Source: Trichodelitschia bisporula
Lineage: Eukaryota
DNA length: 64,000 nucleotides
Assembly (NCBI GenBank): GCA_010356995.1
Contig: ML996687.1
Span: 1,803-65,802, forward strand
Reading direction: 5' to 3'
A model generated the notes under the pieces. It was not told where the DNA came from. It did no database searches and saw only the letters and a program-made list of their open reading frames with translations. This document shows positions 1 through 64,000 of this stretch, one piece after another. The translations under genes and the position numbers were made by a program. The number at the start of each line of letters is the position of its first letter. Position 1 is the stretch's first letter.

Positions 1-1428
1 TTGGACCTTCGCGAGCTCAGCTTTCCTGCCGACGAAGTTTTCGTTTGGTTGAGAGGGAATGAAATAGGTCGCTTTGGGGGCACAATCTTAGACATTTAGT
101 CAGGCTGCAAAGCAACTTAGGTTTGACGCTCACCTTTGGATGAGCCATCCATGGCTAGCCGAGGATCCTCAGGCGGTCGAGGACCAATTTCAGGTGACCG
201 GGCCAAGTCAGTATTCGACGTTGCAACGAATTTAGGGGCTTACGTCATTGGCCTGTACTGCCTTGAGGATCATGTTTAGGACCCTCCCGTAATTGGGATC
301 TTGCCTGCTGGTGTATTTGCAGACACCATGGTGGTCGGCATCCAAGGACATGTGGACTTCTCCGGGACACATAAGCCTACTGGAATCTTTCTTCACAACC
401 CGAACCTTAGTCGGATTTATGCGGTCGAGGTGAGGAAAAATGGGCGTCTCCCGAGTCTCGTAGAAAGATGCAATAAAAAGCTTGTGCATAAAGTGGCGGA
501 AATCTTGGTTGATGGTTTCCAAGGTCTCCGAGTTTCGTTGCAGGCTGTTGACAAACTGCTTCTCTGAGATGAAGAAAGACACTGACATGAGGTTTTTGAG
601 CGATGAGCCCGAGTCAGCACCAGTATGAGGGGTCGACAGAAAAATCATGGACCTGACAGCGGTACCGATTTGGCGGAATCTTGGGTTGTTCTGGGCATTG
701 AGATACGCCCTCTTCACAACCAACCCTCCCATCGAGTGGCGACAAACATGATAGGAACAGTCCCAATTTTGAGGCTTTCGCGCGTTACAGGATCTCGCAT
801 AAGCTCCATCAGGCCTAATAAGTCCATGGCAAAATCCCCAATGTTCAGGACGTTGGATTCGGTCGACGACCAATTCGCGTTGTATCCGTAGGTAAAAATC
901 CTAGCCTTTTCCATACCCGACTCTTTTGGAAGCCATTCACCTGGCCAGAAGAATTCCGGTTCGCGCTCTTTGGCCCAGGTTGCATGGCTTGATCCACCGA
1001 GTCCGTGGACGAATATGATATCCACAGCGGGAGTACCACTTGGCCGCGCGACGAGGGTCAGATCCAGCAAACGTGGTAACGGTTCGGGATCTGCGGCCTC
1101 ACGGCTTACGGTGCCGAGACTCGAAGATGGCGGTGGCAGGCGCTGCTCGCTGGGTTCGGTGGAGGGCTGGCCGACGGAGGGACGGAGTGCAACATGATTA
1201 TCAGCTGCGCCAGACTCGGTCCCGTCACTGGCTTCATCGCGTTTCTTGCCAGGTTTAGGCCTTAGTATGTTCCGAAATTTTCTCTTGAACACAGTTAGTA
1301 AGGACCAAAAGCAATGGTGGAAAGAGCTCAGATGCAGTGAGTACAACTGCACCACAAATGGGAGTGAAAATGGCATACATTGGCCTTAAGGAGCAAGGGC
1401 AGTTGTAGCGAAGGGGAATACGTACCAT
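1..1428 (-). pseudogene. SesB/PGAP1-like alpha/beta-hydrolase N-terminal domain of a probable NB-ARC/NACHT NLR-like gene; frameshifted, runs off the left edge
   Basis: Motifs DIIFVHGLGG, RIFTYGY, (FVA)HSMGGLVVK, IFLSTPH, FYET, DADHHGVCKY. ATG micro-exon 1426-1428, intron 1284-1425. After an intron at ~88-134 reads YFIPSQPNENFVGRKAEL, typical of the start of fungal NB-ARC domains. 1-nt frameshift at ~738 splits ORFs 714..1376 and 232..873. Confidence 0.75.
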
Positions 1429-3355
1429 AATGGTTCAGAGCTGTCAAGACGCTTCGTTGCTCAGTTTCGAGATGCTGGAGAGGCGAAAAGCTGTTGGAAA
1501 ATGAACCAGGTCCGCGAGCGACTCGCCCTCAGCTGTGGGATTACTCAGTGCGGGGGGGCTCGGCACTCCCCGTCCCGTGGGGGGGCTGTGGCAACAGCGT
1601 CAAGATATTCTCGGTCTGTCCAGTAACAGCTGCAGTTGGTACCAGCACGGGGGGGCGCAGCCTGACCACCTACAGCCTATCTCGAGGGACACGCTGTCCC
1701 CCAAACCCAGGGGGAGGACCAGTGGGAACTCGCTGGGCGAGAAGCGGAGGGAGGGTAGTAACATGGCAAGCAAAAATGAGTGTAAACGTGGAGCATCATA
1801 TCGCTCTGAAAACTGAGGTTAGCAGTTGACGGCTTGATGTCAAAACTGAGTAGGATGGGATCGGTATGCAGGGGTCTGACGGGTCGCGCCTGCGCCTGCG
1901 CCTGCGCTTGCGCGAGCCCCACTTTCATCTGCCCCACCACTCCAGACTGGACACCGCCAGCGATCAGCATTGTTAGACGACGTTGAGTAGATCTAAGCAC
2001 CTACGAGCCCGCCCGGTGCTTTCCTTCTTTGAGTCTGGCTGTGCATAGCTTGAATGCCTCGACATTGGGAGGATGGTTCTCGGTCCGCTGGAGTTTAGGA
2101 CCAAATGCTAGAACCTGCAACTGTTGATGGCGGCCTGAGTGGGCAAAAGCATTGATGGAGGGTAGGTGATGTAGGCAACGCTCAGTCATAGGCAAAGCGC
2201 AAGTAAGCTTTTCAAAAGGTTGGAAAAGGACAAAGAAGACAGCAGCGTCGCGGGGCCCTCAGCAGTATGCAAACAGTAGTCCCATATCGCCTTCCACTGT
2301 CCTGGTCAATACCTGCCCCTAGGCCTAGTGTTGACCGTCACACCCTGCCCAACTCACAGATGGGTCCCTTCCAGAATACAAACGATGCCTTCCATACTCA
2401 TGAGTGCCTTGACAGTACTTGTTTGGTGCCTTTGTGCCTTACGTCCCGTCTTTACATCAGCCAGTCTACCACGAAATAGTCGCGATTCTACAGCATATTG
2501 GGTTCTCGTCCTACCTATCCACTCGTACAAAGGTACTGGGAGATTTCCTCCTGCTCCTTCAGCCGTTCAGCGCGAAGCTCATCACTATCAACTGCTTTTG
2601 GGGTCGGGCGCGATTGGGTCAGGCACGCTTGCCTCTCTTTCGAGGACATGAGATATTTGATGATCGTGTCTTGTTGAATTTGTGGCGGCAACCTGGGATG
2701 GCTGGAGTGGAACCAGGAGACAAGGGTCGTCTCCTGGCGAGGTATATAGCCAGCTCACTTCCCACTGCTAGTCAATCAAGCAACTCAGTCATGCTCACAC
2801 TTCATTTTAACATGTATAAGGCCACCATGGACCACTTGGAGGCAGAATTAGACATGTCCTATGCCATTTTTTCGAGGTGTGATTATTCGAGTTGAGGTTA
2901 ATGGATTGTGATGAATGACTGCAAACTTTGACTGGGGCGTAGCATTTATATACCTGTGGTCGCAGGGACAGTTAGTTCAAGAGTCTCAAAGCGGACAGAG
3001 TGCACTCCAGAAGCCACATGCGTTGCGTTCGTCAGCATGGTGCGTAGTACTACGGTACTGTGCTGCCACCCAGATCACATCATAGCCTGAGCATCACACT
3101 GTGTATGGCCAGAACCATGACACTTACGGCGTGCACTCGCTCGTGATATCACCAAGCTGCGTGGTACACTACGTTTAAATTAATATGGTAGTAGTAGACT
3201 ATAGCTCCCATACGCTCGCATCGCGAGCCTCATATACGAGAAGTTGGCACGCAATAAATCCGGCATCCGGCTCCCTTGGCAGTAAGACTACCAGTCAACG
3301 CAAGCAATACAAGAACCACAAAGAAACACCGCGTTCATAACTTTATCGTGCACCG

Positions 3356-4497
3356 TTATAATCTCCGCGTACCCTCGCTCGCCCGCGGCTCGGGCCCCAG
3401 GACGCGAGCCGAAATGCTCGGCGTGTGCACCAGGCCAAACGACTTGGTTGACGACGTGGACGCGGCGCGCGAATCGCGGTCCAGTTCGTAGGCCGTAATT
3501 TCGCCGACAGCGAGATTGTCGTGCAGCTGCGAGAGGAAGCGGTTGGCGCGGGGGACAGTGGTGAGGATGACTGATAGGTGGATAACGGCTCTGCGGCGTG
3601 AGTACAGTCTGCGCGAGGACGGACGACGTACTGGTCAAATAGGACGTGCTGCACAGAGTCCCACGGCTTGTCGGTCGAGTTTATCGCCAGCGACAAGCTC
3701 ACAAGTTGGCCAATGGCCAAACACGGTATGCTGTACGGTCAGCGCAGCACCACCAGAGAAGACATCACGTACGCGAGACGCAGCGCAAAGAGCGACACGG
3801 CCGTCAGCTTGCGGCCGCGCTCCATCCTGAGGTCCCAGATGGTGGGCACAATGCACAAGCCAATGGCGATGTCGACGAGCATGTTGGCGACGACAATGAC
3901 AAACTGGAGGTAGCCGCGCGTCGGGCAGTTGGTGTTTTGAAAGGTCCACGGCTCCGGGGCGTTGCACTGAAAGGCCGTCACAAAAAGCGAAAACACGGCC
4001 CACGCGCCGCACGCCACGAGCAGCGGGCGCGCGAGCGGGAGTATGACGACGATGCGCTTGGAGAGCAGAATGGCCGAGACGTTGCTGCACGCAATGGCTG
4101 CGAGGCCGACGAGCTGCGCGGCATACACAAACTGCCCATCAGCGCACGTCTGATAGAGACGTCTCACCCACCTTGGAGTAGTCGCTCAAACTCTCCAGGT
4201 CCGCGGCGTGTCGACCGAGACCGGCATTGACGGCCAGGTTGTACAACACCGAGCTCACAACGGCAAGCACCTGAACGTCAGCGTTGCACAGTACCTCAAC
4301 CCCAGAAAACTCACGACGGACCCCGCAGAAGTCGCATCGTCCCACTTTGCCTTGAGTCGGTGGTTCAGAGCTATTGTCAAGCGGGCTGCTGCGGAGATTG
4401 CCGACAGACTGGCCCAGGCGTAGGCCGAGATGATGATGACTCCTCCGCGATTCCTCCCATCCTGTATCCCATACAACGGCGGAAGCTCCCCGGACAT
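3356..4497 (-). CDS. PTH11-like (rhodopsin-domain) integral membrane protein, 4 introns
   Basis: Spliced reading gives hydrophobic helices with WDD, GLGRH, AFQC..P.PW, VDIAIGLCIVPTIWDLRM..RK..V..LFALR and AVIHLSVILTTVP; stop TAA 3356-3358. Confidence 0.8.
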
Positions 4498-4946
4498 GCG
4501 ATCGTTAAAGCAGTGGCATGAAGGGAGGAGGAGCGCGACTGTGCGAGCAGCAACGGAGGGCGGACCCCTTATGGCTCATGCACTAGCGCTGCTCGACCCG
4601 CTCCGTCGGATGCCTCCCAGGAACCGGGGGCCGCCTCGGGCCAAGGCGCGGGCGCGGGAGGAAAGGCGGGAGGTGGGGGTAGCGTGGGGGGCTGCCGGCC
4701 AGTTAGGGACCCCGCGCCAGGGCGCCACGGGGCTGACGCCGAGGGCGGCGCGATTGGCCTGTAAAAGCCGGACAGGTCAACTGTTGCCAGGCTATGCCGC
4801 TTCAAGATTGCGCCTTGCTTCGACTCGCTTGCGCCGTGCAGCGCGGACGGCAAACGCGAGGGGGCAAGACGCTCGCGACGCTGGGTTCATAACTAACCGA
4901 TCCTTCCCCTCGGGATTTTGCACACATCACTGATCACGGCCTCACC

Positions 4947-6560
4947 ATGACCGACTCTGAGCTGGGAATCGCAACCAAGCCCGAGGCTGACCTCGGCGTC
5001 ATGGAGACCGAGAGGGAGCTGTCCGACAAGAGCCCCAAAAATAGTCAGGTGCTAGAACGGTACATCAACCTCTCGTCGACCGTCAACTTCTCCTACATTC
5101 TGCTCTGCTCGTGGGAGGCCTTTGCCGTCACCTTTCAGTTTGCGCTGTACAATGGCGGGCCGTCGTCCATGGTCTATGGCTGCATTCTCGTCATGTTTGG
5201 AGCGACCGCCGTGGCCGCGTCGCTGTCCGAGCTGGCGTCCATGTATGTTGTCCCCAAATCCTCGAGCAAAAGCTGACGGCCAGTGACCCCACCGTCGGCG
5301 CGCAGTACCGCTGGTCTGCCAACCTGAGCCCGTGGGCACCAAAGTTTTTTGGCCTGCTCCAGGGCTGGATCACCATCTTTGCGTGGATCATCAACTGCGC
5401 CGGCCCGCCGAGCATCATCTCCAACATCATCTCGGCGCTCGCCACCTTCAACTACCCGTCGTACGAGCCCAAGAGCTGGCACATTATGCTCATGATGTGG
5501 CCGCTCATCATCATTCCGTTCGTCATGAACCTGTGGTTCCGCCAGATTCTAAACACGTTCGAGACGATTGGCGGCGTGCTCCATTTCGTCTTCTTCTTGG
5601 TGTCCATGATCACCTTGCTCGTGCTCGGCAAAGGCAGCACGAACGAGTTTGTGTGGAACAACCTCGTGAGCGACCAGAGCGGGTGGAACAGCCCCGGCGT
5701 GTCGTGGGGCCTCGGGTTGCTCACCGTCAGCTTCTCGGTGCTGGGCTTTGACGCGGTGCTGCATATGAGCGACGAGGTCAAAAAGGTCGAGACGCGCGTG
5801 CCGCGCAGCATCATGATTGCGTGCATCACCAACGCCGTCATGCTCTTTGCCTTTGTCCTGACGCTCCTCTATCGCCTGGGCGATCTCGAGCAGGTCATGT
5901 CGTCGCCGCTGCCGCTGATTCCAGTGTTCTACCAGGCGACCGGGTCCAAGGCGGCGACCAACTTTTTCGTCGTCATGCCCGCGCTCATCCTCTTTGTCGT
6001 GCAGTTCAACGCGCTCGCGTCCGTCTCGCGACTCGTGTGGGCGTTTGCGCGCGACAAGGGGCTGCCATTCTCAAACTTCTTTGCCTACGTATGTTTTTCA
6101 CCGCAAAAAAAAGCCTCTGCTGATCCCCCAGGTCCACCCCAAGTTCAAGCTCCCCATCAACGCACTCGGGCTCGTGGCCGTCATCAGCTTCCTCATCTCC
6201 ATTCTATACGTCATCTCGACAACCGCCTTCAACGCCATCATTTCACTGCAGGCCATGGGTCTCTGCGTCTCCTATGTACCGCCCATCGTCTTCATCCTCG
6301 TCCGCAAGCTGCGCGGAGACCGCCCAGCGTACGGGCCGTTCAAAATGGGCCGGTACGGTGTCGCAGTCAACATTATTGCAATCGTCTACCTCATCTTCAT
6401 CATCATCTGGCTGCCGTTCCCGCAGTTCCTGCCCGTGACCGGCAGCAACTTCAACTATGCCGGCCCGCTGCTGGGGGTCGTGATTTTGGGGGCAATTGCA
6501 GACTGGTTTATCAGCGGGCGGAAGAGGTTTCAGGTGCCAGTGGTGCGCAAAATGCTCTAG
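4947..6560 (+). CDS. APC-superfamily amino acid/GABA/choline permease (ACT family)
   Basis: SWEA..NGGP, SLSELAS(I)DPTVGAQYRW, GFDAVLHMSDEVK, SRLVWAFARDKGLPF, AFNAIISL, FNYAG; introns 5243-5283 and 6089-6131. Confidence 0.92.
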
Positions 6561-6762
6561 GTGTATGTAGACGCTTGATAAGCTCCGAATTAAGAACCCT
6601 GCCCCAGTCAGTGGCTTGCAGTAGTCTCCCGTGTTCCCCGCCGACCCCGGTCCGTCAGTACCCCTCCAGTCTCCGCGGGCTCCCCCCAGCCTTTGGCCAT
6701 CTCAGCGTCGCGCAGGATGCCCTCAGGGAGTACAATCCTTCGTTGCAGAGCATTATCCCAAT

Positions 6763-8291
6763 ATGCTTGATTCGACTCCCATGGCCAAAATGTACCTGAT
6801 TTGTGCTATCGTGACATCTTTCGTCTTGCGCTTCATCCATCGCATATATTTTTCCCCTCTTGCGCGCATCCCCCGCGCTCACCCCACATCGCTGATCTCT
6901 GCCACATGGGTGTGGTGGCGGCGTCGCAACGGTCGCGAGTCCCGCTCCATTCTCGCCGCTCACCAGAGGCACGGGCCGGTCGTGCTCCTCGCGCCCAACG
7001 AAGTGTCCTTTGCGACGCTGAGCGCACTGCGGACGATCTACGTGGGCGGTTTCGCGCGCACGAGCTGGTTCGACGAGTTCAAAAACTACGAGACGCCCAA
7101 CCTCGTCACCACGTACGATGGCCGGCAGCACGCGGCGCGGCGGCGAGTGGTCGCGGGGATATTCTCCAAGTCCCATTTGCTCAGAGCGCCCGACGTGCGG
7201 GACATGATGCAAGAGCTGCTCTTCCGCCGGCTGCTCCCCGCACTCGAGGGCGAGGTCGACGTGTACGAGCTGGCGCTCGCTGCTGGGGCCGAGTTTGTCA
7301 ACGCCCACCAGCTGGGGACGGCCCACAGCATGGACATTATGCGCAAGGAGCGGACGGCGGCACGACAGGAGTACCTCCACTTGGGCAACGTCAAGCTTCG
7401 TCATCTGCCAGGCTGGCAGCCGGCGCAGCACGCGCTGGAGCAGCAACTCCTCGACTTGTGCCGCCCGGTGGAAGCCTTTTTGCGCAGCGGAAAGGAAGGC
7501 AGGGGCACGTTTCCCGTCGTGTACGCGCAGCTGCGCAACGCGTTCGCCCCAAATGATTCGCAAGTCGGCTCGCTGCCGGAAAAGATCCTAGACATTGCGA
7601 CGGACCTGCTGGACAACGTTGAAGCCGGACGCGTGGGCCTCGGGATAGCGCTCGCCTACACCATGTATGAGCTCTCGCGCCATCCCGCGACGCAGGCCGC
7701 GCTGCAGCAGGAGCTGATTGCCCTCGGCGAGGAACTCTCCATAGACTCCGGCACCGGCTTTTCGCCGACGACGCTCCGCATTATTTCTGACCTCCCGCTG
7801 CTTGATGCCGTCGTCATGGAGACTTTGCGCAGGTACGCACCCGCGCCTGGTCCACAGCGCCGCGCTGTTCCGGCTGGAGGCGCCGAAATCGACGGGTACT
7901 GGCTGCCCGGCGGTGTCGTTGTCCACGCGGCGCCCTACGTGCTGCACCGGACGGCCAGCGTCTTCAATGACCCAGAGAGCTGGCTTCCGGAGCGGTGGCT
8001 GAATGGAAAAGGCGATGAGCGGCGGTGGTTTTGGCCGTTTGGGAGCGGCGGCAAAATGTGTCTTGGGAACCATTTCGCCGAACTCGGTACGTGTCTCTAA
8101 AGGATGCTGAAATTCAGCTGACACAGGCAGTGATGAAAGTCGTGCTGGCAGGCGTGTATGCCAACTTTCAGACTGCCGTCTCCAAGGCGCAGGACCCAGC
8201 GCTAATGCGCCCACAAGATGACATGATGGGATATCCAGAGGGAGAAGCATGCTTGCTGGTGTTTCAGAAGCTGAGGGCCTGCGATGAATGA
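6763..8291 (+). CDS. Cytochrome P450 monooxygenase
   Basis: N-terminal membrane anchor, HGPVVLLAPNEVS, ETLR (ExxR), WLPERW, heme motif FGSGGKMCLG; one intron from ~8087. Confidence 0.93.
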
Positions 8292-8965
8292 TTTGGCACT
8301 TGATGACGGCGTTTGGATTCGTGTATCTCCAGTCCTTCATAAGTTGCATATTCGCCGGCCGGCAATACTCGAGTCTCGGCTCGATGAGTTTTGCCGTGTC
8401 CGGGTGGTCTTCTGTGTCGCCGCATCCCAAGAGGCGTGTCAGCATTGTGGACAGGCAGCGTAACAAAGTCAGGCTGTTCATGATTCCTAGCTCGCCTTTT
8501 AAGTCCAAAGCCCGAGCCATGGCTCACATGTGCGTCGCTGTAAAGCTTCAAGGGCGGAACGTCGGCACAGAGGTCGTGTATTCGACACGATCCGGCTGGA
8601 TGTTCTGCGAGCATGCGAAGCATCAGCATTCGGTACGAATTTTCTAATCGTGGCGTCAAGGTGTAGTGCGAAATCTCTTTCTCCGAGAGTTTTGATGCGA
8701 TTCGATGTAAGATGGATGTCGTGGATGATCGGTTGAATCTGATCCATCGACGATGAAAGGGTCCTCCATGTGTCGTCAGTGCATTCGTAAAAGCGCGCGA
8801 CTGGGCGCTTCTGCCGTTTTTCAGCAAGAAAGCCATTGACCTTCTACCATCCCGGCCTCCGCTCCCGCCCAAGATCATTGATTTAAAGCTGATGTGTAGC
8901 AGATAACGGGGCGCAAACTCTCCAGCATAATCTTCACCGCCTCCCCCTCCCGCCGCTCTTCCCAC

Positions 8966-9322
8966 ATATGGTGCGGCAGGACGACGACGAGGCAGTTCGC
9001 GACGCAGCTGGGTAAGCTGGGCGCGAACGCAGTCATCGCGCGGGACGGGCTCAGCACGGAGGAGATACTCGAACATATTGAGCGGATCACGAGAGGAAGG
9101 ATCACCCACGCGCTGAAGCTTGTCGGCCCTGGCACGGCTTCTGTTGTGTTGAGGGCGCGCGCGAGTAACATCCAGTGGAAGACACTGGTCGGGTGGAAGG
9201 TGGCCTTCGCGCCGCTGGCGATGATGGGCAAAGACGTCGTCCCACCCGAAGTCGAGGTCGCCGTCGTGGAGATGAAGCGCTTCGTGCTGGACCCCACTAG
9301 CGACTTGTACGGAGTATTATAG
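8966..9322 (+). pseudogene. Fragment of an MDR-family (enoyl-reductase-like) oxidoreductase
   Basis: Hand translation, not in ORF track: IWCGRTTTRQFATQLGKLGANAVIARDG..ITRGRITHALKLVGPGTA..FAPLA..VEMKRFVLD. Resembles a decayed IWGGSxxxGQFAxQL NADPH-binding segment plus C-terminal half; no start codon or N-terminal half. Confidence 0.55.
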
Positions 9323-9359
9323 GCGCATGTAAGTTTAGCATAATGGGAAAATTCAGTGT

Positions 9360-10727
9360 TTAGATCAACTCAACACCGACCCGAGCCCCTGGGTAATTAT
9401 CCAAAATGTGCTCCGTAACGCCAAAGAACTCGTTCACCCCGTACAGCGCGACCTTCTCCGCGTTGCTCCCCTCATTGTTGCACGTCCAGAGGCCGGCGCA
9501 CACGCCCACGCCCACGCCCACGCCCACGTACGCGTTGCCCGCGCCTTCTCCTTCCGCCTCTTTTATAAGAAGCAAACAGAAAACATAGTCGCGCGCGTTG
9601 TCCCCAAAGCTGCCTTTGCTCGCCCTACGGTTGACCCACAGAGGACACAGCCATGCCGGGCCGACCACACCATCCTCATCGTGCGCAACTTCGAGTTCGA
9701 TTTCAAAATCCGGGGCGCCGGGCCGCGGGGCGGCGACGCGCCAGGTCAGCTGTTCGTGCCCGGCGCGAGGTCCACGGGGAAGAGGTACGCGTCCAGACTC
9801 ACCACACCGAGGCCTTGCCTCGCGGCGAAACGCCTCCAAATCCGGCGTGCGGATAGCAGTAACGGCGCACAGCGGGCGAACGAGCTCAACGAGCAGGCTC
9901 TCGGAATAACACCAGGCAAAGTCCAGCTTTTCGTTTACGCCCGCCCAGGACCAGCTCGGGACTTGGCTCTCCGCGAACTCCAGCCTCCGCGCTCCGGCGG
10001 GATGCACAACGCGCCAGAGCATGTCCGTGAGGATGGTGTGCTCTCACAGCCCGGCGACGTACCTACTCTTTCTCTCGACCGCCATCTCCGTAGCCAGCCC
10101 CAGCACCGCCCACTGCCGGCCAGAAAATCGCGTCAGCGCCAGCTCAGTGTACGCGCTCAGTAAGGTCGTCCGGTTGCGGCTCCACGCGCGTGCCTTCTCC
10201 AGTACTTCCGCCGAGCCCGTGCTGGGACATATGGTGTTGACGGGCCGCGGGACGGGGTCAGCGGGAAAGACGGGCGACGGCGCGCCCGCGGCAGACGGAG
10301 GGCCGGGGAAGAACCAGATGCGGTGGTACCGCGGCGCACGACCGCGGATGGCCTCGACAAAGCTGTCGCTGTTGCCGGGCGGCTACACGATGATGTACTG
10401 GAAGTGGTGCTGGCGCGCGGCGTAGTCGCCATCGAAGCCGAGACAGACTTGACCTGCCGAGAAACCAGGAAAGAAGTGCGTTACCACGTCCTTTAGCAGC
10501 TTGCAAAATAAGCAGCCCATTTGCGCGTGCGCCGATATGTGCGCCATCTCGTACTGGTGCCAGGAGGGGTGCTTGATCGCGTAGTCGGCCGGCGTGCGCG
10601 CACGGTACTGCGAGACTGTGTGGATGGAGCATTGTGAGCCGAGCTTGTGCTTTTCCCTTTCAATGAGCTCTGCGAGATAGGGGTCTGCATATCCTCTGAT
10701 GCCAAGGCTCGGACGTGTGCAGGCCAT
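9360..10727 (-). pseudogene. HET-domain gene relic with two in-frame stops and an internal deletion
   Basis: One reading frame 10727->9360 with TAG 10383-10385 and TGA 10044-10046. Pre-HET motifs GCLFCKLL and STGSAEVLEKARAW; post-HET motifs AYTELALTR, YVAGL*, MLW, PSWSWA. Confidence 0.75.
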
Positions 10728-11814
10728 TTGAAGTATGTTGGAGGTTGGTGAGCATCTTGAGAGGCGCCATGTTGTTGGAGCCCCTCATCACGTGGTAAGT
10801 CTACCGGAGGTTCTGCAGGATTAGCGGAAAGGTAAATTCTCTTGAAGCTCTTCTGCATACAATATTCTTTGTGATAGCTGTGATAATGGTGGGGATGAGG
10901 TCGACTGCTTCACTGTACGAAACAGGTTGGACCCTTGATGTCGTCACTTTGCCGCCTGGCTCACATGAAAGCGTCATGTGACTTTCTTCATCATTAACTT
11001 CGAGCGGACGGTGTACGTGCTGTGCCAATAATGCACACTCAGCTTGCCATCATGGCGGTAGGCTTTTCCCGAGACTACCTGGAGTGGGTACGGTCTGGGA
11101 GACAGACGGCGGCGGCGGATGTGGATGTTTTGGGGACCAAGAGCCCAATGCAAATTCCCCGGCCCAACCGACGATCGCGTGAAACAATCGGCAAATCCGC
11201 ATCCCCACCCCACGTTGGAAGGAGCAGTCTACTCTTAGGAAAGGACCAAGGTAATGGGCGTGACGTGATGACTGAAGTAAGGAAGGAGCATGGAGGTCAC
11301 CCGCCGCGTTCTAAGAGCTTCTAGATTCTCTCCCTTCCGTGTCTTTTATCCACACTTCACTTTACACAGCTTCAATGTACGTGTGAAGGGCTCTCAAGCA
11401 TCATGTTTATAAAAGAGCGAAGCCTTCAGGTGTGGGACTAGGGCAGAGGACCCGCGAAGAGGGAAGCAGTTTGCCTTCATTCTTGTCCTGACTAACATGT
11501 CCGCCAGACGCTGGACATAGAACAGACGTACGGTATACAACCTTTAACTGTCGACCGCCATGTCAACGCTCTTCGTTAGCACATTACGTACTGGGCCACT
11601 TCCCTCATCTGGCCTCATGAATTCCCATTATATGCAAAGACACGCCGGTCTCCGCTCCTCACTCCAGAGCAAGGGAGCGGGGGTCGCAAATGTCAAGCAC
11701 ACAAAGGAGAGCTTAGAGCCTTACAGCTCGAGGCCGTTGAGACTCGGTATGTGCTTAGTGTTCATCTCCCAAGAAGTCCAACTGACGGGACGTAAAGCAA
11801 CGGGCCGACAATAG

Positions 11815-12001
11815 GCCGCAGCCATCGACATGACTTCCCTGTTTGGCCTTCGGGCGACGATGGCTTGGCCTCCGGTGCCACAGCCATCGACGTGACTTCC
11901 TGTTTTAGCCTCTGGAAGACGATAGCTTGGCCTCCGGTGCCGCGGCCATTGATGCGACTTCTTCTTTTAGCCTCCGGACAACGACGATGGCTTGGCCAGG
12001 T
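11815..12001 (+). repeat. Three degenerate tandem copies of a 62-bp unit
   Basis: Units start at 11815, 11877, 11939; core GCCRCAGCCATCGAC.TGACTTC...GACGATGGCTTGGCCTCCGGT. Confidence 0.9.
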
Positions 12002-12160
12002 GGACGGCCTAAATATGACTCCCAGCTTCGAGAATATCTTCTCCTGTATACATCATCCAAAGCCAAACTGCACCATTTCCAAAAACTCCTCAAACTCCAT
12101 GCACCGTACATCATCTTCCACACCAATCTACCACTTCAAAAGCCTCCACACGCTCCCAAG

Positions 12161-12762
12161 ATGTCCTCCCTTGTCGTGATCCCCCGCTCAGAGCGCGCCG
12201 AGGAAGCCCCTAGGAGGTAAGTACTAAACATGCCTTCACACTGTGCATACTTTATAATGATGCAAACATTGCTAACATTCTCAGCGACCCCGCTACTCCA
12301 GCCCTCAATGCCGGGGATCAGGCCCCCGAAGGTAAGATTGAAAACATCAGAACATCTTTGTTCTAACTTTCGTACTATCAGTCGACAACTCCGATGCTGC
12401 TTCTGCTGCAGCTGTCACTGCTGAACCTCCGGCTCAAGCTCCTACCGCGGGTGGGACGACTGCTCCAGCTGCTAAGGAGGTCAAGAACAGGCGTCGGTGT
12501 CCGGCCAAGGGTTGTTCGTTTGTTGGCAAGACAATCCGCGAGCGAAAGCGACGCGTGAGCAACATCCACCGCCTCCGCTACTGGTGTCCGGTTCTGGGTT
12601 GCGTCTACCATGCGTTTCACACTCCGGTGAGCACCCTTCACGCGCCTTGACTCCGCCAAGCGCCACATCAAGAACAAGCACCGGAATGTCGAGAATCCGG
12701 GCGAACCAATCCCCGGGATGCATCCCAATGGTGTGAGCGATTCCGAAGAGTCCGATGAGTGA
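12161..12762 (+). pseudogene. Spliced gene with two C2H2-like zinc fingers, degenerate
   Basis: ATG 12161; introns 12217-12284 and 12332-12381 (GTAAG..CTAAC..CAG) preserve frame. CPAKGC..KRRVSNIH, then YWCPVLGC; a shifted frame gives PFTRLDSAKRHIKNKH..stop 12760-12762. Confidence 0.7.
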
Positions 12763-12797
12763 GGATGTGGTCTGGCTTGTGGAATATGTTTCTTAGG

Positions 12798-13580
12798 AGG
12801 GCTTTTCTAGGACTAGTCATGATCTCATGATCGCATGTAACTAGTTTTGAAGCTCTGGTCAATCACATCTCGTACAACGGCGCCTGTCACTGCTTTCGCA
12901 AGGGGATGGTACAGCACAGTACAAGCTAACACGCATAGTATATAATCGGAGGCCAACATATGTCCGAGATTAGGCTCAGGCTTCATGGCCATCGCCTATA
13001 TGGCCTACCATCATTCAAAATCAAAGATATAAGCATGCCATCATGCGGGGTGTGGGGTGGAGGCGGGCCGAGGGGGGAGGAGTTATAAGGCCGGTATAGG
13101 GAGGTTTCCACCTGGTGTGCCTGAGTGGAGGGAGAATGCGGAGCGTTGAAAGCAAAGCAAAAGGTTGGTTCGGTCGAATAGTTCTAGACTTTTGTTGTGG
13201 GCTTGGCTATTACAATGGCTTAATCATTTTTAATTAGATCTTCAGCTCCTACTCAAATCTCATTTCTTGCAAAGGCGTTAGCCTCTGATTAGCAACATAG
13301 TGGTACTCCGTACAGTACAGTACAAGTTAACCCGCATAGTATACAATCGGTGACCATCTTCACCGCCATCAACTGATATATGGCCCATCCATCATTCCAA
13401 ACCAAAGCTATATAATATGATCAGGTGGGGTGTGGGGTGGAGGGGGGAAAGTATAGACCGATCCGGGGGAATGTAAATGTAGAGGGCTTTACTAGGACTA
13501 GTCATGATCTCATGATCTAACGTAACTGGTTTTGAAGCTCTGACGTAACCACATCACATACAGAGGCGTTCATCACTGCT
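12798..13580. repeat. Two diverged duplicated blocks in order A-B-spacer-B'-A'
   Basis: A ~12798-12895 matches A' ~13483-13580 (CTAGGACTAGTCATGATCTCATGATC..TTTTGAAGCTCTG). B ~12905-13085 matches B' ~13300-13455 (ACAGTACAAG.TAAC.CGCATAGTAT..GGGGTGTGGGGTGGAGG). Confidence 0.8.
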
Positions 13581-13809
13581 CAAGCAACACAATGGTAAAA
13601 CCCAGTGTAGACCACCGCGCTATTAACATTCTCTGAATCCAACACGCACATTCAACATTAAGTCCAGCCTCCGCGGCCATCATCTATCCATATCCCATCC
13701 ATCATGCAAAGCCTCAGCTATTGATACACATCCCATCATTACCATAACCCATAATGCATGCCCAAACCCAAAAATAAAACTCCTAAATGCAACCCTTTAT
13801 CCCCTCACA

Positions 13810-14943
13810 CTACAAAGCAACCAAAACCCAAGCCACGGCCACTGCCCCCGCCGTCAACGCCGCAACCATTCCGCCCGCAATCCGCACTTGGTTCCCGGCA
13901 CTCCGCGCCGTCGGCGCAGGCGCGATGCTGAATGTCGTGCCGGAGGGAGAAGTGGCAGTGCTGAATGAGAGCCGTGCGCTGGAGCTCGAGCTCGAGTGCG
14001 TGCTGCTCCCGCTGGAAGTGGGGCTGGGCGTGCTGCTTGCGGGGCTGCTGGTGCCACTGCCGGTGGTGCTCTCGGCGCCGCTAGTGGCGGTACCTGCGGA
14101 TGTCGCGCCTGCGCCTGCGATCGCGGTCCCGGTCCCGGAGGCGGACGGCGCGGATTCTGTCCCCGAGGCGGCTGGTGCGGATCCACCCGCGCCCGTTGTG
14201 CCGGACGCCTTCGGGCCTGGGGCTGCGGTGCCGGATGCGGTGGCGGAGGCTGAGCCCGCGCCGACGGCAGACTCTGAAGCACCAGGCGCAGGTGCCGGCG
14301 CAACTGATCCGCTCGGCGCGGCAGGAGCGGGAGCAGCTGATCTACTCGGCGCGGCCGGGGCGGGTGAGCCGGCGGATTCAGATCCTGCGGGAACGGCAGC
14401 GGGTACCACAACCGCGCTGCCGGTGGCCGAGTCGGTCAGAGTGACGGATTGCGTGCCTGCAACCACGATGGTAACGCCATTGGAGGCGATGATGGTTGAT
14501 CCAGCTGGGGTCGGAGCGGGAGCAGCGGATGCGGTGAGCGAGTTGACAATGGCGGATAAGTCGGGGAGAGGGGTAAAGCCGGGGACCACAGCTGGGATCA
14601 CTGGCGGAGGAAGCGCGCTGGATGATGCCGTGGTCAGGTCTGGCGCGGGGGCTTCGTTTGTGGGTGCGGGGGCGGGGGCGAGGCTGAGGGTGGGGGGCAC
14701 AGAGTCGGAGGGTGCGGAGCCGGGAGGCGCGGGTCCAGAGGTTGCGGGGAGAGTGAGGGTGAATGTTAGGGCGAGGGTTGAGGGGGGTTGGTTTGGTGTT
14801 GGCCAGGGGGGGAGGGTGAGGGTTGTTGTGCAGCCGTCGAAGACAAGGGGGAGGAGTTGACCCGTCACATGTACGTGGATGTCGGAGTGACTGAAGGTTG
14901 CGGAGGCGAGGGCGGGGAGGGCGGCGATGAGGGTGGAACGCAT
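13810..14943 (-). CDS. Secreted Ser/Thr/Ala/Pro-rich, probably GPI-anchored cell-wall protein
   Basis: Signal peptide MRSTLIAALPALASA from ATG 14941-14943; low-complexity S/T/A/P/G body; hydrophobic C-terminus ..SAGNQVRIAGGMVAALTAGAVAVAWVLVAL. Confidence 0.8.
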   Translation of the reverse strand: MRSTLIAALPALASATFSHSDIHVHVTGQLLPLVFDGCTTTLTLPPWPTPNQPPSTLALTFTLTLPATSGPAPPGSAPSDSVPPTLSLAPAPAPTNEAPAPDLTTASSSALPPPVIPAVVPGFTPLPDLSAIVNSLTASAAPAPTPAGSTIIASNGVTIVVAGTQSVTLTDSATGSAVVVPAAVPAGSESAGSPAPAAPSRSAAPAPAAPSGSVAPAPAPGASESAVGAGSASATASGTAAPGPKASGTTGAGGSAPAASGTESAPSASGTGTAIAGAGATSAGTATSGAESTTGSGTSSPASSTPSPTSSGSSTHSSSSSSARLSFSTATSPSGTTFSIAPAPTARSAGNQVRIAGGMVAALTAGAVAVAWVLVAL

Positions 14944-17765
14944 TTTGAAGATGGAATGCGAGAGGATGTGAGGTTGATTGGTGAGAGTGAGGACTGATGG
15001 ATTGGAATGTTGAGAGGAGAGCAGTTCTTGGGCCTGGTTATAGTATGCTCTATTGTGGGTGGCTGCGAGGTGAAAATCGCGAGGCTGTGAGGGAGGCTGG
15101 GCGCACGGACCGGACCCGTCGATAATTGGACCACGAACACTTCCAAGTTTGCTCTTCAAGACTTGAGTGGAAGCTTTCTTGGTACCTGCGTAATCGCCTT
15201 CGCCGACCAGACCTTTGTACTCTGTCGCAACAATTCAATTGTTGCTTGTGGAACGAAGTTCGCGATATGGTTCGCGGGTAAGGGCGTGGAGATGCCAAGA
15301 CAGGGGATAAAAGCGTTGTGGCGGGGCGGGACACCAGCCACCCGTCAAAGTTGCGGCGATCATCACCCCGCCTTGCTCTGCAGCTCAGCAGCATTTAAAA
15401 GGCGGGCAGTCCACTGTCGTCATTAACGATGTCCCGGCTTGTCTCGCAAAATCGATAAGACAAGGTTTCGGTCGGGCCGAGTGTTTGTTGCGGCTTGGGG
15501 GCCACCCGAAAAAGTCATGGCCGATCTGCCCTGGCATTTCCGAGGACGGAGTGGCCACGACATTTTCGAGTGGACCTTGAGCAGTCCGATTGCCGGTCCG
15601 CTTGATGTACGCATGCCGTGGGGATTGTCGCTAAGCTTGCCATCTGCGAAACCGTGTAAACCGGAGGCAGGCGCTGGCTTGTGTGTACCAACAGGCACGG
15701 AGCTCTGCAGAGTCAGTCCGTCGGTGGAGTTCGGCGACGCAGTTGGCTCCCAAATACCGTGAAGTGCGACTGGCGAAGCCACACTCAGTTCGCGACTTTG
15801 TCTACCATGACGCTAGCGGTTCAAAGCGTCGCGTCTCCCACAGATGCCATCCGAACAAAGCTGTCGCGCATTCTCGATTAGTGATATCGGATGGCAACAT
15901 GGCGTCCGGTCGGCCGTCAACAACATTCGTAGCCGCACAAAAGGCCGAAGCACTACTCCGTAAGGGGCCCCGAAAAATTTGTAGCCGCCCTTCCTACGGA
16001 TGTAAGCAGTTTTGTGGACGGAATCAGCGACAACCTTTACGGGCGGACTCTGGACTCTGAATCGGAGGCCGCGCAAGTTCGGCACCGCGTCCCAGCCACC
16101 TCAATACTGTACCCGTGGGGCCGCCTCCGAGCTAGTCCGGGGCAGGGCCATCGAGTGAAGCGACGGATTTTGTAATCAGCCGCTAGGTCCTGTAGGATGA
16201 GTTGATGATGAATTAAACTCATAAGGTCGCGACAATCAAGCATCGTCGGGTAGGGCCCTTGTGCCACAAAGTATAAGGGAAGGACCGCCCCGGCCCTTGT
16301 CGCGGGTACAAGCGTGACCAAGTCGAGATAGAGTTGGACCCGTGGGCCCACTTCCCCCGCGATCGTACCCCGCAAGCGGCGACCAAGACCTACAGAGTAC
16401 CGTAGTATCAATTCAACTTCACCTCTTCGCAGTATCGTCGTCGCCAAACTTCGCATGGTGCTACCGCATGCGCTAAGAACACGCCCCCGAGCAGCACGCC
16501 GTGGGCCTTCCCAGTCACCTGGCGGCTGGATCCCAGTGGTGCTTCTGGATCGCAGGTCCTCGGGCGACCTGCATCACCCAGCCTGCATCACCGAGAAGGA
16601 TTTTCTTCAGCGCCATGGTGTGGGGGGACAAGAGAGCCCATTCACCCTCTGCACAAACCACTTGCGAGAAAAACGTGGTATGTTGCACAGCGAGCGTTTA
16701 CGTACGACCATGTTGCCTTCCCATCGTCTTGACTTCCAGAGCTCGAGCTCGCGACAACCACCCCGCTTCATCGTCTGAGAAGTCGAACTTCAGGCCTCTC
16801 TTCGTGCCGCCTTTGCCCTCCTGCTATTGGTGCGGAACCTCGTCCACATCTCCGCGGCCTTGGTTTGCACTGCATTAGTAAAGAGATGAATTAATGCATG
16901 CATCGCTTGGTGCAGGACCTCGCTTGCAGTTGCAGAAGACCCGCTTCTCGACGCAGCCTCGCTCACCTATCGTCCGTTTCCACCATAGTTCGTCCGCCAC
17001 CTTCACAGAAACTTCGGATCATTGTCGTTAGATTCGTGTCGAAGCGAGGTTCGAAGCGAACTGTCAAAGCGATCTCACTCAGCACTTATTCCCCCGCTTA
17101 AACCCATCAGTTTTGCCCAACGCTTAGGTACCGGTAACCGAGCCGGCGAGCGCTCATCTCCCGTCGCGTGGGGTCTGGTCGCATGTGGCGTCCAAGTACC
17201 GCTCTCCGGATTATTTCCATTGGCCGCATCAGCCGAGCGGGCGTCCCAAGCATGCGCCCGCCGACACGGGTCCCCAGGAAGCTTGAGCGAGTCAAACCCC
17301 AGCGCCGCGCATTTCTCTGCACCGCGCGCACGGGACGCTCGAGCCGCTCTGCCGCTGTGGGTGAGGGGGGTTGGCCCAACACCGGCCTCCGCGCTGCGCA
17401 ACACGCGCTGCATCCTCCGGTCTTCGCTAACTGTCGAACGCAACCGGCCTCGTGCTACGATACCTCGTGCGTCCGCTCTCCGCCTCCGACTCGTTGTGCT
17501 TGCCGCGCGCACGCCCCGCGACCACCTTCCAGACCCGCTGCGCCGGGCTGATTAGCGGCCGAACCGCGTGGGTTGTCGAGACGGCCACCCCCCCTACCTA
17601 GCTTATCACGGCGACCGGCTGCGGATAGTAAAGCGGGAGCGCGCCTGGGGGGCAAAAAGCAACCTCCCCGCTGGCGTTGAGCTTATATGCGCTCGCCCCG
17701 GCCTCGCAGTCGCCTTCGCCTAGACCTCACTCAGTTGACACTTGCTGCCACTGTATACCGACAAC

Positions 17766-19515
17766 ATGGCCGCCGCTGAGCAGACAGAGTCCAAGGAGAT
17801 GTACCACGAGATGGTGAAGGAGACGGGGGAGCATGTCTTGAAGAGCTCAGACTCGGAGGAGATGTACCGCATGGGCAAGGACCCGCAGTTCCGCCGCTTA
17901 TTCCGCCAGTCCACGATGATCATGTTCACGTCCATTGTGCAGCAGACGTGGGAGGCGGTACTCATGTGGGTTGCCTGCGATGGAGCGATTGCGATGGACT
18001 AACGTGGTGCAGTGCCAACGGTACCGGGCTTTTGAACGGCGGGCTCGCCGGCCTGGTTTGGAGCTACGTATGGACCTTCGCCGGTTTCATGCTCATTTGC
18101 TTGTCGCTGGGTGAGATGGCCAGTATGGCGCCTACCAACGGTGGACAATATCACTGGGTGTCTGAATTTGCGCCGCGGAAGTACCAGCGCTTTCTCAGTT
18201 ACATGTCCGGTAGGTCCTCTGTTCCGTCAACGCATTGACCAAGCTGACGAAGATAGGCTGGATGTCCGTCCTCTCCTGGCAGGCTGGTCTTGCCGGCGGC
18301 TCTTTCCTGGTCGGCACCATCATCCAGGGCACGATCGCAAACTACAATCATAACTACACCCCTAAGGCATACCAGGGCACGCTCTTCTCCATCGCCATCA
18401 CGACGCTAGGATGCTCGATCAACATTTTCCTCGCGAAGTATCTCCCCCGCATCCAGAAGCTCATCGTCGTGCCCCACGCCGTGGGCTGGATCGTCATCGT
18501 CGTCTTTCTTTGGGTGTTGGCGCCGCACGCGTCAGCCAAAGAGGTGTTCACGAACTTTACGAGCGAAGGCTGGCAGCCCATTGGCCTGAGTATGATGGTC
18601 GGCCAGGTCACCAGCGTATGGTTCCTCATCGGTGAGTATCTCACGTCCCACATTTGCGTCCACGCTAACCACGACCGTAGGTTCCGATTCCTCTGCCCAT
18701 CTGTCCGAGGAGGTCAAGGACGCAGGCAAAAGTGTGCCGAGCGCCATGATGTGGACCCTCATGATCAACGGCCTCATCGGCTTCATCGTGCTCGTGACCT
18801 TTTGCTTCGCGCTACCGGACGTCACCCCCGTCTTCGATCCGGAGCAGAACCCGTCGGGCTTCGCCTTCCTCTACGTCTTCCAGAACGCGTCGTACAAGGG
18901 CGCTATCCCGCTCATTGCGCTCTTGCTGTTGAACTTCACGTCCGGCGCCACTGATTTCGCCGCCTCGACCAGTCGGCAGCTGTTTGCGTTTGCGCGTGAT
19001 GGCGGTACGCCGTTTGGGCCCTGGCTCGCGCAAGTACGTCCCGAGTGTTTCTTCTCGTGACCACGCTAACTCTGACCCCCTAGGTCCAAGACGAAGTCGC
19101 GCCCCGCAACGCCATCATGGTGACCTGGCTCATCTCCGTGCTCCTCTCGCTCATCAACCTCGGCAGCACCATCGCCTTCAACGCCATCATCTCGCTGCAG
19201 CTGCTCGCGCTCATGTCCTCCTACTGCCTGTCCATCGGCTGCCTGGTTTACCAGCGTCTGATCGGCGGACACAACCTGCCGCCTGCGCGGTGGTCGCTCG
19301 GGCGCCTCAGCCTGCCCATCAACCTTGCCGCCTTCCTCTACTCCGCCTTCATCTTGTTCTGGGTTGCATGGCCGCAGCAGCGCGAGGTCACGGCCGAGAC
19401 GTTTAATTGGAGCTCGGTTATGTTCGTCGCGGTGTTTGTGTGGTCCCTGACCTACTACTACATGTTTGGGCGCAAGTCGTATGCCGGTCCTGTGGTGCTG
19501 GTGCGGGGTCGGTAA
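17766..19515 (+). CDS. APC-superfamily amino acid/choline permease (ACT family), 4 introns
   Basis: RMGKDPQFRR.F, TWEA, LLNGGLAG, SLGEMASMAPTNGGQYHWVSEFAP, DSSAHLSEEVKDA, SRQLFAFARDGGTPF, AFNAIISL, FNWSS. Confidence 0.92.
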
Positions 19516-19665
19516 GAATGTACATAGTCATGATTTGGAAGATCCGCGGAGATCGGCTGGCAGCAACGAAGTCAACGACTTTTGGCGCGCGCATTAGGTT
19601 GAATACGACTAATTATGCAACATACATCCCGCAACCCGTGATCTAAGTTTCATGTCCACTCGAGA

Positions 19666-21538
19666 TTAAAACACAAGCCCCTTGACCTGCTTCACGTCCT
19701 TGACGTTCACGTTCTTGATCATCAGCACCCAGATCAGCGACAGCGCCATCACCGCCGTCCCCGCAATGCACATGTTGCGCTGCGCCAGCCCATATGCCTT
19801 GATGATCGCATCGCGCACCGGATCCCCCTCCTCGTAGCTCAGCTGCACATCCAGACTATCATAAATCTCCGTCAAATTGGCCAGGGCTTCGGCGGGGAGG
19901 TATTTTGCCAGCGCATCGGGCATGGTATGCGTCCACACGGCACCAGAAATCGTATTCCCGATAGCGCCCCCAATGTACCCAAACAGGCCCAGCAGGGCCA
20001 GGACGGCGGCAAGGTCGGCGTGCTTGGCGACGCTCATGATGGACACCTGCTGCGTGAGGATAATGGTGCCGCCGCTGAAGGCAATGAAGATCTGGCACAT
20101 GATGACGTAGCCGATGTTGGTTCCTGGCTGGCGGAAATGGATCATGAGGCCTATGCCGAGAATATCGAGGGGAACCGCGAGCATGAGAAGCCATTTGAAG
20201 TGGTTTGTGCGGCGGATCAGGTACCCGACGACAAAACACCACACCCCGGAAATCACGTCGAAGACGCCGGAAACGTAGCCTGCTTGCGCGAGGGTGAGCC
20301 CGTGGACAACCTGCAGGTAGGACGCGTAGTAGCTGTTCCAGCAGTAGTATCCAACTTGGAAGGAGGCGCAGAGGAGGCACGTCCCCATTATGGTGCGGGA
20401 GGCGAGGAGCTCGAAGCGCACGAAGGGGTGCGGGGAGATGAAGCGCTCGATGAGGGCGAAGAGGATGAGGCACACAAAGCCGATGACGAGCATGGCGATG
20501 ATGTGTGCGGAGCGCCATTTTGAGGCGGCGGATTCGGCGATGGAGAAGGGGAGGAGGAAGAGCACGAAGCCGGCGGCGAAGAAGAAGACGCCGAGGGCTA
20601 GGAGGTGTTAGGGGCGTTTCTTAGGGGAAAGAGGGGGGACGAACCGTCGAACTCGATCAGATAGTGCCAGATGCTCTGCAGAGTGGTGCGTCCACTAGGT
20701 GTACGACCCAGCAGGCCGTTCTTCTTCGCCTTGCGCGTGTTCCACCACAGAATCGTGAACAGCGGGACGGCGACCAGGGGCAAGATGATGGAGAACGTGC
20801 CGTACGCCCAGCGCCAGCTGATCTTCTCATAGTAGCTCTCCGCAACCTTGGGGCCGGCAAAGGCAGTAATGATATACGGCGAGGCGGTGAATGCAAACGC
20901 GAGACCCCGATTACGCAGGCTTGAAACATCGGCCGTGACGACGTCGCAGGAGTAAATCATGCCGTCCATGCCGACCCAGTAGAACACCTGTGCGGCGGCG
21001 AAGGTCTCAACATTTTTGCACGCAGCCATGAGGACGATGCCCATCACCGTTAGGCTGGTCATGACGACGAAGCCCTGGGGCCGGCCCCAGAGGTCGAGCA
21101 TTTTTGCGACGGCGAGGCGCAGGGCGCCGGCCATGACGTTGGAGAGGATGAAGACGACAGGGATGAGGGAGTGGGCTTCGAAGTCGCTGATGGCGAAGCC
21201 GATGAGGTTGAGGGTTATGGATTGTTGGAAGGCGTTGATGAAGTAGATGAACCAGATGCTGGGAGTATTAACACTTGAGTCTATGAGGATAAAGGGATGG
21301 CATACGCGACGAAAAGACTGATGAGCCATGGCTTCGTCCATGCCAGTGTCAAGGCCTCGGCCTTCTTCACGCCGTGCTGTGCCTCTTCGTCTGGCTTCTC
21401 GTCGGCGGAGGTATTAGACGCAGCGACAGCTTCAGTCACAGATCGCTTCTCATCGATCTCCTCGCCAGGCACAGTAGCATCCTGCACTTCTCCCGCAGGG
21501 GACTTCCCCTTGAGGCCGATGAATCTTCGAAACGACAT
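19666..21538 (-). CDS. mirB: Siderophore-iron transporter (MFS, SIT family), MirB-like
   Basis: AQHGVKKAEALTLAWTK, HSLIP, AKMLDLWGRPQG, AAAQVFYWVG, SLRNRGLAFAFTASPYII, C-terminal QVKGLVF; 2 introns; adjacent to siderophore genes. Confidence 0.9.
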
Positions 21539-21583
21539 AACGACACCCAGGGTTGCACGCAAGAAACCTAGAACTGGGGAAAG

Positions 21584-21592
21584 ATCAGATAA
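21584..21592 (+). promoter_or_regulatory. SreA-type iron-repression GATA box ATCAGATAA
   Basis: Exact match to ATCWGATAA ~45 bp upstream of the mirB-like start. Confidence 0.75.
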
Positions 21593-22090
21593 GGCGCAGG
21601 CCCACTGAGCTGATGCGGTGTATTTGAGCGGCAGCCGCTGCGGCTACGGGTAATCCTCACGTCGTGCTCCCGCCGTCCGGTCTCGGCCAGCAGCAATGCA
21701 TCCTACTAGGCGTCGGCCAGGCAGCGCATGCCATGGCCGCCTCGTTGCTCGGCAGCAAACCGTCCAGCATGGTAGCCCAAGGACAGTTCGCAACGGCACT
21801 GGTAGACCAAGGCCAAAGGCGGCGAGACGAAATATACAGCAGGTTACGGGCCCCGTCTTTTGGGGGGTTGTACTGCTCGAATGCTGGGATCCGGGAGCTA
21901 GCGGGAGAGAACGACGTGGCTGCTTGCCGAGCGGATGAGAAGGATGGGCCCGCTGTGGTGGGTCTACAGGCGTTTGGCGAGGCGACGATGTGCTGCACGG
22001 CGAGGCTAGACAAGGCTAGAGAGTGGTGGTTGGTTGGAGCTGGGGTTGGACAGCATCTCCACTTCGGCTAGCGTGATGCAGGAGTGAAAA

Positions 22091-22130
22091 ATCTAATCAA
22101 TCAGTTTATCAGACCATCTTATCAATCAGG
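22091..22130 (-). promoter_or_regulatory. GATA cluster in the mirB/ABC divergent promoter
   Basis: ATCTAATCAATCAGTTTATCAGACCATCTTATCAATCAGG contains two TGATAA on the minus strand. Confidence 0.65.
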
Positions 22131-22621
22131 GCTTGATCATCACATGCACCCCCCCTGCAGTCCGGCTTCATCCTTTCAACCACCACGCCATTTCTCACCA
22201 AGTTAACAACATCCTCGTCATCTTCGCTTCTCCCGGTCTCTTCTCGCATTGACTAAGGTCATGTTTCCGAGCCCTGCGAACTAGTACGACAGACGCCATC
22301 TTGCTCACCGTATTCCGTTCCGTTACGATGCCCAAGGGTCCCGCACTTCACCCCAGTGACTCAACTCCACCTCTCCGGGGGACTCTCTAGGGTAGATCCC
22401 CGGCATCAGACTAATTCCACAGTGATGGCCACGATGGATCCACTCCGGGATGGGCCCGCGATTGCGCAGTCGGTTACGCGTGGCAATGTCGTCGGCGATG
22501 GAAGGCCGGGGGATGGGGGATTGAGCTACAGACCGTAGAGATCAATTGACATAGCGCTCGCTGTGGTCCTTGTTTGCTCTGTGTTTGTGTTGTATACTTG
22601 CAGAGGCTCATCGACGCCATC

Positions 22622-25600
22622 ATGACTGACCCCAAAGACATCGTTGAAGTGTCTAAAGACGTCGAGCTGTCGGCAGAGGAGAAAAAGTGGAAGGCAAGCC
22701 CGCCGCCCGTGATGCAACTGAACGCGTCTCTAACGTACTCAGAAATGGTACCGCACGCCCTTCGACTACATCCGCCTGCTCACCTCCGCCGACCCCAAAC
22801 CCTTCGACTATGGCCTTCTGCTCACTGGCCTCATCGCTGCTGCCGCCGCCGGCGTGCCCTTCCCTCTCGTCGCCATCCTCTTCGGTCAGGTGATTGACGA
22901 TCTCAATTCGTCGACATGCGACAACAGCGCCCACGCGCTCAGTGCGGCCGATGCGCACGCCTATCAGTCCGATGTTAACAGCAAGATCCTGCTCATCGTG
23001 TACCTCGCCATTGCGCAGTTCGCGTGCATCTACATCCACCTCACATGCTGGACACTGGCCGGCGCGCGTCTCGCGCAGCGTCTCCGCGAGCGCTACTTGC
23101 GGAGTCTCTTGAGGCAGGAAGTCTCGTTCTTCGACAGTATGCCTGCGGGAGAGGTCTCGTCGCGTCTTAATAGCGAGATTCAGAACATCCGCAATGGCAC
23201 CTCTGAGAAGGTCGGGCTGTGTATATCGGCCACCTCGTTTTTCATCACCGCCTATGTCGTTGCCTTCATCAAGGACACGATCCTGGCCGCGATTCTAATA
23301 TCGCTCGTACCGGCTTACTTCATCATGTCTTTTGTTGGCAGTCACTACATCGAGAAGTACTCCGCAGCCATGTCCGATCATCTCGCATCCGCGTCCGCGA
23401 TTGCCTCCGAAGCCCTCTCACACGTTCCGGTTGTGCACGCTTTCAGTGCGAATGCGCGGCTGGAGGTCAAGTTTGCGGCAGACCTCGTGCTTGCACGCAA
23501 GGAGGGCATTAAGAAGGCCGTCGCGACGGGCGTGCAGTGCGGCTTCATGTACTTCATCGCCTACGCCGCAAACGCCCTGGCCTTCTGGCAGGGCAGCAAA
23601 ACAATCGCGGATGCCGTGCGCGACGATTCAAACGCATCGGTGGGCAAGGTGTACACGGTGATTTTCGTCCTCGTAGATGGTCAGTCGCCCACCCTTACCT
23701 TCCGTACGCAGCTAACTCCCTAGCCACCCTCATGCTAAGCCAAGTCGCACCCTTCCTCCAAATCTTCGGCGTCGCCACAGGCGCTTTCCGCAAACTCCGC
23801 GAGGACATGCGGCACCAGTCCGCCTACGACGGAACATGTGAAGTGAAGGGCGAATTCCCGGATATCCAGGGCAACATCGAGTTCCGCGAGGTGTCCTTCG
23901 CGTACCCCTCGCGACCAGACCGGACCGTCCTGAAGGGCGTGTCCATCTCCTTCCCCTCCGCGAAGCACACCGCGCTCGTCGGTCTCTCCGGCAGCGGCAA
24001 GTCCACCATCGCGGGCCTTACGACCCGCCTTTACGACCCCAAATCTGGCACCATTACCATCGACGGCGTCGACGTGCGCGACATCAACGTGCGGCACCTG
24101 CGCAGCTTCATTAGCCTGGTGCAACAGGACCCGGCGTTCCTGGACCGGTCTATCCTCGAGAACATCGCGCTGGGCCTGATCAACAGCCCTGCGGCCGAGC
24201 ACGTGCCACTCAAGCCTGTGCTGCTCAGCCACGAGCTCGCCGCGTTTGTGGAGGATATCCGCCGGCACCGCACGAAGGACATCCTCGCTGTGGCGCAAGC
24301 CAGAGGCCCGGAGATCACGCGCATCGTCATGCTGGTCCAGGAAGCAGCCTCCCTCGCCGATGCAGCGTCTTTCATTGAGAACCTGCAATTCGGATACGCG
24401 ACTAGCATCGGCTCGAGCGGGAATTTGCTCAGTGGCGGGCAGAAGCAGCGCGTTGCGCTCGCGAGAGCTCTAGTGCGCGATCCACGGATTTTGATCCTGG
24501 ACGAGGCGACTGCGTCGCTGGATTCGCAATCTGAGCTACGGATCCAGGAGGCGCTGGAGAGGATTGCGGGTGGGAGAACACTGATTTCGATTGCGCATCG
24601 GATTTCGACGGTGAGGGGGGCGGATAATATTATTGTTATGCGCGATGGGGATGTGCTGGAGCAGGGGAGGCATGCGGAACTGATGGCGAGGAAGGGTGCT
24701 TATGCGGAGCTTGTGGCTTTGCAGGGGCTGGATAAGGCTGCGCCGAAGAATGGGGAGAAGGATGTTGAGAAGGCGCCCAAGGCTATTACGTCGAAGGAGA
24801 TGTCTACGGGCTCCAATCTCAGCGTCGACTTACCTTCAGAGTCGGACGAGAAAGCTGTCGAGGAGAGAGGCGAAGACGACGAAGAAGCACCAGGTGTATC
24901 ATCTGAACGCAGCCTTCTCTCAATATTCAAATCCATCGGTCCCCTCATCCGCCGCGACATCCTCGTCGTCCTCATCGCCCTACTAGGCGCCGTCGTCGTC
25001 GGCGGCGCCTTCTCCGCCGAATCCGTCATCTTCGGCAATACAGTCGGGCACCTCTCGCCCTGCAACAGCGAATCCAGCATCCGATCCGCCGGCAACTTCT
25101 TCGGGCTCATGTTCTTCGTCCTCGCCATCATCGAGTTCTTCGCCAACTTCGTCAGCTGGTCGGGTTTCGGGTTTGTGTCCGAGAAGCTGCTGTACACGGT
25201 GCGGGTTCTATCGTTCCGCGCGCTATTCGAGCAGGATCTGCAGTGGCATCAAAGTGAGGACCGCACGCCCTCGGGCCTGCTGTCTGTGATTACGAAGGAC
25301 GGGAACGCGCTCGGTGGGCTCAGCGGCTCAATAATCGGCACCATCCTCTCCATCCTAATCAACATGATCGTCGCCGTCGTGCTCACGCACATCGTCGCCT
25401 GGCGCATCGCCCTCGTGTGTCTCGCTACCGTCCCCCTCCTCCTCGGCACCGGCCTCATGGAACTCCGCATCCTCTCCGCCTTCGAAGAAAAGCACGAAAC
25501 CGCCTACTCCAAATCCGTCTCCATCGCCGTCGAAGCCGTAAACAGCATCAAAACCATCGCCGCCTTCAGTCTCGAGCACGAAACCCTCTCTTCCTACCGG

Positions 25601-26728
25601 CGCCAACTCGCGGGACCGAGGAAAGAAACGACCCTCGTAACCCTGCACGCCAGTTTCTGGCTTGCAATGACTTATTTCATGGGGAACCTGTCCTATGCGC
25701 TGGCGTTCTGGTGGGGCAGCAAGCAGATCATCGAAGGGCGGTACACGCAAACCCAATTTCTGATCGTGGTTATGAGTCTACTCGTCTCCGCCCAGCTGTG
25801 GAGTCAAATGTTCGCCCTCGCGCCCGAGCTCTCATCTGCCCGCGCCGCCGTGGCCCGCATCCTCAATCTCCTCGACCTCGGGCAGAGCCGCACGCTCCAT
25901 CCCCCGCCGGACCTGGGGGGGCGCGATATCGAGAAATCAGCCGAAGCGAAACCTCCACCTCGCGCGGCCGGTGCATCTGTCACCTTCCGCGACGTGGGCT
26001 TCGCGTACCCCGCCCGCCCCTCCGTCCCCGTGTTGCACGATCTCAACTTACACATCGCGCCGGGCCAATACGCTGCGCTGGTAGGCCCGAGCGGCGCAGG
26101 GAAGTCCACTGTCATATCGCTCATTGAGAGGTTATACACCCCCACCGCTGGGGTCGTCGAGATCGATGGGCGGGATATAGCGCGCCTCGGGGTCGGGTTT
26201 AGGGATGATCTGGCGTATGTGCCGCAGGATGCGGCGCTGTTTGATGGGAGTGTGCGATTCAATGTTGCCTTGGGCGCGAGGCCGGGGGTTGAACCGAGTG
26301 ATGCGGAGATTGACGAGGCATGTCGCGTGGCGAATGTGCATGATGTTATTGCGGGTTTGCCGGAGGGGTACGATACGCAGGTTGGTCCTAATGGGGGGCA
26401 GTTGAGTGGGGGGCAGAAACAGCGGCTTGCTATTGCGAGGGCGCTTGTGAGGAAGCCGAGACTGCTGATACTGGATGAGAGTACGAGTGCGTTGGATGCG
26501 GAGAGTGAGGGGTTACTGCAGGAGGGGTTGGAACGGGCGGTGCGGGGCGGAGGGATGACGGTTGTGGCTATTGCGCATAGGCTTAGGACGGTGAGGGCGG
26601 CGGATGTGATTTTTGTGGTTGAGGAGGGGAGGTGTGTGGATAGGGGGAGGCATGAGGAGCTGATGGAGAGGAGTGAGACGTATAGGGCGAATGCGGTTTT
26701 GCAGATGTTGGATGCGGGGGGCGTATAG
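22622..26728 (+). CDS. Full-length ABCB/MDR-type ABC transporter, putative siderophore exporter (SitT-like)
   Basis: TMD-NBD-TMD-NBD; Walker A GLSGSGKS and GPSGAGKS; LSGGQKQR twice; ILDEATA / ILDESTS; introns ~22694-22742 and ~23680-23722. Confidence 0.93.
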
Positions 26729-27128
26729 TTGAGGCTCTTGGAGGCTGGATATGTAGCATGATGAAATGAATCCCATTTTTCTCGAATTTGAAGGTTTCTC
26801 TTGTGTGATCGTGTGTTGCGAATCCCGGAATACTTCCCAAGTCATCCGTTAAGGCTTACATTCGGTGTGATGAGGCTCCCCCAGATTATCCCGGGAAAAT
26901 GAGATCGAACGATCACCCAGACGGAAAGGAATCCAGTCTGAGAAAACAGTGAATCTCTATCTCACTCGCATGGCATCGATTGCAAGATATCTCGAGAACG
27001 AACACGAGCGGGGCCATTCTGAACCATTTCTGGCACGATGGATACTACGTTAAAAGCAGAAAGAACCTCACATTCTATATACAGCCTAAGAAACAACTAC
27101 GAACCGTCCTCAATCCCCAACCTACACC

Positions 27129-28445
27129 CTACAACTTCGCCGGCAACGGCACCCCCGTCCCCGCAATGAAACCCCCCTGCTGATTCAACGGACAAAGCTG
27201 AAAAAACCTCTCCCGCGTAACCCTCACCAACACCGCCCTCTTATGCGGGAAATCCACAAACTTCTCCACATTCAAGCCGTGGGTGTAGTCATACACAAGC
27301 ACGCCCGCGTTATGCGCCGCCGGCTCGCCCACCACCGCCCCCGTCCGCGCATCATCCAGGAAGCAGAAATGGATTATGCAGCTCCACCACCCGAGCACAC
27401 GGTGCCGGCCCCTGTACCGCGCATCGCCCACCAGGGAGTGCCGCCCGCGGTCCCAATCGCCTGCGGCGTAGTGTGCGCCCACGTGGTCTTCTTTCGTCCA
27501 GTATATCTCGAAGTAGCTGAACGCCACGTCATCGAAGCGGCCTAGCACAGGCAAGCTATGCGGATCATCGTGCTGCTTCTGTAGATATGCGCGGTGGGCT
27601 CCGAGACTACCGGCCTCGTTCCACCCGCGCGCCACGCGGGGATCGTTCTGCCACTTGTGGAACAGCGCGACGTGGGCCTCGTCGTTGACATCGAGAGCCT
27701 GGAGGCTGAAATGCGCGTCGAGCGAGGGGATGTAACGCGAATACACGATACTGCCCGGCGTTGGCTTCGCGGGGCGGGACGGGTGCAGCATGTGCACGCG
27801 GCTGCCCGGGAACCCGGTTGTTAGGACTTGGGAAGGGACTTCGATGGGTAAGCTCGGCCGGGTGGAGGGCGTCCATGCGGGGTGGGTGCCGAAGGGCGAG
27901 GCGGCGCCTTGCCAGAAGGCTGCCCGGTGGAGGATGAGTTCTGCGGTCGGGGTGGTGGGTTGCGGGGTGTCGATCGGGGTGGGGTGGGGGGTTGCGAGGG
28001 TGGAAACGATGAGCGAGCGTTTGAGGGCTTCGCTGTCGGTGCCGGTGAGCGTCGCGCGGATGATTTCAAGGTCCGGGTGGAGCTGAAGGAGGGCGTGGAC
28101 GATGAGCCAGATTTGCCCGAGGGAGGGGGCGGCGCCGCTCCAGGTCAGGGTTGTGGAGGGGGCGCGGAGGGCGCGAGCCCAGGGGGTGTTGTCTGAGGTT
28201 GGGGGGACGGAGGCATCGGATGGAGTTTGCGGTGCGGTGAAGGTGAGGGTGGTGTTGTGGAGGGGAGATGGGGGCTCGAGGGCGGAGGAGGAGGGGTCTG
28301 AGGAGCGGAGGACTTGGAGGCCGGTGGTGTTGGGGGCTTGCGTGGGTACGACGTAGTAGGTTGTGAGGTGTGGGTGGGGGAGGCGGAGTTTGGTGAGGGC
28401 GATGGGTTTGAGGGGGTCGGTTGATGTGGTGGTGGTGGTGGCCAT
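27129..28445 (-). CDS. sidF: N5-hydroxyornithine acyltransferase (anhydromevalonyl-CoA transacylase)
   Basis: AFWQGAASPFG, HPSRPAKP, YSRYIP, FHKWQNDPRVARGW, YFEIYW.KED, DRGRHSLVG, FLDD.RT..VVGEP, DFPHKRA; C-terminal PTS1 AKL; divergent from the NRPS. Confidence 0.92.
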   Translation of the reverse strand: MATTTTTSTDPLKPIALTKLRLPHPHLTTYYVVPTQAPNTTGLQVLRSSDPSSSALEPPSPLHNTTLTFTAPQTPSDASVPPTSDNTPWARALRAPSTTLTWSGAAPSLGQIWLIVHALLQLHPDLEIIRATLTGTDSEALKRSLIVSTLATPHPTPIDTPQPTTPTAELILHRAAFWQGAASPFGTHPAWTPSTRPSLPIEVPSQVLTTGFPGSRVHMLHPSRPAKPTPGSIVYSRYIPSLDAHFSLQALDVNDEAHVALFHKWQNDPRVARGWNEAGSLGAHRAYLQKQHDDPHSLPVLGRFDDVAFSYFEIYWTKEDHVGAHYAAGDWDRGRHSLVGDARYRGRHRVLGWWSCIIHFCFLDDARTGAVVGEPAAHNAGVLVYDYTHGLNVEKFVDFPHKRAVLVRVTRERFFQLCPLNQQGGFIAGTGVPLPAKL

Positions 28446-28805
28446 GATTGCGGTGCGGATGTGACGAGGTCAGAGAAGGACGACACAAGAAGAGTCGAAG
28501 GGCGGCACGTCAGGCAAAAGGCAAACGTCGGGACAAAAGAAAGCGATCAGCCAGCTTCAGAAAAGGATGACGGAATACGGGCCTACGTTCCCATCGTGAT
28601 ACCACCCTTCAACCGAACCGATATCGGCCGAGTGCCCGGCTGACTCGGAGTGCTGGCGGTCTGCCCAGCATGGCGGCGACCAGGCATAGCGAAGAATTTT
28701 CCACCATAATGAGCAGTAGAAAACGGCAAGGCGATTTACCGGGCCATGATGGTTTGTTTCCACTTGCAGGTCGTGATGGGCGACAAAGTGGAGACCGGGG
28801 GAAGG

Positions 28806-28889
28806 ATCTGATAAGCCGTGGGTGGAGTGATCAGCAAGCTCTGACATGGGAAAATGCGCGTGGCGCCATGGATTCGACGGATCTGATAA
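28806..28889 (+). promoter_or_regulatory. Two SreA-type boxes in the sidF/NRPS divergent promoter
   Basis: ATCTGATAA at 28806-28814 and 28881-28889. Confidence 0.85.
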
Positions 28890-29720
28890 CTCTAACTGGA
28901 CTGCAGACCATATTAGAGCGAAAAAAGCGTTGTGTTGGCGTGTCTGCAGGGTATCCATGTGGGGGGGTGAGTGGAGAGAAGGCCGGGCGACATGGACAAG
29001 ACGGAGCAATAAGGCGCGCGCGGCACGCGATGTCTAGCCTTGTTCCGATCCCGAAATAACGTTAAGGGGATTTCGCGTGCCGTTTGTGCGAGCCGTCGCG
29101 TGTCTCGGCACCTTGGCGGTCTCTTGTCGCGAAATTCGTCATCGTCAAGCTCTTCGACCTCTGCTTCACTGTCCACTCACTGTCCACTTTCATCAACTCC
29201 CAAACAACCCCACCTTGCTAGCTCGCGGCATCACCCGCCAGGGCTCCCTTGATTCAAAAACCGAAATATCCGCATCGTCCGCATCCGACGCTAGCTGGGG
29301 TGCGCCGGTCGTCTGCTGGTCGTTGTATTGTATTGCTCGTCTTTCACCGCCTTCGAACTGACGATGCCCCAGTCGCTGGCTCCACTGGCTCCACTGGCTC
29401 CATTCTCTGCCCCAGCGTCCAGATCACCGCTTCGCTCGACCATGGGTGTTTCACCGATGGACGGAGAGCATGGGATCGGACTGGAAACTGGAGTCTGGCG
29501 AGAGGTCGGGTCTTGGAGCATGAGGGTCCTAATGACGATGCCGTCGCGGTTCTGGCGCGAATTTCCCTCCATTGCTCGGATCTCATATTCTCCATATCAA
29601 CGTTCACGCGTAGCTTTCGTGCAGGCATTGTCTTTTCCCTTGTGTTGAGCATGAATCTATGATCTCCCGTGCATCATCCCACACCCTTAATCCCTACGAT
29701 CTACGTCAGGCCTCACTGCG

Positions 29721-32700
29721 ATGGGCATCTTGACAGCGGCGGAGCCGGAGGGGCAGCGTGAGGTTGGGGGACCCGTCAAGAAGAGGGATTCCTTTGGCCT
29801 GCCCGCCAACAGTTCTGGCGGTTCACAACATGCCAACGCCGAAGTCCAGCAGGGAGATCTCGGGTTTTTGCCATTCAAGCTGCGTCCGCTCGCTGGAGAA
29901 CTGAAGGAGCGGCAGGAAGATATCCTGCTGCTGGCATGGCTTCTTGTCCTCTCCCGGTACAGCGTTGATGGCGATGCCGACTTGAGCTGGGGACACTCCG
30001 AGCTGGACGATGATGGCGAGTGTGAGCATAACGTCTCTTCAACTTTATCCACAGCCGATGTCCGGTTGGACAAGGGAGCGTCAGCCTTGTCGCTGCTGGA
30101 ACACGTCAAGGCTGAGTCGTCCCATGGCGATGATATCTTCTTTTTCAGCGACACGGCATCAGACTTGTCAGACGGGAATGATAAGAATACCGAAGCCAGT
30201 GTAAGCCGCCCGCCAGAGTACTTGTCCAGTCTGACCTCGCAGTGGAAAGTGCAGTTAGATGTCATGCTCTGCGGAGCATACATCTGGGTCCGGTCGTCAT
30301 GGAACCGGACGACCAAGCACATGGCCCTGAACCATGTCCACTCCTTCGTACATATCGTCAACTCTATTCGCTCCAACCCCAGCGCAATACTCTCAGACAT
30401 CCTCCAAATCAACCCTTGGGAGCGGGCCCAGCTTTGGCACTGGAACCGTGAGCTGCCGCCGAACATCGATGTTTGCACCCACGACCTCATCTCCGATCGA
30501 GCGCGGAAGCAGCCCAAAGATGAAGCCGTATACTCATGGGACGGAAGTTTGACCTACGAAGAGGTTGAGGCGTATTCAACTTTTTTGGCAAATCAGCTTG
30601 TGGCGCAAGGCGTTGGCGTCGGCACCATCGTTCCTCTCTGCTTCGAGAAGTCCCGATGGACTGTCGTCGCTGTCCTCGCCGTCATGAAGGCCGGCGGCAC
30701 ATTCGTACTCATGGATCCCAGTCAGCCGCTAGCTCGGCTGCACACAATTGCTGAGGAGGTGCGCGCCACACTCATCATCACCTCACAGAAGCAGTTTGAA
30801 CTCGGCGCGGACGTCGTTCCGGGTGGCAAGGCGATCTCCATCGGACAAGACAACTTCCAGTTCGATCCAAGCACGCAGGTCTTCCCCAAGCTGCCGCCAG
30901 TACCGCCTTCTGCCATTCTTTACATCATCTTCACATCAGGTAGCACCGGCAAACCCAAGGGCGTCATCATCTCCCACGAGACGTACACCAGCGGTGTAAT
31001 TCCGCGCGCCGATATGGTGGGCTACAACGTGGACTCGCGCGTCCTGGACTTTGCGTCATACGCATTCGATGTATCCATCGACAGCATGCTCTGCACGCTC
31101 ATGCAGGGAGGATGTCTCTGCATTCCGTCAAACGAAGACCGCGTCAACGACCTCAACGGCGTGATCCGGCGCATGGGCGTCACTATGGCCAACATGACCC
31201 CGTCCGTGGCGCGCGTCCTTGATGCCGACATCATCCCGTCGCTGAGCAGTCTAGGCCTGGGTGGCGAGTCGGTGTCACCACGCGACGTCGCTGCATGGGG
31301 CAAGCACACGCGGATCGTCATCGGGTACGGCCCCTCGGAGTGTACCGTCGGCTGCACGATCAACAGCAGCGCGGCCAAGGGCCGCGACTACGTCGACATC
31401 GGTCAAGCCACCGGTGCAGTACTCTGGCTCGTCGATCCAGACGATTACAACCGCCTAACGCCATTGGGAGGTGTGGGCGAGCTCCTTGTCGAGGGACCTG
31501 TTGTTGGTCAGGGATATCTGCATGATCCCGCCAAGACGGCCACTTCATTTATCGAAGACCCGACGTGGCTTCTCGAAGGCGACGGTTCGGGCAACGGGCG
31601 CCATGGGCGCATGTACATGACCGGAGACTTGGTGCGGTACGACCCGGACGGCTCAGGTGCGTTGGTCTTCGTTGGCCGCAAGGACACGCAGGTGAAGCTG
31701 CGGGGTCAGCGCGTGGAACTCGGCGAGGTGGAGCATCACCTGCGGACGCTGCTTCCGTCCGGCGTCACGGTTACGGCGGAGGTTGTTGCCCCCAAAGGCC
31801 ACAAGGGCGAGCCGATTCTGGTGGCTTTCCTTGCAGAGGATGCGGAAAGGGACAGCACCGATGGACCGAAGCCGGCACTGGCGCCGACGACGGTATCTGC
31901 TCGCCTCGAGGCAGCGCTTGCGACTATGGATAAGGATCTGGCGCAGGTCCTTCCGGTGTACATGGTCCCATCGGCATATATTCCCGTAAATTTCATGCCG
32001 ATTCTCGTCTCTGGAAAGACGGACCGCAAGAGCCTTCGAGAGCTGGCCGCGTTAGGTAGGCTACAACAGCTTGCCCAGAATACTTCCGATGGCGATAAGA
32101 ACGGACCGGAGACGACTATGGAGAAACGCCTGCAGCAGATCTGGAGTGCCGCCCTCAGCATCTCAGCCGATGCCATTACTTCTGGTGACAATTTCTTCAA
32201 CATTGGGGGCGACTCCCTGACGGCCATGAAGCTGGTGGCTACGGCGCGCGAGGCGGGCATTCTGTTGACTGTGGCTGACATCTTCCGCAACCCCAAGCTC
32301 TCGGAGATGGCATCTATTGCAGTCGCCGAGGACGCCGCCGATGTTGAAGTGCTTCCATTTTCTGTGCTAGCTGATGGATGGAGGATGGAGGATGCATGCG
32401 CTGAAGCTGCCGCTGCATGCGGTGTTGACCCAGCTGCAATTGAAGACATCTACCCGTGCACACCGCTGCAGGAAACTCTCATGGCCTTCTCGGTCAAATC
32501 CACCGACGTCTACATAGCCCAGCGGGTTATCGAGCTGCCCGATCTGGAGCGCACCGAAAAGCTCAAAGCTGCATGGGAGGCCGCCACCACCGAAAGCCCT
32601 GTTCTCCGCACTCGCATCGCCCAGTTCCCAGACCGCGGACTCATGCAAGTCATCGTCAAGGAGAGCATCACCTGGCAAACGGGCTCCAATCTCGAAGAAT

Positions 32701-35700
32701 ATCTCGCCCGCGACCGCAGCACGCGCGTGGATCTCGGCGACGCTCTTTCACGGTACGCCATCATTTGGCAAGGGGACAAAGGGTACTTTGTGTGGACTGT
32801 CCACCATGCCCTTTACGACGGGTGGTCCACTCCACTGGTGCTAGACCGTGTGAAGCGGGCGTACGAAGGGCTCTCCACCTCGCGCCCTGCCCAGATGAAG
32901 CACTTCGTTCAATGGCTGAGCCATCCCGACCGTGAGTCCTCGAAGGATTTCTGGCGTCTCCAGCTCCAGAATGCGACCGGGCCGCAGTTTCCGAGTCTCC
33001 CATCCCGTACATACCTGACCAAAGCGGACGCCCTTTTGCAGAGATATATACCGCTCAAACGCCACGGTAACGTAACGACCACACCGGCCACATTAATCCG
33101 TGCCGCCTGGGCGCTCGTGGCATCGCAACTCACCGGATCCGACGATGTCATCTTTGGCGAGACCTTTACCGGGCGCAGCGTGCCGGTCAAAGGCGCGGAC
33201 CAGATTGAAGGCCCAATGATTACGACGGTTCCAGTCCGCATCACCATCGACCGTGCCGCTCAAATTCCAGAGTTTCTGCAGCGCATCCACGATCAATCCA
33301 TTGCACGCATCCAGCACGAGCATGTGGGGTTGCAGAATATCCGCCGCGTCAGCACCGACGCGCAAATTGCCTGCGAGGTCAAGACGGGTCTCGTCATTCA
33401 GCCCTTCGAGGCGGTGAGCGAGGGCGAGGAGTTGCTTCCCGGGTTCAAGATCCTCGGTGAAGCGGATCCAGCGCGCGAGGCGCTTGAGTTCAATTCCTAC
33501 GCGCTCATGCTAGTCTGCGCGCTGCGTTCCGATGGCTTTCAGTTGTACGCCAGCTTTGACTCCAACGTCATTGAGGTGGCGCAGACGGAGCGCGTTCTGT
33601 CCCAGTTTGAGTGCGCATTTGAGCAGCTGGCTAAGGGCGAGGCAATCTCTGTCGGCGATGTGAGCTGCCTCAGTGAGCAAGATGTTGTCGACATTTGGCG
33701 CTGGAACGGGCCGCCCCCGGCTCGCATCGATGCTGGCGGTCTCGTCACAGGCAGTGGCGAACCTGGGTTCCCTAGGATCACCGTCCCATGGGTAGTGCAC
33801 TCTCGACATCCCGAGCGTCTGGCGCCAATCGGTGCGGTAGGAGAGCTGCTCATCGAAGGCCCGCTTGCTTCCAAGGATTTCATTGAGGATCCGGCATGGC
33901 TTGTGGCTGGCTACAAGCATGTCTCCGGGCGGCATGGCAAGTTGCATAGGACGGGTGACTTGGTTCGGTACCGTGCTGATGGCTTGCTGTCGTTTGTTGG
34001 CCGCAAGGACACGCAGGTCACGCTTCAGGGGCAGGCAATGGATCTCACTGAGGTTGAGCATCAACTTCGCAAGCACCTCCCTGCTGGGACCGAGGTTGCG
34101 GCTGATCTCGTCACTCCTCTGACGGAGGGCCAGCCGGAGCCTGTACTAGTCGCCTATATTGGTACCAACTCCACCGACGGCCTGGTGAACATTGGTCTGC
34201 AAGGCGATTCTGATGTCATATCTCCGACTCTCCCTTCGGCCTTGCAGGAAGCGCTTCTGGTCATCAACCGCGCACTCATCGAAGTTCTCCCGCCACACAT
34301 GGTTCCCTCGGTGTACATCCCCCTTCGCCACTTCCCGCCGACCGACAAAGCAGGCCGCCAGCAGTTTACCGCCATAGGGTCTTCCTTGACTCAAGAATGC
34401 ATCCAAAACCTCAAGGCCGCCTTTGCCCGCCTCCGGAGCGCCCATTCGCAGAACAAGCTCGCCCCGCGCACCGACAAGGAACGCGCACTCCAGCAGCTCT
34501 GGAGCCAAGTTCTGGACATGGACCCAGCGGCCATTACTACCGAGGATAGCTTCTTCCGTCTCGGCGGTGACTCCATCATGGCTATGAAGCTGGTGTCCGC
34601 GGCGCGGCATGCGGGATATGTCCTCTCGGTGGCGGATGTGTTCCGACACATGCGCTTGGGCAATATGGCGACGGTGCTTGCGGATGGGAAGGAGATTGCC
34701 GTGTCACAGGTGGTCAAGCCGTTCACTTCACTGGGAGGTATAGACGTGCAGGATTTCCTTGTCCAGATCAAGTCCGCGTTGGCGGATCCCGACTCAAAAA
34801 TCAAGGACGTCCTGCCCCTCACTGGCCCGCAGGAAATGGATATCAAGGCCACCGTGGATGCGCCGCGCAGTTCATTCCAGTATAATATTCTCTACCTGGA
34901 TCCGGCCGTGGATCTGGGGCGCTTGCTGCACGGTTGCCAGTCCCTTGTCGCTCACCACGACATCCTGCGGACAGTTTTTATCAACACCAGCGACAAATAT
35001 CTGCAAGTGGTCTTGGAGCACCTCGACGTTCCGGTGGAGAACTTCACTACAGACAGCGACCTGGCCAAGTTCACCAACGAAATCTGCGCCGCTGACATCG
35101 AAAAGCCTTGTCCGCTGGGCTCCACCTTCCTCAAGTTCTTCTTCATCCGCAGTGTTTCCAAGAACGCCTTCGTCTTCCGCATTTCCCATGCGCAATATGA
35201 CGGTGTCTCCCTCGCTGAGCTGATGCGCCAATTCAACCTCGCCTACCACAACGAGAAACTCCCCTCCACACCACCCTTCGCGTCATACATCAACCACATG
35301 ATTACCGCCCGGCCCGCAGCCACGGAGTACTGGCGCATCCGCCTCGCAGGCGCAGCACTCACGCGCCTCCCCCCGCTGACACCGGAGAAATCCACCAAAC
35401 CTGTCTTCCTCACTCGCGACATCGACGTCTCAGCCAAGCCCGCAAACATAACGCTAGCAACAATGCTCAGCGCAGCCTGGGCCCTCGTCCTCTCCCGCAC
35501 GCTATCCAAGCGCGATATCGTCTTCGGCAGCGTCGCCTCAGGCCGCTCCATCGACCTACCAGACGTAGGCTCCATCGTTGGCCCCTGCTACCAATTCACG
35601 CCCGTGCGGACAACCTTCGCAGATGGCTGGACGAGCACCGATCTACTCCGCGCAGTGCAGGCGCAGTATGCAGAGGCGTTGCCGCATGAGCATCTAGGCA

Positions 35701-36014
35701 TGCCGGATATTGTCCGCTGCTGCACGGATTGGGACGCGGGGGCGTGGTTTGACTCGCTTGTGCACCACCAGGATGTGGCGTATTTCGACGACATGCCGTT
35801 TGGTGAGGGGAAGGCGGGCGTGGATGCGCTGCTGCCGCATGCCGAGAGCGTAGATGTGTGGCGCGTGGTGAGTTTCCCGCGGGGGGGGGGTGTGCTGAGA
35901 CTGGGGATTGAGACGAGTGAGTCGTGGGGGGTGTTTGCTGGGGAGTTGCTGGGCGGGTTGGAGGAGGCGGTTAGGGGGTTTGTGGAGCGGCCGGAGGAGG
36001 TTTTGGTGCGTTGA
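29721..36014 (+). CDS. sidD: Extracellular siderophore NRPS, A-T-C-dA-T-C (SidD/NPS6 family)
   Basis: A domain FTSGSTGKPKG, YGPSE, GELLVEGP, TGDL, QVKLRGQRVELGEVE; T FFNIGGDSL; C HHALYDGW; truncated A; T FFRLGGDSI; terminal C SHAQYDG. Probable in-frame 42-nt intron 30201-30242. Confidence 0.93.
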   Translation: MGILTAAEPEGQREVGGPVKKRDSFGLPANSSGGSQHANAEVQQGDLGFLPFKLRPLAGELKERQEDILLLAWLLVLSRYSVDGDADLSWGHSELDDDGECEHNVSSTLSTADVRLDKGASALSLLEHVKAESSHGDDIFFFSDTASDLSDGNDKNTEASVSRPPEYLSSLTSQWKVQLDVMLCGAYIWVRSSWNRTTKHMALNHVHSFVHIVNSIRSNPSAILSDILQINPWERAQLWHWNRELPPNIDVCTHDLISDRARKQPKDEAVYSWDGSLTYEEVEAYSTFLANQLVAQGVGVGTIVPLCFEKSRWTVVAVLAVMKAGGTFVLMDPSQPLARLHTIAEEVRATLIITSQKQFELGADVVPGGKAISIGQDNFQFDPSTQVFPKLPPVPPSAILYIIFTSGSTGKPKGVIISHETYTSGVIPRADMVGYNVDSRVLDFASYAFDVSIDSMLCTLMQGGCLCIPSNEDRVNDLNGVIRRMGVTMANMTPSVARVLDADIIPSLSSLGLGGESVSPRDVAAWGKHTRIVIGYGPSECTVGCTINSSAAKGRDYVDIGQATGAVLWLVDPDDYNRLTPLGGVGELLVEGPVVGQGYLHDPAKTATSFIEDPTWLLEGDGSGNGRHGRMYMTGDLVRYDPDGSGALVFVGRKDTQVKLRGQRVELGEVEHHLRTLLPSGVTVTAEVVAPKGHKGEPILVAFLAEDAERDSTDGPKPALAPTTVSARLEAALATMDKDLAQVLPVYMVPSAYIPVNFMPILVSGKTDRKSLRELAALGRLQQLAQNTSDGDKNGPETTMEKRLQQIWSAALSISADAITSGDNFFNIGGDSLTAMKLVATAREAGILLTVADIFRNPKLSEMASIAVAEDAADVEVLPFSVLADGWRMEDACAEAAAACGVDPAAIEDIYPCTPLQETLMAFSVKSTDVYIAQRVIELPDLERTEKLKAAWEAATTESPVLRTRIAQFPDRGLMQVIVKESITWQTGSNLEEYLARDRSTRVDLGDALSRYAIIWQGDKGYFVWTVHHALYDGWSTPLVLDRVKRAYEGLSTSRPAQMKHFVQWLSHPDRESSKDFWRLQLQNATGPQFPSLPSRTYLTKADALLQRYIPLKRHGNVTTTPATLIRAAWALVASQLTGSDDVIFGETFTGRSVPVKGADQIEGPMITTVPVRITIDRAAQIPEFLQRIHDQSIARIQHEHVGLQNIRRVSTDAQIACEVKTGLVIQPFEAVSEGEELLPGFKILGEADPAREALEFNSYALMLVCALRSDGFQLYASFDSNVIEVAQTERVLSQFECAFEQLAKGEAISVGDVSCLSEQDVVDIWRWNGPPPARIDAGGLVTGSGEPGFPRITVPWVVHSRHPERLAPIGAVGELLIEGPLASKDFIEDPAWLVAGYKHVSGRHGKLHRTGDLVRYRADGLLSFVGRKDTQVTLQGQAMDLTEVEHQLRKHLPAGTEVAADLVTPLTEGQPEPVLVAYIGTNSTDGLVNIGLQGDSDVISPTLPSALQEALLVINRALIEVLPPHMVPSVYIPLRHFPPTDKAGRQQFTAIGSSLTQECIQNLKAAFARLRSAHSQNKLAPRTDKERALQQLWSQVLDMDPAAITTEDSFFRLGGDSIMAMKLVSAARHAGYVLSVADVFRHMRLGNMATVLADGKEIAVSQVVKPFTSLGGIDVQDFLVQIKSALADPDSKIKDVLPLTGPQEMDIKATVDAPRSSFQYNILYLDPAVDLGRLLHGCQSLVAHHDILRTVFINTSDKYLQVVLEHLDVPVENFTTDSDLAKFTNEICAADIEKPCPLGSTFLKFFFIRSVSKNAFVFRISHAQYDGVSLAELMRQFNLAYHNEKLPSTPPFASYINHMITARPAATEYWRIRLAGAALTRLPPLTPEKSTKPVFLTRDIDVSAKPANITLATMLSAAWALVLSRTLSKRDIVFGSVASGRSIDLPDVGSIVGPCYQFTPVRTTFADGWTSTDLLRAVQAQYAEALPHEHLGMPDIVRCCTDWDAGAWFDSLVHHQDVAYFDDMPFGEGKAGVDALLPHAESVDVWRVVSFPRGGGVLRLGIETSESWGVFAGELLGGLEEAVRGFVERPEEVLVR

Positions 36015-36552
36015 TCACGGCGAGGATGCAGCTGATGAGTGATGTCTTTTTTTGGGTATGGAGTACGGGTTTCGCTTAATTCTCAGTACCTTGTCAAGTT
36101 CACGTTTCTCTTATTGTGCAATGCTGAACCTGGCTTCATGGTGCTCGCGTGCTCGCTTCTGCCTCGCATTGTGCGCATATTTCATGCAACGGGCAGTCTT
36201 ATGATCGCCATAATGCACTCGTCAGGCGAGCCCTGGGTATGATCTCCCTATGCCTGCCCCTTCCACATGCCGTCCGTCTCAAGAACCGCGCCAGCTGTAC
36301 TTTCAACGGTCAAGCGACCAACAGTTTCGCAGTCAGGCCGCCAGCACCTGCAAAATTCTCCGTAATGCCACCCAAGCGCCAGCGACGGCAGAATATCGCC
36401 GGCAGAAAATCCTACACTGTATATCTTACCCGGTGGTACCCGACCTTGCCATGACATGCATGGAGGCAAGGCTTGCTAACTGGCACCCGACACGAGGCTG
36501 GGATTTGCTCCAAGCGTCTCCACAAGGCTAGCACTAGGCGGGGGATCCTCGG

Positions 36553-36581
36553 ATCAGATAAATTTTTGGCGCATCTGATAA
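36553..36581 (+). promoter_or_regulatory. Two SreA-type boxes upstream of the SidA-like gene
   Basis: ATCAGATAA 36553-36561 and ATCTGATAA 36573-36581. Confidence 0.85.
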
Positions 36582-36959
36582 CCTAATTTTGACCGCTGGT
36601 TGCAGCTGTGTGGCCCGAGATCGGCCGGGGGCGCTAGCCGTGTGGGCCGAGACAGCCTTGTCGAATGTTTCTTTACGATTTCTGCCGGTGATGGACGGAT
36701 CCACTTGGGGCTTGCTGGAGGAGATACTACGTAATGCACTTTGAGAAGTTTGTCGGCTGAGGTGGCGGACGCTGGTGCAGAGTTGGGTGGAGCTGATGGC
36801 TGGCCGTGGTGGCCCTCGTTTCCTTTCGTCCCAGGCTGGCTGCGGACTTGGTGGTAGATGCTTCAGCTTCACTGATATTGCATAGATGCATTGATGCCGC
36901 CGCCCTAGAGCCACAAAGCTCGATTCCACCTCACATCTCCATCCTCTCTCACCGTCACC

Positions 36960-38343
36960 ATGTCGCCCCCTCAATCCCCCTCACCAGACAATGTCATCCA
37001 CGACATCCTCTTCATCGGCCTCGGCCCCTCAACCCTCTCCCTAGCAATCGCCCTCTCCGAACAATCCCCCCCCCCCAAAACCGTCATCCTCGAGCGCTCC
37101 CCACGCTTCGTCTGGTCCCCCTCCACCCTCCCTACCCCCCGCGCCCCAATGCGCACCTCCCTCCTCCACGACCTCACAACCCCTCGAAACCCACACTCGC
37201 AGTACACATTTCTGAACTACCTCGTCGCCACCGACTCCCTCGTCGCATACACCAATCTCGGCGCCATTAACCCGCCCCGCGCCCTCTTCGCCCGGTATCT
37301 GGCCTGGGTGGCTAAGGCCTTCGAGGAGCGCGAGTGGGTGCGGTATGGCGCTGATGCGCGCGCCGTTGAGCCGGTTAAGGTCGGCGGCGCGGTCGACCAC
37401 TGGCGCGTGAGGCTGGCGGACGGCGCCCCGGTGTTGACGAGGAAAGTCGTCGTGGCCGTCGGCGCCGCGCCGCAAATGCCAGCCTCGTTGTCGGGACTGC
37501 AGTCCTCGCGCGTGCTACACACCTCAGCGTACGGCGCCGCGCTCCCGCGCATTCTAGCGCAAAACGGGCGCGTGGACGTCGCGATCGTCGGCGGCGGGGA
37601 GGAAGCGCTCGAGGTGTACAACCACCTGCGCGGGATGGGTGTCGAGGGGCGGGTGGTTCTGTTTCACGCGGAGAAGGTGTTGAGGGGGGAGGATGCGAAT
37701 CCCTAGTAAGTCTTTTGCTTTAGAGTTGGAGCGAAGCTGACGTCCAGTGTGCGGAATCTCGTTGCGGCGGATGACCCGGTCGTGCCGTATGAGTTGCGGA
37801 ACGCGGGCGCGACGGCGGGCGGAGAGATGGCGTCCGCGCATACGATTACGGCGCTGTATGAGGATCACTACGCGCAGCATATTTCTGCGGCGAATCCGGC
37901 GACGCACGATTTCCAAATCCGGGCTTCGCGGAGGGTGATGCGCGCCGAGGTCGCCGGCGAGCAAGTCCGTCTTCACCTCGCGGACCCAGCGACGGGTCTG
38001 CGCGAAGCGGCGTGCTTCGACTTCGTCATTGTGGCGGGTGGGTATGAGCGTGGACAGCACGGGCGACTGGTTGCGCCGCTGGGGGAGATGTTGGATGGGC
38101 GGAGTGGGGATGTGGCGCTTGATGCTGAGTATAGGGTTTGTTTGAAGAGGGGGAGTGCGAGGAGGGGCGTGGGCGTTTGGGTGCTTGGGGGGTTTGANNN
38201 NNNNNNNNNNNNNNNNNNNNNNNNNNNNNNNNNNNNNNNNNNNNNNNNNNNNNNNNNNNNNNNNNNNGGAGGGGGTGGGGGGGAGGGAGAGGGTGGTTGT
38301 GCCGGAGGCGTGGGGGGGGGAGAGGGAGAGGGCGGCGTTGTAG
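36960..38343 (+). CDS. Divergent L-ornithine N5-monooxygenase (SidA)-like flavoprotein
   Basis: HDILFIGLGPSTLSLAIAL, DLTTPRNPHSQYTFLNYL, TNLG..P.R..F..YL.WVA, VLHTS.Y, AIVGGG, DFVIVAGGY. Intron 37706-37747 removes the apparent TAG. Spans an N gap; likely ends RAAL* at 38343. Confidence 0.85.
38198..38267. other. Assembly gap (70 N) within the G-rich 3' part of the SidA-like gene
   Basis: Run of N. Confidence 1.
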
Positions 38344-38474
38344 GCGTGTTGATTGTTGGGGCGTTGAGTTGCTTTGGGTAGAGGCGTACGGAGGTTATGT
38401 CCCTTAACCTTTGTGGAAAGATTGTATGAGGAAGGACGGAAGACTTCTGTTGCCAAAATATACATAAGTTTGAT

Positions 38475-38710
38475 CGTCACCGAGGACTTGTCACCCGTTA
38501 TCGAGACTATGTTTCCCGTCATCGAGGCCGTGTTACCCGTAATTGTTCGGCCTCAGTAACGGGTTACTCAGTCTCAGTGACGGGTAACTGGGACCTGGAA
38601 GGGTAGCCAGTCCCCAGTGACGGGTAACTGAGCCGCGACAGGTAACTTGTATTAGTGACGGGTAACTGAGCCACGATGGGTAACTAGGCCCGATGACGGG
38701 TAACTGAACT
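38475..38710. repeat. Array of ~20-nt repeats (core GACGGGTAACT), ~8 forward and ~3 inverted copies
   Basis: Forward copies near 38555, 38576, 38616, 38636, 38654, 38674, 38692; inverted-like copies GTCACCCGTTATCGAG, TTTCCCGTCATCGAG and GTTACCCGT at ~38490-38541. Confidence 0.85.
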
Positions 38711-38870
38711 TGTCTTTGGATCTTGGGGAGAGGACCATTGAACGGAAAGTGGTTAAAAGGCTTTACAACCAAGGAAGTAATAAAGTTGGCTTCAAAATAC
38801 CGTCATCTAGTGCTCTCATATTGTCGCCAGCTCCAACGCCATACCCAAAAATCTACCAAACAAGCAAACC

Positions 38871-40647
38871 TCACAACCTCGCACTCTTCCCCCCCGCCAA
38901 AATCCTCTCCGCCACATCCCTAAGCACAAACTTCTGAATCTTCCCACTCCCCGTCAGCGGCACCTGCGCCGGCACCCCCAGCTCGCCAAACCAAAACACA
39001 TGCTCCGGACACTTATGCCGTCCCAGCGTCTGCCCACACCACTCCCTCACCTCCTTAAAACTCATCTTCCTTTCCCCAGGTGCACATACCAAAAACGCAG
39101 CCACAACCTCCACGAGACGCGCATGCTTCACACCCACCACAACCGCCCGCTCAATCGCCGGATGCCGCACCAGCCGCTCCTCGATCTCGAGCGGGTATAT
39201 ATTCTCCCCGCCTCGGATAATAAGCTCCTTGAACCGGCCCGTGATACTTGCGTACCCCTCCGCGTCAAACACAGCCTCGTCGCCGGTGTGCAGCCATAGC
39301 ACCCCATCGTCATCCCGACTCATGTTCTCTGCGGTCTTGGCCGCGTTGCGCCAGTACCCCGCGTGCAACTGGTAGCCCGCGATGCACAGCTCGCCGCGCG
39401 TGCCGATGGGCACTATATTCCCCTCCCGGTCCACAATCTTAGCGTGCGCGTGCGGCAGTAGCGTGCCCACGGTGTGCAGTTTCCGCTCAACGGTGTCGGT
39501 CACGTGCGCGTTGAAACAAGTCGGCGAGGCTTCGGTCAAGCCGTACGAGGACGTGAACTCCGTCATGCCAAACTCGGCGACCATTTGCTCCATCAGGTGG
39601 CGCGGGACGGGACTACCGGCAATGATTCCCGTGCGCAGATGCTTGAGATCCAGCCCGGTTCGGGGAGTGGAGAAGAGGGCGTCGAACATGGCGGGGACGC
39701 CGTGGAGCACGGTGCAGCGCTCGGTGTGGATGGCGCGCAACGTGGCGGGCGCGTCAAAGACTTCGGCTGGGTAGACGGTGGTGGCGGCGTGGGTGGTTGC
39801 GGCGAGCAGGCCGAGGACGAGGCCGAAGCAGTGGAAGAGGGGCGGGGGGCAGCAAAGCACGTCGTTCGAGGTTAGCCGCATGCGGTTGCCAATGAAGCGC
39901 GCGTTGTTGACGACGTTGTGGTGCGTCAGGCTGCTGGCTTTGGGGATGCCGGTTGAGCCACTGGTGAAGAGGAGCATGGCGATTGCATACGCCTGTTGGG
40001 AGGTGTGCAGCTCGGTGAGCTGGTCATCGAGGGGTAGGGAGGCGCCTAGGGCCACAGCTTCGGCGTAGGTGCGGAAGTCCTGCGCTTCGCCGTAGAGGAT
40101 GACGATTTCATCGAGCCAGGGCGTGCACTGCGGGTCTTCGTGGAGGCGGGCGAGCAGCGGGCGGTTGTCGAGGCGGCCGATGTTGAGGGTGGTGAAGAGG
40201 ATGCGGCAATCTGTGATATCAGCTTATGACAAGATCTACGTCGACGAACGCACCGGTGTGCCGTAAGGCGTGGATCGCCTCGGGGGCTGTGTATGTGTTG
40301 TTGAGCACCACGAGGATGGCGCCAATGCGGCCGGCTGCAAAGACCAGCGCGACGTACTGCTCGCAGTTGCCGGCGAAGACGCCGATGCGGTCACCGGGCC
40401 GGATGCCGACGTCGAGAAGCATCTTGGCGAGCGCGATGCTCTGCGCGCGGAGGTGGTTGTATGTCCATCGAGCTCCCGTCCACGGGATGACGACGCACTC
40501 CTTATCGCCGTATTTACGGCATTGCAGGTCGAGAAGGCCGGCGGTGGTGAGAGTAATGAGAGGGGGATACGATGGGCCGTGTAGGACGGAGAGCTGGGTG
40601 GAGGGAGTGGGCTTCTGGGCTGGCGGTATGGAGCCTGCGGCGGACAT
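38871..40647 (-). CDS. sidI: Acyl-CoA ligase, mevalonyl-CoA ligase SidI-like
   Basis: VLNNTYT, FTSGSTGIPKA, PPPLFHCFGLVLG, SSYGLTEASP, GELCIAGY, WLHTGD, IIRGGENIYPLEIE, TGSGKIQK; one intron ~40211-40252; C-terminal ARL; cluster context. Confidence 0.88.
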
Positions 40648-41020
40648 TTTGGAGATGGATATGCGGCGAGACCTGGGGGACAAGCGACGATGCCTCAAAG
40701 ATGCTGAGGATGTATCGGAAGACATGAATACTACACGGACATCAAGGTACGATGAACCACACATCCCGCATGGTCGACCATACGGGGCGGTTTAATGGCT
40801 CGATCCATGCCGTCACAGTAGCCCGCCTCGGGCCCGACAGCGGTGGAGCCAGACAGATCGCTCCAGTTTAGGGCGCTCTTTCAGGGCTTTACTTTCCCTC
40901 CGCCATTTCCGGCCATCTGACGATTCACAGTTCACGCAGCCGGGGGTGGGCGAGGTCGTGGACTGGGAAAAAAAAGTCGACCTCATATCCCAGCCGTTTC
41001 AGGACTAGCGCGGATGGGGT

Positions 41021-41045
41021 CATCTTATCAATCTAATCAGAGATT
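41021..41045 (-). promoter_or_regulatory. GATA element upstream of sidI-like gene
   Basis: CATCTTATCAATCTAATCAG; shares CATCTTATCAATC and ATCTAATCA with the element at 22091-22130. Confidence 0.65.
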
Positions 41046-42576
41046 TCAGCGCCTGTCTGCGGGGGCGGCTTGGCGTGTCGGAGAAAGTCGTGGAGTGGAG
41101 ATGGTGGCATGGGTTGCGCGTGGTTGCATGTAGTGGCTTGCTGTTGGCGTTAGAGAGCTTCTGCTGGTCCAGTTTGTCCGTGAGAGAAGTGGGTCTGGCC
41201 ATGGCCGAATTGTGCCGGCCGGAAAGGGGAGCGATGTCGGAGAAGTTGAGGAGGATAACTCAAGAGACTCTCTTCGCACCGCGCGGGCAGAGACATGAGG
41301 CCGGCGGCAACATCACAAGCGCAGGGGAGTGACACCGGTGTGCGTAGTGGACGTCCCGCGCTGGAGCGGTGTTGTTGGGTGCTGGGCAATGTTGCCGAGG
41401 AAAGCTAAGCTTGCGGGATGCCATTGAGCTTGCTTCAGTTTGAGTCTTGTCATGCCGAGCTGTGAAGTTGAATAGGAAGCTGACAGAGGACAGACGTCGT
41501 TGCCAGGAACTAGAGACGTAACAGACGCAGAAGCGAGCGACTGTCAAGCGATGAGTGTCATTCCCATCGTCATTCTCGCATCCTGCTCACCGGAAGGACG
41601 AATCAGCGCGTGCGGCAACATTACCGCAACAATATTCGCTCTCGGCACGCTCTTCAGGAGCAGGAGCAGTACATAAATCGCGGGAGAAGGGAGAAGTTGG
41701 GACAAGGAAAAATGAGGCTCTCTAGGTGGTCGCTTGTTTCACGATGGCAGCCTCATTTGTTCCCCATGTTGTCTCTCCCCCACGCCGAGATGCCGTGGAG
41801 CCTGAGTGTGGCTGAAGCAGATGGCTGGCGAGGGAAAGGGTTGACCCGATCCGACGGAGCTCTCTCAGCCACTCAGTTGAGCACGTCTCGACGTCCTGCC
41901 ATCTCCTTCGTCCACCTAACCCTAACCCTAGCGACCATCATCACCACCATCTTCTCACCACTGTTCATCAGATACTCGCCAGTATAGTAGTACATCACGC
42001 TGTCACCACTGGTGGAAAACCAGCTGCACAGCACAGTACAGTATTGTCCTCCTCTATTGTACATACAACGGTAACAGTCCTGGCTTCAGACGCGGCTCAT
42101 CCCACGGAGATGTCATCTACACGTCTGCTATGCATCTGCTGCACCACAGCTGTACGGAGTACGTACTTCAAACATCGCTTAATATGAGCTGCATTATCAA
42201 ATGCCCGTCCTCTCTCTTCCAACGAATCATGCTGTGTGGATTTCTGCCTCCCAGCACCCATCCTCCCCAGGCCCCCATTTCCCGGCCCTGGCCTCCACGC
42301 AGTCACTGCAGAGCCTAATCCCCACGCTTCGAACTGCTGTGAGCCCCGCGGCCCCCGCACCTATGCCAATTCCGGGGCGTTGACTGCGCCCCTCCCTGCC
42401 AAACCGGCCACAAGGCGCCTGGGTCCACCGTCGGCGTCTTGACCTCAAGAAACGTCAAAATGGCCTGTGAAGGGGCTCCGGCAACGTCTCCCATTTCATA
42501 CACTTGCCCGCGTGCCTCTTTTGCGCTGCCTTCACGCGCTCTACGCGTACATTCGCCCCCCGGCGCTTTGTGAGTG

Positions 42577-44887
42577 ATGGACCCCGTCACGGCCATCGGC
42601 CTTGCCGCCAGTGTTCTACAGATCGGAGCGGCCTGCGTCAAGACCATCCATTCCCTCGACCAGCTGAAGCGCAAGTACTCGACTGCGCCTAACTCTATCG
42701 ACGCGCTGCAATCGGAAGTCGTTATTATCAAAGCTTCGCTTTTGCACATCCAGGAGCTCTTCCAGCCTAACACGAACACGCAGGCTGTACTTCATGCGAA
42801 GCCGGAGCTGTCCCTGGCGCTCGACAGTGCACTGGCGGGCTGCAAGCTCGTCTTTGATTGCCTGGATAAGGATATTGAGACCTTTTTGCCGTCGACGAAC
42901 AGCTCGACCGACCGGTTTGGTCTCCGCCGGCGGACGAGTTTCCTGCTCAAGCATGACACTTTCAAGGGCTATCTGGCGCAGATTCATGGGCACCAGAATG
43001 CATTGTCACTACTGATCCAGGGTCTGCAAATGTGAGCTGGCGCTGATTCCTATCTGTCAGTTACTAATTTCTGTAGGCAGTCTTTGAGCGACATCAACGG
43101 CCTACTGCAGGCGACAAACGCAAAATTGACTGAGATTGCGGAGGCTCGCTCACAGCTGACGATCCTGTCCTCTGCGGAGACCCTGTACTCGGAATCGGAG
43201 CCTGACCTCGACGACAAAGCGATCGACAAGGCCATTGAGGGCAAAGCGCAGTGGGCGCCAGCTCAAGGCGTTGTTTCCGAGAACCTAATCGACCTGGATG
43301 TCAGCGACTCGATTCATACTATCGTTCCGCGCCGATCTCCAGGTCTGGAGGATCTCAAGGAGCTGATGGCGCCCACTGCGGAACCGACATCGAAAGCCTC
43401 GTCCACGCGCGAAAAGTTGGAGGCGAATCCACTCGAAAAGCGGGACTCGGCACAATCAGTCGTGGATCGTACCCCGTCGATTAAACTGAACATGACGACC
43501 GCAATCAGCATCCTGGGAGATCCGCCTAGTCCTATGTCCGCAGCTCCGTATTTTGACGCAGCGCCGTATCTTGACGACCACGCGAGATCTGCATCCAACC
43601 ATTCGACGATGATACCACGTGGCTCGGTCCACGCGATGCAGTCTGAGTTTCCCGAGGTTGCGGCGCAGGACGCGCCACCCGACCCGTTTCCGACCGTCGT
43701 GAATCGGCCTAATTGGGTGCCCATGCTGGCCAACGAGGAGCAAGCAGCGCTTCTTGCACAGAGGGAAGAGTCGCGCGACACCGGATCGCTTATGCATCTG
43801 GAGTGGGCGGAGCAGGTGCTGCACCACTGCCGGGCCGCGTCGCGGCGCCGCGCGCGGCTGTCCCACACGATGGGTAACGTCGAGGCATCGCACACCGAGA
43901 CCGTCCTCAAAGCCGATGCGACGGCTATCGTCGAGGCCGAGGCGGAGCTTTCCAATCCCAAGGCCCTGTGTTTGAAGGCCACGTACTTCGACCTCGAGGA
44001 GCCGGTCGCGCAACAGTTGTTCTCCGAGTCTTCGGCTAAGGGGTACGCGCGCGCAGCGTACTATGTCGGGCGGGTATATGAGGGCTCAAAGGCGAAGCGC
44101 GAGACGGCGCTGGGCCATTATAACAAAGGTGCCAGCGCTGGCGACTCTGCGTCATTATACGTACGTCCCGCCTGATATGCGATGTCTTGAACAGTGCTAA
44201 CCGCTCCAGCGACTAGCCGAGTCCTTCCTCAAAGGCGAACTAGGGAACAAGAAAGATCACAAGCAAGCCATCCAATTGCTACGACAAGCAGCGCGCAGCG
44301 CAGACCGGGACTTTCCACTTGCGCACCACGTGAGTGCCCCACTGGTTCCTCATCATTGGTAGCTAATCTCCCAGCGTCTGGCCGAGCTCCAAACACCCAC
44401 CTACCGCAAATCCTTCAAGCTCAAAGAGTCCATCCTCCCTGTAGATGAAAACGCCGCGCGCGAGAGCTACATCCAAGCCGCGCTCCTCGGGTGCCCAGCC
44501 TCAGCCCTCGTCCTCGGCATCGCCCACGGCGCCGGCACACTCGGCTGCCGGCGGCACCCCGGCGTCGCGCTGCACTACCTGCGGCTCGCGGCGTGGCAAG
44601 GGGAGAGCGAGGCGGACCTCGAAATTTCCAATTGGTTTTGGTTCGGCGCCGATGGTGTCGTGGATGCGGATCACACTGCGGCGTTCCGACATGCGCGCAT
44701 CGCTGCTGGAGATGGGTATGTGCCGGCGTTTGCGCAAGTGGGTTTTTTTTACGAGAAGGGGATTGGGGTGCCGGTTAATGTGGAGAGGGCGAAGAGTTGG
44801 TATCTCAGAGGGGCTGGGAGGGATGAGCTTTGTGCGAAACGGTTGGATAACTTGAGGAAGCGGACGCAGTTTGGTGTTCGCTCTTGA
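42577..44887 (+). CDS. HeLo-like fungal N-terminal domain fused to Sel1-like repeats (chitin-synthase-activator Chs4/Skt5-like region)
   Basis: MDPVTAIGLAASVLQI..KYSTAP..I..L..E N-terminus; GYARAAYYVG, GDSASLY|RL, ALHYLRLAAWQGESEADLEISNWF, VGFFYEKGIGVPVNVERAKSWY. Introns 43032-43076, 44161-44209, 44330-44374 keep frame. Confidence 0.8.
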
Positions 44888-45602
44888 TGTCGGTTGGGTT
44901 GCATATGCAAGGTGTATGGGTGGACGAGTTTCGGGAGTTTGGGGTACTTGGTAATGGCTCATTGAGCGTGGATACGGCGGTGGGCGTCTGCTGTTGGCAA
45001 AATGCATAGTCCAAAGAATAGACTTGTCTTGTGTCTCTTCTGTTTGCTTTGTCAACCTCGTCCATCAGCCTTGCTTACTAACTGCCGACCGGAAGGATGG
45101 CGGTCGTCTGCAGATCACCTTGACCTCCGTGTACTGTACCCTAAAAAAGTCAAGGCTCAAAGGACGCCGAAGCTACATACACTTCCGATAAACGAGAGCA
45201 GCAGGGAGAACACAAGCGGATATATTCGACTTGCGCACGCGGCTCTGACAGAACTGCTATTCAATAACAATTGACGATGATGAGCGACTGCGAACTCGTA
45301 TGCAATAATCGCTTGAAGTGCACACGCAACGTGACCTCCACCGCGATACCCATATTTGGAAATTGATCTTGGGTGGTGATCGGTGTCACGCTAAGTTCCG
45401 GGCACTCAATGCGCGACACGCGCAACACGCAAATAGTACATGCTATGCCGGCGAGCCGTTCAAGATGAGTAGTGCCACTTTACGGTACAGGACGATTAAC
45501 GGTCCGCGGGGATATTTTGCCGGGACACTTTTCTCTGCTGCTTCCCCGCGATTCTCGGCGATAATTTGATATTCGCCCACTTCACTCCAGTCACTCCTTC
45601 CA

Positions 45603-46414
45603 ATGGCCTTCATTCCCTATGTCCTCATGCTGCTATGCGCGCTGGATGCGGCGGCTGTAAAGCTCTGGCTCGCGGGGGACAGCACCATGGCGAAGGCCTC
45701 GACGGCGAACATGCAGGGTTCGGCACATCCCACCGCAAAAAAACGAGACTTGCTAACAACCCAGGCTGGGGCGAGAAACTGCAGCCGCTCATGAGCCTGC
45801 CTGTCGTAAACAAAGCCATCGGCGGCCGCTCAGCACGCAGCTACACAGTCGAGGGCCGCTTCGCCGAGATCACAAAATCAGTAGCAGCGGGCGACTTCGT
45901 AGTCATCGAGTTCGGGCACAACGACGGCGGCTCTTTATCAAACGACAACGGGCGCACGGATTGCCCTGGGTCGGGGAGCGAAACGTGCAAGTCGACGTAC
46001 AAGGGCGAGCGCGTCACGGTCAAGACATTCCCGGCGTATCTGATCGAGGCGGGGAAAGCATACACAGCCAAAGGCGCACGCGTGGTGTTTTCCTCCATGA
46101 CGCCGAATAATGTGTGGGAGGGCGGGAAGTACACTTACGGTCCCGGACGGTTTACGGAGTACGCGCGCGATGCGGCGAAGGCGGTGGGCAAGGGGGCGAC
46201 GTTTGTGGATCATGGGAGTTATACGGCGGCGGCGTATAAGGCGCTGGGGGCGAAGACTGTGAATGGGTTTTATCCGAATGATCATACGCATACTAATGCG
46301 GAGGGGGCGGAGGTGGTGGCGAAGGCGTTTGTGAAGGCGGTGGTTTGTGCTAAGGATGGACTGGCGGAGCATGTTAAGAGTGGGGTGGCGTTAGTACCGA
46401 GCGGGTGTTTGTGA
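45603..46414 (+). CDS. Secreted rhamnogalacturonan acetylesterase (SGNH, CE12)
   Basis: Signal peptide, [35 protein letters not shown]; one intron ~45718-45764. Confidence 0.92.
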
Positions 46415-46483
46415 GGGGCTGGGAGGGGGGGATTGAGGGGGAGGCATAGAGGTGGCGGCTGGTATTGCTTGTATATACGTGCG

Positions 46484-47913
46484 CTACAGCTCATCGTGCT
46501 CGGGTTCATCGTCTGCATCCACATCTGCATCATCTGCGACATCCGCGCCATCGTCCGCATCCACATCTGCATCATCCGCGACATCCGCGCCATCGTCTCC
46601 CTCATTCGCACCTCGAGCCGCATCGCCCGCATCCTTCAAGACATTCTGGACATCCCCGCCCGCTTCGCGAATCGCCTCCACCGCCGCCGCCGCTTGATCA
46701 ACCGGCACGCGCATAGTCGATGTCTGAGGTGTAACCCGCAGCGCCAGATGAATCGGCAACTTATGAATCTTAAACCAATCGAGCAGCAGTGCCGTCGTGT
46801 CGAATACCCTGTCCGCGCCCTTGAGCCGCAGCAGCGGCCACCCGTGCCCAAAACCCTTGAGCCGGTAGTGGAGCAGCGTGAAGTGCTCCGGGTCGTGAGC
46901 AGACAGCCGCTCGCCGGGCTTGAACTCAATCTTCGGGGCGGTGCCATTGATGCCGGGGCAGCTTTTCGCCAGTCTCCACGCGCCGCCGTTGTACGCCTCG
47001 CCCTCGGACACCCACCCGCCACTGCTTAGCTTCGTGACTTTGACGTCGGTGCCGGTGGCGTCGCGCGCATCCATGGTCTCGCCGACGGGCTCGCCGCAGC
47101 CATTAAGATCCGACCACTCGTCCAAAAACGCGGGCACGGCCCTGCGGCGCTTCGCACTCTCCCACTCATTAAGGAAATACGGCAGAATCCGGTCCTCGTC
47201 GCCATGCACCTCAAGCATAGGAACAGGGGAGCGGCCCGGCGCGCAAGTCTCCCAGATGGGCGCGTGCCTGCGGCCGCCGAAGCCGCCGGCCACGATGCCG
47301 AAAGCGGTGATCTGCGTCGAGAGGGCGGGGTCGCAGGCGAGAAGGTTGACGAGACCACCGCCGGTGCCCATGCCGGTGGCGTAGACGCGCGATGTGTCGT
47401 GGCAGATGATGGAGCCGAGGTCGTCGATGATGGACGAGACAAACGCGATGTCATCTGCGTACTCGGGCTGCTCGATGTTTTTGCGCCAGCGGCGGACGAC
47501 GATGTCGGATTGCCAGGTGTCCTGCGCGGGGTCAGCGGGGGCATGAGGAGGCACGGGCGAATGCCTGGTGCCTATGAGACACGCACATTGCGCGCCAGTG
47601 GATACACGACCACGGCGTTGCGGTTGATGTTCGGGTCACTCAGGTGGGAGGCGCTGGCGAGTTCCAGAGGGAGCATTTCCTTGTCGTGGAAGGCGAGGAT
47701 TAGGGGGGCGGGTTCGCTTGAGTTCTTGCCGAAGTCCGGCGGTATAGTGACATGGATCTCGCGTCCGCTGTTGCGGTCGTGGCCGACGCGGAAGACGCGC
47801 GTTTCATTCGCTTTGGGCCGCCAGTCGATGGGGGAGTCTTCCGCCTTGGTGCACGCGTGGCTCGGCGCGGCGTAGGCGGAGGCGAGGAGGGACAGGATGA
47901 GGAGGGCTAGCAT
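46484..47913 (-). CDS. CE1/PHB-depolymerase-like alpha/beta hydrolase with signal peptide and C-terminal HDEL
   Basis: PAPLILAFH, VVVYP, DDIAFV, DTSRVYATGMGTGGG..LAC, PMLEVHG.ED, GFGHGWP; acidic repeat tail; one intron near 47522-47586. Confidence 0.85.
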
Positions 47914-48868
47914 TGTAGCGAGGTAAAGGAAGTAGGTTGGTGCGGTGAAGGGAGGTACTGTAGGATGGTGGTGAGGTTATGGAGGGGATTCGACGGATGA
48001 CGATGTCTAGAGGGAGAGGATGTGCGTGCCGTTGATACTGAGAGTGACAAGGTGGGGGGAACGATGTCCAATGCCGAAAAGGACAGCATTTTGGCAACGT
48101 GGAGGTTGAGATGTTTACAGAGCGTCTGGCCTTTGGTGGATGTGTTTGAAGTTGATAGTCTGCGTGTGATGCGAACTGCGCTGCTCGGCGGAGAAGCGGG
48201 CACGGGCGGAGGTTTCCCTTCGCCGCAACTTGGATCGTGACTCTCCCAGCGAACCGTAGGGTTGTTACAACCTCACCTCCCTCTCCTCCTTCGGTGCGCC
48301 ATGCCGTCCTTCTCTTTGTCAAAATGTAGCTGCAAGGCAGTAGTGCGCCAACTGGACTTTCATATGCCAAAAACCCCACCTGGCGACTCGGATTGAGCCG
48401 AACGCAGATCACCTTCCCGTGGCATCTTGTCTTTACTGCTCTCTCACCCCATACTCCCACCCTCCAACAAGCGAACGCCCTTCATGATGGATTTATGTGG
48501 TTGTGCATACTCTGTATTCGGCGGTACAGCCAATATGAAACCCTTTGACGGCCGCTTCATTCCAGGAACGAACTCGTCTTCGTCCGGGAATCCGGCCTTC
48601 GATCCCCCGGCTTACCCCACACTGGCCATCCGGCGACCGCTTCATCTCAAGGCCGGATTAGCCCTCATGCGGCTCAAGTCGCATGTGCTAGATGAAGTCG
48701 CTCGGTCACCGGGGGCCACAGCGTTAACCTTAGCGGGCCGAGCCCTCGGCCATCGTTCTCGCATTCCCGATATTGGCGACATCTAGGCACCCCGGTCGTG
48801 ATCCGTACCGGTGATCTGTACGACATATGGCCGGCTGCAGCCACTGATTTTTCAGATGTACACTCTTC

Positions 48869-50533
48869 ATGGCTGGCGAGGTTGGGCTTCATAAGGTCGT
48901 GGACGCGGAGGAAGTGGAGAAGGCGAGAGAGAAAGAGGGCCGGGTTATTCCCAAGGCGGGGGGATATGCGCCTACGACGCCCGAAGAAGCAGCCTTGGAC
49001 AAGCGGGTTAACCGGAAGCTCGATGGAGTCATTATCACCATCTGCGCCATTGGTTTCTTGGTACGACTGCTTCTGGGAAGGGAGGCTTCGCTGACAGCCA
49101 GCTCCAAAACATTGACAAGGGCAACGTTGGCAACGCCAGCACGCGGAGTATGTTCGATTAGTTCTGCCATGCCTCGACATGCTAACCGCTGACCGTCAGG
49201 CTTTGCCAAAGATGCACATCTGGGCAAAAACGACGTCGCCAACTCCATTTCGCTCCTCTCAGCCACATTTGTCACGCTGCAGCCCCTCTCGACTGCGCTC
49301 GGCCGCCGCTTCGGCCCCAAGTTCTGGATCCCGGCGATGATGTTCTGCTGGGGGAGCGCATGCTTAGCCCACGCCTTCATCACTAGCCGTGCGCACCTGC
49401 TGACTCTGCGGCTGCTCCTCGGCGCCTTCGAGGCGGGCTTTGTGCCTGTTTGCTTCTACTACCTGGGGACGCTGTACCCGCACTACATGCTAGCCTTACG
49501 GCTTGGAATGTTCGGCAGCATGTTTGCCATCGCTGGCGCCTTCTCGGGGCTGCTCGCGTACGCCATCTTCCACCTCAAGTCAGCTCGGTATAAAGACTGG
49601 CAGCTCCTGTTTCTGATCGAGGGTGGCGCTACACTGCTGATGGCGGCGGTGACGTGCCTTGTGCTGCCGCGGACACTGGGCACGGCGTGGTTCCTGACGG
49701 CTGAGGAGCGGGCGCATGCAGTGCGGCGGCTGGAAATTGACAATCCGAACATAGACGAGCACGGTAATCCAGTCGAGGACGACGGTCGGATAACGTTGCC
49801 CAATATCAAGGACGCCCTCACAGATTGGAAGAAGCTCATCACCATCGCTTGCAACATATGCGCGACGCTGCCGGTCTACGTCTTTGGCGTCTTCATGCCG
49901 CTGATTGTGAAGGGAATGGGCTACAGTGGGCTGGACGCGAACCTGATGAGCGTGTCTCCGTTTCTCGTGTAGGTCGCCATCATCCAGACCATTGGATATC
50001 CGGGCTAATAGCGCAGCGCTGCATGCGGCCTTTTCATATTTGTCTACCTCTCCGACCGCCTACACGAGCGCTCGCTCTTCATGTGTCTAGCAATGGCCGT
50101 CTCCCTAACCGGCTTCATCGTACTCACATCCTCCAAAAACAACCGCCTGCGCTACGCCTTCGTGCACGTCGCGCTCGCAGGCGCAGGCACAGCAGCCCCC
50201 CTAATGGCCGCCTGGCTAACAGACAACACGCCCGACCGCGGCACACGCAGTATCATCATCGGCCTGAACGGGTGGAGTAACCTCTCCGGCGTGATTGCAG
50301 GGCAGGTGTTCAAGGAGCGCTACGCGCCGGCGTACCGCTTCCCGCTGACCGTGACTATGGTGATGGTTGCGGTGGGCATGACTGGGTTTTTCGGGATGCG
50401 CTGGGTGCTGGTCGCTGTGAACCGAAGGCGCGCGGCGGTGACGGCGGGCTGGACGGAGGAGCAGCGCGAGGCTGAGCGGAGGAGTCTGGTGCGGCGGGGG
50501 GACCGCAAGTTGACGTTTGTGTATGGGTATTGA
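48869..50533 (+). CDS. MFS anion:cation symporter (DAL5/TNA1-like permease)
   Basis: RVNRKLD, NIDKGNVGNA, RLLLGAFEAGF, AGAFSGLLAY, WQLLFLIEG, GDRKLTFVYGY; 3 introns. Confidence 0.92.
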
Positions 50534-50831
50534 GTGCCGTTGCGTGGCCTTTTCCCCATTCCCAGTGGGGGCATGAACGTGAGCATGAGTCGAGCAGGAT
50601 GAGGCGTATGGCATCCTTGTTGTGCATGCTTTTCTCACTTGCCGGTCTTGCGGGTATGCAACTCGTCACGTGGAGTCAGCGTCGGATTGATTGACCCCCG
50701 CCTCGATCCACGACTAGTTCCCGCCTTTAGTATGAGCTCAGTCCGGCCTTCCCTCTTGGCCTCTCTCTCGAGCCACTCTTGACATCACTTCACTCTTCAA
50801 TATCGCCCTATCAAACTCCGCACTGCACGAC

Positions 50832-51293
50832 ATGTGCTACTCCTGCGACGAAAATGCCGCCAGCGACCTGCCCCCCCGCGAGTCCATCTTCGTGTCACCA
50901 CACTGGCGCGTATGCCACAGCTTCAACTCATCGCTGCCCGGCTGGCTAGTAATCGTCGCGCAGAAGCACGTCCTGTCGCTGGACGAGATGCCAGACGAGG
51001 CGCTCATGGAACTCGGCCTGCTGCAAGGAAAACTGACCCGCGCGCTGCGCGAAGTCGTCGGCAGCCTCAAAGCGTACTCCGTCTTTTTCGCCGAGGGGCG
51101 CGGCTTCGAACACGTCCACATCCACATCGTCCCCCGCATGCCGGATCAACCACCGGACCGTAAGGGCCGGCGCGTGTTTGAGTACCTCCCCCCGCCCGCT
51201 GTTGAAGCCGTCCCTGTTGAGGAAATGGATCGCATTTCGCGAGACATCGCGTCACGTGTGCGGCTGAACGACCCCCGAACCGAAAAGTCTTGA
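50832..51293 (+). CDS. HIT (histidine triad) family nucleotide hydrolase, intronless
   Basis: N-terminal CYSC, PGWLVIV..KH, HVHIHIVPR triad. Confidence 0.9.
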   Translation: MCYSCDENAASDLPPRESIFVSPHWRVCHSFNSSLPGWLVIVAQKHVLSLDEMPDEALMELGLLQGKLTRALREVVGSLKAYSVFFAEGRGFEHVHIHIVPRMPDQPPDRKGRRVFEYLPPPAVEAVPVEEMDRISRDIASRVRLNDPRTEKS

Positions 51294-51359
51294 GTGATCG
51301 CAGGCGGGGAGGGGGCGAGTACGTTTGGTTTCCAATGTAACCATCTGATAACGCACTCA

Positions 51360-53429
51360 ATGGATATCGTTGATTCCGTGCTCGTCGGCGATGATGCCAC
51401 CGTGCTTGCGCTCCGCCGCCAGTTTCTCGCCCACGACGCCTACCAGAACGGGCTTCTCACCGGCGCCGGCATCGACCCCGCCACATTGAGCCCAGACGAC
51501 CTGGGCTACGTGCTCGGCGACGACGACATCAAGAATCCAGACCTACGCCTCGACGCCTGCCGGCACTGCGCCGCCGAGTTCCGCTACACCTACAAGGGGT
51601 GGACCACGACCGTCATCGCCGGCATGCCAAAGCCAGGCGAGAAGTACCACGCCGTGTCATACGTGTGGGGTCAGACGACAAACCACGAGCTGCACTGCAC
51701 GTCCTGCGGACTTGTGACAATCATGCCCGTCGCCAGTCCTGAGAAATTTCGCCGCCTGATGCGGTGTATCACGATCCCCGGCGAGCCGTTGCGGTTGTGG
51801 CTCGACGCGCTGTCGATTAACCAGAGCGATGAGAAGGAGAAGGCGAAGCTGCTGGGCGTGATGGGCGATATTTACACGAATGCGTGGTCGGTGGTGGTGG
51901 TCCTGCCGCAGACGGACGAGCGCGCGTACCGTGTGCTTGCGACGCTAGCGCACGCGGCGACGATCCTCAATGTCAGCCCGCTCGCGACCGAGAACCCGAA
52001 TACCCTCAAGGAGGACCCACAACTGACGCTAGCGTGCCGCGTGTTCAACGCCCTGATGGACGAGATGGCGCGCGGCTTGCCTAGCTGGGCCTACTGGCGG
52101 CGAGCCTGGACATTCCAGGAGTGGGCGCTCGCGCCGCATATCAGCCTGGGTCTTGACGGGGCATACTTCGCGGGCAACGTCATCGGGATCAAAAACACAA
52201 TCCTCCAGGCAGCGACATTGATCGCCGCGTACAAGCTTCTGCAGCACCAGTACAGCGTCATCGACTTCGGGTACTCGCGCGGCGAAGTCGTCCCGCGCTT
52301 CAACACCGTCAAGCGGCTGTTTCCAGACAAGCGCGCCTTCTACCCGCCCGACCTGATGACGGAAGAGGAGGCCAATATCGCCATCGTCACCGCAACGTTC
52401 AACATCTCGCAGGCGTTGTGTCTGCGCAGCGCTGTGCCGACGCCGCTCGGCGGCATGCCACTGAAGCAGATGTTCGACCTCACGCCGGACGTGGGGCCAA
52501 GCACGCTTTTAGAGAAGCTCTGCTTTGCGTGGCACGCGCTGGGGGTGAGCAAGCGCGAGGCACGCTTCGAAGCAGATCTCGTCTCGTCATGGGCGTCCAT
52601 GTGCAACATCAAATACGCCTACAATCCGAACGACTCCTTCGCCGCGGCGCTGCAGAAGGTGCTCTCCGTGCTCCGGCGGCAGACCACAATCTACGCGTTC
52701 CACATTTCGACCTCGGCACTTGGCGTCGACTCCGCATTCCTCGAGTATGCGTCGCCGCACCGGCAGTGCAACGCGACCAACGCCTCGTTCCTCCACGGCC
52801 TGCCGGTCCTCACCGGGCGCGCCGACACGCTGACATACTTCCGGCACTGCATGCAACCGGCGACAACGGTAGAAGTCGCCCCCGCCGCCGTCAAGTACCG
52901 CCGCGTCGTCGGCGCACAGTTGCTAGCCAGCGCCTCGCTAGCAGACTCCACCGCCGCGCTGTCCGCCTTTTCAGTAGCTCTGGTAGGGCACAACCAGGAC
53001 GGGCCGAGCGGCGCAATGTACACCGACGTGCGCGTTCACCTCCTCTCCCTGCTTCAAACAACATCCTCAGACAAGCAGTTCGTAGTCATGAGCCTGCCCA
53101 CCGGCACCGGCATAATGGCAATATGGGCCATAGTACCGCGGGGCAGCTCGCCAGACACGGTCATGCGCGAGGCGCTCAACGGGACGCTTGTAGTCGCCGC
53201 CGGCGACACGCCGCTCGCATATTTGACCATTTCGGACAACCTCTCTGGGACATACCTGCTCCGTGTCGGCGGCGACGGCAAGATCAACATTGATATGCGG
53301 CGCTCGCAGCGAGGGGACATGATGTCGTCGTCGTTGCCGCACGTGCAGACACTGGTGGCGCAGGTGACGCTGGAGCGCCGCGAGGGCGTGTTTGGGGAGG
53401 CGGCGCCATCGAGCTGCCACTGCTTTTAA
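51360..53429 (+). CDS. HET-domain (heterokaryon incompatibility, TIR-like) protein, intronless
   Basis: YHAVSYVWG, LWLDALSINQSDEKEK..LLGVMGDIY.NA..VVV.L, YWRRAWTFQE. Confidence 0.9.
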   Translation: MDIVDSVLVGDDATVLALRRQFLAHDAYQNGLLTGAGIDPATLSPDDLGYVLGDDDIKNPDLRLDACRHCAAEFRYTYKGWTTTVIAGMPKPGEKYHAVSYVWGQTTNHELHCTSCGLVTIMPVASPEKFRRLMRCITIPGEPLRLWLDALSINQSDEKEKAKLLGVMGDIYTNAWSVVVVLPQTDERAYRVLATLAHAATILNVSPLATENPNTLKEDPQLTLACRVFNALMDEMARGLPSWAYWRRAWTFQEWALAPHISLGLDGAYFAGNVIGIKNTILQAATLIAAYKLLQHQYSVIDFGYSRGEVVPRFNTVKRLFPDKRAFYPPDLMTEEEANIAIVTATFNISQALCLRSAVPTPLGGMPLKQMFDLTPDVGPSTLLEKLCFAWHALGVSKREARFEADLVSSWASMCNIKYAYNPNDSFAAALQKVLSVLRRQTTIYAFHISTSALGVDSAFLEYASPHRQCNATNASFLHGLPVLTGRADTLTYFRHCMQPATTVEVAPAAVKYRRVVGAQLLASASLADSTAALSAFSVALVGHNQDGPSGAMYTDVRVHLLSLLQTTSSDKQFVVMSLPTGTGIMAIWAIVPRGSSPDTVMREALNGTLVVAAGDTPLAYLTISDNLSGTYLLRVGGDGKINIDMRRSQRGDMMSSSLPHVQTLVAQVTLERREGVFGEAAPSSCHCF

Positions 53430-54141
53430 CGTTGCTAGGCGCCTCACTGTTTGGGTGTTGAACCTTTTGTCGTCTGTGGTGTGTCTGTCTGGCCACCAGA
53501 ACTAGTGCTTGAGTGGCGCGTTTGAGTATATATGGAAGGGAATTGAACCGGCGTAATGTACGATGCTCTGTCCAGTCCCATCGCGTTGTGCAATTGGACC
53601 CTGCAAGGCATAATTATCGTAAGCAGCAGTCTGCCTCGTGGGATTGCGCTGGTACTGGGACAAAGATGCCACTCGGACGGCATGAAGTGTTGTTGAGATA
53701 AGCGCAAGCTAAGTTAACGGGGAAACCAAATTCACGGTGTAATGATATGATTGCCTAGCCAGCCCTTTAGCATCATGTGACTGCCCGTCAGGCTCGCGCA
53801 TGTCCAGCGCGATGACGCGTCCTTGGTCCTGCGGTTGGATGCCTTGACCTGTTCGCCTTATTGCCCTATGCCTCCATGCCCACATCATACCATCCCTAAT
53901 GATGTAAGCACATCCTATCAGGGTGCAGCACAACAACGTGGAACTGATATGAGATTCACGAAGACAAGGAAAAGAAAAGAGCGGAAGAGCTAAACGACTC
54001 AAATCTAACATGCACAGTAGTAACTGTGCTCAGTCCTTTCCTCCATTCTGCTGTGCCTTCCTTGCCATTCTGTCCTGCCAAGACCTAAGCTGTACCCGCA
54101 ATAATTAGAGTATTTCGGCGAGCGTAGCGGCCCACGACCTC

Positions 54142-55513
54142 TTAAGTCCATGTCAGAAGGCTGACGAAGAAGTTGACAATACCGTGTTTATCCCCACTAA
54201 GGATAGACTCGATCTGGACGTTCTTCGTTACGTAAAGCTCCACAATCCCCTCCTTCTCTTTTCCCCCGACTGTACCCATACTAGGTACTCCGGCGAAAAG
54301 ACCGCCGCCATAACTATAAGTTGTATATACATCGGGCATATGGTCATAGTCTCAGCACGCCAGCCCCTGCCAGTGCGTTGCTGAACCATACCACGTGATG
54401 CAGCCGCTCGGTGCTAAGCCCAGGGTCCAGTGCCCCCCCACACCTGCATTTCAGTTCTAGGCCTTTCACGTTTCCACTTCACAGCAGTATTTTCAGTCAT
54501 ACACGCGTTCAGTGCATTCGATGCCCCAGACATTGCCCGTGACAGCATAATACCACGCCGTCCGCTCGGTTTGCTGGAGCTTCCGAATGTCGCCGTAATA
54601 GAGAAGCCGAGCCCGGCTGAAAATGAGGGCCAGCATCTCCCAGAAGCACTAGGCCTCGATATCGTCTAGGGCTTTCTTGCCCTCCACGATGAGAAGCGGC
54701 AGACGTGGTTTCATGAGCTTGAACACCGGTTTGTTGGCACTTCCAGTATCGATGAAGACGTGAAAGCCCCTGTCGAGCTGGGAAACGATTGACTTGTGCC
54801 TATCAATCGGGATTTTCATGATGATATGAGCCTTTCTATAAGACTAGGTATTAGCATTACGTGTGAATAAACGATCTCAAAACCACTTACTCCAAAAGAG
54901 GCTCAATATTGCCCAGGATAAATACGCTTGCTTTAACCTGTATACCTTGATGCCGTGTGCCTTCCAGTCCCCTATCAACATCAAACCATCCCCGAAATCC
55001 GTACGTCCGCATCGCGACACTTGAGCTTTCCATCGGAATGCTCTCGGTCACCAGGAGATCCACATCCGCCGCCACCTCTTGTCCCCCAGACTGTACCCAC
55101 GCCAGGTACTTGGGGTAAAAGACTGCGGCCATGACGACAAGCTGAGTGCCCATTGGGCACAGCAGGTATACCGTCCGCTCGAATTCCTTCAGCTTCCCAA
55201 AGTCCCCTCCATAGAGATGTTGAGCGCGGTGGAAAACGCAGGCCAACATAGCTCCATGCCTTGTTGCCGACCCTCCGAATGGCCAGTAATGATAGGAGAA
55301 TCATGTCCTCCAGAAGCACGCAGCGCGCAGGCATGTGTTCGGTAGGCATTTCCGGCATCTCAATATTGGGCAAATAGATGCTCATTCGATCAGCAAGCTG
55401 GGTAAGACTACCGATGTGTTTCTTGTGGACACGCCAGATACTCAGGTGAAAATCCTCCAGTTCCATCATGCTTGAGAGCTGAACGTTCTCGGTCTCTGCG
55501 TCGAGAGGCATCG
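54142..55513 (-). pseudogene. Degenerate gene, possibly PD-(D/E)xK nuclease-like
   Basis: Frameshift near 55253, intron from ~54890, exon reading PLLIVEGKKALDDIEA*CFWEMLAL..YYAVTGNVW with stops at 54649-54651 and 54493-54495. Confidence 0.4.
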
Positions 55514-55785
55514 ATGTGGACAACAGGCGGTAAGAAAAAGCAAAGCTCGATGAAAGAGGCCGGTGGGAACGTGGCAGGTGTAAACTGAGAAGTTTGAAAT
55601 CGACGACGAAAGGAAGAGGCTGATGGGAGCGTGGCTCGGTGCAGACTGAAGAGTTTGAAGTCGACGATGAAAGGAAGAGGGAAGGAAAACTTTTCGCAAC
55701 CAGATTAAATATGCGTTGTGTCCCCCTGGTTCCTTGCTCCGTATGCCATATCCCCAGCGCACCTTCCCACGGTAACAATTGCTAC

Positions 55786-55826
55786 TTCCCTGGCTCCTTC
55801 CCTGGCTCCTTCCCTGGCTCCTTCCT
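55786..55826 (+). repeat. 12-bp tandem repeat (TTCCCTGGCTCC) x3
   Basis: Directly visible. Confidence 0.9.
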
Positions 55827-58800
55827 CCGTACGTCATATCTCCAGCGCAACTTCCCAGGGTAACAACGTGCCTTCCCCAGCTATGCTTGTCGGAATGCCT
55901 TGATGCCTTCTGCATCCATACCAGAGGCTCGCCCCAAGAGGGTCGAGGTGCCGCTCGGTATAGATACAACCTGTACACCATATCTTCTGCCAAAGGAACA
56001 TATCATAAGGGCATGTACTGAAGTACACCGAGTCTGCCCCCATCTGCGGCACATTGTCAGTTTTCCATCACAATACTCAGCACCGTTTGGCCCCAGCCCA
56101 CATGTCGTGTACCGTGCTTTGGAGCGCTGCCACACCATAGGGTGTAACTTTGGAGATGAAAAGGGGATGGCTACTCGTCCAGGAGGTAGGAGGCCTAAGC
56201 CAACTCGTGGAAATAGCCTGGAGATAGATGGCGTTAGCAGGTCTCTACAAGTCCAATGCAAGCGGGAGGGTCCGACCGTGTCCGTTGGTGGACTGAACGG
56301 CCGCCATGTGAGGGCCTTCCGCCGAGATGCGCGTGATACTTTAGGCGTGGGATGGGGCAGCCTTAAGGTAGAAGGACGATTTCCTATTCGGCCACTTCAA
56401 GTGGGTGCTCCCGGCATCAGTGCTCTGAACGTTCCCAAACTCGGTTCCATCATGCGCATGGAGCTGAGAGTCTTCACCATCGACATTCCCGGCCGCAGCG
56501 CTCTCATCGTTCCCACCGTCGGGTTTTAAGAGACACATAGCATTCGCCGTCCGTTTCGCCTTCTGCATCGAGCTCAAAATCCCAGTCTTCGGTGTTACCA
56601 GCGGCCCGCTAATCTATGCTGTCTGCGGTCGGGTCGTCTTCCTCGCCTTCTGGATCGAGTACAGAATTCCAGTCGATGATGTTCCTAGTGGCCTTGGTCC
56701 TGTCGTCGAAGTCCCCAACGGCTAGATAGTCGAAGTTCCCAGCGGCCCACTTCCAATGTTTCCAGTGGCAGTGCCTTCGGTTTGTTTATCGTCAGCTGCC
56801 ATAGCCGCGGCGTTCTCGGCAGCCCCCTTATCGGCTTCAGCAGCCACACACGCGCGGTTCCAGCGCACTGACTGCAAATGGTCCTGGTGCTCGAGACATC
56901 AATTCGTAGATCTCTAATGTGTGGCAATGCACGACTAAGCGTAGTTGCCAGCTAGCTGGGAGACTGGTAGGTTCCCGACCGATGATAGTTGTTAGGATCA
57001 GTGCCTCCGGCAGAACTGATGTCCCGTTCCGGGGCGTGTGTGCATATGGACCACTTAGGTGCCAGGCATTTCGGTCTCCCTTAGATAGACCTCTGAGCTG
57101 CTGATAGTTCCACAATACAACATCTTTCAAGCAGATCTTTGAGGTTACGAAAGGATGGGTAGAAGAGAGGAGGGAGGACCGGCAGGTGCGGGCCGAGCGA
57201 GGGATCGGAGCCGCGGTGATCGGCTCAGCCAACCGATGTACAGTACGATATCTAGGCGCTCATCGCATGCGTGCTTCGCCGCCGAGGCAGCAGCAGCCCA
57301 TCCGCGAGCACACACATCACCATCTCCTCATGCACCCAAGTTCCACGATTGGCCTGCGCTACCACAGTGTTTCGAAACACCCCGCACTGCATACGCAGAC
57401 CGTAGGCTCTACATCCACAGAAGTGAAATCGGCACAGCAACGCAGCTCGCACATCACACGCATATCCTCTCCACAGCACCTCCCGCCCTCCGCAACCGTC
57501 CGCATCGCAAATCGTGCAGCGCGCATTGGGGGGATGTTTCGTGGCGCTGTGCGGCTGGGGATGCGGATTTGCCGGTTGTTTCACGCGATCGGCGGTTGGG
57601 TCGGGGGATTTGCATTGCGCTGCAGATTGCTGCGGGTTATTTTGTGAGGAAGGCTGCGGGTGAGGAACGATGGTGAGGGGGGTTGAACGCTTGTTGTATG
57701 CAGGTTGTGTGATGGCGCCGGCGGGCGATGCAGGGCGCTGCGGGGCGCGAGTCAGCGACGCACGATCGGATTGGTGGGGAAAATTTGGGGATGCGGTGGT
57801 TTGGTTGCATCGTGTGGACTGCACGAGGAAAATAGAATTGCTTCGCAGTAGATGGTGGTGTGGTTCTTCGGAGAGCGAGTGGGTGTGGAGCCTGCAAGGC
57901 TGATCTGATGCCCGCGATGAACGAGGCGCAGGATCGTCTGCAGGTTACGTCCGAACTCGACGGATTGGGCAGCGCACCGTTTCACACGCACCATTCCGGT
58001 GATGTGAAGGACGGCTTTGGGACAGACCGGATGGCGATGGTGTCCTGAAGGCCGCTTTCGTACGCAGCAGCGGCGAGGATGGAGATGCAGGTGTAGGGAA
58101 CGCAAGCGCCTTCAATATTCTCCGCGACGGGGGAGAGACACAGCCTCCCCCTCGTCCTCCCTTTCTCTCTTCGAGGAGAATGAGGGGAGGGGGACTCTAT
58201 GCCGACTCACGATGCCGGGGGAGAGACGGCGAGCATGAAGGCTAACGCAGGCACGTATCCTGCCCCCCAATATCACGATCCCGTTCTCAGCGGCGTGAAA
58301 CACCCCACCAAGGGTCTACATCGCAACCCATGGACTTCCACGGTATCCCGAGGTCCAGAACCGGTTATCGATTGCAGATACCCTCTTCTCGCACGTACCA
58401 ACTGCTCGCATGGCCGCTTGGACGCGGGAGCGCACGGCTCGAGTGCCTCCCGATTGGAAGGCAAATGAGGGAGCCGACTACGACAGTGGCTCCTAGTGAA
58501 TATTTTCCTTCCACTGTAATCGATGATAGCACGGCTCCTACCTACTCACATGGCCGCTCGGACCAGAGCGTGCTCCCGTCAATTGATACTAGCACGGCAC
58601 GGCTGGTTCTCTGGCGGGAAGCGCGGGAGAGAGAGTGTCATGACGGCGCACTATCGATATAGCACGGCCCATCCGTCTCCCGAGCAGAAGGCACCGAAGA
58701 GAAACTGTCACGATGGCGGTTTATCGACGATAGCACGGCTCACTCATTTCACCGCGCGGATACCGACGGACAGAATCCGCCCGAGCGTCCACGAGGGCGA

Positions 58801-59595
58801 AGAACTCAGCCTGTACACCGGCGAGGAACCCCAAACGCTCTGCGAAGCATCGCTGTTTCGACCGAGGCTCACGTGGTGAGCCTGAGTAAGGAGAGTTGTT
58901 CGAGGGCCAGGTACAGGTACCTCGACGAGTAAGGCCGCGTAGTGAGTGGCGAGGTACCGGTACGGCGTTGCGAGGGACTGGTGTGGGGCTTGGGTACGGC
59001 CCGGCGATGCCCACGTGCGCCGGTTGCGTTTTGCGAAGTGATCGGGAGGGGAGGTACCGTACCGTTCGTCTCTTTCCCATGCCTCGACGATCAAGCCGGC
59101 GTATCTCTTCCATATCTCGACGATCAAGCCCAACGCATCTCAACCACACCTCCCGCGTCACAGATAAGCTCCTCCATCAGGCACACAGAAAATCATGCGC
59201 TTTCCAGAAAGCCGATCAAACACCGCCGCCACACTGTCATAGTTTGCGACGAAACGTGTGACGAAACTCGCCGACTGGTTGTGAACCGCCTGGACCCGGG
59301 GAACATCCGAAGGCAAAGTCGTTGCGATCGACTCTATGCGCTCAGCCGCAGAAGGATTTGCTTCGGAGCTCTGTTCGTGCCTTGAGCCAATGGAACTGGC
59401 TTTTTTTGGGACTCTCGAAGCCGTTCCCGGCCACTTGTCGTGAAATCCTGCTGTCGCAAGCGGTCACCGGTGGCCGAGTCTCGACACTGCGAGATGCGGC
59501 ACCATCCATGAACTGTCAGCGGGACGATAAATTAACTGTCAATCACCGCGCAGTGCGACATGAGCCGGCGGTCATCTCTATACCGGCATCCCTTG

Positions 59596-59737
59596 CGCTG
59601 AAGAGAGAAGAACAAGGTACCCCGCCGTGAGAGAGGAGCCAAAGTACCTGCGGAGTGAGGTAACAAGGTACCTCGCGCTGCAGAGTGGAGGGAACAAGGT
59701 ACCTCAGGCTGCAGAGCGGAGGGAACAAGGTACCTCG
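59596..59737 (+). repeat. ~31-bp degenerate tandem repeat, 4-5 copies
   Basis: Unit GCTGCAGAG.GGAGGGAACAAGGTACCTC. Confidence 0.85.
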
Positions 59738-62608
59738 CTCCAGGCTCGCAATGCAAGCACGTGGTCGCGAGCGAGTAGCTACAGTAGGGCGACGACGCAG
59801 ACTATGCACCTGCAGCCTCTGCGATGGGGTAAATCTCCGCTGCAGATTGCGGGGTGAGGTTCGAAGGGGCTTAAGTGGCGGGATATAGGGCGGGGAAGGC
59901 AAGTATCGCAGGCATGGCGATATGTGTCGTGATCTGGCTTTTTGCTGGGTGGTCGCCTGTGAACCGTTGGGGCTGTGGGATATACCTCCGGGGTGCGAAT
60001 TGACTTCCGGAGCGGAGGGGAGCGTTGAGGCCTTCAGCGGGGGAACCATGCCGCACCGTAACTCTACCAGTCAGTCCCTCCTCAGCGCGGGTTAGGACGG
60101 GCGACGGGGCCAGACACAGCACGAGTCGATCGGCCCAGGCGAACGAGTCGTGCCCTCCATCCAACCCGCGATACGCGCAGCGCAGCGCACACAGTGTCCA
60201 TCTCACTACCGATGATCAGCCAGCGCACATCGAATTGCGATCCAACAAGCTTACGACATCAAGCACTCGCACATACCTCCGCTCGTCGTCACCGTGGAGA
60301 TACACATTTCTCGTCGTGCTTGTTTCCGCTCCGCTCCTCCCCCCCCCCGCCCCCCAACCTCGGCCAGGCACACATCACAAGCACCCCAGGCACCCCCGCC
60401 TGCATGCGCATCTGCAACTGCATGCAGGCTCCCCCGCCGCGCAACTTGCACGACTCAGTTGCGCAAGCAGGTCCGCGGGTCCGTCCGGGCCGGGTGCCGA
60501 ACGACATCGGCGGCCCGAAGGTGATACTCTTTCTTCATCACCGCAATCACTACTGCTTCTAGCAACTGCCGTCATGAGGAGGATTGTTGTCGGCCGTTGG
60601 TGACCCCCACCTCCGCTCGGGCTTGGCACGCCTTCTCCAGCCCTGCGCTTACTGCTTATTGTTCCGACACGCAGTGGCTGGCCGCGAAACACGGCGCCGC
60701 TGCTCGCGCAATTGCCGGTGGCGGGGGTTGCGCCATGGCATGGCGGGCGGGAGGACGGGCGACGGGGGACGGGGACGGGGATGGGGTTGATTGTCAACGG
60801 CGCCCGCTCGCGGGGGCATAGGGGACGATAGCGACGGCCAGAGTCTCGCTGGGGACATCAAACTGTGCAAAAGCAGTCCCCGTGCTGGCGACAATGAAAA
60901 CCTCACGATGTTCTAACCTACGAAGCTTCTGAACCATGATCACCGCGCCGCAAACCCGCAGACTAAGCCGATCGAAACAAATCGAAGGAGCTTCTCGCGG
61001 CTTGGCCATGCTCCCTCCCGCGTCTTCCTGCATTGTCGTCGTCGCAGCAGCTAGAACTAGTCCAGCATCGCAGGATGAAGAAGAAGCCATAGTAGCTCGC
61101 CTTAAGCAGTCCTCCCTCGCCTTAGCCCCTCCCCCGCAAACGCACGACCAGTCGGAGAATACCCAGGCCAACCGTGCTTCACATCTTCCCACCTCTCTGC
61201 GTTCCTCGCACCTCAACACATCCAACCGGGATGTTTCGTCGTGCATCTCGTCGCAGGTCTACGATGCAGGCTGGACAGTTCTGCTTCTGCGTTCTGCGAG
61301 CCCGCACTCCTCCGCCGCTACATGCCCACTCGCTTCGTCTTGCCGCAGAAGAGTATGGCGTTTCTTTCCGCGCACAGGAGCGGAGAGGGGAGTGAGGAGC
61401 GGGATGCCTATCTGCTATGCTATCTCAGTGTATCGCGCAAGGACGTAACCCGTGCACGGGAAAGCCGAAAGCAAAACCCGAAGAACGTTGACAAGCACCC
61501 CAAACCAAACGTCGCCCGTACCCGCGCTTCAACCTCACCACCTCAACCCTTCCCCGCGACAACAAAGCGGCAAAGCACACGACATCGCCTTCCCCCTCAC
61601 CATCCTCCCCGCCATCCTCCCTCCCTCGCACCCCCCATGTCCTTCGTATCCCCCCCATGTATCTCACCCACGCCACGCCCGGGATCCCCCTCCCCCGCCC
61701 CTCCCTCCACACACCCTAACCCGTCCCAGCCTAGCCCGCTTCGCCGTGCCTGTCATGCATGGACGTCCGCGCTGCTCGCCGCTCTCTCAAGAGTCTTTGG
61801 CTACTCCTCGGGTAATCTTATCGATTCATGAGTACCCTATGGGAGGAGTAGGAGCGTGTGAGGTGCGGTCCCTTCCCGACCCCGCATTTGGTGATGGTGA
61901 TGGGAGAGGGGAGACGGGACGGGTGCTGGCGGGGAAAGTGCGGCGGGCAAGGCAAGGCAAGGCTGGGGCAACACGTGCCGATGCGCGAAGGCATGAAGCT
62001 GACTCTGCGCCGCTCCTAGAACTAACAATGTAATCAGCACCCTCCCTCTGTCCCTCCTCTCCTCCCTTTCTCTCAACCTCCTCCATCTCCTAACCCTCAA
62101 TATCCCACCACACCACACCACACCACCCCAAACCCACCCTGCATCGATCTCCGAAACCCACAAACCAGCCCACGGCCACCCCCCCTCCCTCCAACCCCCC
62201 ACCTCACGATCCCATCTCCATCGCCACTAGGATCCCGTTTCAGCGCCCGGTTCAAACCAAGCTTCAGCCCCAGCTAGCGGGCTGCACCACCCGCTCCACG
62301 CCAAAGCGAGCCTGAGTCTGCGCTCTGCGCGCGAACCGCACCAGACCGTCCCAGACCAAACTAGAACTACCCCAGACTCGACCACACCAGCTTACCCACG
62401 CCTCCCGCAGAAAGACCATCAGCGACACGGACACGCCACGCCACCACCCCCCATCGCACGGTTAGTACATTACCCCCCCCCGGGCCGAACGCCTCCCCCA
62501 GCACCATCCCCAAACACCACTCACACATACCCGACACAGCCATCCATAAAGCACATATACCCCCCACCGTCCCCCACCCCATCCACCTTACCACCATCCG
62601 CAAAAAGA

Positions 62609-64000
62609 ATGGGTCACATCGCGCACTGCCTGCGCCGGGACTTCGACATGGCGGGCTCGTTCCTGATAATGGAGGACATACCGTCACCACCCCCCGTTAC
62701 CACACCGCACCCCCTCACTCACCAACGACTCGGAAGCCCGTTCTCCCCCCACCACCGCACCAGCACCATCAGCCCGATGATGGCCACGCACCTCCCCACC
62801 AGCATCACCGGCTCGCCCGCACACCACGGACTGGGCATCTTTTCGCCCACGCACCCCAAGCAACGCACCACGCCCATCGTGAAGTACCAGCTCTGGCCCC
62901 GGCCCTCGCGGACGCCTACCTCGCCGAGCAACTCCTCCTCCCTCCCCGGGGCCAACGACCGCGCCGCCGCACTCGCAGCCGGCCGTTCCCCGACCTCGCT
63001 TTCCGACACTGCGATCCGACCCCCGGGCCGCGCATCCCTGGCAAGAAGGCGGAACATCAGCGTGCCTGAACTCGGGCCGCCGAGGCAGCTTGCCCGCGAG
63101 CGCGAGGCGTGTATGGACAGCCGTAAGCACAGCGCCCTCCAAACCCGAGCCTCACTAACCAGATAGCCACGATCCCCGGCCGCCCGCCTCTCCGCCCGTC
63201 AGCACAGAACCACGGGCACGAACGGTCTTCTTCCGCACCTGGGACATGGCGCTCGCACCCCTTCAGCGCCGCACTCAGCACACCCCTTTCCCCGCCACAC
63301 ACCAACTCAAACCTCGCCCCCTCACCCCCCCACCCCACGCCGCCAACAACTTTCAACCCCACCCGCCCGCTCAGTCCCATTATGTCACCGGCCGACACGC
63401 CCACCACGGCAGTGTACACCCCGACTCCGCCTAGGGTACCGCCTAAGTCGCCACTTGCGCCAGCCGAGGGCAGCAGTAGTGCGAAACTGCTGCTCAAGGC
63501 GAAGAGCATGGCGTCCATGCGCCCGGTTGGGCGTGCAGGGCCGCCGCCGCCCATTCGGGTGCCGACCCCTGTAGTATTGCAGCGAAGGGCAGGAACGCCG
63601 GTTACGCCGGTTAGGGAGGAGGCTATGAAGGAAACGGCGGTGAAGGAGACTCCGGTCAAGGAGTGCGTGGCGAAGGAAGTGGCGACACCTGCAAAGGAAA
63701 TGTCGACGCCCGCCGGGAAAGACACACCGACCCCTGCTGGAAAGGACGAGACACCGGGCTCGATCATGGAGCGCCCGCGGCCGAAGGGCGTACGGCGTAA
63801 GGCCGGGTCCGCGAGCGGGAGCAGCGATGGGAGGGCGTCGCCTTCGGGGACGCCGGACTCACCTGCCCTGCCCCGCGGACTGAGGCCGCAAGCGGCGAGC
63901 GTGGCCATGAGCCAGGCGGAGAAGGAAGGCTTGCGGCAGCAGGCATTTGGGCAGGCGGACCAGTTCGAAGTGCTGGGGGCGAAGGAGGTGGCGGCGATGT
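62609..64000 (+). CDS. Conserved Pro-rich fungal protein, probable Uds1 (up-regulated during septation) domain; partial
   Basis: KYQLWP, RRRNISVPELGP..MDS, intron ~63123-63165, TIPGRPP..HERSSSAP, and LRQQAFGQADQFEVLGAKEV at the window edge. Confidence 0.65.

Follow-up and report, generated by a model that had tools for sequence, protein, structure and literature searches.

A non-canonical SidA paralog in a siderophore cluster of Trichodelitschia bisporula, with altered ornithine- and NADPH-binding residues, is a candidate iron-regulated accessory protein

Introduction

To our knowledge, SidA is regarded as the one committed step common to all hydroxamate siderophores of fungi, and genome surveys count every match to the Pfam family PF13434 as an "L-ornithine N5-monooxygenase". 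SidA is studied as an antifungal target, and the class Dothideomycetes includes crop pathogens.

According to sections of a review on the Aspergillus fumigatus enzyme, the SidA mutation K107A abolished hydroxylation, whilst N293A, N323A and S469A weakened ornithine binding; S257 holds the pyrophosphate of NADPH, and Asn323 contacts its nicotinamide ribose (PMC7347517). In the same sections, R279A and R279E are described as having lost the preference for NADPH or as preferring NADH, with the enzyme uncoupled.

A second sidA (sidA2) has already been noticed in black yeasts, and the clade that we describe below is itself uncharacterised. In the passages of PMC10382037 considered here, Cladophialophora carrionii (sidA2 = CLCR_02414) and C. 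bantiana carry the second gene within a sidD-sidF-sidI(-sidH) cluster that also has an ABC transporter and a siderophore transporter. The supplementary table of that paper matches C. carrionii sidA2 to A. fumigatus SidA at 5e-55, versus 5e-174 for sidA1; the gene is taken for an ornithine monooxygenase, and those passages do not discuss its active site. Our literature searches returned nothing relevant on "sidA2" beyond this paper, and nothing on ornithine monooxygenase in combination with NPS6 and paralog or with pseudoenzyme. Judging by titles and the beginnings of abstracts, no divergent active site was found for sidA paralogs in sidD clusters.

Here we analyze a 64,000-nt stretch of Trichodelitschia bisporula DNA (hereafter the window), for which an original prediction had proposed a SidA paralog that probably cannot hydroxylate ornithine.

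Results

The window gene lies within a siderophore cluster

The SidA2-type gene of the window (PF13434; 36960..38343, plus strand) has two exons and, as predicted, sits inside a siderophore cluster, flanked by a SidD-type NRPS and a SidI-like ligase. The SidD/NPS6-type NRPS open frame (29691..36014, plus strand) lies directly 5' of it and matches Pfam AMP-binding, two PP-binding and two Condensation domains, with a SIDD_N score (26.1 bits) slightly below the cut-off of 27. The SidI-like acyl-CoA ligase (38871..40791, minus strand; AMP-binding and AMP-binding_C) is convergent with the window gene, and a SidF-like GNAT transacylase (27129..28469, minus strand; Acetyltransf_8 at 7.7e-46) is divergent from the NRPS. 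Further out are an ABC transporter (22734..26728, plus strand; ABC_membrane and ABC_tran) and an MFS transporter (19666..21413, minus strand; MFS_1). The open frames scanned in the window included no enoyl-CoA hydratase (sidH).

Similar settings were seen in two metagenomic fungal contigs, L002 (sidH, sidD, sidA2, sidI, ABC) and L020 (sidA2, sidI), so that a sidA2-like gene beside sidI, in a sidD-type location, is common to the window, L002 and L020. The ligase of the window is 63-74% identical to the ligases adjoining the sidA2-like genes of both contigs, and its ABC transporter shares 59-62% identity with the ABC gene of L002. These are the only two independent fungal contexts, because 28 of the 31 metagenome loci were read as bacterial (57-72% GC, or 35% in L029; no exon-2 match; readable motifs either canonical-type or unlike the fungal clade) and L001 is identical to part of L002.

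SreA-type boxes suggest iron control

Two exact ATCWGATAA boxes had been predicted upstream of the gene, and both are present. The first SreA-type extended GATA box (ATCAGATAA, 36553..36561, plus strand) stands about 400 nt 5' of the ATG and the second (ATCTGATAA, 36573..36581, plus strand) 20 nt past it in the same orientation. The promoter common to the SidF-like gene and the NRPS has two further ATCTGATAA boxes (28806 and 28881), and a ATCAGATAA box at 21584 lies between the MFS and ABC transporter genes. Across the window the extended motif, whose definition is quoted in a passage of PMC10382037, occurs six times against 0.38 expected, a count reached in 0 of 100 shuffles, and five of the six boxes sit in promoter gaps within the cluster. 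No enrichment was seen in the window for the short HGATAR core (85 observed, 97 expected). By its promoter sites the window gene is a predicted member of the SreA iron regulon, and it is best read as iron-regulated.

The gene appears intact, transcribed and spliced

Exon 1 (36960..37705, plus strand) starts at the ATG at 36960, comprises 248 complete codons with 2 nt left over, and encodes GLGPST (the FAD motif), MRTSLLHD, GGGEEALE and FHAE. It is followed by a 42-nt phase 2 intron (37706..37747, plus strand; GTAAGT...CAG), which splits the codon matching F291 of SidA. Exon 2 (37748..38197, plus strand) reaches ...GVGVWVLGGF before an assembly gap of 70 N (38198..38267), which spans the counterpart of the THGLSDSLLS region of SidA, S469 included. 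The remainder of the exon (38268..38343, plus strand), in G-rich DNA, ends in ...EGVGGRERVVVPEAWGGERERAAL and then TAG at 38341-38343. Both exons match PF13434 (exon 1 at 1.2e-47 and 163 bits, exon 2 at 1.9e-06 and 27.7 bits; cut-off 21.3). The intron has the same position and phase in L002. The public model of the window gene is truncated; gene calls stop at this exon boundary in 15 of 149 homologue matches, and canonical homologues also show such truncated calls.

Sequencing runs X3 and X4, whose RNA nature was guessed, yielded cDNA-like contigs spanning 36914-37705, and the cDNA-like cover extends to 38118; 36652-36903 and 38119-38311 are outside this cover. The predicted intron is exactly absent from the X3 contig and present in DNA contigs. 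A 45-nt joint in X4 (depth 13) was minor and was set aside as noise. In Logan DNA contigs (runs X1 and X2) the gap is filled by 66 nt rather than 70, and this fill, known by length only, keeps the frame and gives a protein of about 445 aa. By hand count, the tail past GGF has 47 residues, equal to that of the full-length relative P0006, and GC at codon positions 1/2/3 (0.70/0.50/0.78) resembles that of the neighboring sidD, sidI and sidF. In frame and length the gene is thus intact; it is transcribed and, in the cDNA-like contigs, spliced. The intact spliced frame that had been proposed from the DNA outside the gap holds. A disabling lesion in the gap would have spoken against the original reading; by length, the 66 nt leave the frame unbroken.

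Word-indexed homology searches with exon 1 and with the protein P0002 returned only a self match or one unrelated reductase. A bacterial promoter and terminator scan, of a type irrelevant to fungal DNA, gave no match.

Ornithine- and NADPH-binding residues of SidA are altered

Residues were compared through a HMMER alignment to SidA chains 4b63 and 4nzh and a MAFFT alignment against 27 canonical sequences. Relative to A. fumigatus SidA, the window protein reads H91S, M94T, Q102R, K107H, Q256E, S257E, R279A and N293R. In terms of motifs, GFGP becomes GLGP, WHSGM becomes WSPST, MQISFIKD becomes MRTSLLHD, GSGQSA becomes GGGEEA, PFVNEI becomes PYVRNL (with the Tyr codon split by the intron) and ATGY becomes AGGY; R279 is read as Ala because LIMRD appears as LFHAE. 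The original prediction had listed these motifs by eye, and the two alignments agree that the residues are truly altered. For ATNY, the T322-N323-Y324 loop, the loss stood but the exact pairing is ambiguous: the alignment is uncertain around N323, which had been placed opposite Ala by eye and falls opposite Gly in MAFFT.

The FAD-binding elements are present: GLGPST, an acidic residue where beta-2 ends (LER) and FDFVIVAGGY. The ornithine contacts K107, N293 and N323 are His, Arg and Gly (or Ala), and the fourth contact, S469, falls inside the N gap and is unconserved in 15 full-length relatives. The NADPH loop, GGGEEALE, retains its glycines, but Q256 (invariant in 84/84 canonical matches) and S257 are both Glu and R279 is Ala. 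W-H-x-G-M, M-Q-x-S-F-x-K-D and T-N-Y, near-invariant in the 27 canonical fungal and bacterial sequences, do not occur in the window protein; E-x-T-H-G, near-invariant in the same sequences, is hidden by the gap and is absent in relatives. By alignment, then, the protein has lost residues of SidA that bind ornithine (K107, N293, N323), place NADP(H) above the flavin (Q102, Q256, S257, T322-N323-Y324) and select NADPH (R279).

The genome encodes a canonical SidA on another contig

Protein searches found the canonical SidA of T. bisporula, P0247 (EJ06DRAFT_532177, 508 aa), on an 829-kb contig, the window protein being on a separate 2.0-Mb contig. P0247 has every canonical motif (WHAGM, MQISFIKD, GSGQSAAE, PFVNEIF, ATNY, ATGY and THGLSDSLLS) and clusters with the SidA of Venturia and Verruconis in the tree, so the expectation of a canonical sidA elsewhere in the genome was correct.

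The window protein belongs to a non-canonical clade

In the tree, all 16 non-canonical rows form a single group inside fungal SidA (SH-aLRT 100), and the rows nearest to the window protein are from Tothia, Rhizodiscina and Venturia. The clade comprises at least 32 cluster representatives. Its 14 named species are all Dothideomycetes or Chaetothyriomycetidae, with Exophiala and Lithohypha among the Chaetothyriales, and all 14 named members carry automatic names of the "L-ornithine N5-monooxygenase" type. Canonical and non-canonical copies occur together in five species (5/5 of the same-species pairs seen) as well as in T. bisporula; over the same species pairs, identity is 33-40% within the clade and 54-63% for canonical SidA. 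The alignments and tree thus indicate a monophyletic, fast-evolving duplicate of fungal sidA, with the window gene as its T. bisporula member. This makes the gene one member of an old and widespread clade rather than a local oddity, a point absent from the original prediction. C. carrionii sidA2 probably belongs to the same clade.

Across its 16 aligned rows the clade keeps D41, G46, G48, E83, W90, D108, G253, E260, D399 and G406, and has lost H91, M94, Q102, S257, T322, N323, Y324, H461, G462 and S469. The FAD motifs together with G253, A258 and E260 are retained in 29-32 of 32 members. A new residue is shared clade-wide at three positions only. At G255, the second glycine of the NADPH loop, 11 of the 32 members have Asp, nine Asn and seven Gly, and S257 is Glu in 21. 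One subgroup retains GxGQxAAE, and in the subgroup of the window protein R102 and Q107 recur and 27 columns are invariant across 13 sequences, the window protein included. The latter departs from its subgroup at several sites, with SPST where the consensus has RG.., H in place of Q107 and L in place of F47, and in the tree it has a long end branch (1.59) and odd composition.

Sordariomycetes are missing from the 14 named members; some Sordariomycetes make coprogens. We considered and dropped a tie of the clade to cis versus trans anhydromevalonyl chemistry (fusarinine versus coprogen), as Aureobasidium has the clade yet makes fusarinines.

Predicted structures retain the SidA fold

The model of the window protein was of intermediate quality (pLDDT 71.6), with values under 50 for residues 55-68 and 239-281; by our own mapping through the HMMER alignment, these stretches cover the remodelled loops. 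That of P0006 was better (pLDDT 83.5) and superposed on SidA 4b65 at TM 0.83. The best Foldseek matches were SidA in both cases, with TM scores of 0.65 (truncated window model) and 0.83 (P0006). The models thus suggest that the window protein and its clade keep the three-domain SidA fold, that of the PF13434 class B flavoprotein N-monooxygenases.

Discussion

Those parts of the original reading that could be checked all came out as expected, and that reading is supported. Extrapolation from point mutants made in A. fumigatus SidA suggests that the cluster copy does not hydroxylate ornithine. The explanation we prefer, tentatively and at somewhat short of an even chance, is that the window protein is an iron-regulated, SidA-derived accessory that is no longer hydroxylating and most likely non-catalytic. 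Canonical SidA would supply N5-hydroxyornithine, and the cluster copy, no longer hydroxylating ornithine itself, would act as an iron-repressed, FAD-binding pseudoenzyme of the extracellular-siderophore branch. It might, for example, associate with either the SidA tetramer or SidD/SidF, routing hydroxyornithine into that branch; SidA2 proteins could likewise be prozyme-like partners that tune or channel catalytic SidA. We favor a non-catalytic protein because the former active-site positions hold no new clade-conserved constellation and the second NADPH-loop glycine is Asp or Asn in 20/32 members. Three observations sit less easily with it: the GGGEEA of the window protein is a formally intact G-x-G-x-x-A with E260 and could bind NAD(P)H, perhaps NADH; the GxGQxAAE of one subgroup is more in keeping with a redox enzyme than with an inert protein; and retention in the cluster with strong cDNA-like cover would be expected of an enzyme. 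For the clade at large, we put forward with rather low confidence that SidA2 proteins are a conserved family of pseudoenzymes or NADPH-independent flavoproteins, and an unrecognised required component of SidD/NPS6 systems in Dothideomycetes and black yeasts.

A redox-active, neofunctionalised flavoenzyme, with FAD and nicotinamide bound and a substrate other than free L-ornithine, appears to us a somewhat unlikely explanation. Such an enzyme might act on another pathway amine, or pass on the electrons of NAD(P)H, serving as a flavin reductase or as a ferric-siderophore reductase for iron release. Retention of the FAD motifs, G253, A258 and E260 through nearly all of the clade would suit it, as would the GGGEEA and GxGQxAAE loops, the recurrence of R102 and Q107 in the subgroup of the window protein, and the cluster location and iron boxes of the gene. 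On the other hand, we know of no step in fusarinine or coprogen synthesis that is without an enzyme, substrate-pocket residues are unconserved clade-wide, new residues being shared at three positions only, and the T322-N323-Y324 loop is lost, including the nicotinamide-ribose contact Asn323. Pyrophosphate should be repelled both by Asp or Asn in place of the second glycine and by Glu at S257. Its cofactor would probably be NADH, because R279 is Ala followed by an acidic residue, and SidA R279A and R279E have lost their preference for NADPH or prefer NADH (sections of PMC7347517).

That the protein is still an L-ornithine N5-hydroxylase, serving the SidD branch with altered substrate and cofactor binding, is improbable in our judgement. 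It would be the simplest ground for a SidA-like gene staying in an iron-controlled hydroxamate cluster, it agrees with the annotations and with the description in passages of PMC10382037, and R102 could in principle stand in for K107 as the carboxylate partner. However, all three readable ornithine contacts are altered and the fourth is unconserved in relatives, whilst K107A by itself abolishes hydroxylation by SidA (sections of PMC7347517). Ornithine-contact positions also vary freely within the clade, which diverges far more than canonical SidA over the same species pairs, and a canonical SidA coexists with it in every pair seen.

Very improbable is a decaying, functionless relic that has yet to acquire a stop codon in T. 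bisporula, for although the long end branch, odd composition, departures from the subgroup consensus, truncated public gene model and gap fill known only by length would fit one, the frame is open over about 445 codons and correctly spliced in a cDNA-like contig, its codon-position GC is like that of neighboring genes, the 27 invariant columns of the subgroup are kept, the tail length matches P0006 and the clade has been retained across two fungal classes.

If, as our preferred reading of a non-hydroxylating accessory would have it, the cluster copy makes no hydroxyornithine, then the annotations and the idea of a redundant sidA are wrong for many Dothideomycetes and black yeasts, and the SidD pathway holds an extra, unexplained component. 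The clade would then be a natural experiment on which residues of SidA can be removed with the fold and FAD site retained. Were the family to consist of pseudoenzymes or NADPH-independent flavoproteins, the "two sidA orthologues" of these fungi would be a misreading.

The window protein shares its fold and family with the bacterial ornithine hydroxylases PvdA and KtzI. The 84 bacterial and fungal matches that have both H91 and S257 keep QS, K/R107, TNY and THG, in an alignment outside which PvdA and KtzI lie; the window protein does not keep them. With P0247, it forms a pair of paralogs of one family in the same genome, at 34% identity. It is about 32% identical to P0254, the A. lentulus SidA used as proxy, through which its C-terminal ...ERAAL was found to resemble the SidA tail. 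A. fumigatus SidA itself (PDB 4b63 and others), of the same Pfam family PF13434, is its best solved-structure match by sequence (1e-34), and the features kept in common are the FAD GxGxxG, E83, W90, D108, G253, E260, D399 and G406.

Results

The SidA2-type gene of Trichodelitschia bisporula lies on the plus strand, inside 36553–38343, and has two exons that both match the lysine/ornithine N-monooxygenase family (Pfam PF13434). Exon 1 runs from the ATG at 36960 to 37705 (1.2e-47) and is followed by a 42-nt intron (37706–37747, GTAAGT...CAG) and by exon 2 (1.9e-06), which begins at 37748 and is interrupted by an assembly gap of 70 N (38198–38267). The post-gap frame leads from 38268 to a TAG at 38341–38343, and the protein ends ...EAWGGERERAAL. 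The public gene model of the 36960–38197 locus (348 aa, ending ...FVIVAG+FV) stops short of the gap and lacks approximately 100 C-terminal residues. GC content at codon positions 1/2/3 was 0.70/0.50/0.78, resembling the adjacent sidD, sidI and sidF frames.

Four public sequencing runs from the same organism contain this stretch, and their contigs were mapped onto 36400–38900. A 1030-nt contig from run X3, a run whose sample and study are distinct from the likely source of the assembly and whose RNA nature is guessed, covers 37047–37705 and 37748–38118 and omits precisely the predicted 42 nt (GT..AG). As the DNA contigs retain this intron, the X3 contig is cDNA-derived and the splice that gives PYVRNL is real. 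The N gap was spanned by DNA contigs from runs X1 and X2, which may be the assembly's own source, with 66 letters in place of the 70 N. Two exon-2 bases, the 66 letters and one further base add up to 23 codons (69 bases), which carries the frame into the post-gap stretch; by the length of this fill, the full protein would have ~445 aa. By hand count, the tail past "GGF" has 47 residues, equal to that of P0006, the nearest full-length relative. The splice in the X3 contig and the frame-keeping length of the fill thus uphold the intact spliced frame of the original prediction: the gene is intact, spliced, accompanied by iron boxes and embedded in a cluster, with a hidden stop possible within the 66 letters. 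Exon 1 also contains an 11-C run (37066–37076, encoding ...SPPPPK...) at which Logan contigs, both the DNA and the RNA-like ones, break or show loose poly-C ends; one 15.8-kb DNA contig spans it with no difference, and a length error there would shift the frame.

Two perfect ATCWGATAA (SreA-type) boxes had been claimed upstream of the gene, and both prove to be exact matches (ATCAGATAA at 36553, ATCTGATAA at 36573). Window-wide, six such sites occur against 0.38 expected, a number reached in 0/100 shuffles. One lies between the MFS and ABC transporter genes (21584), two between the SidF-like transacylase and the NRPS (28806 and 28881), and the sixth, ATCTGATAA at 51343–51351, outside the cluster. 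No enrichment was seen across the window for the short HGATAR core (85 found, 97 expected), so the signal is specific to the extended motif. The sixth box sits just inside a HET-domain open frame (51294–53429) and just past a HIT-domain frame (50736–51293). Separately, in the 3' intergenic region between the SidA2-type gene and the convergent sidI-like gene, GACGGGTAAC-like motifs form a local array (38474–38706), with 9 of the 11 window matches (2.77 expected window-wide, ≤1 mismatch), a spacing of ~38 nt, and left copies inverted relative to the right ones.

Residues were paired by HMMER alignment to A. fumigatus SidA chains, the exon-1 pairings being unambiguous, and by alignment with 27 canonical sequences (16 fungal, 11 treated as bacterial), numbered through the 501-aa A. 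lentulus SidA. Both alignments bore out the residue changes first listed by eye. In exon 1, GFGP has become GLGP, W-H91-S-G-M94 reads WSPST, M-Q102-I-S-F-I-K107-D reads MRTSLLHD, G-S-G-Q256-S257-A reads GGGEEA and L-I-M-R279-D reads LFHAE; across the splice, P-F-V-N293-E-I reads PYVRNL. T322-N323-Y324 lies opposite A-G-G in the 27-sequence alignment; the exact pairing is uncertain, yet no Asn is available there, in agreement with the proposed loss of N323. As reviewed in PMC7347517, the K107A variant of SidA no longer hydroxylates, ornithine binding is strongly weakened in N293A, S469A and N323A, and the pyrophosphate of NADPH is bound by S257; R279A has lost its coenzyme preference and R279E prefers NADH, both variants being strongly uncoupled.

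By exact-sequence look-up, the window protein is annotated as hypothetical and belongs to T. bisporula (a Dothideomycete, order Phaeotrichales), on a 2.04-Mb contig. A search with a canonical Dothideomycete SidA gave 2418 matches at E ≤ 1e-60, and the best 120 of these included P0247, a 508-aa T. bisporula protein (E 2.9e-140) on a separate, 829-kb contig. This protein carries WHAGM, MQISFIKD, GSGQSAAE, LLIKSD, PFVNEIF, KATNYG, VATGY and ETHGLSDSLLS, and is therefore the canonical sidA predicted to lie elsewhere in the genome; the two paralogues are 34% identical.

With exon 1 as query, an exhaustive HMMER search covering 1.84 billion cluster representatives returned 1087 matches at E ≤ 0.001, the best after the window protein itself being only 39–44% identical. 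The 144 matches of at least 200 aa were aligned together with the window protein and sorted by motif. Both H91 and S257, plus the other canonical motifs, were present in 84, while ~32, including the window protein, were without H91, Q102, K107, S257, N293, TNY and THGLSD. As H91 and S257 were the sorting criteria, their counts are circular; Q256, K107, Q102 and G255 played no part in the sorting. Among the 32 non-canonical sequences, 16 have R at position 102, 13 have Q and 7 have R at position 107, 11 have D, 9 have N and 7 have G at position 255, and 21 have E at position 257. The 14 named members comprise 11 Dothideomycetes (Trichodelitschia, Venturia, Tothia, Rhizodiscina, Microthyrium, Aureobasidium, Neodothiora, Lecanosticta, Lophium, Pseudovirgaria and Elsinoe) and three Chaetothyriomycetidae (Exophiala, Lithohypha and Phaeomoniella), four of these placements having been checked by lineage look-up.

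In a maximum-likelihood tree of 43 rows, all 16 non-canonical rows fell on one branch (SH-aLRT 100, stem 1.08) nested within fungal SidA, diverging later than a yeast-lineage SidA. End branches were 0.75–1.95 in this clade against 0.23–0.77 in canonical SidA; that of the window row is long (1.59) and the row's composition is odd, which makes its exact placement less certain. When the same two species were compared, canonical copies were 54–63% identical and non-canonical copies 33–40%. Both kinds occur in at least five species (Rhizodiscina, Aureobasidium melanogenum, Lophium, Pseudovirgaria and Phaeomoniella), plus T. bisporula. The clade is ancient, conserved and fast-evolving.

Using 63 positions near-invariant in the 27 canonical sequences, we found that the clade keeps FAD-site and core positions (D41, G46, G48, E83, W90, D108, P115, S117, N136, P142, R144, Y150, W153, H228, G253, E260, Y340, D399, G406, Y436 and R474) and has lost H91, M94, Q102, R130, E146, S257, P298, T322, N323, Y324, E458, H461, G462 and S469, with Q256 additionally lost in the window protein's subgroup. 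That subgroup has R102, Q107 and Gxx[ND][ED]A in common. New residues common to the clade occur at only three positions (I54L, I103T and F186W), so the old pocket was not replaced by a new clade-common one. Within-group identity fell most, in relative terms, in the NADPH domain (28% vs 53%). The predicted structure of P0006 (pLDDT 83.5, pTM 0.81) superposed on SidA 4b65 with TM 0.83 and rmsd 3.6 Å, and was of low confidence only near the former N293-to-Tyr-loop segment and in the tail. The truncated window protein (pLDDT 71.6) had SidA as its top structural match, and fell below 50 at residues 55–68 and 239–281, the remodelled loops when mapped through the HMMER alignment to SidA. The SidA fold is kept with its FAD motifs, and the ornithine and NADP(H) determinants are lost.

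The gene order in the window is amino-acid permease, MFS (-), ABC (+), SidF-like (-), SidD-type NRPS (+), SidA2-type gene (+) and SidI-like ligase (-). The multi-exon permease (17780–19512, Pfam AA_permease_2 in four consecutive frames) adjoins the cluster MFS and could belong to the cluster (e.g. precursor transport) or be unrelated; some 12 kb upstream of the cluster (5045–8100) there are frames for another amino-acid permease and for a cytochrome P450. Scanning metagenome contigs turned up 31 loci, of which 28 were read as bacterial N-hydroxylases, given their GC content (57–72%, one at 35%, L029), lack of an exon-2 match and lack of fungal-clade motifs where readable. Locus L001 matches a stretch of L002 exactly; L002 derives from a 64-kb contig and has the order sidH-like enoyl-CoA hydratase, sidD (+), sidA2-like (+), sidI (-) and ABC (-). 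Its sidA2-like gene has non-canonical motifs (WKPCHS, MKTSFLND and GDGTSAAE) and a phase-2 intron at the same place as the window gene, and reverse-oriented ATCWGATAA sites lie upstream of both sidD and sidA2. The hydratase frame (282–890, ECH_1 1.9e-36) lies upstream of sidD; the window's scanned open frames yielded no counterpart. Locus L020, on a fungal contig, has a non-canonical copy (MRSSLLCD and GGNQHAAE) convergent with a sidI 74% identical to that of the window; this gene (20–1096) reads straight through the phase-2 intron position, which looks like intron loss in its lineage. The neighborhood of sidA2 is conserved across the window, L002 and L020.

Discussion

The original prediction of a remodelled SidA paralogue survives every test applied, but the gene is less singular than it had looked, being one member of a widespread family. 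N5-hydroxyornithine would be made by the canonical SidA and not by the cluster copy. We tentatively favor a putative non-catalytic, FAD-binding accessory of the SidD branch, as the former pocket is free to vary from member to member of the clade, the majority of which have Asp/Asn and Glu at the NADPH pyrophosphate position. Next comes a redox-active enzyme that acts on a new substrate or serves as a reductase, which is possible, if doubtful; GGGEEA is still present in the window protein itself, which could accept NADH, set against the same clade-wide variation. A still-competent ornithine hydroxylase seems improbable beside the lost ornithine and NADP(H) determinants. A relic is the least likely of all beside an intact, spliced gene.

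In the literature searched, we found no mention of a cluster copy without the catalytic residues. That sidD clusters can contain a second sidA has been published before: PMC10382037 reports one in Cladophialophora carrionii ("sidA2") and C. bantiana, and its supplementary table compares C. carrionii SidA1 with A. fumigatus SidA at 5e-174, and SidA2 at only 5e-55. The latter E-value would fit membership of the present clade. What appears new relative to these clusters, within the literature searched, is a family whose sequences suggest a dismantled SidA active site in a fold that is kept.
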